Assembly (NCBI GenBank): GCA_976226885.1
Contig: OZ320318.1
Coordinates: 68,572,001 to 68,636,000, forward strand
Reading direction: 5' to 3'
DNA: 64,000 nt
From: Iphione sp. A-MEVVRFRX5
Taxonomy: Eukaryota
The notes under the pieces are model-generated. The model was not told where the DNA came from. It was given only the letters and a program-made list of their open reading frames with translations, and did no database searches. The position numbers and the translations under genes are program-made. This document shows positions 1 to 64,000 of the stretch, in pieces (positions within the stretch are counted from its first letter, which is position 1; the number at the start of each line of letters is the position of its first letter).

Positions 1-1849
1 ACCTCTTCGAAGCATTTTATGTATTTCAAGGCCTTTTTGCCACTGAAATCTTTTATTTTGTGGTCAGTGACTCCATCTTACCCGTATGTTGCTGAAATAG
101 TTAATTTTGCTTGGTTTAAAAACAGTGATGACAGAGGTCGTACCTGAAGTGCATCTATCAACTTGTGTTTCTTGACCCTATATGATCCGTCATACATTGT
201 TCGAGTAATCGTTTTCGAATTCTCTTTATACCAAAGTTTTTTTCTGATGTTGTTGCGGATTTCCTTTAATTCTGGAACTGATTTGAGAGATTAAGATCAC
301 AAGATTAGGTAGACAATTCACTCAGCTTGATACCACCAATAAATATAATAAAGTAAATCCATATACTAAACAATTACACAGTAGCTGAAACAGTGGGCGG
401 TTAAAATTAACGTTCGAAGATCCACAAGAATACAACGTAATATATTATTAACATGAAGTGCCAAAATCTTAGTTTCATCGACCGGTCAATATGACGTACA
501 TTCTTGCTATTTTCCCCGCTAGACGATATCCATTTGGGAAATTGACATGCCGACACTAATGCTAATATGCATGTTCCGAATATCCCATTCTTAAACGATG
601 TCCAGAACGTTGTCCCATTTTCATTTCCTTAAATGTTATCGTTTCCAATACAGAGAGATTTTAGATGTACGCACTGTAATATTTGGCCTGGATTTCAGTA
701 CACAAAGTCCAAGTGGTTATTCTATAGATGCCATTGCGCATGACTAGGAAAAAACGTGGCGCCCCAGAGGCGCCATGAAGACCTCTCTCGGTGTTATGCA
801 ATAATGGTAAAGGTGGCGCTTCATAGCACTGATTGATGACACTCCGCGCATGCGCTTTATCTACTACCAGCCACTCGGCGCCAGACCAGCATTCAAATCC
901 CTAACCACATTTAGATATCAACTTCTCTTGTCATGATTGACCTGGTATCTCCCCAAGTATTTTTTCTCCTACTACGTCCAATTTACTTCTAGGTGCATAC
1001 AATCAGCATTCCGAACCTGCGCCTGAAGCATTCGCGATTTACAGATATACGAATACGCGCCTACTATTTCAGGCTTACAATTTTAACGAATGTTGTGCTT
1101 GCTCACAATACAACCCTTCAGAACCAGCTGAGAGACTCTGGTCCTACCTACAAAGGCATTCGGTAGAGCAGCTCGCACGGGTAGGTCATCGACGTGACCA
1201 ATTAAGCCGCCTATACATTTTGGTTTATCGCGTCTCTTTATCTTTGCCACTCGGTCCAACCACCAGCAGTCAGCCACGCAATAAAGCCACCCATCACCTA
1301 ACAGTCTAGGCCACCCAACACCTGGCAACTTTGTGTGGTATTCCATCACGGTAGGGCTGAGCCAACCTGAATTGATTGCTACGTCTAGTCGCCTATTACC
1401 ACTGTCTGGTCCTACTTCACTCAGTAAGCCATATTTGTCTGCCGCCAGTTGACCTACCTGTCCTGCCTGCCCCCACACCCGCTTTGTCCAGTCGGCCATT
1501 ACCGCATTGTCGTAATGTCTTGCCATATTCATCTCTGTCCGAATGCTGGTCTCGCCTGAACTGAGCCAGCCTATATAGCTTATTACCACTATGTATAACA
1601 TACCATCATTCTCCCAACAACCCCTTGGTGTCCCGCATCAATGATCATTATGGGCTGGAAAAAAAGTGTCTCGCTTCACTTGCCACTTCTGGTTCAAACA
1701 ACAATCCGATCATTTTTTGCAATGTTGAAAGGCCCCCTCCCCCCCTCTCTGCCGAGGCTCCAACCAAAGAACTAGGAACGATTTGTTCACACCACTGGGG
1801 TATTAGACGGGGCATTATAACCAGTGGGCAGTCTACTTCCAAATCGTAG

Positions 1850-2395
1850 TCTGCCAATCATATATTGACCAGGACAGTAGCCATGCTTTACTACAGTTCT
1901 GTTCTGCCATTCATATCTTCCCTGAGATAATGGAGAGCCTCTACTCTGATCCAGGTCTTCTGGTCATATTATGACCCATATCGTTACCAGGCTTTACTAC
2001 AAGCCTGGTCTAACAATCATATACTTACTGGTATTGTGACCAGGCTTTCCCGAACCGCTGGTCTGTCATATTCTGATCAGGATAATGGCCAGGAGTCACT
2101 GCAATATCGATTTGCTGATCACATCTTGACATGGAGAGTGGCTAAGTTCTATCACGATTATGAAATGCCATTCACATCTTGATCTAGATAATGGCCAGGT
2201 TCTACGATGATCCTGGTCTGCCAGTCATATCGTCACCACAGTATTTACGGTAGCGCTGATCTTCTTGTCATATCTTCACCAATATAATGGCCAGTCATAA
2301 CCTCAATAACAGTATATATACGCAGTGTATCTTGACCATCATAATAACCAGTCTTTACCACAACTGTCGTCTGCCAGTCGTATCTCGATCAGAAT
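1850..2395. repeat. Degenerate minisatellite, about 53-bp unit, about 10 copies
   Basis: Recurring GTCTGCCAGTCATATCTTGACC..GATAATGGCCAGG..TACTAC motif. Confidence 0.65.
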
Positions 2396-5300
2396 GATAC
2401 GTCCTTCAACTGACCTGACAGACATGGCTCGACCAGAAGAGCAGACTGCCTATACGTTTACGTAGCCTACTTGGTCCTTTCTCAACTAGTTGGGTAGCCA
2501 TGCTCTGCCATTTCCATCCGGCAACTTTTCTAGCCTTGTAAGGCAACCCCAGTCTGGACGACGAAGCCGGGCCAGTGCAGCGGTTCGGCTTTTGCCAGCA
2601 CGGCCATAATCATGCCCTGCAGACGCCTAGCCACATCCGCTTTCCGTTGGCTGTCACCTCAGGCCAACCCAATCTGATCGAGTGTCGATGGCCCCTGGTT
2701 TATGGTCAGCTCAGTGACTTCCAGCTGCTCGCGAACCGCCTCCCAAGGCGAGCAGCTCGTCAGCCATGATCTGACCCGCCTAGAGCAGACAGGGACTAAA
2801 TCACAGCCGGCTATAGGAGACGGGGAGAGGAGCGGTGGTGTGTGTGTTTGCGTATGTGTGTGTGTGTGTTAGGGGTGGGATGGGGAGAGATAGGGGACCG
2901 AGGGGCATGTTTAGAGCCCATTGTGGTGAAAACTCTATCATGGAATGATTGACGTGTCACCCTACTTCTCCAGGGAATCGGCCGTATTGGCCGACAAAAT
3001 GGGTTACTAAAACGTATAGTTCCTGTCCGAGTCGGTCGCCGGAGAGCGAAGCGTACGAAAACCGAATTTGTATCATCCACACGAGGGGAAATATTCATAC
3101 ATACGCTGCATATTCTATATGCATGCATAGAAAGGCAGACAACGAGAGGAGGCCGATGCACACTCTACCAGTATAACATAAAAGACAGAGCCGTCGTGTC
3201 TACTTTTAAGGGAAACGGTCGTTACTACATTTGCCTTACGCGACTGAACTATCGACTAGTAGAAGTTTAGCCCTCGCATCCTGTCAATACTCGTGCTAAT
3301 CCCATTTTAATCTGAGTCGCCCTTTATTGCAAGACCTTCGTCTCCAGATACCCTAGTAGAAGACCAGAGCAATATTGGCACATCTGCAACATCAGAACAC
3401 CCTAATCTTACTTCAAGGGAAATTTACCTACGGCTCAATAATGCCATCATGTAATCAGGAAGTTTGATTGAATGTGAAGAGTGTAACGATTATTATAATT
3501 ATCTAAGTATGGTTGCTTAATCTCGGAATATTGATCGGTATATTTCAGGCACATGCATATGTTTCCACTTAAATAAATCCAAAAAATGGCATCTACATAT
3601 TCATAAAAGCAATCTGCGCCAAAGAATATTACATGGATGAAAGAACGCCATACACTAGATGTTGAAAATTGCCTGGTTATAAAGTGGACCGATTTAGAAA
3701 TAAATGGCAGGCCTGGAAATTCTCAGCTAATCTATAGTCTTTATCGAGCCATCAAATTGGTAGCGCCAGGAAATCGGCGAGGGATGTAATTGCTCCAGTG
3801 TAGTGTATTAAAAGTCTAGTAGAACGACATACTCATGATATACATTTTTGAGCAGGCTGTTGCACTGTACTTACCAGTGTCAATCGGAGGTCAGCACCGA
3901 TCATAAACTTTTAGAGAGCAGAACCTTGGTACAATGTAATTCTTTGTTGTATTCCAAAATTCAATGCATATTTCGACAGAATATCGGTACAGAGTACCTA
4001 AGAATCGGAGAACAAACCAAACATGTCCCATACACTACATGTGTACCCGCGGCAGCAACTGGCACATCTGCGCCACAGGTAGCATGTCCCACCACAAAAC
4101 CGGTAGAGCAGACCAATAAAAGAAAACTTTCATATTAAAGGGAGGCAATGCAGGGCGAAACCAATGTGATAACGTTTACAAACACAAACCAACACACATG
4201 CTCTTTAGGCAAATCTTAACGTTTATACCTTAAAATCTTAACATTTATACCGGTAATTACATTCTTCAGCAACACCCAAGTTCACTTGAATATATGTGTG
4301 CGACATGGTTAGCCGTCCGTATGACATAACTACTAAAAGTTAGGGTTGTCACATGAAAAATTTACGAGTAGAGCATTTGAAAACGGGATGGGTGTCTTCG
4401 GCAGAGGTAAGTAATTTCAGGCTGCCCAGTCCGAGTGGACCAAAGGGCAGGTCCCCGGTAGGTTACCTAGCGCTGTCTGTACGTCAAGCAAACTGAAGAG
4501 GGTCGCTCGAAGAGCACGAACCGGTGTATACAACTTTAATCGGATCTACAGGGAAGAACAGACGGCGCACCGCTGCCTAGCCCGGCGGCAGTCGGCCATA
4601 AATTAGTGATGCAGAGGGCACGACCGAGGCAAACCCTTCACACCCACTGCCAGTCATACAGGATCATTCCACCCGGGTTTTAGAAGGTGTTAAGCGTAGT
4701 AAGTGGCTCATCAAAGAGTGTACGCGGACGGACTGAAATATTAGAGCTGCGGCGATTTTGAGTGGAGGTGCGTTGCTCGGCCTGCATGGTGATTCGTTAA
4801 CCTGATACTGAACTGCTCCTGACTACTCGAGCAGATTTTTGGCGGTTTGCACACTGTCCCTGAAGATACTCAGGTTCAACCATAGCCTAAGAATTGCTAC
4901 CTTAAGACCAAATTTTACAGGGTCCCCGGTTGGTGTCGACTTGTATAAAAGAAAGAAAATAACCATCGACAAATCTCATACGTGCCAGAGATTGCCAGTT
5001 TCATACTGCACATTTGGATAGATGACCAATGTTACAGTGTTTCAGGCAAGGTCGTTCTCTCTACAGCAGCGACCGTGTGATCTACGGCTGCAGGAATTCG
5101 ACTCTAATCCCTCAAGCCTCAGGGCAGCGGAAGTTTGGCCTCATTTCGGAACCTAATTTCCTCCTCATTTGAAGGACAGATCTAGGATATGTTTTTTGAA
5201 CAGCGAAGGCTCACATTCAGCGGAGGACTTAACAAACTCCATTTCGATGGTGCACTTGATATGGTTGTTTAGTAGGGAAAATAGGACCTGCCTGATATTC

Positions 5301-8300
5301 AAACTGTCAAACACTAGATTCTGTACCCTGTCACTGAGTTAACGGACATAGAGCTCAATTCAAGAAAAATGTTTTTCTTTGCTTCTCCTGTGTTCTATTT
5401 CCCGGCCACAACACACTCTATATGAACATCACACAATCAGAAACCACTGCCATGAACAATATCGTTATGGACGCTGTCAGAAATATCTCCCACGCATCTC
5501 CCGTCTGGAAGAGAATAACTAATCGTCCAGGGCAACGCAGAAGCAGTGCCGAGAGACAGCCTGCCTTATCACAATGTAATACAATGTTGTAAAGCTTGTT
5601 ACAATCTGATGATACTACTATTGATTTGACCTAACTCCCATATCTCTCAGCCAACTGTAGCCTCAAGGTCCTACTGACACTACTGTTAACACATACAATC
5701 AAGTGTCTGACTAAAAATCAATGTTCAATGATTTTTTTTCGGTCGTGTTATGTAGAATACTAATTATATTAACGATAAGCCAAAATAAGGCGGCTGGCAT
5801 CCTTTCAGGGGTGAATTTGATGTATTCGTATATTGTAACCAACTTCATATTAAAGTGGCACAATTATTAGAAAACTGAAAACTGTGACCGTGCAATTAGC
5901 ACAGCTTCAACCTAAATCCCATTAATTCAGAGAATATCGGAGGTAAATAGTTAAAGTCCCTGTTATCTATGCTTCGATACCGACCATTTTAGTCTCACTT
6001 CTGGTCGCTCGTTTAAACTTTAACTTTCTTCAAATCATTGAAATGGGGGAACAATTGGGTCTCCCTGACACTGCGCTGCTACTAGGTGAATAAAGCGACA
6101 TTCTGCTGTGGGCACCAGCTGTGGATCATGCTGCCTCTCTGTAATACAGTCACAGCCAGTCAGGCGGCTTTTAATTCACTCAAGGATGCGCTTGCTGCGA
6201 GAAGGTAGGGTGAATTATTGAAACCTGGCGCTCGCTCCGCCTTCCTCCCCACACACCTTTCATTTCATCTCTGTACAATTCCGACTGCTACTCGTATTTG
6301 GATTTGGAAAAGGATACCCAGCGAATGTGCGGGCCGCAGGCAGGATAGGTGAATAATGAATCATGTAAATGACAGCAATGTCTACGATTTTTATACACGC
6401 AGACATGAAGCGTTGGATCCAATGAAATCCTGACAGCATCACGAAGGCAGCTAAGCAAGGGACGAAATAGTCATAACCCAAACGGAGTAAATCAGGCGAT
6501 ATGACTGCGTCCTTTACGATCATAAGCACCGTTTGCATCCTAGTTATTGTAATGAAATTGATTTGCAGCATTTCTTCCTGTAATTCGTCTGTGTCATTGT
6601 GAATATCGGCAAGAATTTAAGAGCAATAGGTGAATGGCGTTGTAAATTGTCTCTTTAAGACATCTGCCAGAATGGTGATGTGAGTGCTGTCGTATGATGC
6701 CAGACACAATCACGATTGCTGAAATACGCCCGCATGTCCGATTAATTTCATGCGCAGCCATTCATTCAGTTGGTAGTGGTCGTTCTCACCTGACTGTGAT
6801 CAACTCACCTGCCAGATGACTAAAAGTGTGATCTGATCATATAATCGGGCAGTCTTTTTCAATGTAAGAATATGTTGAGGAGCCGTTTTCAAAACATGAA
6901 ACTAACCGGAGTGAGGAGATAATCGTACGTCAAACGACAGACGTCATTTAATGTTTCCAATAAATGCCATTTCCTGCGTTCAGTTTGAAAGTAACGCTCA
7001 ATATTCATTTCATGCTGCCCCACATTGTGATAGCAGAAGAGACAGTCATTCTAATTACAGCATAAAACATGATTTCTTTTTCGTTTTTCCACTAAATAAT
7101 TCCTAAAAGCCATCTTTCTCTTGTGCTAAAAATCTTTATTGCTTTTTAGTAGAAAAAGCAATAAATTCATAATACCAACAGACATTATGTAGGTTATTTC
7201 TGAAACAGAGAATGTGCATCGACAGAAGGCAACATACGGGGTATTGTGGTGTATTGTATATAATACACTATGGAACATGTTTCATGTGCAATGCATTAAT
7301 AAAATAATGGATAGCTTTAGATATAAAAATGGCAAAGTAGACGTCAGCATTCATATTGTAACCGTGTCTCGTGTGAGCGCAATAAGGACTAATGCCTTCC
7401 CTTTTTCTTATTCAATCCCACCTACCAAACTCCACTAATACTAATGGGCTCATAAAAAACATTGCGCCCACGTCCTCCAAATATCATCCAGTGTGTAAGT
7501 GAAATTATTGTAAAGAATACCTTTCAATAGCTTGGTTGGTTTACTATCAGAATCAGAAGACTTAAATCAATATTTTTAATTGTTTAAACCTCTCTTTCAA
7601 GCTAGGCCATTTCTCTCCGTCTTTGTAGAAAGAAATGATCCCAAAATTGAGGAAACCCTTTTAGAAAAGTAAGCGTATTTTGTATGAGAAATTGTCAAAA
7701 CGACATAAATTTATTTAAGTTTTAGTAATTCTACAACGCTATGAAAAACGTGTTTCAAAGAGTGAACCACTGTCATTTGTAGTAAAATAAGAAAAGATAT
7801 TATTTTCTGGTTTTATTTTCACTTGTGTCCTCCGACCAGTTGCTGGCCAAACGCTTAAATTCTTTGTTGTCAAGATTAGTTTAAAAGTAACGATATATTC
7901 AAGACTATATTCTGAAAATGAGAATTTGTCATAACATTGATAAGGAACAATGCACCAGGCTATGGCACGAATTATAGGTGTTTCTGGTTATGGGAATAGC
8001 GCATTGGATTAGAACTTTTTCCCTGACTAGAATCAAAATCTCTGTGGAAGTATTTGCTTAAGAGCACATTCTATCACAAATTCTTTTTTCAGGACCAAAT
8101 GACATTATCTTACATCATCATAATATGCATCATGAACAAGAAACATGTATTCAGGCTCAAATTCATGTCTTTCATGAAGACCTCGATTTGGGATTTAAAA
8201 AGCTACCTGATCCATTAGAAGCTTCTACCTAGTTTCTACGAGTGGTTTTCTTTTAGAAAAAAAAACTTGACGTGTTTGTTCTCTTGCGTATTCTATGCTG

Positions 8301-9239
8301 AATTAATGCTTAATTGACGTTGAATTACACGGTTTTGCTGAAATACGTCATCATTTTAATTGCTAAAGAAAATAGAGGTAGATGGAGATTTTTTTGGAAA
8401 CTAGGCTTTGAAATGCAAAGTATATTAGACAACTTTAGATATGTAATGTCATAGAAATTGGTTAAGAATATAACACATGCACATGCAGAAATTCCTTCTG
8501 AGACTGGAAAAGTAGTAAAACCCGAAAGATCATTAATGCGAACGGAAACCTTTAATGTCACTTGATGCATTAAAGCTGCTGTGAAGGCTGCTGGTGAGAA
8601 AGTTCATCAGTCTCAATTAGAGGCAAATGTACTCATAAATCATAAAGTAGTTCACACGATGCTGATTATTTGAAGATAGTATTATTCAACTTGTTGCCTT
8701 GTAAAACTAGTAATAACGGCAGATTGTAAAGCAGTGGTCTGGTCATTTACCATAACCATTGACAAGATTCATCACTTTGGAGAATATCTGAACCAATGCT
8801 TTCTACTCTGAAAAAAAGATTACTTTAAAGATTGTTGGCTTAAGACGTTGTAACATGTAATATGCTAAGGCATAGAATGTGTCAATAGGAAGAAATACTA
8901 CAAGCCTTTCATTTTCAACACTTTGAAAGTGTCTATGTGAAAGGATATGTTTTTTTGTCCATAAAGTACAGATAAATGCAGCTATTACAATTAACACCAG
9001 TATTGTATTACACATCATTAAATTAACATATTGACACCTGATGTAATTTACAATACTGCTCTTGGTCATTAAAAACCTGTAACGATTTGTGCTTAGTTTT
9101 TTACTGGTTTTACCTTATGAATATCATAGTCTTTTTCAGGACGTTCTATTTTCATCAAAATACTCTTCTTCTAGTCAAACCTTTACGAACAAGTTTTATT
9201 ATTCATGATGGTGACATGATATTTCATGATAAACGTAAG

Positions 9240-9242
<3 letters not shown>

Positions 9243-9297
<55 letters not shown>
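9243..9297. repeat. (AG)n microsatellite
   Basis: Uninterrupted AG run. Confidence 0.99.
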
Positions 9298-9301
<4 letters not shown>

Positions 9302-12300
9302 GGTCAGAGTAGGACGGTGTTATTTGGGGGAATCAATAACCTCCGAATGTAACAACATAGCTGTGTAACGAAGGGAATACGAGCCCCGTCTTAGGTACAG
9401 CCTGACATAATAGCTCTGACGTTTTTAACAAAGAAACATCACCCCTAGCAATATGCAGCTTACTATATATACCCTAACCATGAGCGAAAATAGTTTCTCG
9501 ATTGCAGTGGTCAACTCACCTGTTAAAATTGTTGGTCAGTTGCGGTCTGTGCATTTGCCCCTATAGCCAGACGTGGGCGAGCGACTGGATGGGGTCAGGC
9601 ATCGGTCAAAGCCAGGGAATACCCACTGGGCAGTCTTCTGATGGATGAGTGCATATTAATGCAATTTTCATTCTACCTTGCCTCAAAATCGCCTCGCCGC
9701 TTAAGCAGCACAGGCAAACCTTTCATCGTTGAATCAAAATTGGAGTGCCAACTTCTATAGCATTCAGCATACCCAAGGGCAAGGCAAACATCTATCAAAA
9801 TAATTATCAGAGATTAGGTTTATTGGGATTGTGAGTGTTCTGTATGTATATTGTTATCATATATGGAGTTTTGCAGAATGGTCAAAATATAGTACAAATA
9901 GAAAAACAACAGAAAAAGAACAAACGGAACGTAAGACTTTCACTGTTTTCAATAAAGTTTATGAATTCCATTGTAATAAATTTTTCGGAGGAAGGGCTGG
10001 CTAAACGAAGGACTTAACACAGGTTCTTTAACACTCATCGTAACATATTTGTAGGTCTCCTGAAAATATTATCGAACAGTCGAATGAGTATGTTGTGGTA
10101 ACGTCAAAGCTAATATAGACCCATTATGCTTGAGACACTATTAACCGTGACTTTGTTGTCTTGTTGTCAAATTAATTGTGCATGCTCAAAAAGTAAATCT
10201 TGTGCATCATACATGGCTACAGGAAGCCTTCTGGTACCATTTCCTAAAGAGCTATTCATGAGCATATTAGATTCCCAAGTCACGATTAAGGAGGCATTTT
10301 ACCTCGAATCTATACCTTGTTTCTTGTTATTGCCTATACCACTGAACAGCATTAACCTTTTTAGAAAGGCCAAGAATATGTTAAAATCTTCTAGCCTTGA
10401 AGCAATAGTAGCCCAACAACCCCAGACGCGATTGTTACACTGGGTTGTCTTTATAGTAGATCAAAACATTGGACAAAGCTTCGAATCTTAACCCCAGGCC
10501 CGGGTCGAAGCCGGGTAACGATTTCTTTAGGCCTCACAGAGTGTGCATCACATGGTCTACTTTGTATGAAAGTAAGTTTAGCTGCTACTTCAAACAGAAT
10601 GGAGGATGTATCCTTAACACACACACGCTGGCCAGAAGCGTAGCCGTGATCGGCATCGTTCCCATGCTTATGAAAGTGGAATGAGATACGTGATGTGCGT
10701 TATTGCATCTCCAATGAGGTGCTGACGAGCAGCTCGGAACACTGCTTTACACTGCACGCAAGACCGGTTTCTCAGGCTTGGCGTGCTCAGATTCTTTGGC
10801 TCATGTACACTCATTTACAAACACACAAACATACTTGCGAACCACTTCTCGTGGAAGAGCAGGGTCAATAGGTCGTCCTGAGAGGCTCGCTATATGTAAG
10901 ATGATCTGCGCCCCGAGTCTACCGCGCGTATAGATGTGAAAAAATAAGAATGCGTTAACAGTTCGAAGCATCATGCTAACCCCTTACTGCTGCTTTGTCG
11001 ACCTTTAGGCGTGTCGTACTTGTCTAAGACTAGTCAATTTATACATACGCATAATACACGGTAGTTTCTTGTTTTGTAACTCCGCCATCAGGTCATCGCT
11101 CTCAACGTTCATAGACGATAATCCCCGCCGGGCAGCGCGTTTTGACATGTGTATTGCGAACACATTTTCTGCGTGAAAAGTTATCAGATAGGCGATATCT
11201 GTAACATTTTTTCGGCCTTTTTTTATCGTTACAACTCCTGCATGAAAAGGAGTATCGAATTGCCTATATTCAACATAGTGCTTAACTCCTGACAGATCCA
11301 TTTCATAAGGTGAAGGCCACCATTGGCATTGACTTTATGGGCGGGAAGATAGAGACGGTTTTAGGATAAAGGTCACCTCTTAGTCACCGAGATGCATTAG
11401 ACAGGGCATAGCTGTGCTTCTCCTAGGGGCTCAATTATTTGTGGAACAGTTGAACCAGAAATGCCAACATGGGAGCATAAAGCAAATCCCAATTCATTTT
11501 CTTTGACATATTTATGTTTTGCATCAGAGAGAAAGCCTTAAACATTGTTTGGCATTCCAACATTTGATCCTCGTGCCAGCTAGTGCGGAGCGCACGAAAA
11601 AAAAACATTACTGTGCTATGTCATATATATACGAGAAATATTGGGCAACGGGTTCATAAAGTAATATAGTTTTTGTGAACTGCCTCGGCACACGTGAGAT
11701 TTGACATCACCGTTAGTAATAATAATAAGGAGGAAAGAGTATAGCACACCAAGAAGGCTATTTGGCTACCGAGCGCAATATTAGCATATATGATACCGCC
11801 ATAGTATACTTCAGAGATTAACCCTTTCATACCTAGAGTCATCAGTTGTTCTATTTGCTTTTCCAAGCTCCGTGACTTGTCGTGTATCTGTCTCCAGCCT
11901 TAAGTATCTGATGGCGAAGGGAATTATCTAGAAACGCTTTTTGTGCACGGACGAGTCATCGGGTTTGTCTTCAAAATGTGTGCATGTTGCACGGCATATG
12001 TCTGCGTTGTTTAGGATTTGACATGTTAAGCGCTTGGACCAGACTGGTACCCGGGGGGGGGCACCATAGAAATTGTATGAGTAGTTTGTAGTCATCTTAC
12101 CTGAATATTTGGAAGGTACACCTACGCAAGGCGACGATAGCGAAATATTTCAAGGAGGTGCCGATGCTCCACGTACATTTTACCTGTCGAATCAGTAATA
12201 TCATTGTCCTTCCTTCATCAGAGGATACATTATAGCCATCGCAATATTGTTTCATTGGACGTGTACGCGTTGATTTGGTTTGCCACTGAACCCTTCAAAG

Positions 12301-12867
12301 AAAACGTTTTGAATGAGCAAGCCTCGCGCAGGTGAATCAGTCCATGATGTACCTGTTTGTGAAGAAGTACTTCATGAATGAAGTGGGGATGCTAGGCTAT
12401 GGGCTTCTCGTCTGTGGAGCCAGTTATAAAGTGCCGCTCTGGTGTACCTAATGCAGTTTGTATTGCAGCATGCGTGCAAAAGGATATTTACTTCCGCAGG
12501 TGCTTTGCAACTAAAGCCGTCCCGATACATGTATATGCTCGACCAAACAGACATTGTGGTCCAGACATACATGTATTTCTTTTTAGACGAGAACAACAAG
12601 TAAGAGATATGTGTAATGTGCAAAGTCAGACTGCGGACCCCACATCTCATCGTCGATACAAACATTGCCGGACAGCTTCGTTCCTTTGGATGCTTGAGAG
12701 TATTATAAGTGAGGGATATGGAAATACTTCAGGTGTCTAGGGCTAATCGTCAGCCCTTAATAGGAGGTTATTCAGTCGTGAGAAAGCATCTAGATCACTC
12801 CTATTTTCAAAGTACCGCTTTGTTGTATCAATATGATCCTCTGATGATTCGGATGAAGTAGGATTCC

Positions 12868-12889
12868 TGTCTCTCTCTGTCTCTGTCTC

Positions 12890-12950
<61 letters not shown>
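12868..12950. repeat. (CT)n/(CTGT) microsatellite
   Basis: CT run with CTGT variants at the 5' side. Confidence 0.98.
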
Positions 12951-12953
<3 letters not shown>

Positions 12954-15902
12954 CTCCCTCGCTTAACTGCAATCATTCAAGCTGTGGTGAGGAACAGCAT
13001 GATAAGCCGTATAAACAACGTCCATTGTCTCCATAGAAATATCTTCCCATAGACGTGTCTGGTTTTCCTCATTCAACAAAACGTTCGACCTTCCTAGGTT
13101 GGCAAAGAAACCAGCCTACCCGCATTATGCTGACGTTGCTGAGAGGGAGATCTACGGTGTTACTGGGTGTGGGCTTTTGGCGGGGACTAAACGATCTATT
13201 AATGCTTTATCCCAAAGCATTACCAAATGGTGACAGGTATTACGTAACGTCAACCTCTGGGACTTGATTGAATAGATCCTACCGCGGAGAATACGTGCAT
13301 AAAGACATAGGTTAGGGCGTTTTTCTAATGCTTAGTGTTGGTCTTGCACGATCTCTCTTTTTATGAGATCGTCCTCTGGCAGATTTTGGAACAAAAGATA
13401 TCCACGATATCCTTCACATTCTTTTCCATCTCCCCTATCCATGATCGTGTAAAACCAAATCTTGAACACGCATGTCTCCGATGTTGAACATATAATTTTA
13501 ATGAAACTAAACCCTGGTTGCTTTAGCACTAGACAGAGAGACCGATTTCCTGTCCCTATTAGATAACGAATATATTACTACCACTTACTACTTACTTACT
13601 AAAGCATCTGGACCATTCCCTGCATATTTGGAAAGCCAGATTTAATGTCAAACCGAATAACAAAGGCCCTCTCTAGTAGTCCATTATTATTACCTGCTGC
13701 GCTGTACCTGTTGGCCAATTTAGCTATACACAGTAGTAATTCTTAGAGCTTCCAATGCCGGAGTATTTACAATAAAAAATACACCAAACCAGTAACGCTT
13801 CTCTTCGTGGACATAGCTAAATACATGTATATGGTACGACTTATAATTCTTTGGATAACACTCATTTTAAATACATCCGTAGATGGTGGATTGTATGGTT
13901 GCATATTACTTGATCGCCACTACGCTTTATTGAATAAGGTTGTCCCCTGAGAACTTAGTTTATTTCAGTATATATTCATTTCATATTCTGAGTTTTTACA
14001 TTTGTTCATAGTGTGTTGTCAACCCTGCTTCCACAACAAGGGGTGGTAGACATTTGCATGGTTTCTTGTATGACATAATGGATTTTATACAGACAATTAT
14101 GTATATTCGCACACGCACCTTGTACTTTGCACACGATACAATGTGAAAACCCTTCATTAATCCAGATGTTGATATGAATCCAGGTCAGAAGTCGGAATGT
14201 ATACCTACCTACAATCCAAATTTTGTAAGGGAGAATGTGCATAGCCTCAGAATATTAGATCAGAGTTTCAAATGCTTCATTGGTTTCCTCTCTTGGTGAC
14301 TTGGCTTTTATATTCAGCTTAGAATGAGATAGGCAAGAGGATGTGGTGACAAGGGAGGGAGGGAAAGTAATGAAGGTTGCTACAATGGCTAGCCATGCAC
14401 AGCCATTAATGGTCTATTATCATGTCTGATCACTGAACACAGCAAGCCGAACGTACACAGGGGAATTAATTATCTCAGGATTCTATTTGGAAGCCTGCGG
14501 TGGGCAGCCCCTCCGAACTCTACTCCATCAATCAGCTGGTGTCAGATGAATATAAGTGTCGCCAATAATGGCCAGGGCATATCGTTATCATATTATTACT
14601 GTAGAGTTTATGACAGGCCCTGCCTTCAGACAATGGATATTCCGACTAAGAAAAATGTCAGAGAACTCGGTTCCCTCCAGGGATAAGCCCTTCTTATCCC
14701 CTGAACATAACGTGCTGACTTTCAATTGCCGTGAAACATGCAATGGTAGGGATAATTGAGAATTCTTGAAATGTACTCACACTCAATTAAAATATATTTT
14801 CATCTAGCAAAGTAAATTACCAATTTAACAATATACATAAAATGTATTTAGAGTCACTTTTTAGCGTTTGCCGCGAGAGTGCGCACCTGGAAGCGTGTCT
14901 ATCTCTTTGAGACTAATAAAGTAACCTTTGAAGCTGCAACTTTATAGACATGCGCAATCATGTACATTGGACATGTATCACCCGCTGCGCTAGATACCTA
15001 ATCTAGTTTCTATAATTATGTCTTTCTTGCTTTGGACAAATACTGTTATCGTTTTTTTTCTAATCAAAGGCATAATGTTCCTGCAAAGCATTTTTATGTT
15101 TATGACTTTGTAGACACCGATATTTATATGAAATATCGGTAAAACATATTTTTATAATTGTTTTCCTGCAATTGCGGAGGATTCAGAATTAAAAGTTAAA
15201 ACACGATTTATCAAGCAATATTTAATTTCCGCTGTATGCATAGGACATTGTAATAAGATTGGAATGGTAAAACAGAGGAAACCGAGAACATATACACTGA
15301 ATGCCTTTCATGAATTCTGGATGGCACAATCCCTGGAACAAAGCACGTTGGCCATGCTATAAACCAAAATTGGCCTTGGCAACTCATGCTTTCACTTCCA
15401 ATTCAAAATGTTGGCTGGAAATAGATCCAAGTATGAAGGAGTTCTTTACGTTTTTATACTCTTTTGTCAGTCTTAGAGCATGAGAGAAACAACAATGCAA
15501 ATTGTAACAGCTTTCGTCAGTTTGGTGTAGGGATGTACATAGATAAGAATCTGTTCATATATACAAATATCGAGATAACGACACACAAGAACACTTATCA
15601 TCTCAAACTGTATCACCGGGGTATCAAGCGTCTTACCGTTTTATTATACTCGATTTTCCTTCTTAAGTTAATAATAGGGTTAGGTTAGGGATCTTTGTAT
15701 TTCTATCTCGGGACATACGGGTATAGTTTGAAATAATTGTCCGATGGCCATGATATTTACCAATTGGATTTCAGAACGGTGTCTTTTTTTAAAAAAATCG
15801 GCTTCATAAGTTTCAAATCTTTTCTCATTAACTATGAAATTCATTACACAAACTGCCCTGAGACACTCTATCTCTTCTAACTACTGTTCATGTTCTTTAC
15901 AG

Positions 15903-15986
15903 ATATACAAGGCCGGGACGGAGGCAAGATTGGCTGTTTGCTACTTCCAAACGATGACGAAGCGTCTGAAGAATTAAAAGTTTATG
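15903..15986 (+). CDS. IgSF gene exon: end of a V-type Ig domain (xIQGRDGGKIGCLLLPNDDEASEELKVY)
   Basis: Pyrimidine tract and AG acceptor, GTAGGT donor, phase 1-1. It has a D-x-G-x-x-x-C F-strand motif and splices in frame to 32606 to give KVY-VPP. Confidence 0.7.
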
Positions 15987-16770
15987 GTAGGTGACTTCAA
16001 GTACGAAAACCTTGAGTCAAAATGGCTCAACAAATCTCTCATCCCATCTAGCTGTTAAAAAATATACTGGAGCCTTCTACTTAGGGTACTGAATGTGGAG
16101 ATGTGAATTGAAGACTTTAACGACTTTTCTAAGGTCTGATGTTTAAAAGAATAATAACGATGTCAAGTATTGTCGTTCGCATACCCGCACCTACTCCATC
16201 ATGCAAGTATTCTCCTATCAAGCCACTCATAGTTGTTGGGAGCTAATTGAACTTGGCCCCCTCTCTCATTGCTCCTGTGCTCCATCCAGGCTAGCGTTCA
16301 ACAATAAATGTCCAGCTGGAAATTGATTGCAGGAAGGTGAAATGGATGGAGATCTGAGGTGTGCAAGAGAAGCATGCCTGTGGCGTTATTCTCTGCACTA
16401 AAGCCTTCTCTTAGATCTTCTCCTCACACGATGGCTGTGGCCAATTAACCGAATTTTGCGAACTACATATGAAGCGCCAACAATCTCTCAAGCTGAACTC
16501 GGCTTAGATTTTAATTTGTTTTCGTGCATTAATGAGCTCGCGCTTGAAAAACTGTCAGTTTCTCCGGGGTGTGGTAACGTCCTCTGTCTTCGGAGACTGC
16601 AAACCCCTCTGCATGCGCAAATATATAAGACATACGCTAAGAAGGTTCATATGTCTTTTTAAACGAGAAAGCCATATCATTATATTTACAAAGCCAAAAA
16701 GATTGCCTCTATTCCTCTATGGTCATCCTCATCCAAGTGACCGTCTTGACAACTGGTCTGTGTATTTGTG

Positions 16771-16773
<3 letters not shown>

Positions 16774-16803
<30 letters not shown>
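16774..16803. repeat. (TA)n microsatellite
   Basis: TA run. Confidence 0.97.
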
Positions 16804-16808
<5 letters not shown>

Positions 16809-19559
16809 ACACAAGCAGATGGCTTAGGAGAATTCCGACAAAAATAGAAACAATAGTTTAGGGATCGTTTTCCCTCCTACATTGACCTCCAATACAATTT
16901 GTTACCTCATCCGTTTATAATCTACATGTGTGTGCATGCCTCGCCTCAAAACGTATGGTTAACGTCTCTAAAGGAAACAAATTAAAGCAGACGATATTAC
17001 CTTCATGAGATCGCTACTATATGATATACAGACGTGGACATACTGAACAGAAAATTAACGTATGATTTAGTGTCACATGGACATGTTTTATAAAGATACA
17101 GAAAATACTTATCTTGTATCTTAACATTCGCGAAATTGCAGGATTTTCGTGAATAGAACAGTTTGATATACAAAACTGAAAGGAAGGAAACACGGTGCAA
17201 TTAGAACGAAATTTTGTTAGTATATGAATATATTCCCTTTTAGACATTTCATTTCCACCTTTCTATAAGGAGATCAAAACAACACTTGACATTCACCGGA
17301 GATATTTCTATGCCGATGCTGATGAACACGTCCATACATAGATATGAACGTTCTAGGTTTTTAGAGATGATTTCCGGTTCATGTATTGTACAATCCTACA
17401 CATTCAAATTTAAGTCTTATGAATACAAACCAATTAATGGGCTACCAATTTGTTGAAAATACGTACTGCTTTCTATTGTCAAACCCTTTTTGATACCAAA
17501 AACGATGTGCTATTTCAACATTACTACATATGTATGCCATTTTTTCCATATATATTTATATTAGACAAACCTGTAACCTCGGCCGAATAAAAGCAGTGTG
17601 CACGTAATATGTAAGTTAATGCCTGGCCTAACATTAACCTCTGAAGTGCCACAACATGGCTTAATGTTTTCACGTGGTAGTAGCCGATGCCGTTATGACT
17701 TTGTTGATGTATTCTCATACTCATATCCCTTTTTTTTCTTGAAACTATATGTCTTTTATTCTTAATATAATTGTATCAGTGTACGAATGAAAGGTAAACT
17801 CCTCCTAGTCGTCACTTTCAAACAGACTTCATAGCAGGTTGGTAACATATGTAGTCGCTTAGGAGAGTTCGCACTTTATGTAGGTGCCAAATGTAACTTA
17901 CATAAAAATTCGAATGCTGACTACAGACGATAATATTTCAAACTCCAATGATTATATTTTTGCGGAACTGTTCTATCTGAGAGATTCCTAAACACAGTAC
18001 ATAAAGATATTTGTAGGTTCAGGACTCAATGTACAGCGAATATAGACAATATGTTGTGGCTCGCGTGGCGAAATATTATGCAAAGAGGTGCTTTATCATT
18101 ATCGTACTCAGTGGTCCAGTATTACCCATTGCTAATACCTAGTCCCCGTGGTGGGAGTGGGGAAGGAGGGGCGCTGTCCAACTCTCACGACTAATCACCA
18201 ATACACTACATCACCCGTCTGGAAATGCAATTATTCCAGATGGCCTAAAAACAACTAAGTGAGCCACCAAACATGACATGGCTGTATTCTCTCATACTAT
18301 TCCCCCTACCCCAGCCCTAAATATCCACTTCATTCCTCTCATCTGCTTCATTACTCCTGCTAGTCAATCAGTGCCTTTTTACACTCCCTTTCCTTAATGA
18401 TCTCTCCCAGCTTAGTCGCCATCCACTAGTTGCGTTACTACCCGATCTATTTCCCTTTCCCTCCTGTTGCTATTGATCCCCAGGCACGCTCGCTTCCGCG
18501 CATCGTATTTACCTTCCCGGCTTCCTGTCAATCATACAACGCTAGCAATACTTCTTGTTTTAGCTTTTCCCCGGCCTGAAGTACCCCGTCGCCTGATAAC
18601 TGCTTTTCAATGCACTCCCATCCCTCGTTTTTTTTTTCCATTAGTGTGTACACACACTGGTTTTTAGCCTATCGTTCCTCTTCGCCATCAAAGTAGTCCA
18701 TTTGGTTCCTTTACGTTCGAGTGGGGTGAACATTGGAAGGTACTGGGATGCAAGACATATTACCTCGGACTGGGTTTGTTTCTTTGGACAAAGTTGCTGC
18801 AGGTGGTCAAAACTCAGGTTGCGCCTCAATCACTGCGGATTAAAGGCAATATCTCTAAAATGAAGATGGATAAGATTAGTGCCTTTTATAATCAAAAGTG
18901 TGGTTCCCCGTTACAAATCTTAGACAGTCCTATATATACATGCATGTTAGGCGCAATCCACAATTCTGGAATTGTGCGGTGACAACAAGGAATTCTCAAT
19001 AGGAGCATAGGTAGGAGCCGTCTACACAAGCAGGCAGAGAGTCAGAGGCATTGAGATATGTGTGTTAGACAGTTCTTGATTTACAAATAAACTGGTGGAA
19101 CGTTGTTCAGATTGAGCCCAATCTATAGACAACTTGAGTTTTTTCGTGCAAATTTGTTTGATTTGTGCCAACTTGTGGAAATGTTTAGTTTTTTGGTGCA
19201 AAGATGTTGAATTTGAGCCTAGTTTATGGCAATTGTGAGGCTTTTTTATTCAAATGATATGTTAGACTTTTAATATAATCTACACACACACACACCGTTC
19301 CTTCCAGCTCCCAGCACCTTACCTCCCTGGTATACACTACCTCATGTCCTTCGCATCTCTCATTGCACCTTTCCTTGTGAATTGTCACATATTTTCACAT
19401 TTTGGTCATGCCTGCGGACTCTAAAGCACTATCCCCATGCACATGAATTGTCTATACATGGTGCGTGGTACAGGCCTGCCCGGACCTCCCCACCACCTGA
19501 CATGGGGCTTATCCCCATATATATGTGTCATATGCACTGTCTATATTGGCATGTTTCAT

Positions 19560-19780
19560 TTGAAGTTGCCTAAGATTCCCAATTTTTCGGCCAAATATGC
19601 CTGCGTTTTGCTTTTTTTGGTGACATTTGCCTGAGGTTCCCATTTTCCAGACAAATTTGCCTGAATTTTACATTTTTGGGCTGATTTGCCTCAGTTTCAC
19701 CATTTTCAACTGTTTTTTATCCAAGTTTGCCTGACACTTGCCTTCTTTTCTATTTGCCTGTTTTGGGCCTTATTCCCAGC
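19560..19780. repeat. T-tract minisatellite, about 30-bp unit
   Basis: T(T/A)TGCCT recurs near 19566, 19596, 19626, 19656, 19685. Confidence 0.7.
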
Positions 19781-20364
19781 CTGCAGAAAGTGGCAGGGTC
19801 CGGATGTCCCACTCCTTTCACTGATTGGCCTGCATGTGTCAGGTGGTGGGTATGGGAGGTCCAGGCACATGGTTGCTTGGAGCAACCCCTCCGATGTCCA
19901 TGGCCCACAAGGTGGTGGTTGCAGAAGGTTGGCATGCATAGGGATAGTGCTTAAATTCCTTGATGGCACAGGGCAATTCCAGAATAATGCAAAATCCACT
20001 GCTTGTGCAATTTTGGAATCACGCCAAGTCATAAAAATTCCGAGACCAAAAGCTTTGTACATGTCCTCAATGAGGCAAATATTTTAATGGCACCAGCCAA
20101 ATGAGATGAAATTAGACAATATTCAAGCCTCACTCTAATAGGTCAATTAAGGCAACACTGTATCTCTCAGAAATGTTACAGCTTCATTATCCGAATGAAT
20201 GTATTTAGATCATCTAAATCACAATAATCTAATTGTACACATATCCCCCTGTATTCGATCTATACACACTGTCTTTCATACCTATAAAAACAAGTAAAGA
20301 ATATGTTAGTACTTAAAATGTCTTACTAATTTGCATACCATTTGCATAAGATATAAAAAATAAA

Positions 20365-20540
20365 GTTTTTGTTGAAAGAGGGACTTCAGCGGAAATTTTA
20401 CAGCGTTTTGTTAAAAATTGGCCATATCAGTGGAAAATTTGTCGTTTTTTGTTGAAAGAGGGACATATCAGTGGAAATTTGAGGCTTTTTGTTAAAAGTG
20501 GGCCATATTGGTGGAAAATTCGTGGCTTTTTAGGCAAATG
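20365..20540. repeat. A/T-tract minisatellite, about 40-bp unit
   Basis: GTT(G/A)AAA.. starts at 20371, 20410, 20451, 20491. Confidence 0.75.
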
Positions 20541-21689
20541 ATGGCTGGGTCTTAGTGGACTAGACTACAAGCAATAAGCCCACACTCATCAGGTGGCATG
20601 TCCGGGTAGCACACATACATCGAGATGATTGTATTTGATTGCCTTGTAGCGGTCCTCCCGGTCTCCCGGCAGAGTGGTGGGTCAAGAAGGGATGTGTACA
20701 TGGGGATAATGCTTAAGTGTAAAATGCAAAAATATTGCCTTGGTAGTTTAGAATATCCATCATCTTTTCTTATGGGGATCCCCACTGTAGCATCATTATA
20801 TGAGAAAATAAGGGTATACGATCTGTATTATGTTAGTTATCAAGCCTTTCACGGAGACACTGATAAACACAGTTTTATGCGGTGTAGTTTGTCATATATA
20901 TGAATATATGGCAATAATGAAGAAATTCCTACACCATGGAAATGTACTGGATTCATTTATAGAAAACTCCCGATTTGACCTACCGGATCACTGCACAAGT
21001 AAACCTATAGATGTCTGCTTGTTGATCTAGAAAGGAAGGTAACTATTTTGATTAACCTTTATAGTAATCATCTAACAATGTTCAGTAACAAACATGGTAA
21101 TATATGTATTTTTACTGAAGGCACAAGAACCATCACTCATGATGAAAATCCGAATGAAGTAATACCAACAATGAATGGAGCACTGGAATGAGTTAGTGAA
21201 CGGTTGATAATAGAATAGACTACAATTAAAGGTAAAAAAGACACAATAAATGATACTCTGTAACAAAGGCAAGTAACATTGATGATATACCAAGAGTAAA
21301 TAACAATAACATTAATACTGACGGAGCACATATATATAGATATTTACATGGAGAGATGAGAAATTGACCTTCAAACATCATAGAACTGAAATAAGAAAAA
21401 TGATAAGCAAAGCTGCAAATTGTCTGATGGGGATTTGGATTCTGTATACTGAGAACAAATCCTCCTACCAATAGAGATAATAATCACTCCTGTATCTTAT
21501 AATATGGAGTGCATCCTCTAACGGAAATATCTATAAAAGATATATGTACAATCAATACTCGAAATCCAAAAGATCGCCGTTTCAGGCAGTTTTGTTTGGA
21601 TTTCGGAAAATTTGGACTTTGAATTGTGGCCTAAGGCCACTTTTCCACATCCTGTTCGTAGTCTAAGGTGAATCTCAGACAATTCATCT

Positions 21690-21865
21690 GACAACTGGCA
21701 AATCTGAGGCGAATTTGTCTGAAAATCTACAAAACTCAGCCAAATTCATCCAAAAATCAGCAGAAATGAGCCAAATTCGTCCCAAAAATTGGCATAAATG
21801 AGCCAAATCCATTCAAAAATGGGCAAAAATGAGCCAAATTCATCTGAAAATTGGTCAGATTTCAG
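21690..21865. repeat. A-tract minisatellite, 31-32-bp unit
   Basis: T(C/G)AGCCAAAT starts at 21736, 21767, 21799, 21830. Confidence 0.8.
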
Positions 21866-24800
21866 ATAGAAAGTTTGGTTATATGCGTATTTTAACAGCA
21901 AAAAACAATTGGAACCAGTGAAATATGTTCCCATTTGGGAAATTTTGGTTTTGGAGTGTTCGGTTTTGGAGTATCCTCTGTACATGTATATATGCCAAAA
22001 CAAGCTACTAAAAAGAATGTTGTGTATTGATCAATGAGCACCAGCAAATGAATTCTGAAAGCAATGTGGATTATTGACTGTACATGAAAAGTGATTACCA
22101 CATTTATTGCCAAGGATATATAGAGGAAAGAGGAAACATCTACCGGACATTGAAAAGGTAAATTATCAAGAGTGAGAGACTTCATGAGATTAATTGGAAG
22201 AAATAATGAATGTTAAGTTCCAGACATATCATTATAAAACAACATTACAATCAAAGACATAAAAAAACAAATTATCATTAAAATAGGGAAAATGGGAACA
22301 TTTCTCTGGATAGTACATTAGAAAAATCGTAATTCAAATGTAACATGAGAAAACACATATTTGATACGGGATGGAATATTCTTCCTAAATATCAATATAC
22401 ACCTGCTGAGGATAAAATGAATGGGCCGGTATCTCCAAGTTATTGGAGTAAATCGTGATAGAGCATAGATCTCCAACACATCTTATTGCAATCTGTAAGA
22501 AATTTTGAACCTCATGTGAAATCACAGTTGGCGTCTACAATCGCTGTTTCCCACTTTCACTCACCCGCGCTTATTTTTTTCCTTTTTTTCTTATTATCCT
22601 CGACAAAATGTCACTCATAGATGTTCCGGAATAGAAACAATGGAGAACAGTACAAGGTGTTTACAATCTCGTTTATCTATACTATCACTGGAATTCACCG
22701 AAATAGTTTACAAAATGGCTACAAAATGTCACCGTCCGACAGCTTTGTAGATATGGATCTTTAAGAAAGGTACCCTGGAAATACCGCCTTTTATGGGCAA
22801 AGCTCTTCTTAGGGCTACTTCTCACAGTGGAGATCCGCGCTAAGCTTTACGGCACATTAACTACGTTGCAAGAGGTGATGAAAAAAACCCATCAAAGGGA
22901 TAGTTGCTGAAATATTTAACCGCATAGAACACACATTCGCTAACTGATGGCTTGACCGCCTGGTCCACCCATATCACTTTGGGGAAGGGCAAATGTTTGA
23001 GAGTAATCCACTTGTGCTTAACACGGGGTAGTCGCACTTAAGAAAGTTACATGCAATGGGGCGGAATTCCTCATCAGTAACACAGATACGGTAGAGGGAT
23101 TTTTTTTACCTCGGTTGTCTGTACTTTACTCGTGTTTGCATATTTCATGGTTCGGCTTCAATTACATACCACATTTAGGGTATGATGTCACCAAGGGACC
23201 CGTGAATTCTGCCATTCCTACGATGTCTTTTTGCCTCTCCGGAACTGGTGATCTACTGACAACCAATCAGTGCACAGAGCTGCCTAGGCAAGCACTGTCA
23301 TCGACTTGCACATGGCTTAGCTGACAGACTTGAATATAGAGGGGGAGTTTTCCCATGTCACTTCTAAAAAAACTATAAAAGGAGAAAATGGCATATGTAA
23401 AGCTAAGATATCAAAAATTATTCATGCAAATTTTAAAAGATTTCTGTGAAGAAATTGCAACAGTTCAAATATGGATTTTTTTGTACATAGGATTGACTAC
23501 AAACTCTCATGAAATGTCGAGGTGGGGTGTAATTCGGTCAAATTCATGTTCGCATCCTGTTGTCAATCTATGGGCCCAGTGGTGCAACCACGCCAGGAAC
23601 TCCGGGTTGGATTTGTACTTGAGCCGTGTTTCTTTCCTACACAGATGTCTTGTTGACAAATGTTGACGTACAAATCCATCTTCAATGTTTAAATCTATTG
23701 TTTACCCCAACAGGGTAAAGTATAATCTAATATGATATATAAATATATCATAATCTAAATATATACGAGTGAGGTGCGGAAAGAAAGGGGAAATCATACA
23801 AATATATCTAAGCATTTAACGATGGGTCCGAGGGAAATGTCAGTCATATTAAACATGAAAACCAAAGGGGCAGGACGCAGTCTTACTCCAAGGTTTGCGT
23901 GTTTGCGTGTGACCAACATTTCAAGAAGATACATCATTAAATGCTGTTCTGACAATGATAATAACCTAATTTAAGCCATTTCTGGTCGATTATTTGTCTT
24001 TTTCAACTTTCACATGGCATGTTGTCAAGATAGTGTCATGTTGATAATGGTAGAGCCCATGTCTGACCCAATAAAATCTTAGTCGAGCATGCGCAGTTAA
24101 CACAGTTTTTTACTTCCGGTTTCAAGGGAGCATGATGCACACTTCTACCTTTCTTCAATTAAAATGAAGCATGAGTCGAAATAGCACCAAAACAGCTCAG
24201 TAAGGTGCATTTATGATTTATATTTAAGTAAATGTCATTTTGGTTTCATTGAAAAAGGAATAATCCCTTCAGAGTTCACCAAACAAAATTTGTTTCGACA
24301 TCCCTCTGCCATTTTCTTTTGATGAAATTTGAGCATACAAGTCGATTTGGACATCAGAGTGATCTGTTTCTGTACCTGTCATCTCTGTATATTCAAGAAA
24401 GAACAGGCGTTTCACTGTGTAAAGTGTACATTCACCTTAGTATTGATATAATCTGCATGCACAGTCTGTCATAAAAAGATATAGCACTGACTGCATGGAC
24501 TGCCAGTACAGTATCCTTAACCAACAGTACACCACATTTGCTTGCAGTGCTAAAAGAATTTGGTACTATACTGTGTTTTTAGTAATGTACTGTCATTTAA
24601 TGGATAATGTCTAAGATTGAAGTGGCATTTTATAAGTATGAAGTTAACAATTATAGATCCCTAGAAGTACTTCTTGCAAAGACTATACCTATCCTTCCTC
24701 GCCATACCCCTTTATCTTTTACAGATAATTGGAAAAAAACTCTATCTCGTGATCACAGGATCTAGAGAGCATAGCAAAGAAAGATACTCAACACAATGTA

Positions 24801-25614
24801 ACATACACCCCTCCTTACAAATACCTTTCACTAGCATGTATCCTATAACTTGTACCCTATTAACTTGGTGTGAATTAGTTTGGAGATTAGCTTCATAATA
24901 CTTTGAGGAATAACACTAGAGATATGGAACAGTGAAGAAACAGAGCCAGAGACAGGGATCGGGAAAGAGAACTTCGGACAAACTCAGTAATAGAAAAAAC
25001 AATTGTTAGAATTTTAAGTTTTATTTAATTATTGTAAAATTAATGGAAAGTAAAATACATACACTTGCAATCGATATGCAATCGTATCTCTGCTAGGCAT
25101 AATGTCTGTTTAATGTTTAAGTTGTTACCTATCACCGCCTTAGTTAGTCCATGGCTGTCAGCTGGCATGGCGTATTACTATCCACAGTTGGCACTGTGAA
25201 AACCGCTCGTATGGGTGCGACATTTTCTGTTCTATTATTGTCAGAGATAAAGATGGGCTTAGGGAGAAAGTTGCCCTGAGATATCATTTCGTGTTATTCC
25301 GACATGCTGTGTTAAAGCTTAATGATAGCCCCTTATGGCACATATCTAATGTAGGCCATCGTGCCCATTATGGCCAATTTCTCATTCAGCGACGGACTGT
25401 CTGAGGGCATCCGCAAGGTGCCTATCTTGTGAGATGTGTTGACCATTCCACCAGCTTGTCAGTTAGGATGAGCCTACTATCTTGGTGACATGGGTCTTTT
25501 CATTGTCATCTAGGGAAAGATAAGGTCTGGAATCCTGAGACAGGGTCAGAGGAGTCTTGGGACTAGTATTGAACACATATTTCTACAAAATTCTGCCATT
25601 TATTATCATTTTCC

Positions 25615-25915
25615 CATCATTCACCAGTGTTTATACTTTTCAAGTAAAATTTGCCATTTTTTATACTTTTTGCCAGTCAAATTCACCATTTTCTATACTT
25701 TTTGAGGTGATATTCACCAGTTTTTATATTTTCTCCAGTGACATTCACCAGTTTTTATACTTTTTCCAGTGACATTTACCAGGTTTTATACTTTTTCCAG
25801 TGACATTCACCAGTTTTTATACTGTTTTCCAGTAACATTTACCAGTTTTTATATTTTTTCCAGTGATATTCACCAGTTTTGATACTTTTCCAGTAACATT
25901 TACCAGCTTTTATAC
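25615..25915. repeat. Minisatellite, about 31-bp unit (TTCACCAGTTTTTATACTTTTTCCAGTGACA), about 10 copies
   Basis: T(C/T)ACCA recurs at roughly 31-bp spacing. Confidence 0.9.
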
Positions 25916-26599
25916 ACCATACCACACAGCCATAACGTTTTTGTATAGCATACAATGGCATGACAGGCACTTGTATTATGTAAGAGGTCTCAGACAGCCC
26001 TCGCCCGTTCCTTCTATCTTGGAGATAAGGTTTTGAATGAGAAATACATGAGAGATAGCAGGAACAGCCAAGACCAAGACAGAGGTAATAAGTCTATGAT
26101 AACGAGAAACCGGCCATTAATGTACTGAGAAATTGAATAAGATACATGTATATTTTATCACCAAGAGGAACCTAACGATCAGATCTGTAGAGCAACAACA
26201 CCAAGTGTTGTCTGAGCAAAACTGTGGTGCATATTTCTTGACCTCTAGGAAATTCGAAATTTTCATTTGGAATGATTCCTTTCTCTACTTCACTTCGAGG
26301 GTTGCTCATACTTGACTAGATAGGTCATATTTATCCGCATGCAAGCATTCATTTACGAAGTGGCCCTTTCATAAACTCCGTTTGTTGCACCAAACGAGAT
26401 GCAAACCTTCTCTGAGTAAATATACTGGGTGGATGGCCTGATAATGTAATGTGATTTCCGGTAATAAGTTGTTCACATTAGAGCAGTTTGAAGACAATCA
26501 ACGTGGTCCTTCTTAGACGACTAACAGAGCCGATCATGGCTAGGTTACGTCACCCATTACCCACCTAACCATGGCAATCCCCTAAGAGCCTCCCGACCA

Positions 26600-28100
26600 T
26601 GGCTAGCACCACCTGTCTCCTCCCCGTGCCACCCTCTCTATACGCCGACCATAAGCCAAGGGAGCACGGGCAGTTAGCCTCTGGCTCGTGCAGCGCCACC
26701 ATCGATCAGCGCCGCCAAAACCTCAGCAAACAGGACGTAATGGAAAAGCTTTCTGGCCGTCGCCGACGCCGCCACGCGCCGCCACCCCCGCGCCCGCCAA
26801 GTCTGAGTTTACCTCCCCGCCTTCCGCCCCCCCCCCCCACCCGCCTCCCCAAACTCCCGCACAACGCCCGTCCGCTTCTCCGTCCCATAATGCACCAAAT
26901 CCTCAGTCCTATCTCCAGTGCCAACATTGTCTCCGTCCCTTACCCGCCTGCATGGTCTGTTCCCACTCTCCAGTTTAGCCCCGATTCATCCACCTACAAA
27001 TCCCGACCATCTCTTACTCCCCCTGATACCAACCTTTGCCATCTCTCAGTATGACTCCTTCCAGTATGTCTCCCTCCACCGTGATCCCCACCCCTCTCCT
27101 GGCGTTTCCATCACAAATGCCCTCCAGATGCCCCTCTATAGGGTCCACGGTCGTCCATAAGGGAAGCGGGGTCTATTTACCAAACGTCCTTACTCAGCGT
27201 CTTCCCATTATTTTACTCGGATCGTCGGTCCAACCCCTGTCCAACCGAGCGGGCGTGATTTAGCTTGACAAATGTCAGTCAGCCTAGGCCGGGACCGGGC
27301 CATCTTTTTGTGAAGGGAATAAGGAAGGAATAAAGATTGACAGGCGAAGAGCCCCGACTGAGGATTAAACGAGATTGATTGACAAATGAATATAATTTAG
27401 GGGAAGCAGAATGAAGGGGAGCCGAAAGGGGGAAAAAGAGAATTTCTGACATACTTAATGAAAAGACGAGAAAGGCAGTGACAAATAACTACGGAGGAAA
27501 ACGGAAGATAAAGAAAGATGAGAAAGAATTTACACATAGTTGTGACAAAATGAAAGAGATAATAACAATAAAAGGACGACCTGTGTGACGGATTTGGAAA
27601 TATGAGAGCACAATAAGCCCCTGGATGGCCGACCAGAAACTAGTGATGGAAAAAGTCAGTAGAGGAGAAATAAACAGGAATGGCAGAGATATAGCACCAG
27701 GGACAGAGATATCAGCTATGTTGTAGGCATATGGCTGTCCGCAGAAATAAAATATTTGCTGACGAAGATTCAAATAAACCAAGTTAAATAGTCGGTAGAC
27801 AGACGAAGGTAATGGTGTGGCAAACGGAAAGAGATAAATGCAGTTTAGACGGTAACTTTATCAGTCGGTAGCCCTGCGCATGCTTCAGACCATCGCAGCC
27901 CATAGAAAGGAGAGTGCAGTGAGCGAGGAGATTGCTTCAGCATTGGAAAGCATCCCCTGCTGTCAGCTCGCAGCAGGGCCCGCTTCTCAGGCCTAGCCTC
28001 CATTTTCTCTGCTGTCACCCGATCTTCCAAAGCCATAGTGAAAAAAAACATGTGCCTCTGCGGATCATGTGTCCAACGCCTTGGCAATGCTCCTCTCTCC
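26600..28100 (+). pseudogene. Possible highly decayed LINE (APE endonuclease/linker ghost)
   Basis: RRRRR...LPKLPHNARPL (cf. LPSILLANARSL), PIILLGS (cf. IILGDFN), SPWM, across several broken frames. Boundaries approximate. Confidence 0.3.
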
Positions 28101-29900
28101 CCTACCTCCTTTATACTGCGTTTTACACTCAACAGGGAAAAGGGACCAAAGAGCACGCACGTAAACGTTTATACCTTTCTCGCGTAGCCTGGTAGTCCAT
28201 ATTACCTTTACTTATACGCTGCTTGAGATAACATTTGTGTCATGTCTTTTCATGCAAATGCTGGAAAGCCATGCACCTTCTGGAGATTCTAAAGCTTAGC
28301 GTTTACAATTGGTATCTTTCAGACATTCCCGGCATAGACTTTAAAAAATATACGTATACATGTATATGTATACATTCATTGTATATGTCTATATACATGT
28401 ACACACATTTATTATAATTATGTAAAATTTCTATTCATATAGCAAATATATTCATTGTAGCGATCCGATATTAATAGAGCTGTTTGCAAAAAAAAATCTT
28501 ATGCTGCTACGTTAGGAGAGAAGGCCAGAAGATAGCTATCAAGATCCCAGGTAATATCAAGACTTCATTAAAGCAATCCCGTTCATGTAACTCTTCTAAT
28601 CATCATGTGATATCAAGTAGCCACTGTGAATCCAGTCGCACTATCAATATTACAATATCTGATGACAAAAAAACAAAAACTCTGTTCATGTTGCGCAATT
28701 ATAACTGTACTGAAAATTCACGGTGAACCCATCTCATCAGACCAGGCAACCGAACGGTGTGCTGAGATTCCCGGCTGATCATGAACACTCAACATATAGA
28801 ATAATGTTGATAAGACTCCGGGTCAGGACTATACAATATACGCAATATGTCGCATACTGGGGATGCGTCAATAAGCATTGAAGCACGGGAAGGGAGTGTT
28901 TTGTACGAAATAGGTTAGTATAGAAGTAATAAAGAATTTGATGCACCTCACTGAGTCAGCTGGGATATTACAGGCAAGCGATTGTACACTCTAACAGCAA
29001 CGGTCTCAAGACACTGTATCATATCTTATAAACCAACAGGAATTTTACTGGGAATACACCCATATGGAAATATCGCCGTATAGAAATCAAAACAAGGCCA
29101 ACTATGTTAGAATCCAAGCATCTGTAGCAACACAGAGGAACCATGTCTGGGCTGGGCAAGCCCATAGAACTAAAAATGAGCGAAAAATCATTGTATTTCC
29201 CAAAGAAATGTGTAATTCTATGAATTTGAAGATAAATTATCTTCCGAATCAAGGAAATAGTTAAATAACATGATGGGTGATGATAAAGTATTTTCACCAA
29301 TGACTTAGAGCTACTATCGCAGCTGGCCTCATTCTCATTTACCACGTGAATAGAGTGTATACTATGGTGCTCTAGTAATATTGTTAAAATCTGAGGTAAC
29401 ATGTTATGATGATATGCATTTAGACATCGCTATAACGATCTTTATTTTAACCACATATTGATCATTATGACAAAAACGTTGTGCATAAACAGATATACAG
29501 GTATTATTGTTTCTTACCTCAGTATAATGATACCTTCGATGAATTGACGATTTTTCTGTGATATTCATTGATAATATCATGTTCTTTTTGTCTGATTTAG
29601 ATGTACATATATGCATGCATATTACAGAATGTGGCCTCGAGCCATCAAATTGAACGTCCCTGGAATTACAAATCTGAATGATTTTATGTAAAACATCAGT
29701 GATTCAGATTTTAAGAGTTCAAGAGTTTATTTCCACTTCTCTTAGGTTACACAGGATAACATATTCAGCTCTCCCGATTTTGAATATTGGCTGTATGCCT
29801 TAGGAGACCTTTCCAAGCAGGTTTTTAACCTACACTGATATAATGCGAAATGAACTTAGAAGTGAACATTTATAATAAAGTAATTATAGAAAGGCATATA

Positions 29901-30081
29901 CAGCAGAATCGCAGAACTGGGGACATCCGAGACAAGAGACACCCCGTGACTTGGGACACTTTCATCTGGGACAGCTTCTTATCCAGGCTAAATCTAGCAC
30001 TATCCAGGATTGGGGACATCCCCTAAATGGGGACAATTTCACCTGGCAATATGGGTTTCCCCAGTTCTAAGGTTCCTGTTG
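29901..30081. mobile_element. TA-flanked MITE (Tc1/mariner-pogo-like)
   Basis: TA on both sides. Imperfect TIRs CAGCAGAATCGCAGAACTGGGGA / CAACAGGAACCTTAGAACTGGGGA and internal TGGG(G)ACA repeats. Confidence 0.6.
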
Positions 30082-32605
30082 TAGACTTTAATCACTGCTA
30101 GTTCAAAATCTGGTAATACTCTAGCCAATAATTCATATACACCTTCAATTTATGTAAATATTTTATCAGAAATCATAAAGACGGAGGCCATCTAACAATA
30201 GGACAATATTTTGTTACCGATAATTCATAATATTACACTGACTACAATGCACACAGGAAACCCCTAACCCAATCAGCTCTCTCAATCTTCCCCTGGCCAG
30301 GTTGTACCATCTCCCTGGTTGCATGCGAGTGCAAGGATGGCCATTGGGTTTGATCCTGTGGACCCTGTATAAACTTACACGCTGGTCATGAAAAACAGAT
30401 TTTGTCAAGGATTACTTTGTCCCTTAGTTTTCTTCTCTGTGTCAATTAAAATATCATAGTGCCCTGTTATTTCCTAAGACTTCCATTCCGGTTACGCCAT
30501 CGTCGGCAGATAAATAGGAGTATTCGCTGAGAGACTGAATGACATAGTCCTTTTTTCTCTCTGACGATCAGATTTGTTAGAGATATTCATGATCACCTCT
30601 CTATCAGAATCCTTTGAAAATAACACCGTGCGAAACATATATAAAGATTACAATAAAAAAAGAAAAACATGTCACTTGTATCCAGTGACTGAGTAACCAG
30701 GTAATGTCACATCAAGTTATTCCATCAATAAAAAAGAGAACTCTTCATAAGGATGCTATTCTCTGCACCAAAACTATTAGTTGTATAACAAATATGGTTC
30801 TCTTGGTATACTTAGTGACTGCCAATCCCGAAACAGGGATCATCTAAGAATATGCTTTACTATGGAAGCCTTAATGCAGTCGTTGTAGAAAACGGCAGCT
30901 ATGGCAGCTCGTTAATTATGGCATCCGTCAGTGTAAGTGGAATTGCCTCTTCAAAGATTTTACGAGAACATATGTGCAGTCCGTTGCATAGGTATCAATG
31001 TGCAAAGATGCCCTCCTATTTTAATTTGAGTACTTTGGATAGATAAAAGGGATCTCATGGGGATCACGCACCTTTTGGGACAACTCGTAAATTGCTGAGG
31101 ATTATTTTTAATGTAAGCTTGATAAAGCATAATGTATGAGTTAAATGCCCCCAAGTGAGCTATGCTAAAAATTGCTATGCGCCAGGTTTGTGTTGTTGTT
31201 TGCGAGAAAAGACTAAGGGCGACCGAGAGAGACAGATATTCAGACAGGCAGATATACAGAAGACAGACAGACAGATTTGAAAGGATGCTGTATATCCATT
31301 TGTGACATTAATGTAGTGTGATATGAGGATCCGGTTGCCATGGTCCAAGTACGATTGAACCATATCGCACGACCAGAAACATCTGACGGGATGAAAAGTA
31401 TATTCACCAACAACTGCATGCGGCCATTAGCGTCGGCCTACAATAAATCCAACCCATTCGCCCTTTTGTTATGTGTTTCTATTTTTTGCGATCAAAGATA
31501 CCACTAGCTTCCTCTTCAGGTCGATTCACTTTCAAATATTAGTTGCAAGCATATTGGAAGGAAAGAATAATTACACTTCTGTGGATTGCCAATATTGGTT
31601 TCCTATTCCATCCAGCTTCCCACAGTGTTCTCTCTCGCTCCTTCGAGTCACTAGCGGACGCATGCATTTTTCCAATTTGTCCAAAAGCGCTAGTCTAGTG
31701 GGTACATCATTCCTACTACCTTTCCCTCTATGTGGCACCTGTAAATTCCTCGTACAGTTTTGTATCCGTAGACCGCTTTCAGATGATCCAACAATTCATA
31801 TAGAATGGTGTCTTCTCCATTCGATTTGCTTTCCCCTCGTTGAACGGATGTGTTTATACTGGGCCTCCAAGGTGTATCTATCTATCTGGTATAATTTCCC
31901 TGTGTTCCTACGTTGGACGTAAGATTTTAGTTTACTGGACCATCGGCTGTGCTATATCGCTATGCCTCAAGAAAAATGTCACAGATAGTATTCGGAAAAG
32001 GGTTAAGGATAATAACACAAATAGATACAAATAAATAATTAGGATTACTACAAGCCTTAATGCCGAAAACCAAGTTAGAATCAAGGTAAACGGTTCCAAC
32101 CATCCACAGTGGTGCAGTCATTCTTACCCTGCAGTTTCCGTTGCATATTGGTTAACCTTGTAGCAACAGCCTTGGAGATAGGGCAACAATGGAGTGGTAG
32201 AGAGAGGGAGGTATAAAAGACAAGGGAGACAAAAAGACAGAGCCATATATAAATAGACCAGGATAGTAGAGGACAGAGTGAGAGAGAGGAAGGTCGTTCA
32301 TATATTTATATGTAGATCCTGTGGCAGTCTTCAAGTTAGAGGAGAACATAGGCCAAAGACAGTTCTTGTTCGAGGGACATAGATATTCTAATTCACCACC
32401 ACCATTATAGCCGTGTGTACGCTTTTGTTTTAAACGTCAGCAGCACAGCAGCAGCCACCACCCTCATCAGGGAGTTCAGACGAACGTGCAGTTCAATTTA
32501 CTTACTATTGTGTTATTGAAATCTACGTTGAAGGTTTAGCCATTATATAATCTTCTAACCCAAGGACGTTTACCTTCTCTGTCTTTTCCTCCCCGCTGAA
32601 AACAG

Positions 32606-32980
32606 TTCCCCCCAAGTCAGTAAAGCTGTCGTATCTGAGGACCGACGGCTCAGAGATGGAGGTGCCCCCTGGAGAGACGCTGCAGATGCGCTATGGCATG
32701 GAGAGCGCCATCTTCTGCCGCGTGCTGGTCGACGGCAGCTCCAAAGAGCCCAATATGGTGATCACACTCGACGACCAGGACATCACGTCACGTTTCAGCA
32801 AAGACTACACACGCGACAATGGCGCCGACGAACACGGATTCCAGGTGCTCACCTACAACGCCAGCCTGGTGTACTCCTCGACGAGCCCGAACAAGGAAGA
32901 GAACGGTCGCACCCTCACCTGCACGGCCAGCATGGAGCACTTCCCGCCCGTCTCCGCCTCCAGCAAATTGGAGATACTTT
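32606..32980 (+). CDS. IgSF gene exon: C2-type (CD80/nephrin/KIRREL-like) Ig domain
   Basis: AG/GTGAGT boundaries, phase 1-1, 375 bp. B-strand Cys (AIFCRV) and F-strand ENGRTLTCTAS; GC-rich third codon positions against AT-rich flanks. Confidence 0.92.
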
Positions 32981-34186
32981 GTGAGTAAAAGCCATGACCT
33001 CAACTGTGTGGAGACTCCATCTTTTTTTTCTTACCTGAATATAACTTCATATCTAGTATTGATGAAGCAAGCCCCTTAGGCAGCCGAAAGGACAGTGAAT
33101 AGTTTCATATGTGATTGTCATAAGTATCAGAGAAAAACTGCGCCATTACCGGGTATTTAAAGCCTGCGATTATACTAGTTGAAGAGATATAACAATATTG
33201 ATATAAGTGTTTCTGCAATACCAGTAAAAACAGCGTCGCAGTACCGTCTGAATCGCCTTAAGATGTCATTTGACATGTATTGACCTATATCATCAGTGAG
33301 ACATGACGTACGCAGATGACGATCTTATGTCTTTGGCTCCCAGTGTTATGGTATTTGTCCTGATATATCTTTCATGATTTGGACAACTTGAGAAGGGTAA
33401 AGTCATGGCTGGTGAATATAGTCTATTCGTTAAGTTTAGGAATATTGAAAATATTGTTACTTTACTGAGTAGGGAAGGCATTATCTATTAATAAAACGTT
33501 CACAGAAATTTTGCCTAACAGAACTCTTCAGCGACCTCTTCCAATGCCATCGTTTAATTAATCTTTATGAAGCCTTTCATTTGCGAGATATTCGTAACTG
33601 TTATGTACAGTTAAAAGAATACTTGCTAGATTCACAACGAAAGGTACTCCCCAATGTTTACATATCAATGATTAGGTCTAGAAAATATTTGTGTTTCCGG
33701 TAACCTGACAGAACCCTATTTTTGTGGGCATTGGACCTTTATTTTATTCTTATTTTGTGAATATCCCCAGAACAAATAATGGTAGAGACATATATATAAT
33801 ACACCATTTTGTTGCTAAAATTATAAGCTATCCTTTGATATAAGTCTCATTAAGATCTAAGCAGTAGAACATATGACGCCATGTCATTTGTTTTTTTGAT
33901 TATTAATTAACATCGAAAAAATGAAGAATAAAAAATTATATAATCAGCAAAACCAGGATCACTACCAGTAACCTATCACTGCGTGAACGACTTTATTTTT
34001 CATAAAGGGTTGTTATAATTATACACAGATGCTGTCTTGATATACATCGAACTGAACTTATCGCTTGCCAAACAAAACCACGTTCTTTCAAAGCAACTTG
34101 AAAGAAACTCCTGTGGAAAGACACCGCCACTTGTGTCCGCTCCATCTGTAATGTACGTCTCTCTTCTCCCATCTGCATCCCATCAG

Positions 34187-34371
34187 ACTCTCCTATACTG
34201 GAGTGCAAACAGCGATTATATGCCACAGCGGGCACAGAGGACGTGAAGATCGCCTGCAAGGGGAAAATGCACCCTGCGCCCCTGAGGTCTACCTGGACAT
34301 TCGGCGAGGAGCCGAACAACACGGTGCTGCATAATGGCGAGAAGAATGATGTCCTCGAGGCCACACAACAG
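34187..34371 (+). CDS. IgSF gene exon: first half of the third Ig domain (YSPILECKQ...KIACKGKMHPAPLRSTWTF...)
   Basis: Pyrimidine tract CAG acceptor, GTAAGA donor, phase 1-0. Contains the B-strand Cys and C-strand Trp. Confidence 0.88.
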
Positions 34372-36343
34372 GTAAGACAGTTTCAGAGTCTGGCTATCCG
34401 CCCCCTAGGCACAAAGTGGAACTTCCTCATGAAAGGGGAGCACTAGGAATACACTTCCTTCAATGCCTGTCGCGATGTTTTCCTGAAGCCTTTAACTTGC
34501 GGTGCTGACGTTCTCATAGTGGTTGGAATTTTGCTGGCTGTCATACGACATTCCTTATCTTAATTTATAGCGCACCTGTGTACATGTATACATCCCCAGA
34601 TGTGTGAACAGTGAACCTCGAGAATACGACCACCCACTATTTCAAGCTTCTTTAATAGAAGTTGCATAAGTTTGAAGACTTAGTGGCCCCAGGCGATTTT
34701 TGAGCAACTTGGTTTTTGAGAAGAAGATACGAAAGAAACATTCAAATGTAGCTATGCCAGAACAAAGGGGATTTTAGGTAATATTAAGTACAAAACAAAC
34801 GTACGTTGCTGTTGAAATAGTGTTTCTTTGGTAACAAAGTTTTCCACAATAAAGTGATTTAATAGAACAGGACTACTTCATTAACAAAGGTCTACATGTG
34901 TGTAACTCTGTCATTCGGTCCTCTCAGTTTCACTGCAGGTGTAATAGTTTTGAATTGTATCTGGGAAAACAGCTCTTTAGACATTACGCAAATGTGTAGC
35001 AGGTTGAAGTCATTGAGTGACTGCCAGACAAACCCATCCCAATACGAACCCATTAGCTTTTAATGATTTATTTGTCTGCCATAAGGCTTCCCCAAGATCA
35101 TTGATGCATGACTGTATTCCTGGTGCTATATGACTTTTCATATCCAAAATGAATGCTCTGGCCATATTCGTGGTAATACAGTATATAGCATTGTTTACGC
35201 ATGTTTTATTCGAGTCATTACTGCAAACGCATTTACAAGTACATATAGCCTGAGATGCTTGACATACTAATGATACTGATTCTTCTTGTTGCACTCATGC
35301 CGAGTTTCAGAACCGCCCTCCCACCCATCTATTTGATATTTCTTTTTTATTTAATCAATCTTTATATTTAGATCATCGCCTTTGTTTCTATCAGCATTTA
35401 TTCCTTATTTTGTCATGTATATAAATTATGTGTTTTAATTTACCTTACTAAATGATGAGAGCCCAGTTCCTCATGTTTGTAATCCCTGTAGAGGCAATGA
35501 TAGAGAAAAAGGTTGGTTAGGGGGGAAATTGACTGTAAGGCTAAGTTTCCATGTACATGTGTAGGTGTGTCTCTCTGTGTCCAATAACAACAAGGCATGC
35601 TTCTCTTAATTTGAGAACCACTGTATACATGTTGCGGTACCTGTATCCACTATGTTTCCTGTTTACATGCTTGTAATAACAAATTTTCCCCAAATATATG
35701 CCACAAACACAGACTGACATGGGCTGTGTTACATGGAAAATTGGACAGTTCCCATTTTTTAAACACGACAATGCATGGCTATGCACTGCCATGCACAAAC
35801 ATGCATGCATGGGTATACTCATCATCTTAACCATAGTTCCCAAAAAATTCATGCTGAAACACCCATTGACAGACATGCCTAAATGTGTACATAGACACCC
35901 AGCCTAACAGCCCCTTAACCACCTACCTGAGATAACTGCATGACTATATATATGTAAATAGCTGAGTCACAACTAGCATCGGGATAGGTTTAATCTTATT
36001 TATAAAATACTGAAGATAATTTCGAATATTGGTTACAGCATGAAAGTACTGTGTGACACATGAAATTAAGTTTGAGCTATCCCTAAATTCTTGCTCATGT
36101 ATATTTGTCAGATTTGCAAAAAATAAAGACTGTCGTCTTTCACAACTCTGTATAGCTTAATGTAATATACTTAGTATACGTTGAGATAAACAATTAAGTA
36201 AAACATGCATTAATCAAAGATTAAAAGTATAAGATAGTGGAGCTTCATTAGACTTTTCAAAAAGACAACTTAACGTAGCGAAGCTCAGCAGCATTCCCTT
36301 TAACAAGGCGTGATAATGTCGTTTCTTTTATAACTCACTTTAG

Positions 36344-36476
36344 TTGCTGGGAGGTGACGAGTGGGAGTTTTCTATCACCATCAAGGAGGTCACCGAGGAC
36401 CACTTCCTCAATTACCACCTAAAGGTAAAGAATGGTATCGACGAAGAAGCCTCGCTTGTGCGACTGGTCGAGGAAG
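36344..36476 (+). CDS. IgSF gene exon: second half of the third Ig domain (LLGGDEWEFSITIKEVTEDHFLNYHLKVKNGIDEEASLVRLVEE)
   Basis: TAG acceptor, GTGAGT donor, phase 0-1. ITIKEVTEDHFLNY matches the E-F strand pattern. Confidence 0.88.
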
Positions 36477-39400
36477 GTGAGTCCCAGCCGCGGCAGGCAA
36501 TTGCTGCCTCCCTCGCTTGCTACACCCCGACTCGTCTCTCTGCCACTCTGCCGCCGCAGCTGCCACCTCTGCTGTAGTCGTTGTGTCGCAGTGTGTACAT
36601 TTTGTGTGTCTGTGTGGCTCTGGATGTGGGCGATTCTACCCACTGGCCTCCCACTTGCTGCTGCAGTCTTCACATGTGTGCATGCCGGTGTGCGTTCAAC
36701 GTGCTACCATTGTGTCTCTGTCTCTCCCTCGCACTCTCCCTCTCTCTCAGTATCTGTATCTGCCCTTCCCTCTCTTCCCCCATTACCTGCCGCTTGCTTA
36801 GTTATATTCACTTAGTTCCCGAGTAAATTTATCATTTCATTTCTGTTCGGATTTAATTTCTTCTCTCCTCACGCCGGAATAGTAATTAACCCCAGTCGCT
36901 TGGCTTGGTTGCCTTGCACAGGTGTCTATGGTGTGAACTACTTGGTTTCGAGTCTTCAGTACCATCTGATTACCTATCAGACTGTGCCTAACAACTGGTC
37001 TATGGACCAGTCCTAATGCTTGCATCCCCACAGGATGTTTCTAAACATTTGCCTTACTTCGCTTACCTGCTTGAGTTTCGTGTGGACACTAGACATGGAT
37101 TACGTTTTTTTTTACCTCCACCCACTTTCCTTTTTATCCTTTATCCTCGTCACTCTATTGTTCCCTCGCTCATTCCCACCCTCGAGAACCTCAAATTCTG
37201 CGAGTGAACATGTCAACACCTCTTAAGTTAAATTAACCCTCCCAGACAACCTCACCTCTCCCATTAGATGAAACCATGTGTGATCTCCTGAACTATACTT
37301 TTCTTATTGATTACCCCATCTTAAAGGCAGGGTCGTTAAATTGCAGGCATTCTTCTTTTACACAAGACTAAAAACCAGGGGAATTCTCTCTATACCAACA
37401 CACTGATTTTGTCTAACAACCATTTTATTTAGTTACTTCACCCTTCTTTTCAAACGCAGACTAGGTTTGCCAAACGTGAAAGTTCAACTAGCGCATTTTC
37501 ACGTTACGCAGATACATAGCGTATACGTCCAGTGTTGAGTGAAAGATGTCCACAGTATTCAGGATCATCCTGTGTTAACATCACTGAAATCCAGATCCCA
37601 GCATCAAAACTGTCCATATATGGTTACATCTGTTGCCCTCCCCTCCCTTCACACAAGTCTACTGTATGTCAACCAAACTTTTGAAATTTTAGAGGAATGT
37701 ATAGCCATGTGACATAGTCTTCAATTGCTTCAATGAAGTAGACTCTATTGGAAAAATAACTCTCAAAACGAGAAGCTTCCACCAAACCCTTGCCGTTTTC
37801 ATTACATTCCTTTCCCTTCATTCCATAAATCTATTGCATCTTGAGGATTGTCTCTGCAAATACAGTCTGCTTCAAGGAAATGACGGTGTTAGTGGGCTGC
37901 TTGTATCAGCTAACACTCTTATGACTTTACCTGATTCAATTGCATTTCCAATCGAGCAAAGAATATGAGCAGATAAATTAAATGCGTTAGTTAATTAAGT
38001 TTAGGATTTCATTAATAAGAAAACGTTCCAATAAGAAATGAAGTAGACATTGCATAAAGATAGTGACTGGACTTAATTCTTTTCCGGTTGCTTTTATCAA
38101 AGCAATTTTTAATCTCATACGGTTATGCACGTTCAAGTTCCAGTGTTACTTTACGGTACAAACATGAAATATTTGTCCACAATGATTTATGGAAATCTTC
38201 CGTTTCTACCCTTAGTTGGATCGTGTTTATATCTGTATGGTATTTTGAAAGCATAACAATTTTCATATGATTACTTGATGTCATTAAATCAAAACACGTA
38301 CACTTGGGTGAATTTATGTCCGATTAGTGTGTACGATCAGGAGGCACTCGACGTCTTATTTATGTACCAAACATAGTAACCGTGTGATTTATCTCCTGGA
38401 CTAACACACCAAACGACCCATAAGATAGTCAACAAGTATTCCATGTTTGTAGCGTATTCTGTTACTTTTTTAAACCATTGTATGTTTACGCCTGACCTTA
38501 TCACATATGTATATGCGTTATCTGGGTAGCCGCTCTATATACGCATGCGTCCGTTTTCCGCACGCTTTCACTGCCTTCTCGTGGCTGCCTTCATTGTGTT
38601 TATGCTTTCCTCTCACGCAGCCTTGATTTTTTTTGGTCGAATTTTACTTCTGTCCGTCGCTATGCATACCGCGTTTCCCTGGATACGACAGCAGGATGAC
38701 GCCATCGTGTCCACGTGACTATGTGGTGATTCGCTCGGCTTCCTTCCTTTCGGCTTCTAGCATAGCCTCCGTCAAATGTGTATGGTGTCTCTCTACCTAT
38801 TTTCCAGAGCCAGACAAAGCCGATCTTGGTTCAAATGCCTGGGGGATTAGGGACGGTAAGTGGAGCTTGGCGACGAAAACAGGGAGACCGCCATTCATGA
38901 AAACAGATAGCAACACTGTTGACGTATTCAACTGCAAAATAATGCTTGATTACTTCAAATGATGATTTTCCAAATCCAAACCATGGGAAACATCTATTTA
39001 CCCCCACATTTACGTTTTCTTTTTGTGTGCAATTATGATTGTCCAGAAAAATAATCAGATGCACCCGGGCCCCCCCCCCCAAAAAAAAAAAAAAATTGGA
39101 ATGCACCATGAATAGCCCCGATACTTCATTTTCATCAGCATGAACGGATTTAATTTAAAAGCGATTTTCATCATAACCTATGATAATACAGTAAATCCAA
39201 CAACTATCAGACAGCTAGTAATTATAGTAATATGCCCTGTCGCCAATAGCAATAGGATGTTCACGTATACGATTCATAAATCCACTAAAGGATTACAGTG
39301 TGTCCAGTATCATTTAGACTCATTCGGATTCTAAACTTGGAATGAAAATGAATCTGCGTGAACGGTAGTCTCAATGGATATGGCTTTACTACAGATGATG

Positions 39401-40054
39401 AACTTATATTCATATTTCAACTGACGAAGCTGCTGCTTAATTTATCCATTTGGGAGGTTCATATTTTTAGGCTTTGAGGGCAATATCATTGTGAAGGCAG
39501 GTAAGTCTGTTGAAGGCCTTATAGGCACAAAATAATACCAGATCTTTTTTTTACGTTCGATTGACTAATGGCTGCGTCTAATACCAGTATGAGGCGTACC
39601 GTCGTGAATGAGAACTATAATTTACCTATATATGAAGTTTTTAAAAAGATTGTTAACAGTTAGCAGTGATGTTGAATATCATTTAAATCTTGTGTTTGAA
39701 CCTAACCAGGAGGTTGTTAAGTGCATTTTGGTCCTAATATTAAGGTCCCTGGGATTTTTTCTTCCGTTTTAATATTGCATCACACACTCCTTTACATATC
39801 TGCACCGATTTTGTTGCTGCTTTCCTCAATTCAGAAACTATAGTAACAAGGTTTTTCGCTGGTATATATATCTATATATATTCCTATGCATCAATAATAA
39901 GGTCTTGTAAGCCATACGGTTCCGTCTCGACTGTGTTGATATTCTTGCTCCACATTCTGCGAGGAAGTGCTTGTTGTGAGTGCTTCCTCCAAGGCGTTGA
40001 TCCAAGGAGCCGCCCAGGCTGACTCCTTATAATCGGCTGGGGTTTTCTTTGCAG

Positions 40055-40176
40055 GTACTAATCCTCCAATGAACGCGGAGGAGGCTGCAGTTCATGGTGG
40101 GGAATCCCGGCCGATCTTGGGCGCGGCCGGTCTTCTCATCACACTACTAACTGCGGTCATAGCCGCCTGGCTGTAG
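40055..40176 (+). CDS. IgSF gene terminal coding exon: GPI-anchor-like signal (GTNPPMNAEEAAVHGGESRPILGAAGLLITLLTAVIAAWL*)
   Basis: TTTTCTTTGCAG acceptor, and phase 1 fits the preceding exon. Small-residue omega-site region, spacer, then a hydrophobic C-terminus with no cytoplasmic tail. AATAAA at 40269-40274. Confidence 0.8.
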
Positions 40177-40304
40177 GGCGGGCCTCCCGGATCTCTCAGG
40201 CTGGGTCTCTCTAGGCTTAGTCGCCGGTTGCCTCAGCTAGCACCACGGCCGCCGCTTGGAAGTAGACAAATAAAACTGGGGCTTGTGGGCGAGGATGATA
40301 CACG

Positions 40305-40328
40305 TATATATATATATATATATATATA
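40305..40328. repeat. (TA)n microsatellite
   Basis: TA run. Confidence 0.95.
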
Positions 40329-43300
40329 AACATATTCCCGCAGCTCCACCACACACCCTCGACAGACAACGCATGGATGATCCGCCAACACCAACAACTT
40401 CAAAAACAACAATCACCATCATAACAACAATAGCCTACACCACCCATAAACAGATTGGATGTTCAGGAATTTTGAGCCCGGGCGACGAGAGCAGGGAAGG
40501 TTAAATATTCTAGTGCATGTAATGGTCATCAGTAACTTTTTAAAACGATTTGACCTCTTTCCCTTAGTCAGCCAGCTGGGTCGGGGGCACCAAGATGTGA
40601 GGGATATTAATATTAAAACTGTGACTGTGTATTTCCAACCTGAAAGCTTGTGTAAAGGGAAAATATAGTATCTATAGTCCCTATGTAGTGTATGGAGTGC
40701 TTCAATGTACGAAAAGGCATTGTCGAGGAGGACACCCTTTTAACACATTATCTTGCTTGCAAGAAGGCCATAAGTATTGAGCTTTTTCTTCTAAGCTGGT
40801 TTGGGCTTATGTGGGGAGGGATTGTATACTTATCATATTTAGGTAACCCACCTCAGGCACACACGCTCTAACGAAGTTGACCTCCTCGTGAAAATAATGG
40901 AGATGAGTATAGCTACTGTCCTCAATCACTGGCGCTTCGCTCGGACTTTTGCCACCCTCCCCCTCCCCCCCCTTAATGCTTTGTAGCGTAACTTCTTGTC
41001 ACTGCAAGATAGGAAGGGAGAGTAGAGACAAGCAGAAACAATGCACACTGGATTGTAACTGTCCCTCTGCACATCGTTTATTCACGTTTGTAATAATCAT
41101 TGCAGGTCAGCTTGAAAAAAAGTTAAGGGTAACCACAGGATTGGGTAATATAAATTTCATACTCCATTTTAAGAATAAATTCGAAAGAATGCTTATGACA
41201 TACACTTGCTTGGCTCTCCACCTTCGAAAATGAGAGAGGTCCATGCATCATGGCTGAGAGGAGATATTAGGGCCTACATATAGGGAGGAGTGATGTCACA
41301 GTTCTTGGAGAGGAGATAATGTTGAAATCAGTAGAACCAAAAAGATCGAATTCTGATTTGATACGTCGAAGTAGAAATCATAAACTAGAGAAGGGTACTC
41401 ACCATCCCCGCTTCATACATTGTCTACCATCGTCATTGTTGCCAAGCTGCTATGTTGTACTGTAAACTTTCGGTCGAGCGTCTGTGCTTGCTCTGTTGTC
41501 AAAGATCCATTTGACACCAACATTCCGCACCTTTGGTTAGCAATTCGCATTACAGTCCGAGAGACGTCAATTGCCAGCTGGAATTTGCATTGATCATGAT
41601 TCCTGTAAATTGATTAACCGTTTTCTCTAATGATCAGACAAAAATGAGCAGTTTGACAAATGGAATTGCTTCCTGTAATTTAAACCGGGGAGGATTCGCT
41701 TGATGTTTGAACCAATGATTCAAAATCTCTTCCTTCGGGATATTGACTATGCATGTACCTGTTATTTTTAAACTGATCGAGTCACTTTTTTAATTTACAT
41801 TTCGTTATGGTGTCGCAGACTTAATACTCTGTAAGGTTTACACTTAAACACATTGAGTTTAGAAATAATTTAGCCTGCAACCAAGAACTATTTTCTGTAT
41901 GTTCACGATGAGTCCAAACTGAAGTCAACAGAGCTGGATTTGTAACACCTTACTGTAAAGGGTCTGCTGCAGTTGACTATCATGAAACAGTTAAAAGGTA
42001 ACTACCACGTAAGCTTTGTAGTTTATCAGTAAGCGATCCTGTTGGGAACGCATTGTTGTTAATTTTCGCTGGAGACTCTATAACAAAAAGTTATTATTTA
42101 CAAAGGCAGCTTAACATCTTGACATATTTTGTTATTCCTTTTTTCTTTTTAAAGTAACATTGATCCTATAAACATTGAGGAAAATCGTAAAAATCAAGCA
42201 TATATCTCCGCCAATTTATTTCGTGTGTCCAGACATGTATTAGGGCTCTTTTCCGATTACAAAAATGTCCCCTACGTGTTGTATATAGCTTTTCGTGTCG
42301 CTGCTAATCCATAGAATTAAGCACCAAAAATATAGCCTTCGTAGGAAAGGGAAATAGGAGATTAGTGGTCCATTTCTGGTTATCTTATCCGACGAATTCT
42401 CCCTAAATACTTCACCAGGCGGCGGGCAGGTAAACACCCATTGAAATATACAAACGCATGAAATGATAAAGAAGGAAACTGGAATTACTGTTTGCAGCAT
42501 ACACGAGAGAAGCGGTTACCAAAACTAGTTTTTGTGTAAGCACGAAGAGGCAAATACCCGAAAGGAAAGAGCCAGTAAACATGTGCATGTACGTGTATGC
42601 TGTCGGCATCCTCCTCAGTGAAGGGGGTTATAGTGTTGGGTAGGCTGCACTACGTCTTACTGTAGGCTGTACTTGCGCTGTCCTTCATATAAAACGCTTC
42701 ATATAAAACTGACTCAAGCGTTAGATACACATGTGTAGGGGCCACTAGCCTTTATACATGGAACTAAATGCTTCATATACGCTTGCTATCATGCTACAAC
42801 TGCTTGGACCCAGTTCATGTGGTGAAAATGGGATGTGCTGTTCGCACGACTGGGACTATTGTGTGTACATGTATATCCCTGTTTTCGCTTTGGCCTGTAA
42901 AAGCGATTAGATGTTGTCTGAAGGATATTCACTGGCAACATAAATAATAGGCATGTAAGGAAAGGCATTGCATCTACCGTTCACATTGATACATGTACAA
43001 TGTATTTCATTCCCTTTCTCCGCTGCAAATGAGGACGATATTGTGTCATATATATGAATATATGTATTCAAATAAGTATTTATTACCGTATTCTCAATGA
43101 TGCACATTAGATGGTAAATCAAAGTTTAAGGAGGTAGGCTCCCCTCCGTTTTCTGAGAATCTATTTAGTTCATACTTTGAGTGCGAGCTCTTCAGACTAT
43201 TTAATCAAATGAATAGCCTCATCTTAATTTTTCGTATAGATCAGCTTTCATTTGTAAAAACCTATCCTTAAGAGAGAACGCGACACTCTATGGTAGGGTG

Positions 43301-44333
43301 ACAAAAGTGAAGGATTCCACCACACCTGGGATACCAGTTGGTGCAGAGGTCGATATTGTTGTTGCTTTAGAGACTCTTCAAGTTAGAGAAGTTTATGTGG
43401 CTAGCTAAGTCAGACGGTGGGTGTGCCTTTATCTCTCTCTATATATATCGATCATCGAATGGTGGCAAATGTAGATGTGTATTATGATAATCATAGAAAC
43501 GATAAACGTGAGTGTGCACCCTGGGGAACAGGCGTTGCATGTAAGTGTATGCGTCCGTAAGGTTGGAGTATAATTCTATCAAAAAAATCATTATCTGAAC
43601 AAAAACGATGTATGCCATTTTCTTTCCTTTCCTGTACAGAGTATATATTACATCCTACAAACTAACTAATCGTGAGATCCTTGTACTGATATGTTAGGGA
43701 TGAACATCCACATTTTTAGCTTGGATGTCTAATTATTGTAGCCACGCCCAGAATCTATTGTAAACTAAGAGTAGCCACATTATTCGTCTGTCAAGTAGCC
43801 AGTCTTTGTCCACTAGCATAGAGTTTCGTGTTAAAATGTAACGTGTGAAAGAAGCACAAGACCAAGCCTCTTTGTCTGTTATTGCATTATCTAAAGAAAC
43901 ACAAGAGGAGTTATTTTTATTAAAGTTTCCCCTGTTCTCTAAACTGGGCTTGTTTTTTCTACTGAAGCGCGAGGACGATTTGCATCTCAATACGCAGAAG
44001 GAAGTGTTTAGCGCGCATCTAAAGCAGAAATCAAGTATCAGTCATATTCGTTCCGTTCAAAAGGAATTCCTCTTGAGATAAAAAAAAATGTAGTAAGTTG
44101 TCCAAATCATACTCCTAACATTTTTCTCCCTAAAATCACCAACGTGACGCTTCTTTTTAGGTATGGAGATGTGCATCGCTGAAGGCAATGTGAGACAATG
44201 GATATACATATATTATATATATTTATATTTTGATATGATGCTGCAAAGACTCAGTTTGAATTAAGTGACTACGCAGAAGTGGTCACACTCCCTTTTTCCT
44301 CAGCCTCTGTCTGACCATCTGCCAACCATACAG

Positions 44334-44374
44334 ACTGGCGGGCGGTGGTGAATAGCGACCTGGCAGTTCTCTGA
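44334..44374 (+). CDS. Possible alternative terminal exon (DWRAVVNSDLAVL*), secreted isoform
   Basis: Pyrimidine-rich CAG acceptor, phase-1 compatible, AATAAA at 44644-44649. Short, so it could be chance. Confidence 0.25.
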
Positions 44375-45485
44375 TGAGATGAAAGACGGAAGGCTGGATT
44401 GTGGTAGAGGCATCAACAAGGCCCTAATGAGCCATTTATTCAACATTGTGTACAATAGAGTATTTGTGCCAGAGGCCCCGCCATGCTTGCAGAGGTTGCT
44501 CGTCGGACCAATGAAAAGAATGCCGACGGAATTACGCGTCTGCTGTCAGCTTTACGGAAACCTCTTCCTTTCCCTCAATCTACACGTAAAATCAGTGAAT
44601 GATGAGCGTAACCCAAAAGAGAACATCAGGATTACCGCACACCAATAAATATAAAAAAAGATACTGCTCTTCGCCGTCATGTGATTTTATTTTCTGATGT
44701 GCAGCATCTCCGATAGGTGACGCATGCATTTTTGTTCAGTTTAAGTTTCTTTTTTAATCTGAGTGACGTCACCAAGCTTGTCTGTGCGACGTCGACCACG
44801 ATATTGTTCTCTTTAGGGAATATCATTGTTTACACGTCGTAATTTGCTGCTAAATAAAGTTTGATATTACTGTAATTAGTTTTGAGAGTTTCCTTTTTAA
44901 CGATATTTCCAGAATCATTGTTAATGTCTCATATGAAACGCGTCCTTGCTGTCCTCCTGGCATCTTAGAATTACTGGATTTTCAGAGTGCCTTCCAGTGT
45001 AAAATGCGACTGATCCGTCTTCGCTGCCAAGTGAGCCACTGTACACCCTTAATCCTTCCTTTAATAAATCCGGTTCACTAGTAAAAAAAATAACACTAAC
45101 ATGCAATTGCATATTTAGAGAAAGCATTCAAACAGAAGCGAGATACGGCTTAGCGGCATGAGCTCGCATTGTGCACAGCAACAATGATAAAATTTAATAG
45201 GTTTCGATTCTTCCGAGGATAAGATTTCAGAGAATTGTAATGAGTTAGAAGACGTCCACACGATAAGATGGCAACACTTATTTTTATCTACAGAGACAAA
45301 AGAGACAATTTAATTCATCTTGCTTGCAATATAATATTGTTGCGGCTCACCCACACAATATTAAACAGTCAGTATAGATGGGATGGGATGCTTTAGAAGG
45401 AATGTCCTAAATAATCCGGAGCAAAAACAAAGAACTGCGTTTTCGTTTTAAAAAGAAACATCCAATTATACCATCTTTTAGATCT

Positions 45486-45489
45486 ATAT
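45486..45489. repeat. Target-site duplication ATAT (second copy 55848-55851)
   Basis: ATAT directly abuts both LTR termini. Confidence 0.9.
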
Positions 45490-45801
45490 TGTAACGTCCG
45501 CTCCGCAAGTAAGACATGACTCCAGTTAAGATAAAGAGGTTTATTCGGTAAGAACAATATAGGCATAAGCAGTGAGCACCAACAGTGAGCACCAAAGGTA
45601 ATCTGAACTGCCCGGGTGGGCCAACTCCCTTATATACCCACCCCCAGTCTCCTCAGCATCCGGGTACCGGACCCCTCATACTCCGCAGCACCCCTTCGAG
45701 TGCCGCACGGGGGCGTGCCGCTGCACCCCACCAGTCCAGTCCACTGTGCCGCAGCACCCCATCGCGTGCCGCGGTGCCGCAGCCACGCAGTGGCTCCAAC
45801 A
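45490..45801 (-). repeat. 3' LTR (312 bp)
   Basis: Direct repeat of 55536-55847, immediately preceded on the element strand by the PPT. Confidence 0.97.
45540..45545 (-). terminator. LTR polyadenylation signal (copy in 5' LTR at 55586-55591)
   Basis: AATAAA on the element strand near the U5 end of each LTR. Confidence 0.7.
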
Positions 45802-45814
45802 TTGCCCTCCCCTT
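45802..45814 (-). promoter_or_regulatory. Polypurine tract
   Basis: Minus strand AAGGGGAGGGCAA directly 5' of the 3' LTR. Confidence 0.85.
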
Positions 45815-45992
45815 AGAGGTTGCTTGTCCCCAAGCAACTTGCTTCCCAACCGTAACTGCAACTGTAACTGTCTGTAACTATTCAACACTCTCAAGTCCTA
45901 GGGCGGTCTGGCGTTCAAGTCCGGTAACACATTTCTCGTAATGTCGCGAATCCAGGGGCAGTCCGATCATCAGCTATATCCGCTTCTCCGAA

Positions 45993-46589
45993 TCACAGGT
46001 AAACCGTCCATGACTCGCGGATGTGGACCTCCACGTTGCCCCCGGCGGTGGGCTCTTCTCGCCACGTGGACAGAAGCCGCACTGGACGGCCCCGCGTTAG
46101 CACCGTCCCGTAGTTGGCGTACCACGTGGCTAGCTCGCTGCCCGGGACCAGCACCCCAAGTCGTCGGAATGTGACGGTCTGCCGGAGGACGACCTTCACC
46201 TGCCCGGCGGTAAGCACCTGCACATCCAAAGCCGAGGAGTTGGAAATGACCATCCACCCGGGTGGTAGGGTGGATTCTGGTGACACCAAGCGTGATGCCG
46301 CCCAGATGTACACGGCGGCCGGGACCTCTTCCTCCGCTCCCGACGAGCCTGACACGTCTTGTAGGGGTGCTCCCGTCCCAGGGGTTGGCCGGGCCGACCA
46401 AGGTACGCTGGGAGGAGCGGGCGGGCCCGAGGGGAGATGTGGTCGCGTTCCCCACCCCCCGGCCCCGGGAGCGCCGGTGGCCCCAGCACCAGGGAGGGGC
46501 CCGAGGGGGGGCGTGCCCCGCGGCCAGGGCCCGGTGTCGGGCCGCGGGGACGCCCTCCTGGCGATGCTGCTGTTGTTGGATCCTCCCAA
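45993..46589 (-). CDS. Orphan ORF near the 3' LTR: Pro/Gly-rich N-part plus a roughly 110-aa globular-looking C-terminal domain, function unknown
   Basis: From 46334 the translation (EEVPAAVYIWAASRL...GWMVISN...VKVVLRQTVTFRRLGVLVPG...WYANYG...VEVHIRESWTVYL) is rich in V/W/Y/I, unlike the GC-shadow ORFs around it. There is no upstream in-frame ATG. Confidence 0.55.
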   Translation of the reverse strand: MGGSNNSSIARRASPRPDTGPWPRGTPPLGPLPGAGATGAPGAGGWGTRPHLPSGPPAPPSVPWSARPTPGTGAPLQDVSGSSGAEEEVPAAVYIWAASRLVSPESTLPPGWMVISNSSALDVQVLTAGQVKVVLRQTVTFRRLGVLVPGSELATWYANYGTVLTRGRPVRLLSTWREEPTAGGNVEVHIRESWTVYL

Positions 46590-47005
46590 GGTCTGACAGG
46601 GGCCACTCCGCGGGGGCTCGCTCTTCCCTCGCCTCCTGAGGTTCCCGGGGTGGATGTGAAAGGGGGCCCCCGTCCGCGGCCCCTCGTGGTTTCTCCAGCC
46701 ATCACAGGCACGCCGGCCCCGCCTTGCTTCTGTCGGGGTCCTTCGGCCGAGTTATCCCCGGTACTGGGGACATGCCTTGGCCTCGAGTCCGCCCTGCGGA
46801 CCAGCGCCCTCTCCCTCGCGAGGGCGGCGGCACCAGCTGGAGATGAAGTGGAGGAGCCCGATGCACCCCCTCCGCCGGCCCCCTCGGCTCTCTAGGCCGC
46901 TCTGGGCTCGCCGTCTCCTCGGTAGCGTCTTCTTGTCGACTTCCAGTCGGTACTTCCTCGGGGGTCGTGTCTGTGATTGGGCTGGCGGCGGGGCTGGTGG
47001 CTGGC

Positions 47006-50000
47006 TCAACCCCCTCTGTTGTGGCCACCTCGTCTCCTGTCGGCCCACTGGGCTCGTGTGTCCGCCCTGGGCCCGACGTCACCTCTTCGCCTCTCCGCCC
47101 CAGGGTGGTTGGAATGTTCTGCTGGCTCTCCGCTGGTGCCTCTACGGTGATCAGGGCTCGCGGCTGAACTGGCCGTGGGGTCGGGAGTCAGGCCGGCCCC
47201 CTCGGTGGCAGTAAGGTTGGAAATCACGCCGCCACCCGGGCTCTTCTCCGTCTCCGCCTTCTTCTGCGTCACGGACGTTGGGACATCTTCCTGCTGCGGA
47301 CTCTCCGGAGGTCTTGCCGCGATTCCCACTGTGTCTGCGGCGTTGGCCCCCAGAGGCACCCTCGGTTCCGTGGGCATGGTTGGCTGGGGACCCTTGGGAT
47401 CGGTGTCTGGCGCGGGTGAGCTGTGCGGGCGCAGGGCCGTGCCGTCGGGGGGGGGCTCCGGCTCCTCCTCGGAGGATTCCTCCTCGAAGAGGGTCGCCAG
47501 CTCCTGGTCCTCCTCACCGTCATCCCCGGGGGCCTGCCCCTCACTCGAGGACCCGTGTGTCACGGTCGGGCCTGTGGTCAAGGGCTCCCCGGCTGGGTCA
47601 GCCTCCGCGGCCCCTCCCAATCTCGGCTTCTTGGCTGGTGACGGCGTGATGGACCCGGGCGGTGTTACAAGGTCCACCACGTCTCCCTCCACCGGCCGTT
47701 CCCAACCTACGCCTAGGCGTTCGTCCAGCCGACGTTCGTCTTCTTCCCATGATGGCGCTCCAATTGGGGTCCCTGGCCTGGGCTCTCTGCGGCGGTCGGG
47801 GGCACCCCTGCCCATGCCAGGGAGGCGACATGGGGGTGACAACCCGACAGACCGGGCCGTGGGGGAGGCCCGGAAGGTCGCTCGCACTCCCACCTGGCGA
47901 GTCCCCGCCGCACTGGAAAGTCCGGACAATCCCTCGCCCCTCGGCTCCACGGTCGTTACCCGGGGCAGGGTCACCTGCAGTTGCGGGGGAGGCTCGTCAG
48001 CCGACGTCTGGCTAGCTGAATCCAGGAACAGTCTGCGTCCCTTGTAGTGCGACGCCCCGGCAGGCAGGTCTATGTTGTCGGGCGTGGCTACTTCTGGCCG
48101 CGGTGGGGGAGCGTCCCGTCCTTCTTTTTCCTGGGAAGAGGGGCGGTCCGGTCTCGCATACGTGCCAGTGGCCAAACGCTGGTCCAGGCGGGGCGGGGGT
48201 CCCGATCCCCCACTGCCCTGACTGTCTCCCGTCGCGGCTCCCGTTGAGCCAGTGTACTGGCCTAGGGCCTCCTGGGGCGAGGGCTCGGCCGTGGAAGGGG
48301 TGCTGCCCTCACCCGCCCCGTCGGGGGTCCCTGTGCTGCGATCCGATGTCTGACCGGAGACGGGGGACCCCCCTCCCTCGCTGTCTGGCGGGATATCGGG
48401 CATGGCCGACGCTGGAGGCCGGGGGGCGCGATGGTCAGGCCCCTCCTCGCGAAGGACGCTGGCGGCCCATTCCTTCACCAAGCGCCGCGCCTCGTCTGTG
48501 GAAGAGTCCCGGCCCGAGCTGCTACTAGGCGGGGGACCCGGTGGGGTCTGCGGTCCTTGGTGTGGGGCATCCACTGAGCGGCCCGTCCCTCGTCCCTCCG
48601 GAGCAACAGTGGAACCCTCGGCGCCAGGAGGGCGCGGCGGTGCCCCCTTATCCGGTTCCGGTGCCCTTGTGGTCGCGGGCGGTGGGGGGGGTCCGGCGCA
48701 ACTGCTCCCACTCTGATCGGCGTCCCCGGTCATGGTCTCCTCCCCACCCAGGGGGCCCGACGACACCGTCCGGGATACCACCCCCGGCGCCCGGGCAGAC
48801 GGCAGGGCACTCTCCTCCAACGAACTGGGAGGGGGATCCCTCCGTTGACGGGTGGACGCTCCCCGTCGCCGTCGGGCCTTCCGTGTCCCCCCGATTGCCT
48901 GGGGTCCCGACGGGGTCGACGTGCCAGTAGACGTCGACAGCTGCGCTGGCGGTGGCTCCGCCGGGTCCTCTGGCTGCCCGGCCGATGGACCGGCTTCGGG
49001 CTCTTGCTGCTGCTGGGTTGCAGCCCCTGGGATGGCCGCAGGCGGTCCCTCTGCTCGGTTGTCGCTACCTTCTTCCGGTGTAGCGGAGCGCCCTCTTTTT
49101 TTACTGCCTCGCTTGGAGGCCCCTCTCTGCGTCGAGAGTCGGCCCACCGCCCTGCGCACTTCTTTCTCCCGGCTCTTCTTTTCCCGGGCCCGGGCTCGCT
49201 GCAGCATCTCCACCTTATCGGCCGGGCAGAGCCGCGGCTCCCCGTAGGTGGGGTTGAGACCCCAGAACCGCAGGTACTGGAGGTCCACCGTCAGGGCCCA
49301 ATCGTTGGGTTCGTGGACCCCGTTCAGGTGTCGCTTCCAGTCGGTGCGCCGGTGGAAGGCTTGCTGCTCGCACTCGGGGTCGGGGCACAACCAGCCCAAT
49401 CCCTCAGGCGCGTGCACGTCTTTCAGGTGGCGGCGCAGGTTGGATGGTTGTGCGAACGTGGACGCACAGCGGGAGCAGCGGTGACGGCGCTCCTCCGGGG
49501 CACCTGGTTCCTCCTCGCCAGAGGACCCCGAGTCGTTGCTCTCAGCGTCGGGTGGGGGGACGTCCTCGGGTACGTCAGCCATGTCGTCGATGCGGCGATG
49601 CGGCACTGGTGGGGTGCAGTTCGCAGGTGGCGCACGGCCGCTCGGTGACGGGACAGCGAGGGCCGCAGCAGCACTGCGGGTCTGGACTGGCCTCGGGTGG
49701 GCAAGGTCCGCCTCTGCGGCGCCGCGGGTCTCTTCGCGTGGACGGCTGGTTGCGGTACTGCGGCGATCTTCTCGTTGTTGGTCGTCGCCGGGTAGCGCCG
49801 CGGCGGCGCCCTGGCACCCGGGCTGCGGCGCTGCGTCTGCTAGATCGCCGCACAGCAGCAGGGGCGCGTCGACTCCACTGGGGCGTGCGAGCCTGCGGCC
49901 ACTACGTCGGAGGGGGATGGTGCGGCTACAGTCCACCCCCGCGCGGCATGCCAGTCGAGCTGCGGAAGAAAGGTACCCATGAGAGTAACGGTTCCAGGTA

Positions 50001-53000
50001 GTTCCCTCCGCAGCGGTGACAGGTTTACCACACATTTCATCGAAAAACAAGGGTGCATCACGACCTTCGCCGCTCACCCAGCGCGGCTTTCTCCCGTTAC
50101 CCCGGTTATCGCCCATGTGTGCGGCTACCAACGGTAGGTTCCTCACCTCGTGCTGCCGCGGCGAATCCCTCGTCGAAGTTAGACGTTGAGCGGCAGCGGC
50201 TTCTCTTCTGTCGCCGCAGCCCCGGGCCGATGTTCTCTGGTCAGTGGGCGTAGGTGCGTTCGGTCGGCGCTCGACACGTGTTGCGTGGATCACGACGCTG
50301 TAGATCGTGTGGTGTCGCTCGGGTGCAACTTCCTGCGGCTCCCCTGGCGCCGCCTGGAGACTAGCGGTCGAATCACGCGGTATTGCGGTTAGCGGGGTGG
50401 GGCCCAGCGCGCTGCCTCTTATACGCTGAGATGCGGCTGCGGCGCCCTCTATCGGCATGGCGTAACCGTGCGGCCTCGCGGCTTCCTCCCGGGCCCGCTG
50501 CACCTCGTCCTGTGCCGCTGCGGCCTCCTGAACGCCGCACGTTACTTGGGGGTCGAGATGGGCGATCTTCAGGCGATCTGCATGAACTACTCTCTGCCGA
50601 TGTCCACGACTGACTCGGTACACCACTTCGGACAACGCCTTCTCCACGGTCCAGGGCCCCTCCCACCAACTCTGCAACTTCGGGGAGATCCCCTTCTTGC
50701 GGGCCGGGGTGAAAAGCCAGACTCGGTCGCCTTCGGCGTACCGTTGGTGCCTCACCCCTCGGTTGTACCAGTCCTTCTGCTGTGCTGCCACACGACTCAG
50801 CTTCTCTGCTACTTTCTCATGCGCCCGGCGGACCTCTTCCGCTATCCGGCTCGCGTACTCCCCACGATCCACCAGGGGTGGGGCCGGGCCACCATAGCGC
50901 AGCTCCACCGGCAGCGTCACCTCTCGGTGCAACAATGTCTGGTTCGGTGATTCCCCCGTGGTGTTGTGGGGGGTGGCCCGGTAGGCGGCCATCACGAACG
51001 GCAGGGCTTGGTCCCAGTCCTTCCGGCGCTCCTCGGCTAGCGTGCCCAGCATGTTCCCCAACGTGCGATTAAATCGCTCGACTACCCCATCACTCTGGGG
51101 GTGGTAGGGGGTGGTTCGGGATTTCTCTATCCCGAGGAGTCGTAGTACTTCCACGAACAGCGCCGCCTCAAAATTACGGCCCTGGTCCGAATGGAGTACC
51201 CGTGGGGGGCCGAAACGGCAGACCACTTCCCTAACGATGATGTCTGCTGTGGCCGCCGCGGTGGCCTCCTCAAGAGGGAACGCCTCCGTCCACTTTGAGA
51301 AGTGGTCGGCCACTACCAGGATGTACCTGTTTCCCCTCTCTGTCACAGGAAGCGGCCCCAAGATGTCTGCCGCCAGCACTTCCCACGGCTCCGACACGGG
51401 GCGTCCTTGCAGGTGGGCCCGGTGGCGCCTCCCCGGCCCTTTCCTTTGTTGGCATGCCTGACAGCACTGGGACCAGCGTGCAACGTCGCGCGACATCCCA
51501 GGCCAAAACCAGTGCCGGCGCAGCGCTGCTCCAGTCTTCTCTGGACCAAGGTGGCCACCCACCGGGCCTGCGTGGGTCTCCTGCCAGAGGCTCTTCTGTA
51601 TGGCCCGGGGGACGTAGGTCTGAGGGAGCCTCTGCCGGTCCTCCTCTTCCCAAAGGCGCACCAGTGCTCCCGATCGGAGCTCGAGTCTCGGGCCTTCCGC
51701 TCTGAGCTGTCTTTCTTCCCAGGTCAATCCAGCCCGCAGCCCAGGGAGGGGCTCCCCTTCCTCCAGCGCTTGGATGAGCTCGCCTGTTGCCGGTTCCATC
51801 CTCTGCATCTGGCACACATCTGGACCACCCTCCACTCCGGCGATGCCCACCGCCGCCGCACTCTCGGACCCCAGGTCTCGCCGGCCGCATTGCTTGCATT
51901 CTTGCCGTGATAGTCCGTCTGCGTTACCATGGCGTTTCCCTGGCCGGTGCGTGATCCGGAGGTCATGACAGAAGACCTCCTCTAGCCACCTGGCCAGCTG
52001 ACCCTGTGGCTCGTGGAAGTTGCACAGCCAGCGCAAGGAATCGTGGTCGGTGCGGATGTCAATGGCCCGGCCCCCCACATAGCATCTAAACTTCCGGAGG
52101 GCGAACACCACCGCCAAGAGTTCCTTCCTCGTAACGCAATAGTTCCGTTCGGGGCGGGTCAGTGTGCGGCTGGCGTAGGCCAGCACCCGCTCACGCCCTT
52201 CCTGTACTTGAGACAACACCGCACCGATGCCAGTGTCGGAAGCATCGGTGTCCAGGAGCAGCTGCCCCACGGGTGTCGGATAACCCAGGATGGGGGTAAT
52301 GGACAGTCGGGCCTTCAGCTGTTCGAAGGCTTCTTGACAGGCCGGGGACCACTCAAACTCCTGCTCTGCTCCAGCCAGGGCATGCAGGGGTGCCGCTAGG
52401 GTGGCAAACCCTTCCACAAAGCTGCGGTAGTACGAGCAGAGTCCTAGAAAGCTTCGAAGTTCTGCTGCACACCGAGGGCGGGGCCATCGCGAGGCGGCCC
52501 TGATCTTCTCTGGGTCGACCCCCACTCCTTCCGCCGAGACCCGATGGCCCAGGTATGCCACTTCTCGCTGGAATAGTTGACACTTGGACGCTTTGACGCG
52601 GAGTCCGGCCTCAATCAGCCTCTGGAATACCGCGCCGAGTCGGGTGCACATCTCCTCCACCGAGCGGCCCAGGACGATCACATCGTCGAGGTACACTAAA
52701 CACTCGGTGCCCACGAGGCCCCGCAGTACGGACTCCATAAGCCGCTCAAAGGTGGAGGGCGTGTTGCAGAGGCCGAACGGCATTACCCGGAACTGGTAAA
52801 GGCCGTTCGGGGTGCACACCGCCGTCTTTTCTGCGTCCGCCGGATCCATCTCGACCTGCCAGTAACCGCTGGCCAGGTCGATCGCCGAAAAATACTGGCT
52901 ACCCTGCAGAGCATCGAGGGTGTCGTCTATCCGGGGGAGGGGGAACGCGTCCTTCTTAGTGATGGCGTTGAGTTTGCGATAGTCGATGCAGAACCGTAGC

Positions 53001-54226
53001 CCCCCATCCTTCTTTTGTACGAGCACCAGCGGAGATGCCCATGGACTTGTGGAGGGCTCCAGCACCCCCTTCTGCACCATCTTGTCTACCTCCGCGTGAA
53101 CTGCCTCCCTCTTGGGAGGGGGAAGGCGCCTTGCTCGTTGACGAATGGGTGGGTGACCCTGGGTGTCGATGCGATGTCGGACTTCCGGGGTACGCCCGAG
53201 CGGACCACTGGCTGTCTGGAAGACTTCGCGGTGGCACCGTAGCATGGCCGCTATCTGCTGCCGCTCCGGATCGGTGGTCTCTACCGGTAGTTGCCCTAGC
53301 AAGTACTCTACCGCTTGCTCTTGCTCTGCCTCCACCTGCTCCTGGGGAGCCTCGGGTGGTCCAAGCACCGCGGCGACCTGACGGAGCTCGGCCAGCCGGG
53401 TTCCCTCGAAGACTCGTGTCGCCTGGGAGCCGGGATTCCACACTGGAACCCACACCCTCCCCTCCTGGGGTCGTACCAGCGCGCGAGCCACTCGTAGTCC
53501 CGAGCGTGACTCAAACCTGGCGTCAGGCTCCGCTAACCCTTCCAAAGAGTCGACCCCTCCTTGACACGCCTTCGCCTGAACCCAGCCTATTCCTCCCGCA
53601 GGAATCTCTTGACTGCCGCTGGCTCGCACTGTGGCCGCCCATTCACGGTTGCCGGGCCAAACAGTGACCGTGGCCTCCCTCGTATCTACTGTTGCCGCCC
53701 ACCGATCCAGCCAGTCCAAGCCAAGTAGACCCGGTATCTCCATCTCTACCACGATGGCCACCACCTGTAGGGTGACCCCTGCGAACCGAACTTCGCAGTC
53801 CACCAGCCCCAATACTTGTAGGGCGCTGCCATCCACCCCGAAGACTCGTGCCCCCGCCGGGTCCAACAACACCCCCTGTAGTTCTCGGTAGGTCCGTGCC
53901 GAGAGGAGGGAAGCGGAGGCTCCTGTGTCCACCAGCCAGTCCACCACCTGTCCGCCGACTTCTCCCTCCAACAATACTCCCCGGCACCCCGTCCTCCTCC
54001 TTCCCTGCAGTACCCTCCTGGTCTCCCCCTCGACGGCGGCGACCATCGCCTCCAAGGGGGGTCCCAGGCCGGGTGGTACGGAATCGGACGCCGCCCGCCC
54101 TACTGAGCCGGGGCGGGCGGCTTCTCGTTTTCCGGCTGCGCTGGAGCAGCGTCGGCGGTGTTCTCGGCTGCCTTCCGTACCGGGCAGTCCCGCTTGAAGT
54201 GCCCGGGCTCCTTGCAGTAAAAGCAT
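47006..54226 (-). CDS. pol: pol polyprotein (PR, RT, RNase H, integrase) with a roughly 1180-aa C-terminal extension containing two C2H2 zinc fingers
   Basis: Protease LVDTGAS (D codon at 53929), RT YLDD (52682-52693), RNase H DTDASDTGIGAVL, integrase HHCC plus D,D-E core (DILGP, HSDQG, ERFNRTL), and IN C-terminus ...GPW...VHADRLK (about 50570). The frame stays open to 47006. Translation probably enters by frameshift at about 54130. Confidence 0.95.
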   Translation of the reverse strand: MLLLQGARALQAGLPGTEGSREHRRRCSSAAGKREAARPGSVGRAASDSVPPGLGPPLEAMVAAVEGETRRVLQGRRRTGCRGVLLEGEVGGQVVDWLVDTGASASLLSARTYRELQGVLLDPAGARVFGVDGSALQVLGLVDCEVRFAGVTLQVVAIVVEMEIPGLLGLDWLDRWAATVDTREATVTVWPGNREWAATVRASGSQEIPAGGIGWVQAKACQGGVDSLEGLAEPDARFESRSGLRVARALVRPQEGRVWVPVWNPGSQATRVFEGTRLAELRQVAAVLGPPEAPQEQVEAEQEQAVEYLLGQLPVETTDPERQQIAAMLRCHREVFQTASGPLGRTPEVRHRIDTQGHPPIRQRARRLPPPKREAVHAEVDKMVQKGVLEPSTSPWASPLVLVQKKDGGLRFCIDYRKLNAITKKDAFPLPRIDDTLDALQGSQYFSAIDLASGYWQVEMDPADAEKTAVCTPNGLYQFRVMPFGLCNTPSTFERLMESVLRGLVGTECLVYLDDVIVLGRSVEEMCTRLGAVFQRLIEAGLRVKASKCQLFQREVAYLGHRVSAEGVGVDPEKIRAASRWPRPRCAAELRSFLGLCSYYRSFVEGFATLAAPLHALAGAEQEFEWSPACQEAFEQLKARLSITPILGYPTPVGQLLLDTDASDTGIGAVLSQVQEGRERVLAYASRTLTRPERNYCVTRKELLAVVFALRKFRCYVGGRAIDIRTDHDSLRWLCNFHEPQGQLARWLEEVFCHDLRITHRPGKRHGNADGLSRQECKQCGRRDLGSESAAAVGIAGVEGGPDVCQMQRMEPATGELIQALEEGEPLPGLRAGLTWEERQLRAEGPRLELRSGALVRLWEEEDRQRLPQTYVPRAIQKSLWQETHAGPVGGHLGPEKTGAALRRHWFWPGMSRDVARWSQCCQACQQRKGPGRRHRAHLQGRPVSEPWEVLAADILGPLPVTERGNRYILVVADHFSKWTEAFPLEEATAAATADIIVREVVCRFGPPRVLHSDQGRNFEAALFVEVLRLLGIEKSRTTPYHPQSDGVVERFNRTLGNMLGTLAEERRKDWDQALPFVMAAYRATPHNTTGESPNQTLLHREVTLPVELRYGGPAPPLVDRGEYASRIAEEVRRAHEKVAEKLSRVAAQQKDWYNRGVRHQRYAEGDRVWLFTPARKKGISPKLQSWWEGPWTVEKALSEVVYRVSRGHRQRVVHADRLKIAHLDPQVTCGVQEAAAAQDEVQRAREEAARPHGYAMPIEGAAAASQRIRGSALGPTPLTAIPRDSTASLQAAPGEPQEVAPERHHTIYSVVIHATRVERRPNAPTPTDQRTSARGCGDRREAAAAQRLTSTRDSPRQHEVRNLPLVAAHMGDNRGNGRKPRWVSGEGRDAPLFFDEMCGKPVTAAEGTTWNRYSHGYLSSAARLACRAGVDCSRTIPLRRSGRRLARPSGVDAPLLLCGDLADAAPQPGCQGAAAALPGDDQQREDRRSTATSRPREETRGAAEADLAHPRPVQTRSAAAALAVPSPSGRAPPANCTPPVPHRRIDDMADVPEDVPPPDAESNDSGSSGEEEPGAPEERRHRCSRCASTFAQPSNLRRHLKDVHAPEGLGWLCPDPECEQQAFHRRTDWKRHLNGVHEPNDWALTVDLQYLRFWGLNPTYGEPRLCPADKVEMLQRARAREKKSREKEVRRAVGRLSTQRGASKRGSKKRGRSATPEEGSDNRAEGPPAAIPGAATQQQQEPEAGPSAGQPEDPAEPPPAQLSTSTGTSTPSGPQAIGGTRKARRRRGASTRQRRDPPPSSLEESALPSARAPGVVSRTVSSGPLGGEETMTGDADQSGSSCAGPPPPPATTRAPEPDKGAPPRPPGAEGSTVAPEGRGTGRSVDAPHQGPQTPPGPPPSSSSGRDSSTDEARRLVKEWAASVLREEGPDHRAPRPPASAMPDIPPDSEGGGSPVSGQTSDRSTGTPDGAGEGSTPSTAEPSPQEALGQYTGSTGAATGDSQGSGGSGPPPRLDQRLATGTYARPDRPSSQEKEGRDAPPPRPEVATPDNIDLPAGASHYKGRRLFLDSASQTSADEPPPQLQVTLPRVTTVEPRGEGLSGLSSAAGTRQVGVRATFRASPTARSVGLSPPCRLPGMGRGAPDRRREPRPGTPIGAPSWEEDERRLDERLGVGWERPVEGDVVDLVTPPGSITPSPAKKPRLGGAAEADPAGEPLTTGPTVTHGSSSEGQAPGDDGEEDQELATLFEEESSEEEPEPPPDGTALRPHSSPAPDTDPKGPQPTMPTEPRVPLGANAADTVGIAARPPESPQQEDVPTSVTQKKAETEKSPGGGVISNLTATEGAGLTPDPTASSAASPDHRRGTSGEPAEHSNHPGAERRRGDVGPRADTRAQWADRRRGGHNRGG
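49313..49477 (-). other. Tandem C2H2 zinc fingers within the pol extension
   Basis: CSRC-ASTFAQPSNLRR-H-LKDV-H (canonical C-x2-C-x12-H-x4-H with conserved F and L) and CPDPEC-EQQAFHRRTDWKR-H-LNGV-H. Confidence 0.85.
54090..54133 (-). promoter_or_regulatory. Putative -1 programmed ribosomal frameshift signal (gag to pol)
   Basis: G_GAA_AAC in the gag frame at 54133-54127, a 5-nt spacer, then a perfect 11-bp stem GCCGCCCGCCC/GGGCGGGCGGC with a 10-nt loop. pol is in the -1 frame. Confidence 0.75.
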
Positions 54227-55518
54227 CCTTCGTTGTTCGCGCGCTTCCCGCCTCGCCTAACGGGGGAAGCGGTTGTTGCGGGCTGCTCCAGTAGCTTGGA
54301 CAGGAGTTGCTCAATGCGCTCCAATCCGGTCGACGTCTTGGCGTCGTGGCTGGCCGCCGCCACCTCTTGAGATTCGGCCTGTGCCGCGTGGACACGCGTC
54401 GCCCCAGCCCCCGGGCTGCGCTCCTTCTCGGCGCGGTGGTACGACTCGGCCAAGAGCGCCTCCGAGATGGCTGCCTGAAAGGACCGGGCCTTAGCTTGCA
54501 CGACCCATCTCCGGCAACGCTCTTCGCGGAGAGCCGAGACGAAGGCATCCTTGCACATTCGATCCAACCAGGAGCCCTCGGCCTCCGGGTAGGCCTGCCG
54601 TACCAATCTTTCAACTTCCTCGGCCAGTTTCTGGACGTCCTCGTCCTTCTTCTGGCGACGCTGTTTTAACTCCTGCTCATAATACTGGGCTCGATCCTCC
54701 GACTGGAACCTCTGTCACAGGGTCTCGACAATAGTCGAGAACGCTCCCTCAGCGGATACATCCACATTGGCTGAGCGGAGGGCGGATTGTGCCGAGCCCC
54801 TGAGACACACGCTGAGTTGCAGCGCCTGTTCCGCTTCGTCCCATCGGTTGGCCCGGGCCACCAGGGAGAAGTGATGCAGGTATTCCGCAAGGGGGACTCC
54901 TCCACTGAAGGACTCCGGCTTAACATGGAACCGGCGTGTCGGGGGTACCGGAGGGGCAGGCCGGAGAGCGGACTGGATCTCATCCATCAGCCCCCGCATC
55001 AGCTGGACGGCGTTTCCTTGTCCGCCCCCGGCCAGGCTCGGGTTGGGCGGGGGAGGGCCAGCCGGCGGGGTGGCTGGCGGCGGGGGAGCCGGGGCAGCGG
55101 GGTCGCGAGGGTTCGCCGTCCCATCTGGCTGTCCTCCTACCCCGGTGGGGGCTCCGGGCGTGGTGTCGTCACTGCCCCTCCCACGGGGCGAGCCGGCCCC
55201 GCTGGGAACAGAAGAATCCTCACTGCTGCTGTGGCTCGACGAGTGGTCTTCGTCCGACAGTGCCGTGCCGCTGCGGCGCAAAGGGGTGCGGCGGCACGGT
55301 GGGGTGCTGCGGCGCAGTGGGGTGCTGCAGCACGGTGGGGTGCCGCGGCCCCGCGGCACGCGATGTGCCCCGAGCTGCACCTCCTCGTCCTCAGTGCTGG
55401 AGTCTTCCCTCGTGGGGGACCACTCGTGGGGAACGGTACATCCCACGTGTCCCCCCCGGGGGGCAGGGCGTGTCCCCCTTCCTCGCGGTTGCGGTGCCCC
55501 GGTGGGTGATTCCTCCAT
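54100..55518 (-). pseudogene. gag: gag (about 472 codons) interrupted by one in-frame TGA at 54715-54717
   Basis: ATG at 55518. Capsid-like segment KPESFSG...EYLHHFSLVARANRW...LSVCLRGSA; the same frame continues past the TGA (ETL*QRFQSEDRAQYY...) to the zinc knuckle CFYCKEPGHFKRDC and TAG at 54100-54102. Confidence 0.9.
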
Positions 55519-55534
55519 CCCACCGCTGCCACCA
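55517..55534 (-). promoter_or_regulatory. Primer-binding site, tRNA-Leu type
   Basis: Minus strand TGGTGGCAGCGGTGGGAT starts 1 nt after the 5' LTR. It is complementary to the ...AUCCCACCGCUGCCACCA 3' end of metazoan tRNA-Leu (AAG/TAG type), recalled from known tRNA sequences. Confidence 0.85.
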
Positions 55535-55535
55535 A

Positions 55536-55847
55536 TGTAACGTCCGCTCCGCAAGTAAGACATGACTCCAGTTAAGATAAAGAGGTTTATTCGGTAAGAA
55601 CAATATAGGCATAAGCAGTGAGCACCAACAGTGAGCACCAAAGGTAATCTGAACTGCCCGGGTGGGCCAACTCCCTTATATACCCACCCCCAGTCTCCTC
55701 AGCATCCGGGTACCGGACCCCTCATACTCCGCAGCACCCCTTCGAGTGCCGCACGGGGGCGTGCCGCTGCACCCCACCAGTCCAGTTCACTGTGCCGCAG
55801 CACCCCATCGCGTGCCGCGGTGCCGCAGCCACGCAGTGGCTCCAACA
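55536..55847 (-). repeat. 5' LTR (312 bp)
   Basis: TGTAACG...CCAACA on +. Identical to 45490-45801 except one C/T difference (ccagtccactg vs ccagttcactg) by manual comparison. Confidence 0.97.
55676..55682 (-). promoter_or_regulatory. LTR TATA box (copy in 3' LTR at 45630-45636)
   Basis: TATATAA on the element strand, about 90 nt upstream of the LTR AATAAA, giving a U3-R-U5 layout. Confidence 0.7.
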
Positions 55848-58260
55848 ATATCATTAGATATAGTCAACCCATTCTGCCTCCCATTCTATCATTCTTCGGG
55901 AAAAGAAATAGGAAGGTGATTTGCGGGTATCAATGTTGGAACACTGTGTTATGTAAAGTACGGACTAGGAGCATACAGGAACCAAGTAAACCATTTTAAT
56001 CTAAAAAAACGACTTCTTTGAGGAAGGTGAAAAAAATCTCACTTGATCATCTTCTTCTGAGAATTCATAGAATTTTATTGTGGTTGTAATTCTAGTTCTT
56101 TAATCCCAATAGATTAATCAGCATCCACTAACTGGTAGACCGTACAACCATTTTTGCTAACATTCAATGATGGTGCGACGGGGAAATCAGATAAAATATG
56201 TTTTTGATTGTTAAGATTCTTTTAATGGTATATAGGCCAATTAATACGGTCGTTTTCAAATTTGTACACATCAGATGTGATCCCAGGAAAAGAAGCCATG
56301 GTGTGTAACTAAAGGATGTTATTCTAGTGCTTGATAAATAGTAGCAACGCAAATAAAACGTGAAACAGGTTTTACCACTGTTTATGTTGCTATACAATCT
56401 GTAGAATACAAACTCATGAGCTACTTCAGGTAACCTGGCACTTAAGGCATTTAAAGTTTTACCTTTTTCATGAAAATATAAGAATTCATTTGTCAGAAGA
56501 CTAAATCGTTATGTGTTTTGAATCAAAGGTGACTGATTTGGAAAATATATATTAGATCATAGTGAGACCGAATTGATTGAAAGATAAATAGACTATAATT
56601 TACGAAAGGGATACCAGCGATTGTTTCCTAACAATCAGTGGAACAATCATTTCAAGAGAAACATAGAACCTCGTCATGAATGAATTGTAATAAGGTGCAG
56701 TTACATATTCCAATTCATATCGTGCCCTCTAAACCGAAGAACAGATTTTCAAAATGACAACTTATTTTCTGTAATCAGACTGTTAATCTTTTTTACACTG
56801 ATGGAGTCATTGACCACACATTTAAGAAATCCCGTTATCAGAAGGGCAAGTTTCCATTGAAATGTTTGTGCATTGTATCTGTTTGCATTATGTTGCATCA
56901 TCATCAACTATAAATGTGTATTTTAATACAGAGGGCTGACGTTGACTTGCATGAGGGTGTTGCATGAAATTGTTGCGTTAAGGTGTTGTTTCATTGTGTT
57001 TCTGTATGTAGGAGGGTTTTTTTTAGTTATTTGCATAAAAATGATAAAGATGAGCCACAACTCGGGGAACTGTGCTGTTTCTATGTGAATAGTTGATCAA
57101 ATTCAGCCGTAACTCTGGACATTGCGTGGTTTTATGCTAATGATATGCAAACTAAGTAAATTTCAATCATGTAAATGTGTACATGTACATGTATCTGGTC
57201 CTAATGTTTTTGCAACACCCTATTTGTGCATTTCCACGTGTTTAGTTGGAATTAACAAGGAGTGTCAAAAGAGGAAAAGGACAAAACACAATGCAATCCT
57301 AAATGCATCAACAAGACACAGCTATGGGTGCTCTCTTATTCATTATAATATGCTGGTAAAAAATGCAATGCAAACAAAATGCAGCACATGAACACATGCA
57401 TGGATGCTAGTACTGAAATGGAAAGTGGTGAACCAATTTTCTAGCAGCATGATGTTCCTTTGAAGTATGTCCATATGAAGTTAGAGATTTGGCCATTGCA
57501 TTTCCTAATACCCACATATAGACATATTGTCTAACCACTGCAGATGAAAAATATTTTGATTCTTTTGTAGTTGCTCGAACATTTCTTATATGAAGGGTGC
57601 TGCCCGAACATGTAGATGTATCTATATAATTGTCTTCCAGAGGTAACAAGGCGTACAGTTTATCCTACATAGAATATGAGTGAGGTGTCTTTTTAATGTA
57701 CAAGTGTTTATGCTATTGGATGCACTGTTCTAACACTCCTGTCGTGATAATCGGTACACTGTCCCATAGAAACGATTGTTCTCAGGTGGGTTTGAATTCT
57801 AGACCATTCCCGGGTGGATATCTATAAGATGAAGTATCATTGGTTTTACAAAAATCAAAATGGTGGTTCCTTGACAACTCGATTCACAAGTTTATGAGGA
57901 TAATACGATTAATATACAGACAGAAACGATTTACAAATGCTTCCTACATAAAGAGAAAATAATAATAAACAAACTTGGAGCATATGATACATACATATTG
58001 TTTCCCAATTCCAACATAATGTCTATATTTTCATTTCAACAAGATGAAAGACACCACGTGATTTGAAAACTAACTCTCGCACCAACGTGACTTGGGGTGA
58101 GATTTACTATCAGCCAATGAAATTGTTGTGTCTAATGTAAACATTCAAAATGGCATTCTTGGCAGCTTCAGTGCTAGAATACGATGTAAGTTTGATCAAA
58201 ATGTATTGAAATTATGCAGATAATTCAATCTCTCTGTAATAAATCGTTGTCAGAACAGTG

Positions 58261-58381
58261 TTTAAGCATAGATTCTATACTTTTTGTGGTCAAATCCAAG
58301 CCCCCTCCCTTACACCCTTGGCCTGCGGCCTCGGGTGTGGGGCTTGGATTTGACCACAAAAAGTAAGACTCTACGCTTAAA
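58261..58381. repeat. Palindromic (hairpin) element
   Basis: Roughly 44-bp inverted arms with a perfect core TACTTTTTGTGGTCAAATCCAAGCCCC, enclosing a nested ACACCC..GGCCTGCGGCC..GGGTGT hairpin. Confidence 0.85.
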
Positions 58382-58609
58382 CTCTTCGTTGCAACATGCA
58401 AAGCAAATCAGGTCATAACTATGATGATCCACTGTTGATTGGTTTTACTGGCTGCCGATACATATCATTATCGCTGGGAGGTTGATATCAACATAAACAC
58501 TTACCACGATGGCCTCCTGAGTCAATTTGTCTGTTATATATAATAAAACTTCAATAAGCATCACACAGCCTGGTTGAGAAATAATGCTATGGCTGTGTTT
58601 CTGATTACA

Positions 58610-60454
58610 TGAATATGTGTACATGGACGAGGTGTGAGGATGCCAAAAGGATCAAAAGGAAATTCCTAAATATGCAAGTAAGAAAGGCAATGCGCAAAGC
58701 ATGAAGGACGTAGGAGAGTGAGAAGTTAAAACATGCGGGGAACGAAGCCACTAGGATATGGCATGTGCTCAACGATGTTCTGGGACATGCACAGAGAGAG
58801 GTGGTCCTGCCCATGTGGAGTGCATGTGATCATACCAATGATGGATCACCCGCTGAAGACTTCAATGCTTACTTCATAGTGGAGGTGGAACGACTGGCGC
58901 CACAACCTGTTGCGAATGACTGGGTTCAAATGATGGGCATGCCTCGCATTGACGTTAAACCAACAATTTCAGAAGTGCTCAAACCCTATGTTGTCAAGCA
59001 GGGTTTGACCCAGGCTTCTGGTATCCTCAATGTCCTAACGGTAGTCCTCAAGCCATTACTACATCTCACGTTGGATTTCATTGCCATACTGTTCACACAG
59101 ATTTTTTGGAAGATCACTAGGGTAACCCTTGTCTTTAAGAAGGGGGACTAGAGCCAGCTTGGAAACTATCACCCTGTCTTGATCCTCCCCTTGCCTGGGA
59201 AGGTATTTGAGGTGTGGTATGTAGGTGACCTCATGCAACAGCTAGAAGAATGGAAGTTTTGGGGCAATGAACAGCATGGATTCCATCCAGGGCAGAGCAC
59301 GGAGACAGCAATCATCAATCTCGTGTGCAAGGTGCAAGAGGCACTCAATGCTGGACAATATTGCTGCCTCCTGGCTCTGGACCTGTGCAAGGCTTTTCAC
59401 CTTGTTCCATCAATTGGGGTATTCTCTTGCCTGGAGACTGCTGGTGCTAGTGCCTCTGGCCGAAGGCTCATATCGAGCTATTTTGAAGGTCACAAGCAGT
59501 TCGTAAGATGTAGAGGTATCGATTTGAACATATGTGATGTCAACCATGGGGTTTCACAGGGCTCGGTCTTTGGACCAAGCACCTTCTCCATTGTTATTGA
59601 TGAAGTGGTGAGTAGGTTTCCACCAGGCGCAGAACTCACTATGTATGGGGATGACCTTATGGTGATGACTTCTACACCTGACCTCCTAAGGCTTCGGGGG
59701 TCACTCAACTGGCAGCAGAACAGGTAGTGACCTGGTGCAGTGAGGCTGGATTGCTATTCAGTGTCAACAAATGTGCCCATATGGTACTGGGAAAAGCAGC
59801 AGATACCCCACTGGATATCAAGCTACAGGATGTGACACTCAAGGTGGTGTAGAAAATAAAGCTACTTGGCTGCATGATTGACTCACATCTAAAGTTTCAG
59901 CCACTGATCAATGACACTGAAGCCAAGATGTGGATGGCCTCATCAAAGAGAGTTGACTGGGGAGAGTCAAGACCCTGTTGCCCATAGGGATAAGGGTTAG
60001 ACTCTTCAAGGCACTGGTTATACCTCACCTCTACTACGCATCTGCACTGCTGTATGGGGTGTTCAAGGCAGATAAATGCAATCTGCAAGCACACCTAAAC
60101 CAGGGCCTTAGGGTGGCGGTTCTGATGAGTAAAAGGTTGTCTGCGAAGCAGTTAGCAGAGAAGCATGGCATTGGCAGGGTACAGGACATCATAGAGAGAA
60201 AAGCCATCGCTGCCATCCATCGTCAAGTGCACCTAAACTTGCTACCTCAAGATGTCCCAACAAGGACCAGGGTAGGCACCTCACACCGAGTGAATGTGTC
60301 TAGACCCAGGAGCTTGAAGTTCACTAGAAGCCTCGTGTACGGCACTGTAGCAGCTTGGAATTCCCTGCCTACATGCTTGAAGTCCCTCCAGAAGCCATCC
60401 AAAGCAGCCTGGGACGAGATAGCCAGAGAATGTCAACACCTAGACCTGGGTTGA
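58610..60454 (+). pseudogene. Decayed non-LTR retrotransposon (CR1/L2-group LINE) ORF2 reverse transcriptase, 5'-truncated
   Basis: KKGD*SQLGNYHPV..LPLPGKVFE, QHGFHPGQSTETA, LALDLCKAF, GVSQGSVFGP, YGDD, and C-terminal LFKALVIPHLYY...AWNSLP. Contains stops and frameshifts; the 5' boundary is approximate. Confidence 0.9.
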
Positions 60455-63400
60455 CAGCCACGACTGCCTGATGCGCTGACCGGGTTGGGGTGCACCATAC
60501 ACATGGGTTTTGCCAGTGAAGGGGATGTAGACTAGTGGACTGGTGTGGGACTACACATTTGCGACGTGTACAGTGCAAGGGGGTGGTTTCTTTAATATGG
60601 GTAGGGTGTGATGTCGGGCCAAGTAAAGGGTGACTACAGTCAAATTGTGACAGATAGCTCATTTAGTGACATATTTAGCCAAAGGACAATCCTGGGTACA
60701 TAAGCTCCCATCATGGGCTTTAGCTTACTACCCCAAAAGTAAGCCGTATGCGAGTGTGGTGTGTAGTGCGAGTTGCATGGTTCTATGTTCATTGCCATTG
60801 AATTGTCATTGAACATCTACTGGCTCACACGGTGCACATCCGTCTCGGAATGAGGCAACATGTAAGAGATGATATTACCATGCATGTGTATAACAGAGAA
60901 TATCCTAAGATGCTGTTTCAGTATTGTGTGTTAATCTTCCTCGCAGAATGAGTCAATGATGCTCATAGACTACCTGTGTGCAACTTCTGGTGAGTGGTAT
61001 GCGAATTGGTCATCTACCTGACAGCGTGTGATATGATGTGTGATATGTAGAACAGCCAGCAAAAAGTATGCATTGTTTTCAACGAGTCTGATTTGTTCAA
61101 TCTTTGACTTGTTGAGTATGTGAAATAGATGGTGACTTTTGGGCAGTTACAATAAATGAGCATCTGTATCTGGTACTTTACTGTATGTATGTGTGCATAA
61201 GAAAAATGATACATGTGATTGTCTCTGTACGTGGATGACTTTAGCATGTGATTTTGGCTGTGGATAAGCTGATACCTGTATGCATAATTGATTGGTTGAA
61301 TATTTCTGCTTGTAATCGGAATATTACCCACCGAACATTGGCTAATTTAGAATTTTTTGTATGTGTAGCTGACTACGTTTCTGCATTTATATCTGGTACT
61401 CTACTGTTTGCCTATCTGCTTAGGAATAATGATGTATGTGTTAGTTCTTTGTATGTGGATAACTCCAGCACTCCACCATATGTTCCTCTTTTGCTTCACC
61501 TGTGTATATATGTTATATTGACCATGGACAACTTTGTATTGATACAAAGATATTGGTTAATAAAAACTTAAATGAAAAAAAATTAACTAAATGACCACAA
61601 CTGAAAAAAGAATTCTATGTAGTATAATAAGAATAATGATATGATATGTTTTGTCTTGTATTACACTTGAAAGAGACTAAGACGTTATACACTGGCTGCA
61701 GATACGTGTTATGGACTATGTGCACATAGACTCCTTCCTTACATATGGAAGGAGTCATGCATATTATGAGAGAGTATTATACGGTTTTAAAAGAAACATC
61801 GGCTCATAGAGGATAGCGAATTTGGCGAAGGAAGCTTGGAGAAGAGGATCAAGTAAATGGCTGATGTTTAATTCATGATGATTCAAAATATCTACGATAA
61901 GTTCCTTATACACTGCCGTAAATTTCGCCGATTTGTAAAGCCACTATTTAATAGGAACCCATCTCAAAATCATAATAGGAACCCATCTCAAAATTGTTAT
62001 TTCTTAAAAGTAAATTCTATTGGATTTATCTTACTTGAATTAATGTGGGAGTTTTCGAAATATTCCAACCATCGCGTGGGCGTATCTGTGAATGCATCGC
62101 TGTATTACATATTTCTTAGCCACGTTTGCGTCAATCCATAAGAACACCTGTATATGGCCGATCACGTGCTGCCACCTGTAGTTTTGCATGGATCCTCACA
62201 TGTGATCTACAGTTTCGCTTCATTTTTGTTTTTCTACGTTCTTGTTATATATTTTCATTCACCTCTGAAAAACTCGGATATCAATTCTCAAAATGCTAGA
62301 CAGTTTTTTTATGTCCAAGAGAATAGACCATACCGAAAATGTTTTACTATTTTAATATGACCAGTTATCATTACAGCAATATGTCAAATGAAATATTAAA
62401 AGTTTAAGGTGTAGTTCATCTACACCAATTACATGTATATGAATACAAGATCAAAATACATTTGTGAATCTTAACATACTCTAGACCTAATATAAATAAG
62501 GTCTAAGCCAGGGTGTCACTAAGGAAGGATTATTTACATTAACGTTTACATTATTTACATATTTATACTGCATGTGAACAGTTTAGTGTACAATTAACTC
62601 ATTTATGATCTATTAATACAAATGGTTCCAATGTTTTGTAACTTCAGCATTCTTCCATTTTTTGACATTTAGAAGTGTCTACATCCAAATGGAACACTTC
62701 GTCATTAATTTTGCTTTACTTCTTTTCTGAGACATCTACATGCATTCTAGAACAAACATTGGCTTACCCGGGGGACATCTACAGATCCGATGTCCTAAAT
62801 GCAACCATTTCTGCTTCACACAATGTTTATAATCACACTTTAAATTCTTTACTTTCTGTATGGCTCCAAAGCGGGCAGAGGTGGCTTTGATTTCGATCAT
62901 TGAAACAGTGGTGTGTTTGGGGTCCCCGGTATGTTCCGCACTAGTCATGAAAATGAAATGATAATCGCAGGCTAGTGTGTCAAAGAGGAAGATAATGCCG
63001 ATAAGTCACTCGAGGGTACATGAACGTGAGTTACTCTCTCAATCTTGCTCATCCAATGGTAGAAACAACCGGATAATCTATATTGGCTCACTGAGATTAT
63101 GAATATTTACATAAGAGCCAGCACGACCGTTATCTCCCTACTACGACAATGCTCACAGATTCACACGGCCATGAGTCGGATAGGTTGTCGGTGGATTAGA
63201 ATGATGAACACCTCGGCCGGAGGATGATTACATATTATAAGCTGATCAAACGATAATGTGACCGTTATTTACATGAAGGAGTTGGCCTCGAAAATCTGCT
63301 TATTCTGCAAGAGGAAGATCAACTAAGTGCATAATTTGTAGGAACGATTTCAAAACTGTGCCTGTGTGAAAGGACTTGAAGGCGTGGGCCTGTTACATCA

Positions 63401-64000
63401 TACACATCTGGATTTCGTTTTAACCATGGCCTAGTGAAGAGGCAATATGGTATTAAGAACACCATTCGCTCATTAAGAACACTGCAAAATCGGAATGCAG
63501 AATGTTTTCTTACATCCCTATAGCTTACGATATTCTCTGGAACTACTCCATCGTACATAGGATTCTCTATATCAAAACTAATCCATGAGAACGTATATCT
63601 ATAAATTAAAAGTAGGTTTTGGAGGTAATAATTCGTGGAAGTGATGGATAACAATTCTAAACAGCATCTTGGTTGCTGCCTGTCTCCAGATAGTCTTATC
63701 ATTTATGCCCTGTCTGAAGTCCCCCTGTCGACCTGTCTCAAGAGAAAACGCCATCAGATTGCCTCTTCCTTACAACTGTGTTGTCCTCACTGTATTGAGA
63801 GTACACAGACGTTTTGCATCATACTTTAAGGTCTATGGTCAGACTAATATACACTTAGAGGAACAGCCTTCGCAGTAAGGAAAAGACTGAATAAGAAACC
63901 ATGAAGCCAGTGGAAAACCTGATGGGTGCCGAACATTAATAGTGCTTGATTCTTCGTGGTTTCCTGATTCCCCCTATTTGCCTTGATTCGGGCATCAAAA

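Follow-up and report, generated by a model that had tools for sequence, protein, structure and literature searches.

Organization of the element

A Gypsy LTR retrotransposon occupies positions 55847-45490 on the - strand of the window, i.e., the entire 64,000-nt stretch of DNA that was analysed; all coordinates within the element refer to this strand. Features that place it in Ty3/Gypsy are LTRs bounded by TG...CA, a target-site duplication, a primer-binding site, a polypurine tract (PPT), a gag with a CCHC knuckle and a pol in the order protease, RT, RNase H and integrase. The 5' LTR (55536..55847, 312 nt, TG...CA) carries a TATA box and AATAAA, and the 3' LTR (45490..45801), which differs from it by one mismatch in 312 nt, is associated with a 4-bp ATAT target-site duplication. 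The PPT was recognized from its sequence at 45802..45814. Comparisons were made with sibling copies and with nine family representatives (F1-F9) chosen for long frames. The primer-binding site (55517..55534), which we take to match tRNA-Leu, was identical in 9 of the 10 5' ends examined, F5 differing at one base. The gag region with its CCHC knuckle (54100..55518) is interrupted in the window copy by a stop near 54.7 kb, while sibling gag frames are 462 and 466 aa long. Pfam searches located protease, RT, RNase H and integrase at 50566..54256, in a window pol frame of 2,416 aa that continues through two C2H2 zinc fingers into low-complexity sequence and stops at 47006.

The two zinc fingers (ZnF) and a conserved beta-hairpin/helix tail (49213..49477; structure model pLDDT 89) are followed by a low-complexity linker (46365..49200; dN/dS 0.16-0.36), in which an LDxRLGxxW motif present in eight of the nine families precedes a hydrophobic-acidic stretch and a basic patch, presumably SIM-like and NLS-like, respectively. 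Next come a short conserved xQDxS (YEDIS) motif (46335..46364), predicted to be unfolded, and, directly C-terminal to it, the domain of principal interest here (CTD, 45996..46334), which ends at a stop codon (45995-45993). An envelope-carrying Gypsy element of the errantivirus/Tor type, in which the third gene would have a signal peptide and a transmembrane helix, was considered and rejected, as maximum 19-residue hydropathy was 0.67-1.15 in the nine families and no Pfam env family was detected.

A GT(C/T)ATGTCTT word, possibly a downstream poly(A) element, was conserved after AATAAA in the U5 of all nine families, the LTRs of which were otherwise divergent. The 22 4-mers read in 3' flanks of family-1 copies were AT-rich and often RTAY-like (ATAT 5, GTAT 3, CTAT 3).

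Position of the CTD in intact copies

A search of the element's own genome with the CTD gave matches for all 150 scored candidates (lowest E value 1e-69), and searches seeded from more distant members led to further groups of CTD copies. In intact siblings, the CTD is the C-terminal end of the Pol-ZnF frame. Among the 46 closest copies (at least 90% identity), 7 carried it within a frame open for 2,363-2,742 aa, and in F1-F9 it lay in frames of 2,438-2,716 aa that run from protease through to the CTD; protease, RT, RNase H and integrase were all present in the CTD frame of each of the nine full-length representatives scanned. These frames bear out one of two options raised by an earlier sequence-only reading of the window, namely that the segment is the true C-terminus of the zinc-finger protein. 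The word cargo, also used in that reading, was an overstatement, since the CTD is a constant feature of the clade: in the 60 fetched 10-kb CTD loci, the finger pair lay upstream at 1.2-4.5 kb in 56 and RT lay upstream in 54. The domain lies 1,200-1,500 aa beyond integrase, behind the zinc fingers and start signals of its own.

The window copy differs from all 29 siblings compared in having three private frame breaks in the linker (near 47.15, 46.74 and 46.46 kb). Together with the gag stop near 54.7 kb, these breaks mark it as a copy that is young yet no longer intact. As a result, the CTD closes a separate 252-aa stop-to-stop frame (46751-45993) with no ATG ahead of the domain. The absence of an ATG had been noted correctly, and is explained by the private frame breaks with no need for an acceptor at 46408. 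Apparent orphan ORFs near PPTs can therefore be frameshift artefacts of single copies.

RT identity among families was 82-100%. The RT proteins of L085 and L088 (F8 and F9) were 100% identical and pol dS was 0.27, while dS in the linker and in the CTD was about 1.6 and CTD identity was 78%; these values suggest an exchange of pol and accessory module between the two families. In two other copies (L118:5547 and L119:5313 onward), the match to the element extended only from near the acceptor/internal ATG described below to the 3' LTR, and the DNA upstream had no match in the element or in nine other representatives.

Sequence, predicted fold and conservation of the CTD

The change from Pro/Gly-rich sequence to a V/W/Y/I-rich segment of 113 aa (46334-45996) is as abrupt as originally described, and the distance from its stop codon to the PPT (45814-45802), given earlier as 180 nt, is 178 nt. 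Conservation begins 10 codons before the domain start first proposed, at the xQDxS motif (46364), of which D3 and S5 were invariant in 24 of 24 alignment rows. The CTD is under purifying selection among copies, as strong by dN/dS as that on RT, which implies a function that the element cannot lose. A confident structure model (pLDDT 89, with values below 50 for residues 1-9 in the xQDxS region) predicts an alpha-beta-beta-alpha-beta-beta order in which four long beta-strands would form a long-stranded alpha/beta sheet. Lys or Arg occupied seven CTD columns in 18-23 of 24 rows each. A homodimer prediction, run without an alignment, scored 0.00 with the fold itself uncertain and so argues neither for nor against a dimer.

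The family of the segment was not recognized at first reading, and no credible relative was found in the databases searched. These included Pfam (with 24 CTD rows), the PDB by sequence (weak PRDM9 and lipase rows that were not common to both searches), word searches over 5.8 billion proteins (62-198 aa and 239-2,000 aa, proteins above 2,000 aa lying outside) and PHROGs and other phage searches. HMMER over 1.84 billion representatives returned one match, to 38 positions of a bacterial repeat protein, that was judged to be due to chance. The CTD was absent from the 10 stretches of viral contigs and the 153 metagenome contigs inspected. Foldseek against PDB and BFVD gave no match at E<=0.001, from which novelty of the fold does not follow; the best viral row was an uncharacterised Pithovirus protein (TM 0.50). 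A profile search with the fingers retrieved four generic C2H2 proteins only.

Two candidate identities were discarded. PR/SET domains have conserved N-H/C and ELxxxY motifs and a SET pseudoknot fold; the PRDM9 match (E=1.5) was lost with a profile, and the matching N and Y vary among families. A chromodomain was rejected as Pfam found none in 10 frames or 24 CTD rows and the CTD model is a long-stranded alpha/beta sheet. In the portions of the literature available, no description of the CTD or of the element layout was found, subscription papers, supplements and Repbase-type annotations being outside the search. The CTD is a real domain, with no earlier description found, of a clade-wide accessory protein.

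Predicted intron, internal start codon and candidate promoter

The spacer between integrase and fingers (269-587 aa; dN/dS 0.38-0.81) had no in-frame stop in any of the nine families, compared with 6-21 stops in the other frames. A Met codon lies 20-38 codons ahead of the fingers in eight families and 114 codons ahead in F4. This ATG (49580..49582 in the window), the predicted start of a ZnF-linker-CTD protein, is in Kozak context, with a purine at -3 in all nine families and G at +4 as well in eight, versus 67 of 220 other in-frame ATGs. Upstream of it, every family has a polypyrimidine-YAG acceptor in one common phase (49960 in the window), and ATGs numbered 2 in the 1,911 nt downstream of acceptors as opposed to 58 in the 7,383 nt upstream. 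Downstream of its own acceptor, the window copy carries a single ATG that is private and out of frame. A phase-0 donor precedes the acceptor by 169-442 nt in each family (50146 in the window), strong donor words occurring 18 times in 68,997 nt of family frames. A GCGATAA word that follows the donor within 45 nt in seven of the nine families identifies the donors as homologous. In the window, the predicted intron is 187 nt long (49960..50146; donor GAG/GTGAGG, acceptor CTTTCTTCCGCAG/) and lies inside the open pol frame.

Of 25 family-1 copies, 24 cover the acceptor, and its 17-mer was identical in all 24. Three points weigh against the predicted splice: intron-less genomic copies were absent among 40 loci, the families are related (RT 82-100%) and the donors were picked after the fact. 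A shared donor was not found within the LTR or the first 900 nt. A TATA-like box (50416..50423) is a candidate internal promoter; TATAWR preceded the donor by 187-322 nt in F1-F4 and in the window, was lacking near the donor in F5-F9 and occurred once in the other 63,804 nt of the frames. Intron length was 3n+1 in all nine families, so that in a spliced full-length RNA the pol frame would run into a stop after 1-138 codons. There are also signs that the unspliced frame is translated, a PRWxxGxGR motif inside the intron being kept in F1-F5 with varying codons. Judged from these signals, the ZnF protein is probably made from a spliced RNA of its own and, in addition, as a Pol fusion from genomic RNA. 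A spliced subgenomic RNA, suggested earlier for the segment by itself, is thus likely in another form, i.e., through the acceptor at 49960, 3.5 kb upstream of 46408, and encoding the whole ZnF protein.

The GCGATAA word is located 24-42 nt into the predicted intron in seven of nine families (about 50112-50104 in the window), with variants in F2 and F5, and is directly preceded in frame by ATG in F1-F5 and by CTG, TTG, GTG or ACG in F6-F9. By sequence, this region could either bind a factor or provide another start codon. The spacer of F5 (L038/L039) has been expanded to 587 aa by in-frame tandem repeats. LTR 6-mers recur in the spacer of F3-F5 and F7, F4 having 14 copies within 576 nt, and not in F6, F8 or F9.

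Proposed role of the accessory protein

The CTD is best described as the folded C-terminal domain of a ZnF accessory protein, encoded in frame behind integrase in this Gypsy clade, and we give somewhat better than even weight to the view that through it a nuclear regulator, translated from a spliced RNA of its own, self-assembles or binds a partner. Transcription would begin within the integrase-ZnF spacer or upstream of it, four families having a TATA box, and the transcript would lose the 169-442-nt intron and be translated from the Kozak ATG. Its product would be an 870-1,200-aa protein consisting of two C2H2 fingers, a disordered linker with NLS- and SIM-like motifs, and the CTD. Unspliced genomic RNA would yield the same module fused to Pol, and splicing of full-length RNA would shift the frame so that Pol ended soon after the splice. 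In the weakest step, the CTD would oligomerise through its four long beta-strands; several finger pairs could then engage words repeated in the LTR and in the internal promoter, and the element would be switched on or shielded from silencing, by analogy with the action of foamy-virus Tas on LTR and internal promoter. That the protein is a nuclear regulator of LTR and internal promoter, with a CTD for assembly or partner binding, is a tentative proposal to which we give rather less than even weight.

Two other functions were weighed against this regulator. If the unspliced Pol fusion is what matters, fingers and CTD might steer integrase to chosen DNA or chromatin in the manner of a chromodomain, for which the available text on chromodomains C-terminal to integrase provides a precedent (PMC12440569, PMC13524379). 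The module is indeed in frame with integrase, the spacer is free of stops in all nine families although 269-587 aa long, both spacer indels common to family-1 copies are in frame and a protein-level motif persists within the intron. Such tethering would leave the splice, Kozak and TATA signals superfluous, the spacer dN/dS of 0.38-0.81 speaks against it, and the 22 immediate flanks read showed only an AT-rich 4-mer bias. We regard it as rather unlikely as the main role, but it is compatible with a nuclear regulator and both can hold. Unlikely too is an RNA-handling factor resembling Cer1 CERV or Rev, in which the spliced product would bind intron-containing genomic RNA and CTD rings with a basic sheet face would promote export or packaging. 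The intron inside genomic RNA would create the need for such a factor, the seven Lys/Arg columns (18-23 of 24 rows each) fit, and in the text available (PMC10309623) CERV is described as assembled from in-frame spliced peptides and as necessary for gRNA export, with a predicted ring-forming M domain. The basic columns are in keeping with either kind of nucleic-acid role.

The remaining alternative, the second option of the sequence-only reading, has a short spliced RNA entering at 46407 and the CTD produced as a small separate protein. The proposed acceptor CCGCTCCTCCCAG (46408..46420) does end at 46408 as reported, and its pyrimidine-rich CAG was kept in 28 of 29 siblings. It is one of six such YAG sites on the element's - strand and is not a conserved signal: the DNA there encodes Pro-Ala-Pro-Pro-Ser, the 16-mer was identical in 19 of 29 siblings, F2-F9 have unrelated sequence and no counterpart, and the private frame breaks account for the missing ATG. 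We consider this product very improbable.

Comparison with known systems

Comparisons in this section refer to the portions of the cited papers that were available. Foamy viruses have Tas/Bet accessory genes, an internal promoter and Tas-mediated regulation of transcription (PMC7828637). The present element resembles them in having an accessory coding region near the 3' LTR and, as predicted from sequence, an internal promoter and both spliced and unspliced transcripts, but differs in being a Gypsy element without env, in its C2H2 fingers and orphan alpha/beta CTD and in the continuity of the accessory frame with pol; no sequence link between its accessory protein and Tas/Bet was found. Like CERV, a nuclear protein, it has an LTR-retrotransposon accessory protein composed of folded domains and linkers and expressed, here by prediction, through splicing. 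The helical H, Cys-loop M and G-protein-like domains of CERV and the leucine zipper that it shares with Gag were not seen here, and the present module, unlike CERV, sits after integrase. Oikopleura Tor is a Gypsy element in which a third gene, Env, a membrane glycoprotein, is expressed from an internal promoter (PMC4402516); the present third gene, with a candidate internal promoter, encodes instead a ZnF-CTD protein without a hydrophobic segment. In chromoviruses, too, the Pol frame ends in an additional folded domain, namely a chromodomain after integrase (PMC12440569, PMC13524379), whereas the CTD has no chromodomain match and is 1,200-1,500 aa distant from integrase, behind fingers and its own start signals. 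Foamy Tas, CERV, Tor env and chromodomains are thus functional or layout analogues, none of which shares the CTD.

The modelled CTD was also compared with the phage tail-terminator (gpU) fold (9mu2_D, 9m6x_M, 4acv, 3fz2; PMC11784142), membership of which would require a four-strand antiparallel sheet with two helices in the same order and a hexameric ring. A bolder and quite doubtful proposal is that this clade acts as a complex retroelement in which a single frame holds a three-way switch, whereby unspliced RNA would give a Pol-regulator fusion, removal of the 3n+1 intron would free Pol and the internal promoter would give the regulator alone, the CTD being a eukaryotic tail-terminator fold that assembles the ZnF protein into rings.

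Animal Gypsy elements have mostly been described as gag-pol with or without env; the nine families here spend about 3 kb on an accessory protein that is not an envelope and that includes a domain for which no earlier description was found. Should this protein prove to be a regulator or an export factor made by the element itself, it would represent an independent case of complex-retrovirus logic in a retrotransposon. The predicted junction, the start site and a foldable 113-aa domain make the scheme directly testable.

Outside the element, the window contains broken frames on the + strand (58714-60454) that we take to resemble a non-LTR (LINE) reverse transcriptase, and tandem arrays of 31-nt and about 41-nt units in AT-rich host DNA at 25637-25888, 21691-21847 and 20386-20507.

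Follow-up and report, generated by a model that had tools for sequence, protein, structure and literature searches.

The window, a 64,000-nt stretch of Iphione sp. DNA, contains a young, nearly intact Ty3/mdg4 (Gypsy) LTR retrotransposon in which the pol reading frame continues without a stop for 1,186 codons past integrase and encodes a pair of C2H2 zinc fingers within this extension. The tail most likely helps the element to find or hold DNA, and our preferred reading, which we put at somewhat under an even chance, is that it acts as an integrase-linked DNA or chromatin tether rather than as a separately expressed regulator. The Gypsy integrase-tail-finger design is real and apparently undescribed; no prior description was found (Repbase and Dfam were not covered).

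The element is identified as Ty3/mdg4 (Gypsy) by its LTRs, target-site duplication (TSD), primer-binding site, polypurine tract, gag with a CCHC motif and the order protease, reverse transcriptase, RNase H, integrase (Table 1), and the Gypsy assignment of a preliminary description of this DNA agrees with the LTR pair, TSD and domain order. The two LTRs are identical at 311 of 312 positions (1 mismatch), the GC content is 63-70% in the element compared to ~40% in the surrounding DNA, and no second copy of the element was found within the window. The start of the primer-binding site in the relatives L009 and L011, TGGTGACAG, resembles that of the window element. Gag is broken by one in-frame internal stop, with no frameshift; its zinc knuckle matches Pfam zf-CCHC at 6.3e-7, and a tblastn comparison with the gag proteins of four relatives gave one HSP in one frame. 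The pol frame is offset by -1 relative to gag, as it is in five relatives. Integrase was recognized by Integrase_H2C2 (9.3e-17, residues 872-929), rve (2e-13, 946-1043) and Integrase_p58_C (1e-7, 1190-1220), the last of which closes with VHADRLK and places the integrase end near nt 50567, which differs by 17 nt from the ~50550 proposed earlier. A block shared by the C-terminal tails of the relatives had no detectable counterpart at 45802..47005 or elsewhere in the window element.

Table 1 Features of the retrotransposon, in window coordinates
Feature	Position	Strand	Description
Complete Ty3/mdg4 (Gypsy) LTR retrotransposon	45490..55847	-	10,358 bp; LTR pair, TSD, PBS, PPT
TSD ATAT	55848..55851	.	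Second copy 45486-45489; read from flanks
5' LTR	55536..55847	-	312 bp, TG...CA ends
Primer-binding-site (PBS) region	55518..55535	-	Begins TGG immediately 3' of 5' LTR
gag	54100..55518	-	472 codons, single frame; CCHC zinc knuckle close to C-terminus
pol-plus-tail ORF	47006..54226	-	2406 aa counted from first ATG, fully open
Aspartic protease	53702..53968	-	aa 87-175; Pfam gag-asp_proteas 6.3e-8
Reverse transcriptase	52538..53020	-	aa 403-563; Pfam RVT_1 7.1e-34
RNase H	51977..52351	-	aa 626-750; Pfam RT_RNaseH_2 3.9e-31, RT_RNaseH 9.7e-31
Integrase	50567..51613	-	aa 872-1220; H2C2 zinc-binding, catalytic core, C-terminal p58_C (GPY/F-type)
Linker, integrase to finger 1	49478..50566	-	363 codons, little conserved, predicted disordered, stop-free
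In-frame ATG	49580..49582	-	Putative start, 35 codons upstream of finger 1; 858-aa product
C2H2 finger 1	49412..49477	-	C-x2-C-x12-H-x4-H; AF2 pLDDT 91-95
C2H2 finger 2	49313..49387	-	C-x4-C-x13-H-x4-H; AF2 pLDDT 77-89
Basic helix, NLS-like clusters KKSR and KRGSKKR	49094..49225	-	Directly after fingers
Further basic cluster RKARRRR	48863-48883	-	In tail
Rest of tail	47009..49093	-	P/A/G/R/S-rich; predicted disordered except short helices
GC-rich internal region, 1.2 kb	45802..47005	-	ORF stop to 3' LTR
Polypurine tract (PPT)	45802-45814	-	Abuts 3' LTR
3' LTR	45490..45801	-	312 bp

Three other identities were considered and rejected. An env gene of the Errantivirus type is excluded as there is no separate third ORF, the tail is predicted to fold only into the fingers and a few helices, and its maximum Kyte-Doolittle 19-mer score is 0.64; the earlier judgment that the tail is not env, made on the lack of a visible signal peptide or transmembrane segment, stands. 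A chromovirus is excluded by the lack of any Chromo (PF00385) match, with E<=0.1 as the limit for the complete protein and E<=10 for the tail. Gmr1-like elements are the donors of the vertebrate SCAN domain. In these elements integrase lies before RT/RNase H (PR-IN-RT-RH) (10.1101/2025.03.03.638093), whereas the order here is PR-RT-RH-IN. Pfam SCAN scored 24.1-25.8 bits in gag of two related lineages, just below the threshold of 27, and was not detected in the pieces of the window gag.

The open stretch after integrase, previously estimated at ~1180 codons, has no stops in the pol frame; the two remaining sense frames contain 28 and 30, and the antisense frames contain 11-16. When sequences of equal composition were simulated 2,000 times with a Markov-1 model, no open run in any of six frames exceeded 721 codons, as opposed to the 1,181 observed, indicating that the open frame is not due to chance. 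The tail is enclosed by the LTR pair and the TSD and therefore belongs to the element. The linker between integrase and finger 1 has no stops, while its two off-frames have 10 and 12 (chance ~1.4e-5). Disorder is predicted for ~85% of the tail; 69% of its residues are disorder-promoting and its complexity is low. In the AF2 models the linker has a pLDDT of ~30, and the single predicted folded unit consists of the two fingers followed by the basic helix (tail residues 443-472, pLDDT 85-88 in the whole-tail model). A phmmer search of 1.84 billion proteins matched only tail residues 353-417, to C2H2 proteins (best 1.4e-11), with no similarity outside the fingers and no homologue for the remaining tail at 47009..49093.

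The coordinates and features given in the preliminary description were all confirmed. The computed finger pair occupies exactly its interval 49313-49477, and the in-frame ATG at 49582-49580, 35 codons before finger 1 and opening 858 aa, and the basic segment after the fingers were likewise recovered. Finger 1 is an exact fit to C-x2-4-C-x12-H-x3-5-H, while finger 2 is longer by one residue and is preceded by a conserved inter-finger linker, G-W-x-C-P. Of the two checks proposed earlier for the fold, the structural one succeeded, with AF2 predicting two beta-beta-alpha units that also reappear in the whole-tail model, and the Pfam one fell just short, with zf-C2H2 at 23.4 bits (E=7.7e-5) on the 111-aa window piece, below its cutoff of 25.2; the relative L009 exceeded this cutoff with 28.2 bits. 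When the pair is aligned with finger pairs of cellular proteins, none of the eight zinc ligands varies. The window segment alone retrieved ZBTB17 (6.4e-7) and CTCF (1.3e-5) in a PDB sequence search, and a profile built from element-borne modules only retrieved DNA-binding C2H2 proteins, including ZNF568 (1.7e-15) and, over both fingers, CTCF. The best Foldseek matches are tandem C2H2 DNA-binding structures (ZFAT, Tramtrack and CTCF; probability 0.99-1.0, with weak E-values of 6e-3 to 0.1). The earlier assignment to the DNA-binding type is in agreement with profile, structure prediction and Foldseek alike, and classical DNA-binding-type C2H2 fingers are supported by sequence and model. The canonical helix positions -1, 2, 3 and 6 are occupied by Q, S, N and R in finger 1 and by R, T, D and R in finger 2, from which we infer that the fingers bind DNA.

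Relatives of the element form a clade of seven lineages from metagenome assemblies (bootstrap 100), to which the window element is sister (bootstrap 63). Its tie to this clade has only moderate support, and its finger module scored 46.7 bits against the profile compared to 40.2 for the best cellular protein. The two-finger module lies 260-450 residues past integrase in 7/7 readable lineages; siblings lacking the fingers would have refuted the preliminary description. The open frame from integrase to the fingers, which it proposed to check, was present in five lineages and absent in L007 and L009, where the fingers are out of the pol frame with 6 and 2 pol-frame stops, respectively, before them. 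Decay or poor assembly may account for these two (L009 has an LTR identity of 95.5% and comes from a 3x long-read contig), with a separate ORF as the alternative. In the five in-frame lineages, at 48-75% pol identity, the linker of 264-413 codons contains no stops compared to 4-13 per off-frame, with a chance probability of 1e-5 to 5e-4 per lineage and ~1e-20 jointly.

Selection was measured on a related family rather than on that of the window element, for which no sibling copies were present in the collections searched, including the 1.84 billion proteins. In this sibling family a 2315-aa ORF is kept in 5/5 copies, and pN/pS is ~0.35 in the tail (22 codon columns with amino-acid changes versus 21 that are synonymous-only; neutrality rejected at P=7e-4) and 0.06 in pol, indicating that the tail is under purifying selection there. 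With the fingers kept by the relatives and the tail under selection, the design passes the refuting test set in the preliminary description. Among four tails, 12 of the 58 finger-module residues are invariant, compared to 25 of 1,123 others (P=4e-8), and the zinc ligands show zero variation among eight sibling sequences. The unit of fingers and basic helix was probably acquired by an ancestor and has been kept by the whole clade. That the tail is a functionless passenger, made of GC-rich sequence and a host exon captured long ago and open by accident, is very improbable and already disfavoured: its predicted disorder and low complexity, the restriction of homologues to the fingers, a protein-level evolution ~6x faster than that of pol and the missing C-terminal block of the relatives would suit such a passenger, but the frame is open far above chance in five lineages, the pN/pS differs significantly from neutral, and the fingers with all their ligands are retained across lineages with pol identity down to 48-62%.

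In the preferred mechanism, a -1 frameshift from gag would yield a Pol polyprotein that continues past the integrase C-terminal domain, and the tail, co-translated with integrase, would enter the particle together with Pol. Tail and integrase would then form a nucleic-acid or chromatin anchor that helps the integration complex to enter the nucleus and to be tethered, with an effect on the site or efficiency of integration, a role and position comparable to those of the chromodomain of chromoviruses. Because the linker to the fingers is kept open, translation probably runs through from integrase. We infer that the fingers act with integrase and affect integration. The basic clusters and the confidently predicted basic helix after the fingers count for a tether. 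Two fingers alone give little specificity, the protease of the element could cleave the tail from integrase, and the out-of-frame fingers of L007 and L009, the only moderate link of the window element to the clade and the lack of the predicted recognition site in all three LTRs also count against a tether.

It is possible, though on balance unlikely, that the tail or its 858-aa finger part is instead a separate accessory nuclear protein, produced by splicing, internal initiation or protease cleavage and regulating the element's own expression or RNA handling through LTR transactivation, anti-silencing or export of genomic RNA. There is precedent in CERV of Cer1 from C. elegans, which is nuclear, carries an NLS and a cysteine-rich putative zinc-binding loop, is made from a spliced mRNA and is required for genomic-RNA export (PMC10309623). 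Like the tail, CERV is encoded between integrase and the 3' LTR by a large region that is not env, is lineage-specific and evolves fast; it differs in its five-exon spliced mRNA sharing gag exons, its proposed C4 zinc motif and its folded H, M and G domains, and a search of 1.84 billion proteins revealed no similarity of the tail to CERV or to anything beyond the fingers. The ATG upstream of finger 1 and the different frame of the fingers and pol in L007 and L009 also favor a separate protein, as does the succession of acidic stretch, fingers and basic region, which is transcription-factor-like and is also seen in small cellular two-finger proteins. In the window element and L009, the LTRs are enriched in the motif GCGGAG (a post hoc test), but it is absent from the L011 LTR, and the site predicted by the recognition code is absent from all three LTRs examined (window element, L009 and L011). 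A tether is favored over a purely separate protein because the linker is open in five divergent lineages without conserved sequence, which an internal start alone would not require.

The same motifs bear on another reading, that the ligand of the fingers is nucleic acid of the element itself, namely the ends of reverse-transcribed DNA or the genomic RNA, and that they serve as a cofactor of integration or packaging and not as a target chooser. GCGGA motifs lie at the extreme end of the window LTR, the site of integrase action, the fingers would be co-translated with integrase, and both RNA and DNA are possible ligands of C2H2 fingers, with TFIIIA complexes of both kinds among the fold matches. 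We consider this reading improbable, as the motif observation is post hoc and fails in L011, fingerless Gypsy elements manage without such a cofactor, and the LTRs are not conserved between lineages whereas finger 1 has the same +6 Arg and +2 Ser in four of them.

Among known systems, chromoviruses and R2 elements are precedents for the preferred mechanism. Integration is directed by the chromodomain that chromoviruses have at the C-terminal end of integrase (Gao et al. 2008, as cited in PMC9289625). Chromoviruses likewise carry a nucleic-acid- or chromatin-reading module in frame after integrase that is inherited clade-wide, but the chromodomain directly follows GPY/F while the module here is a C2H2 pair 360 residues beyond integrase in a disordered tail. 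R2 elements recognize their target with their own zinc fingers and a Myb motif (PMC11204384) and thus share a C2H2-type module within the retrotransposon's own enzyme polypeptide. They are, however, non-LTR elements that use target-primed reverse transcription without integrase or LTRs, and their N-terminal fingers serve a single rDNA target. In yeast Ty1 and Ty5 the integrase C-terminal region is long and poorly ordered and contains an NLS as well as a short determinant of tethering. This resembles the predicted disordered region with NLS-like clusters found here, but these elements are Copia-type and bind host proteins through short peptide motifs, and are not known to use a folded DNA-binding domain; tethering is mentioned in PMC5408687. 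A Ty3/Gypsy lineage of orchids has fixed an extra conserved domain, AlkB-type 2-ODD, which was called a rare event (PMC9289625). There, the additional domain is in a separate ORF, differs in fold and function (RNA demethylase), and occurs in a plant host.

The gain of domains at the C-terminal end of integrase is already known, as with chromodomains, and artificial integrase-zinc-finger fusions have been built to steer integration. A more speculative proposal, which we regard as doubtful at present, is that the clade represents a natural integrase-zinc-finger fusion in which integrase bears a sequence-reading C2H2 module and changes of the recognition residues between lineages shift the integration sites. 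If true, it would be the natural counterpart of the artificial fusions and, beside the chromodomain, a second, independent solution to target choice by LTR elements. Three copies are inserted in TA-repeat sites. These sites are no evidence for an action of the fingers, since Drosophila elements of the errantivirus group, which have no fingers, likewise prefer TATA or ATAT (PMC5408687).

The frame that runs on past the integrase belongs to an LTR retrotransposon that is complete and very young and that stands out in the GC profile of the window as a 10-kb island of 63-70% GC within DNA of ~40% GC. The edges of the island are two 312-bp direct repeats with one differing position, starting with TG, ending with CA and flanked by a 4-bp duplication. 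In the orientation of the element, a primer-binding-type sequence starting with TGG lies immediately internal to the upstream LTR and a purine tract lies immediately ahead of the downstream LTR. The gag reading frame spans 472 codons and encodes a CCHC knuckle; in this copy it is interrupted by a single internal in-frame stop, without any frameshift. Relative to gag, pol is shifted to the -1 frame, an offset shared by five relatives, and it is open throughout its 2406 residues from the first ATG. Pfam matches follow the order protease, reverse transcriptase (RT), RNase H, integrase zinc-binding domain, integrase core and integrase C-terminal domain p58_C, the last ending at residue 1220, which is the canonical order of Ty3/mdg4 elements. 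Chromovirus membership was rejected, as Pfam gave no chromodomain match, and the element is a Ty3/mdg4 member on every structural criterion tested. Given the stop in gag, this copy may rely on gag supplied by a sibling, though pol and the tail that follows it are fully open and the LTRs are one base apart. No second copy or fragment was present elsewhere in the 64-kb window, an exact-protein look-up of the ORF returned no record, and no sibling of this family was found among the protein collections searched.

Outside the element, no informative ORF was found in the window except a decayed RT remnant, probably of a non-LTR LINE, ~3 kb from the 5′ LTR, and tRNA and Rfam scans of the window gave no matches. 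Between the stop of the long ORF and the 3′ LTR lies an unusually long GC-rich stretch of 1.2 kb, whose mechanically called ORFs of 161-198 aa have no detected homology. Recently active GC-rich Gypsy elements within an AT-richer genome have been described in the rattlesnake (PMC9447483). The gag of relatives from two lineages gave Pfam SCAN matches of 24.1-25.8 bits against a threshold of 27, spanning 75 of 90 profile positions, and the domain order of those elements is the canonical protease-RT-RNase H-integrase. The Gmr1-like family, reported as SCAN donors, is defined by an integrase that precedes RT (10.1101/2025.03.03.638093); membership in it, an early lead from these sub-threshold scores, was dropped because the integrase does not precede RT here.

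Positions of the element, its parts and features of related copies (plain numbers, window; L-numbers, DNA loci of relatives)
Feature	Position	Strand	Description
LTR retrotransposon, complete, very young	45490-55847	-	LTR pair, TSD, PBS-type sequence, purine tract
Window insertion	45486-45489, 55848-55851		TSD ATAT
Window LTR searched for motifs	55536-55847
gag	54100-55518	-	One frame
pol with tail	47006-54226	-	One ORF
Finger pair	49313-49477	-	Two C2H2 fingers
ORF stop to 3′ LTR	45802-47005	-	GC-rich stretch
RT remnant, decayed	58714-60451	+	Pfam RVT_1 1.1e-17 on 59152-59724
SCAN-like gag of relatives	L003:824-2173, L004:178-1158, L007:1607-3025		Sub-threshold matches
C-terminal tail block of relatives	L007:79-453		Also in L001, L002, L003
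L011 insertion	L011:2375-2414, 12221-12260		(AT)8 upstream, TATAC downstream
L009 insertion	L009:13517-13556		ATATATATT downstream; 5′ boundary unclear
L009 LTR searched for motifs	L009:13088-13516
Tandem array	L011:12317-13277		33-nt unit, ~30 copies

As the preliminary description had noted, the pol frame stays open after the integrase, for 1,186 further codons beyond residue 1220, and the positions that it gave for two fingers, a basic stretch and an in-frame ATG were all exact. Over this tail, no stop interrupts the pol frame, while the remaining two sense frames contain 28 and 30 stops and the antisense frames 11-16; in 2,000 composition-matched simulations, the longest stop-free stretch was 721 codons, whichever frame was read. 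These results exclude a chance open frame in GC-rich DNA. A neighbouring host gene or a nested insertion was rejected, as the LTR pair and the target-site duplication enclose the tail, which has no internal repeats and shares its layout with the relatives. An env or errantivirus-type identity was likewise rejected, in agreement with the first reading of the sequence, since the tail has neither a transmembrane nor a signal-like segment, and no 19-residue window of it comes near transmembrane hydrophobicity.

Several independent tests, on sequence and on predicted structure, agree that both fingers of the window are real C2H2 fingers. For the two checks named in the preliminary description, Pfam zf-C2H2 scored the finger segment slightly below threshold (23.4 vs 25.2 bits), and AlphaFold2 predicted a beta-beta-alpha unit for each finger (pLDDT 91-95 and 77-89). 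A phmmer search of the 1,181-residue tail against 1.84 billion representative proteins gave 58 matches, all confined to residues 353-417, which are the two fingers; most of these had several repeated matched stretches, typical of multi-finger proteins, and the exhaustive search returned no tail homologue outside the fingers. When the fingers are aligned with those of cellular two-finger proteins, none of the eight zinc ligands varies. Among solved structures, the finger segment alone matched the fingers of ZBTB17 and CTCF, and a profile built from element-borne modules only matched ZNF568 (1.7e-15) and CTCF across both fingers. The top Foldseek matches were tandem DNA-binding finger domains (ZFAT, Tramtrack, CTCF), and the matches in a viral structure library were free-standing C2H2 proteins, mostly from giant viruses, with no retroelement polyprotein among them.

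The closest pol proteins share 44-49% identity with that of the element along their full length, and the relatives that have names are from arachnids, fishes, frogs, a nematode, a lancelet and a sponge. Some relatives from metagenome assemblies are unusually long, with post-integrase tails rich in P, A, R and S and a finger segment that can be aligned to that of the window. By pol identity to one member, these proteins form a group (P0194 and P0128, 75%; P0151 and P0147, 62%; P0098, 60%; P0212, 59%), and the other proteins aligned full length to that member reach at most ~51%. A neighbour-joining tree with bootstrapping, built for the RT-RNase H-integrase core on a subset of the sequences, grouped seven relatives, all from metagenome assemblies, into one clade in all 100 replicates and placed the window element as its sister in 63 of them. 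A profile made from the modules of six other lineages, with the window left out, ranked the window module first of 59 at 46.7 bits; the other 58 were the best C2H2 matches to the window among the 1.84 billion proteins, and the top of these scored 40.2 bits. We read the window element as a probable early-branching member of a single finger-bearing lineage. The margins are modest (63 of 100 replicates; 46.7 vs 40.2 bits), and the window module may instead have been acquired independently of the clade. A word-based search with the tail of one relative, P0096, matched only itself and missed even the known relative P0128, which makes it uninformative.

The preliminary description had looked to relatives for retention of the fingers, and the module was found in seven of the seven lineages with readable sequence beyond the integrase, three of these detections being independent of the training set of the profile. 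In five lineages (the window, L001, L002, L003 and L010), the fingers are in the pol frame with zero stops from the start of pol, and the linker of 264-413 codons between the integrase and finger 1, the sequence of which is not conserved, has 0 stops, compared to 4-13 per off-frame, at a chance of 1e-5 to 5e-4 per lineage and ~1e-20 jointly. The frame, which was to be checked for being always open, is thus open in these five lineages; in two others, L007 and L009, the fingers lie in a different frame from pol, with 6 and 2 stops, respectively, in the pol frame upstream of them. With LTRs that are 95.5% identical, L009 is an older copy, and it lies on a 3x long-read contig, so decay or errors of assembly would suffice as an explanation, though neither is proven. 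The fingers are the only part conserved throughout the four full tails, with 12 invariant columns in the 58-residue module against 25 in the other 1,123 residues (P = 4e-8). Features common to the module are the zinc ligands, the linker G-W/Y-x-C-P between the fingers, a Trp that follows finger 2 and, in the helix of finger 1, a shared Ser at +2 and Arg at +6.

Selection on the tail was measured in the P0151 family, a relative of the window's family, which has five full-length members, each 2315 aa, from different samples; DNA for four was used. In pol, 15 codon columns were synonymous only and 3 changed an amino acid (pN/pS ratio 0.06), while the tail had 21 and 22 (ratio 0.35), different from neutrality (P = 7e-4) and from pol (P = 0.02). 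These ratios indicate that the tail is constrained in this family, far less than the enzymes are, and that the tail is carried as a functionless passenger is very unlikely. Purifying selection, which was to be checked on the fingers themselves, was thus seen for the whole tail in a relative's family. The 72-codon finger segment taken alone has 5 replacements and 1 synonymous change, numbers too small for further reading; all replacements leave the zinc ligands intact, and the majority are conservative or sit between ligands.

The rest of the tail consists of 69% disorder-promoting residues, and when AlphaFold2 modelled the tail in full, pLDDT was below 50 for 1,011 of 1,181 residues; the alignment behind this model had four sequences only, so low pLDDT is weak as sole evidence of disorder, and the composition agrees with it. 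The confident parts are the finger module, an adjoining basic helix (pLDDT 85-88) and two isolated helices, and nothing else. The tails of L007 and of the three nearest relatives share a conserved C-terminal block of ~100 residues, Trp-rich and with TTRY-like motifs, that has no Pfam match and was not found in the 3′ end of the window element by tblastn or profile (best domain E = 0.2). In a neighbouring Gypsy-like group, fish and frog gene models (P0073, P0084, P0100, P0086 and others) also continue for 800-2,200 aa past the integrase, in tails that lack both Pfam domains and C2H2 motifs; these models may be gene-model chimeras, or long integrase tails may be commoner than assumed.

The tail is encoded in frame with the integrase, the frame is kept across lineages, and the tail is under purifying selection. 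Its sole conserved folded part appears to be a classical two-finger module beside basic, NLS-like clusters. Our tentative proposal, held with somewhat less than even confidence, is that the finger tail acts with the integrase as an anchor to DNA or chromatin: it would be translated within Gag-Pol, travel together with the integrase, bind DNA or chromatin, and in this way affect nuclear entry or target capture. The main rival, a possible but rather less probable one, is that the tail works as a separately produced nuclear regulator, for which CERV of Cer1 is a concrete precedent (PMC10309623); the conserved open linker speaks against a purely separate protein, but the two lineages with fingers out of frame, and the ATG within the frame, keep this rival in play. 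The anchor and the separate regulator are compatible if the protease of the element frees the tail. A further reading, in which the tail is a built-in cofactor that binds the element's own nucleic acid, is improbable.

Site choice by LTR elements and retroviruses is usually explained by the binding of integrase to host tethering proteins or, in chromoviruses, by a chromodomain that reads histone marks. To our knowledge, non-LTR elements such as R2 were previously the only known cases in which an element's own polyprotein reads DNA directly. If the anchor proposal is true, a clade-wide, integrase-linked C2H2 module would be a third route to integration-site choice. The window element resembles chromoviruses functionally in having a module appended to the integrase, R2 elements in carrying its own fingers, which R2 uses for target recognition (PMC11204384), and Cer1 in having a coding region after the integrase that is not env. 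LTR retrotransposons are described as rarely fixing an extra conserved domain (PMC9289625), and searches of the literature gave no account of a Gypsy integrase that carries C2H2 fingers; undescribed here means absent from the protein, structure and literature resources searched, with Repbase and Dfam not covered. The feature is genuine, has been inherited and is subject to selection, and it is a variant of a known theme, domain accretion at the C-terminus of integrase. It would also be a case of a retroelement with a ~1,000-residue disordered region kept under measurable selection, and it defines a family that allows finger-bearing relatives to be compared with fingerless ones in their insertion landscapes. 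Eight lineages lay unannotated in metagenome assemblies, where such long GC-rich ORFs could pass for cellular genes.

AT-rich DNA surrounds two more complete copies, L009 and L011, as it does the copy in the window; L009 adjoins an APE-type LINE, and its flanks have no similarity to the window. TA-dinucleotide sequence is present at the insertion sites of all three complete copies, and the clade looks like it has a TATA/ATAT-type target preference. Elements of the Drosophila errantivirus group, which lack such fingers, also prefer TATA or ATAT (PMC5408687), so the preference cannot be credited to the fingers and was rejected as a sign of finger-based targeting. A crude hexamer site predicted from the canonical recognition positions was absent from the LTRs of the window, L009 and L011. 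A near variant picked post hoc, GCGGAG, occurs twice in the window LTR (0.15 expected), with both copies at its extreme end, also a post hoc observation, and six times in the L009 LTR (0.30 expected), and is absent from that of L011. This enrichment was given no weight, because the motif had been noticed before testing. In L011, a P0151-family copy, a tandem array lies ~100 nt downstream of the 3′ LTR.
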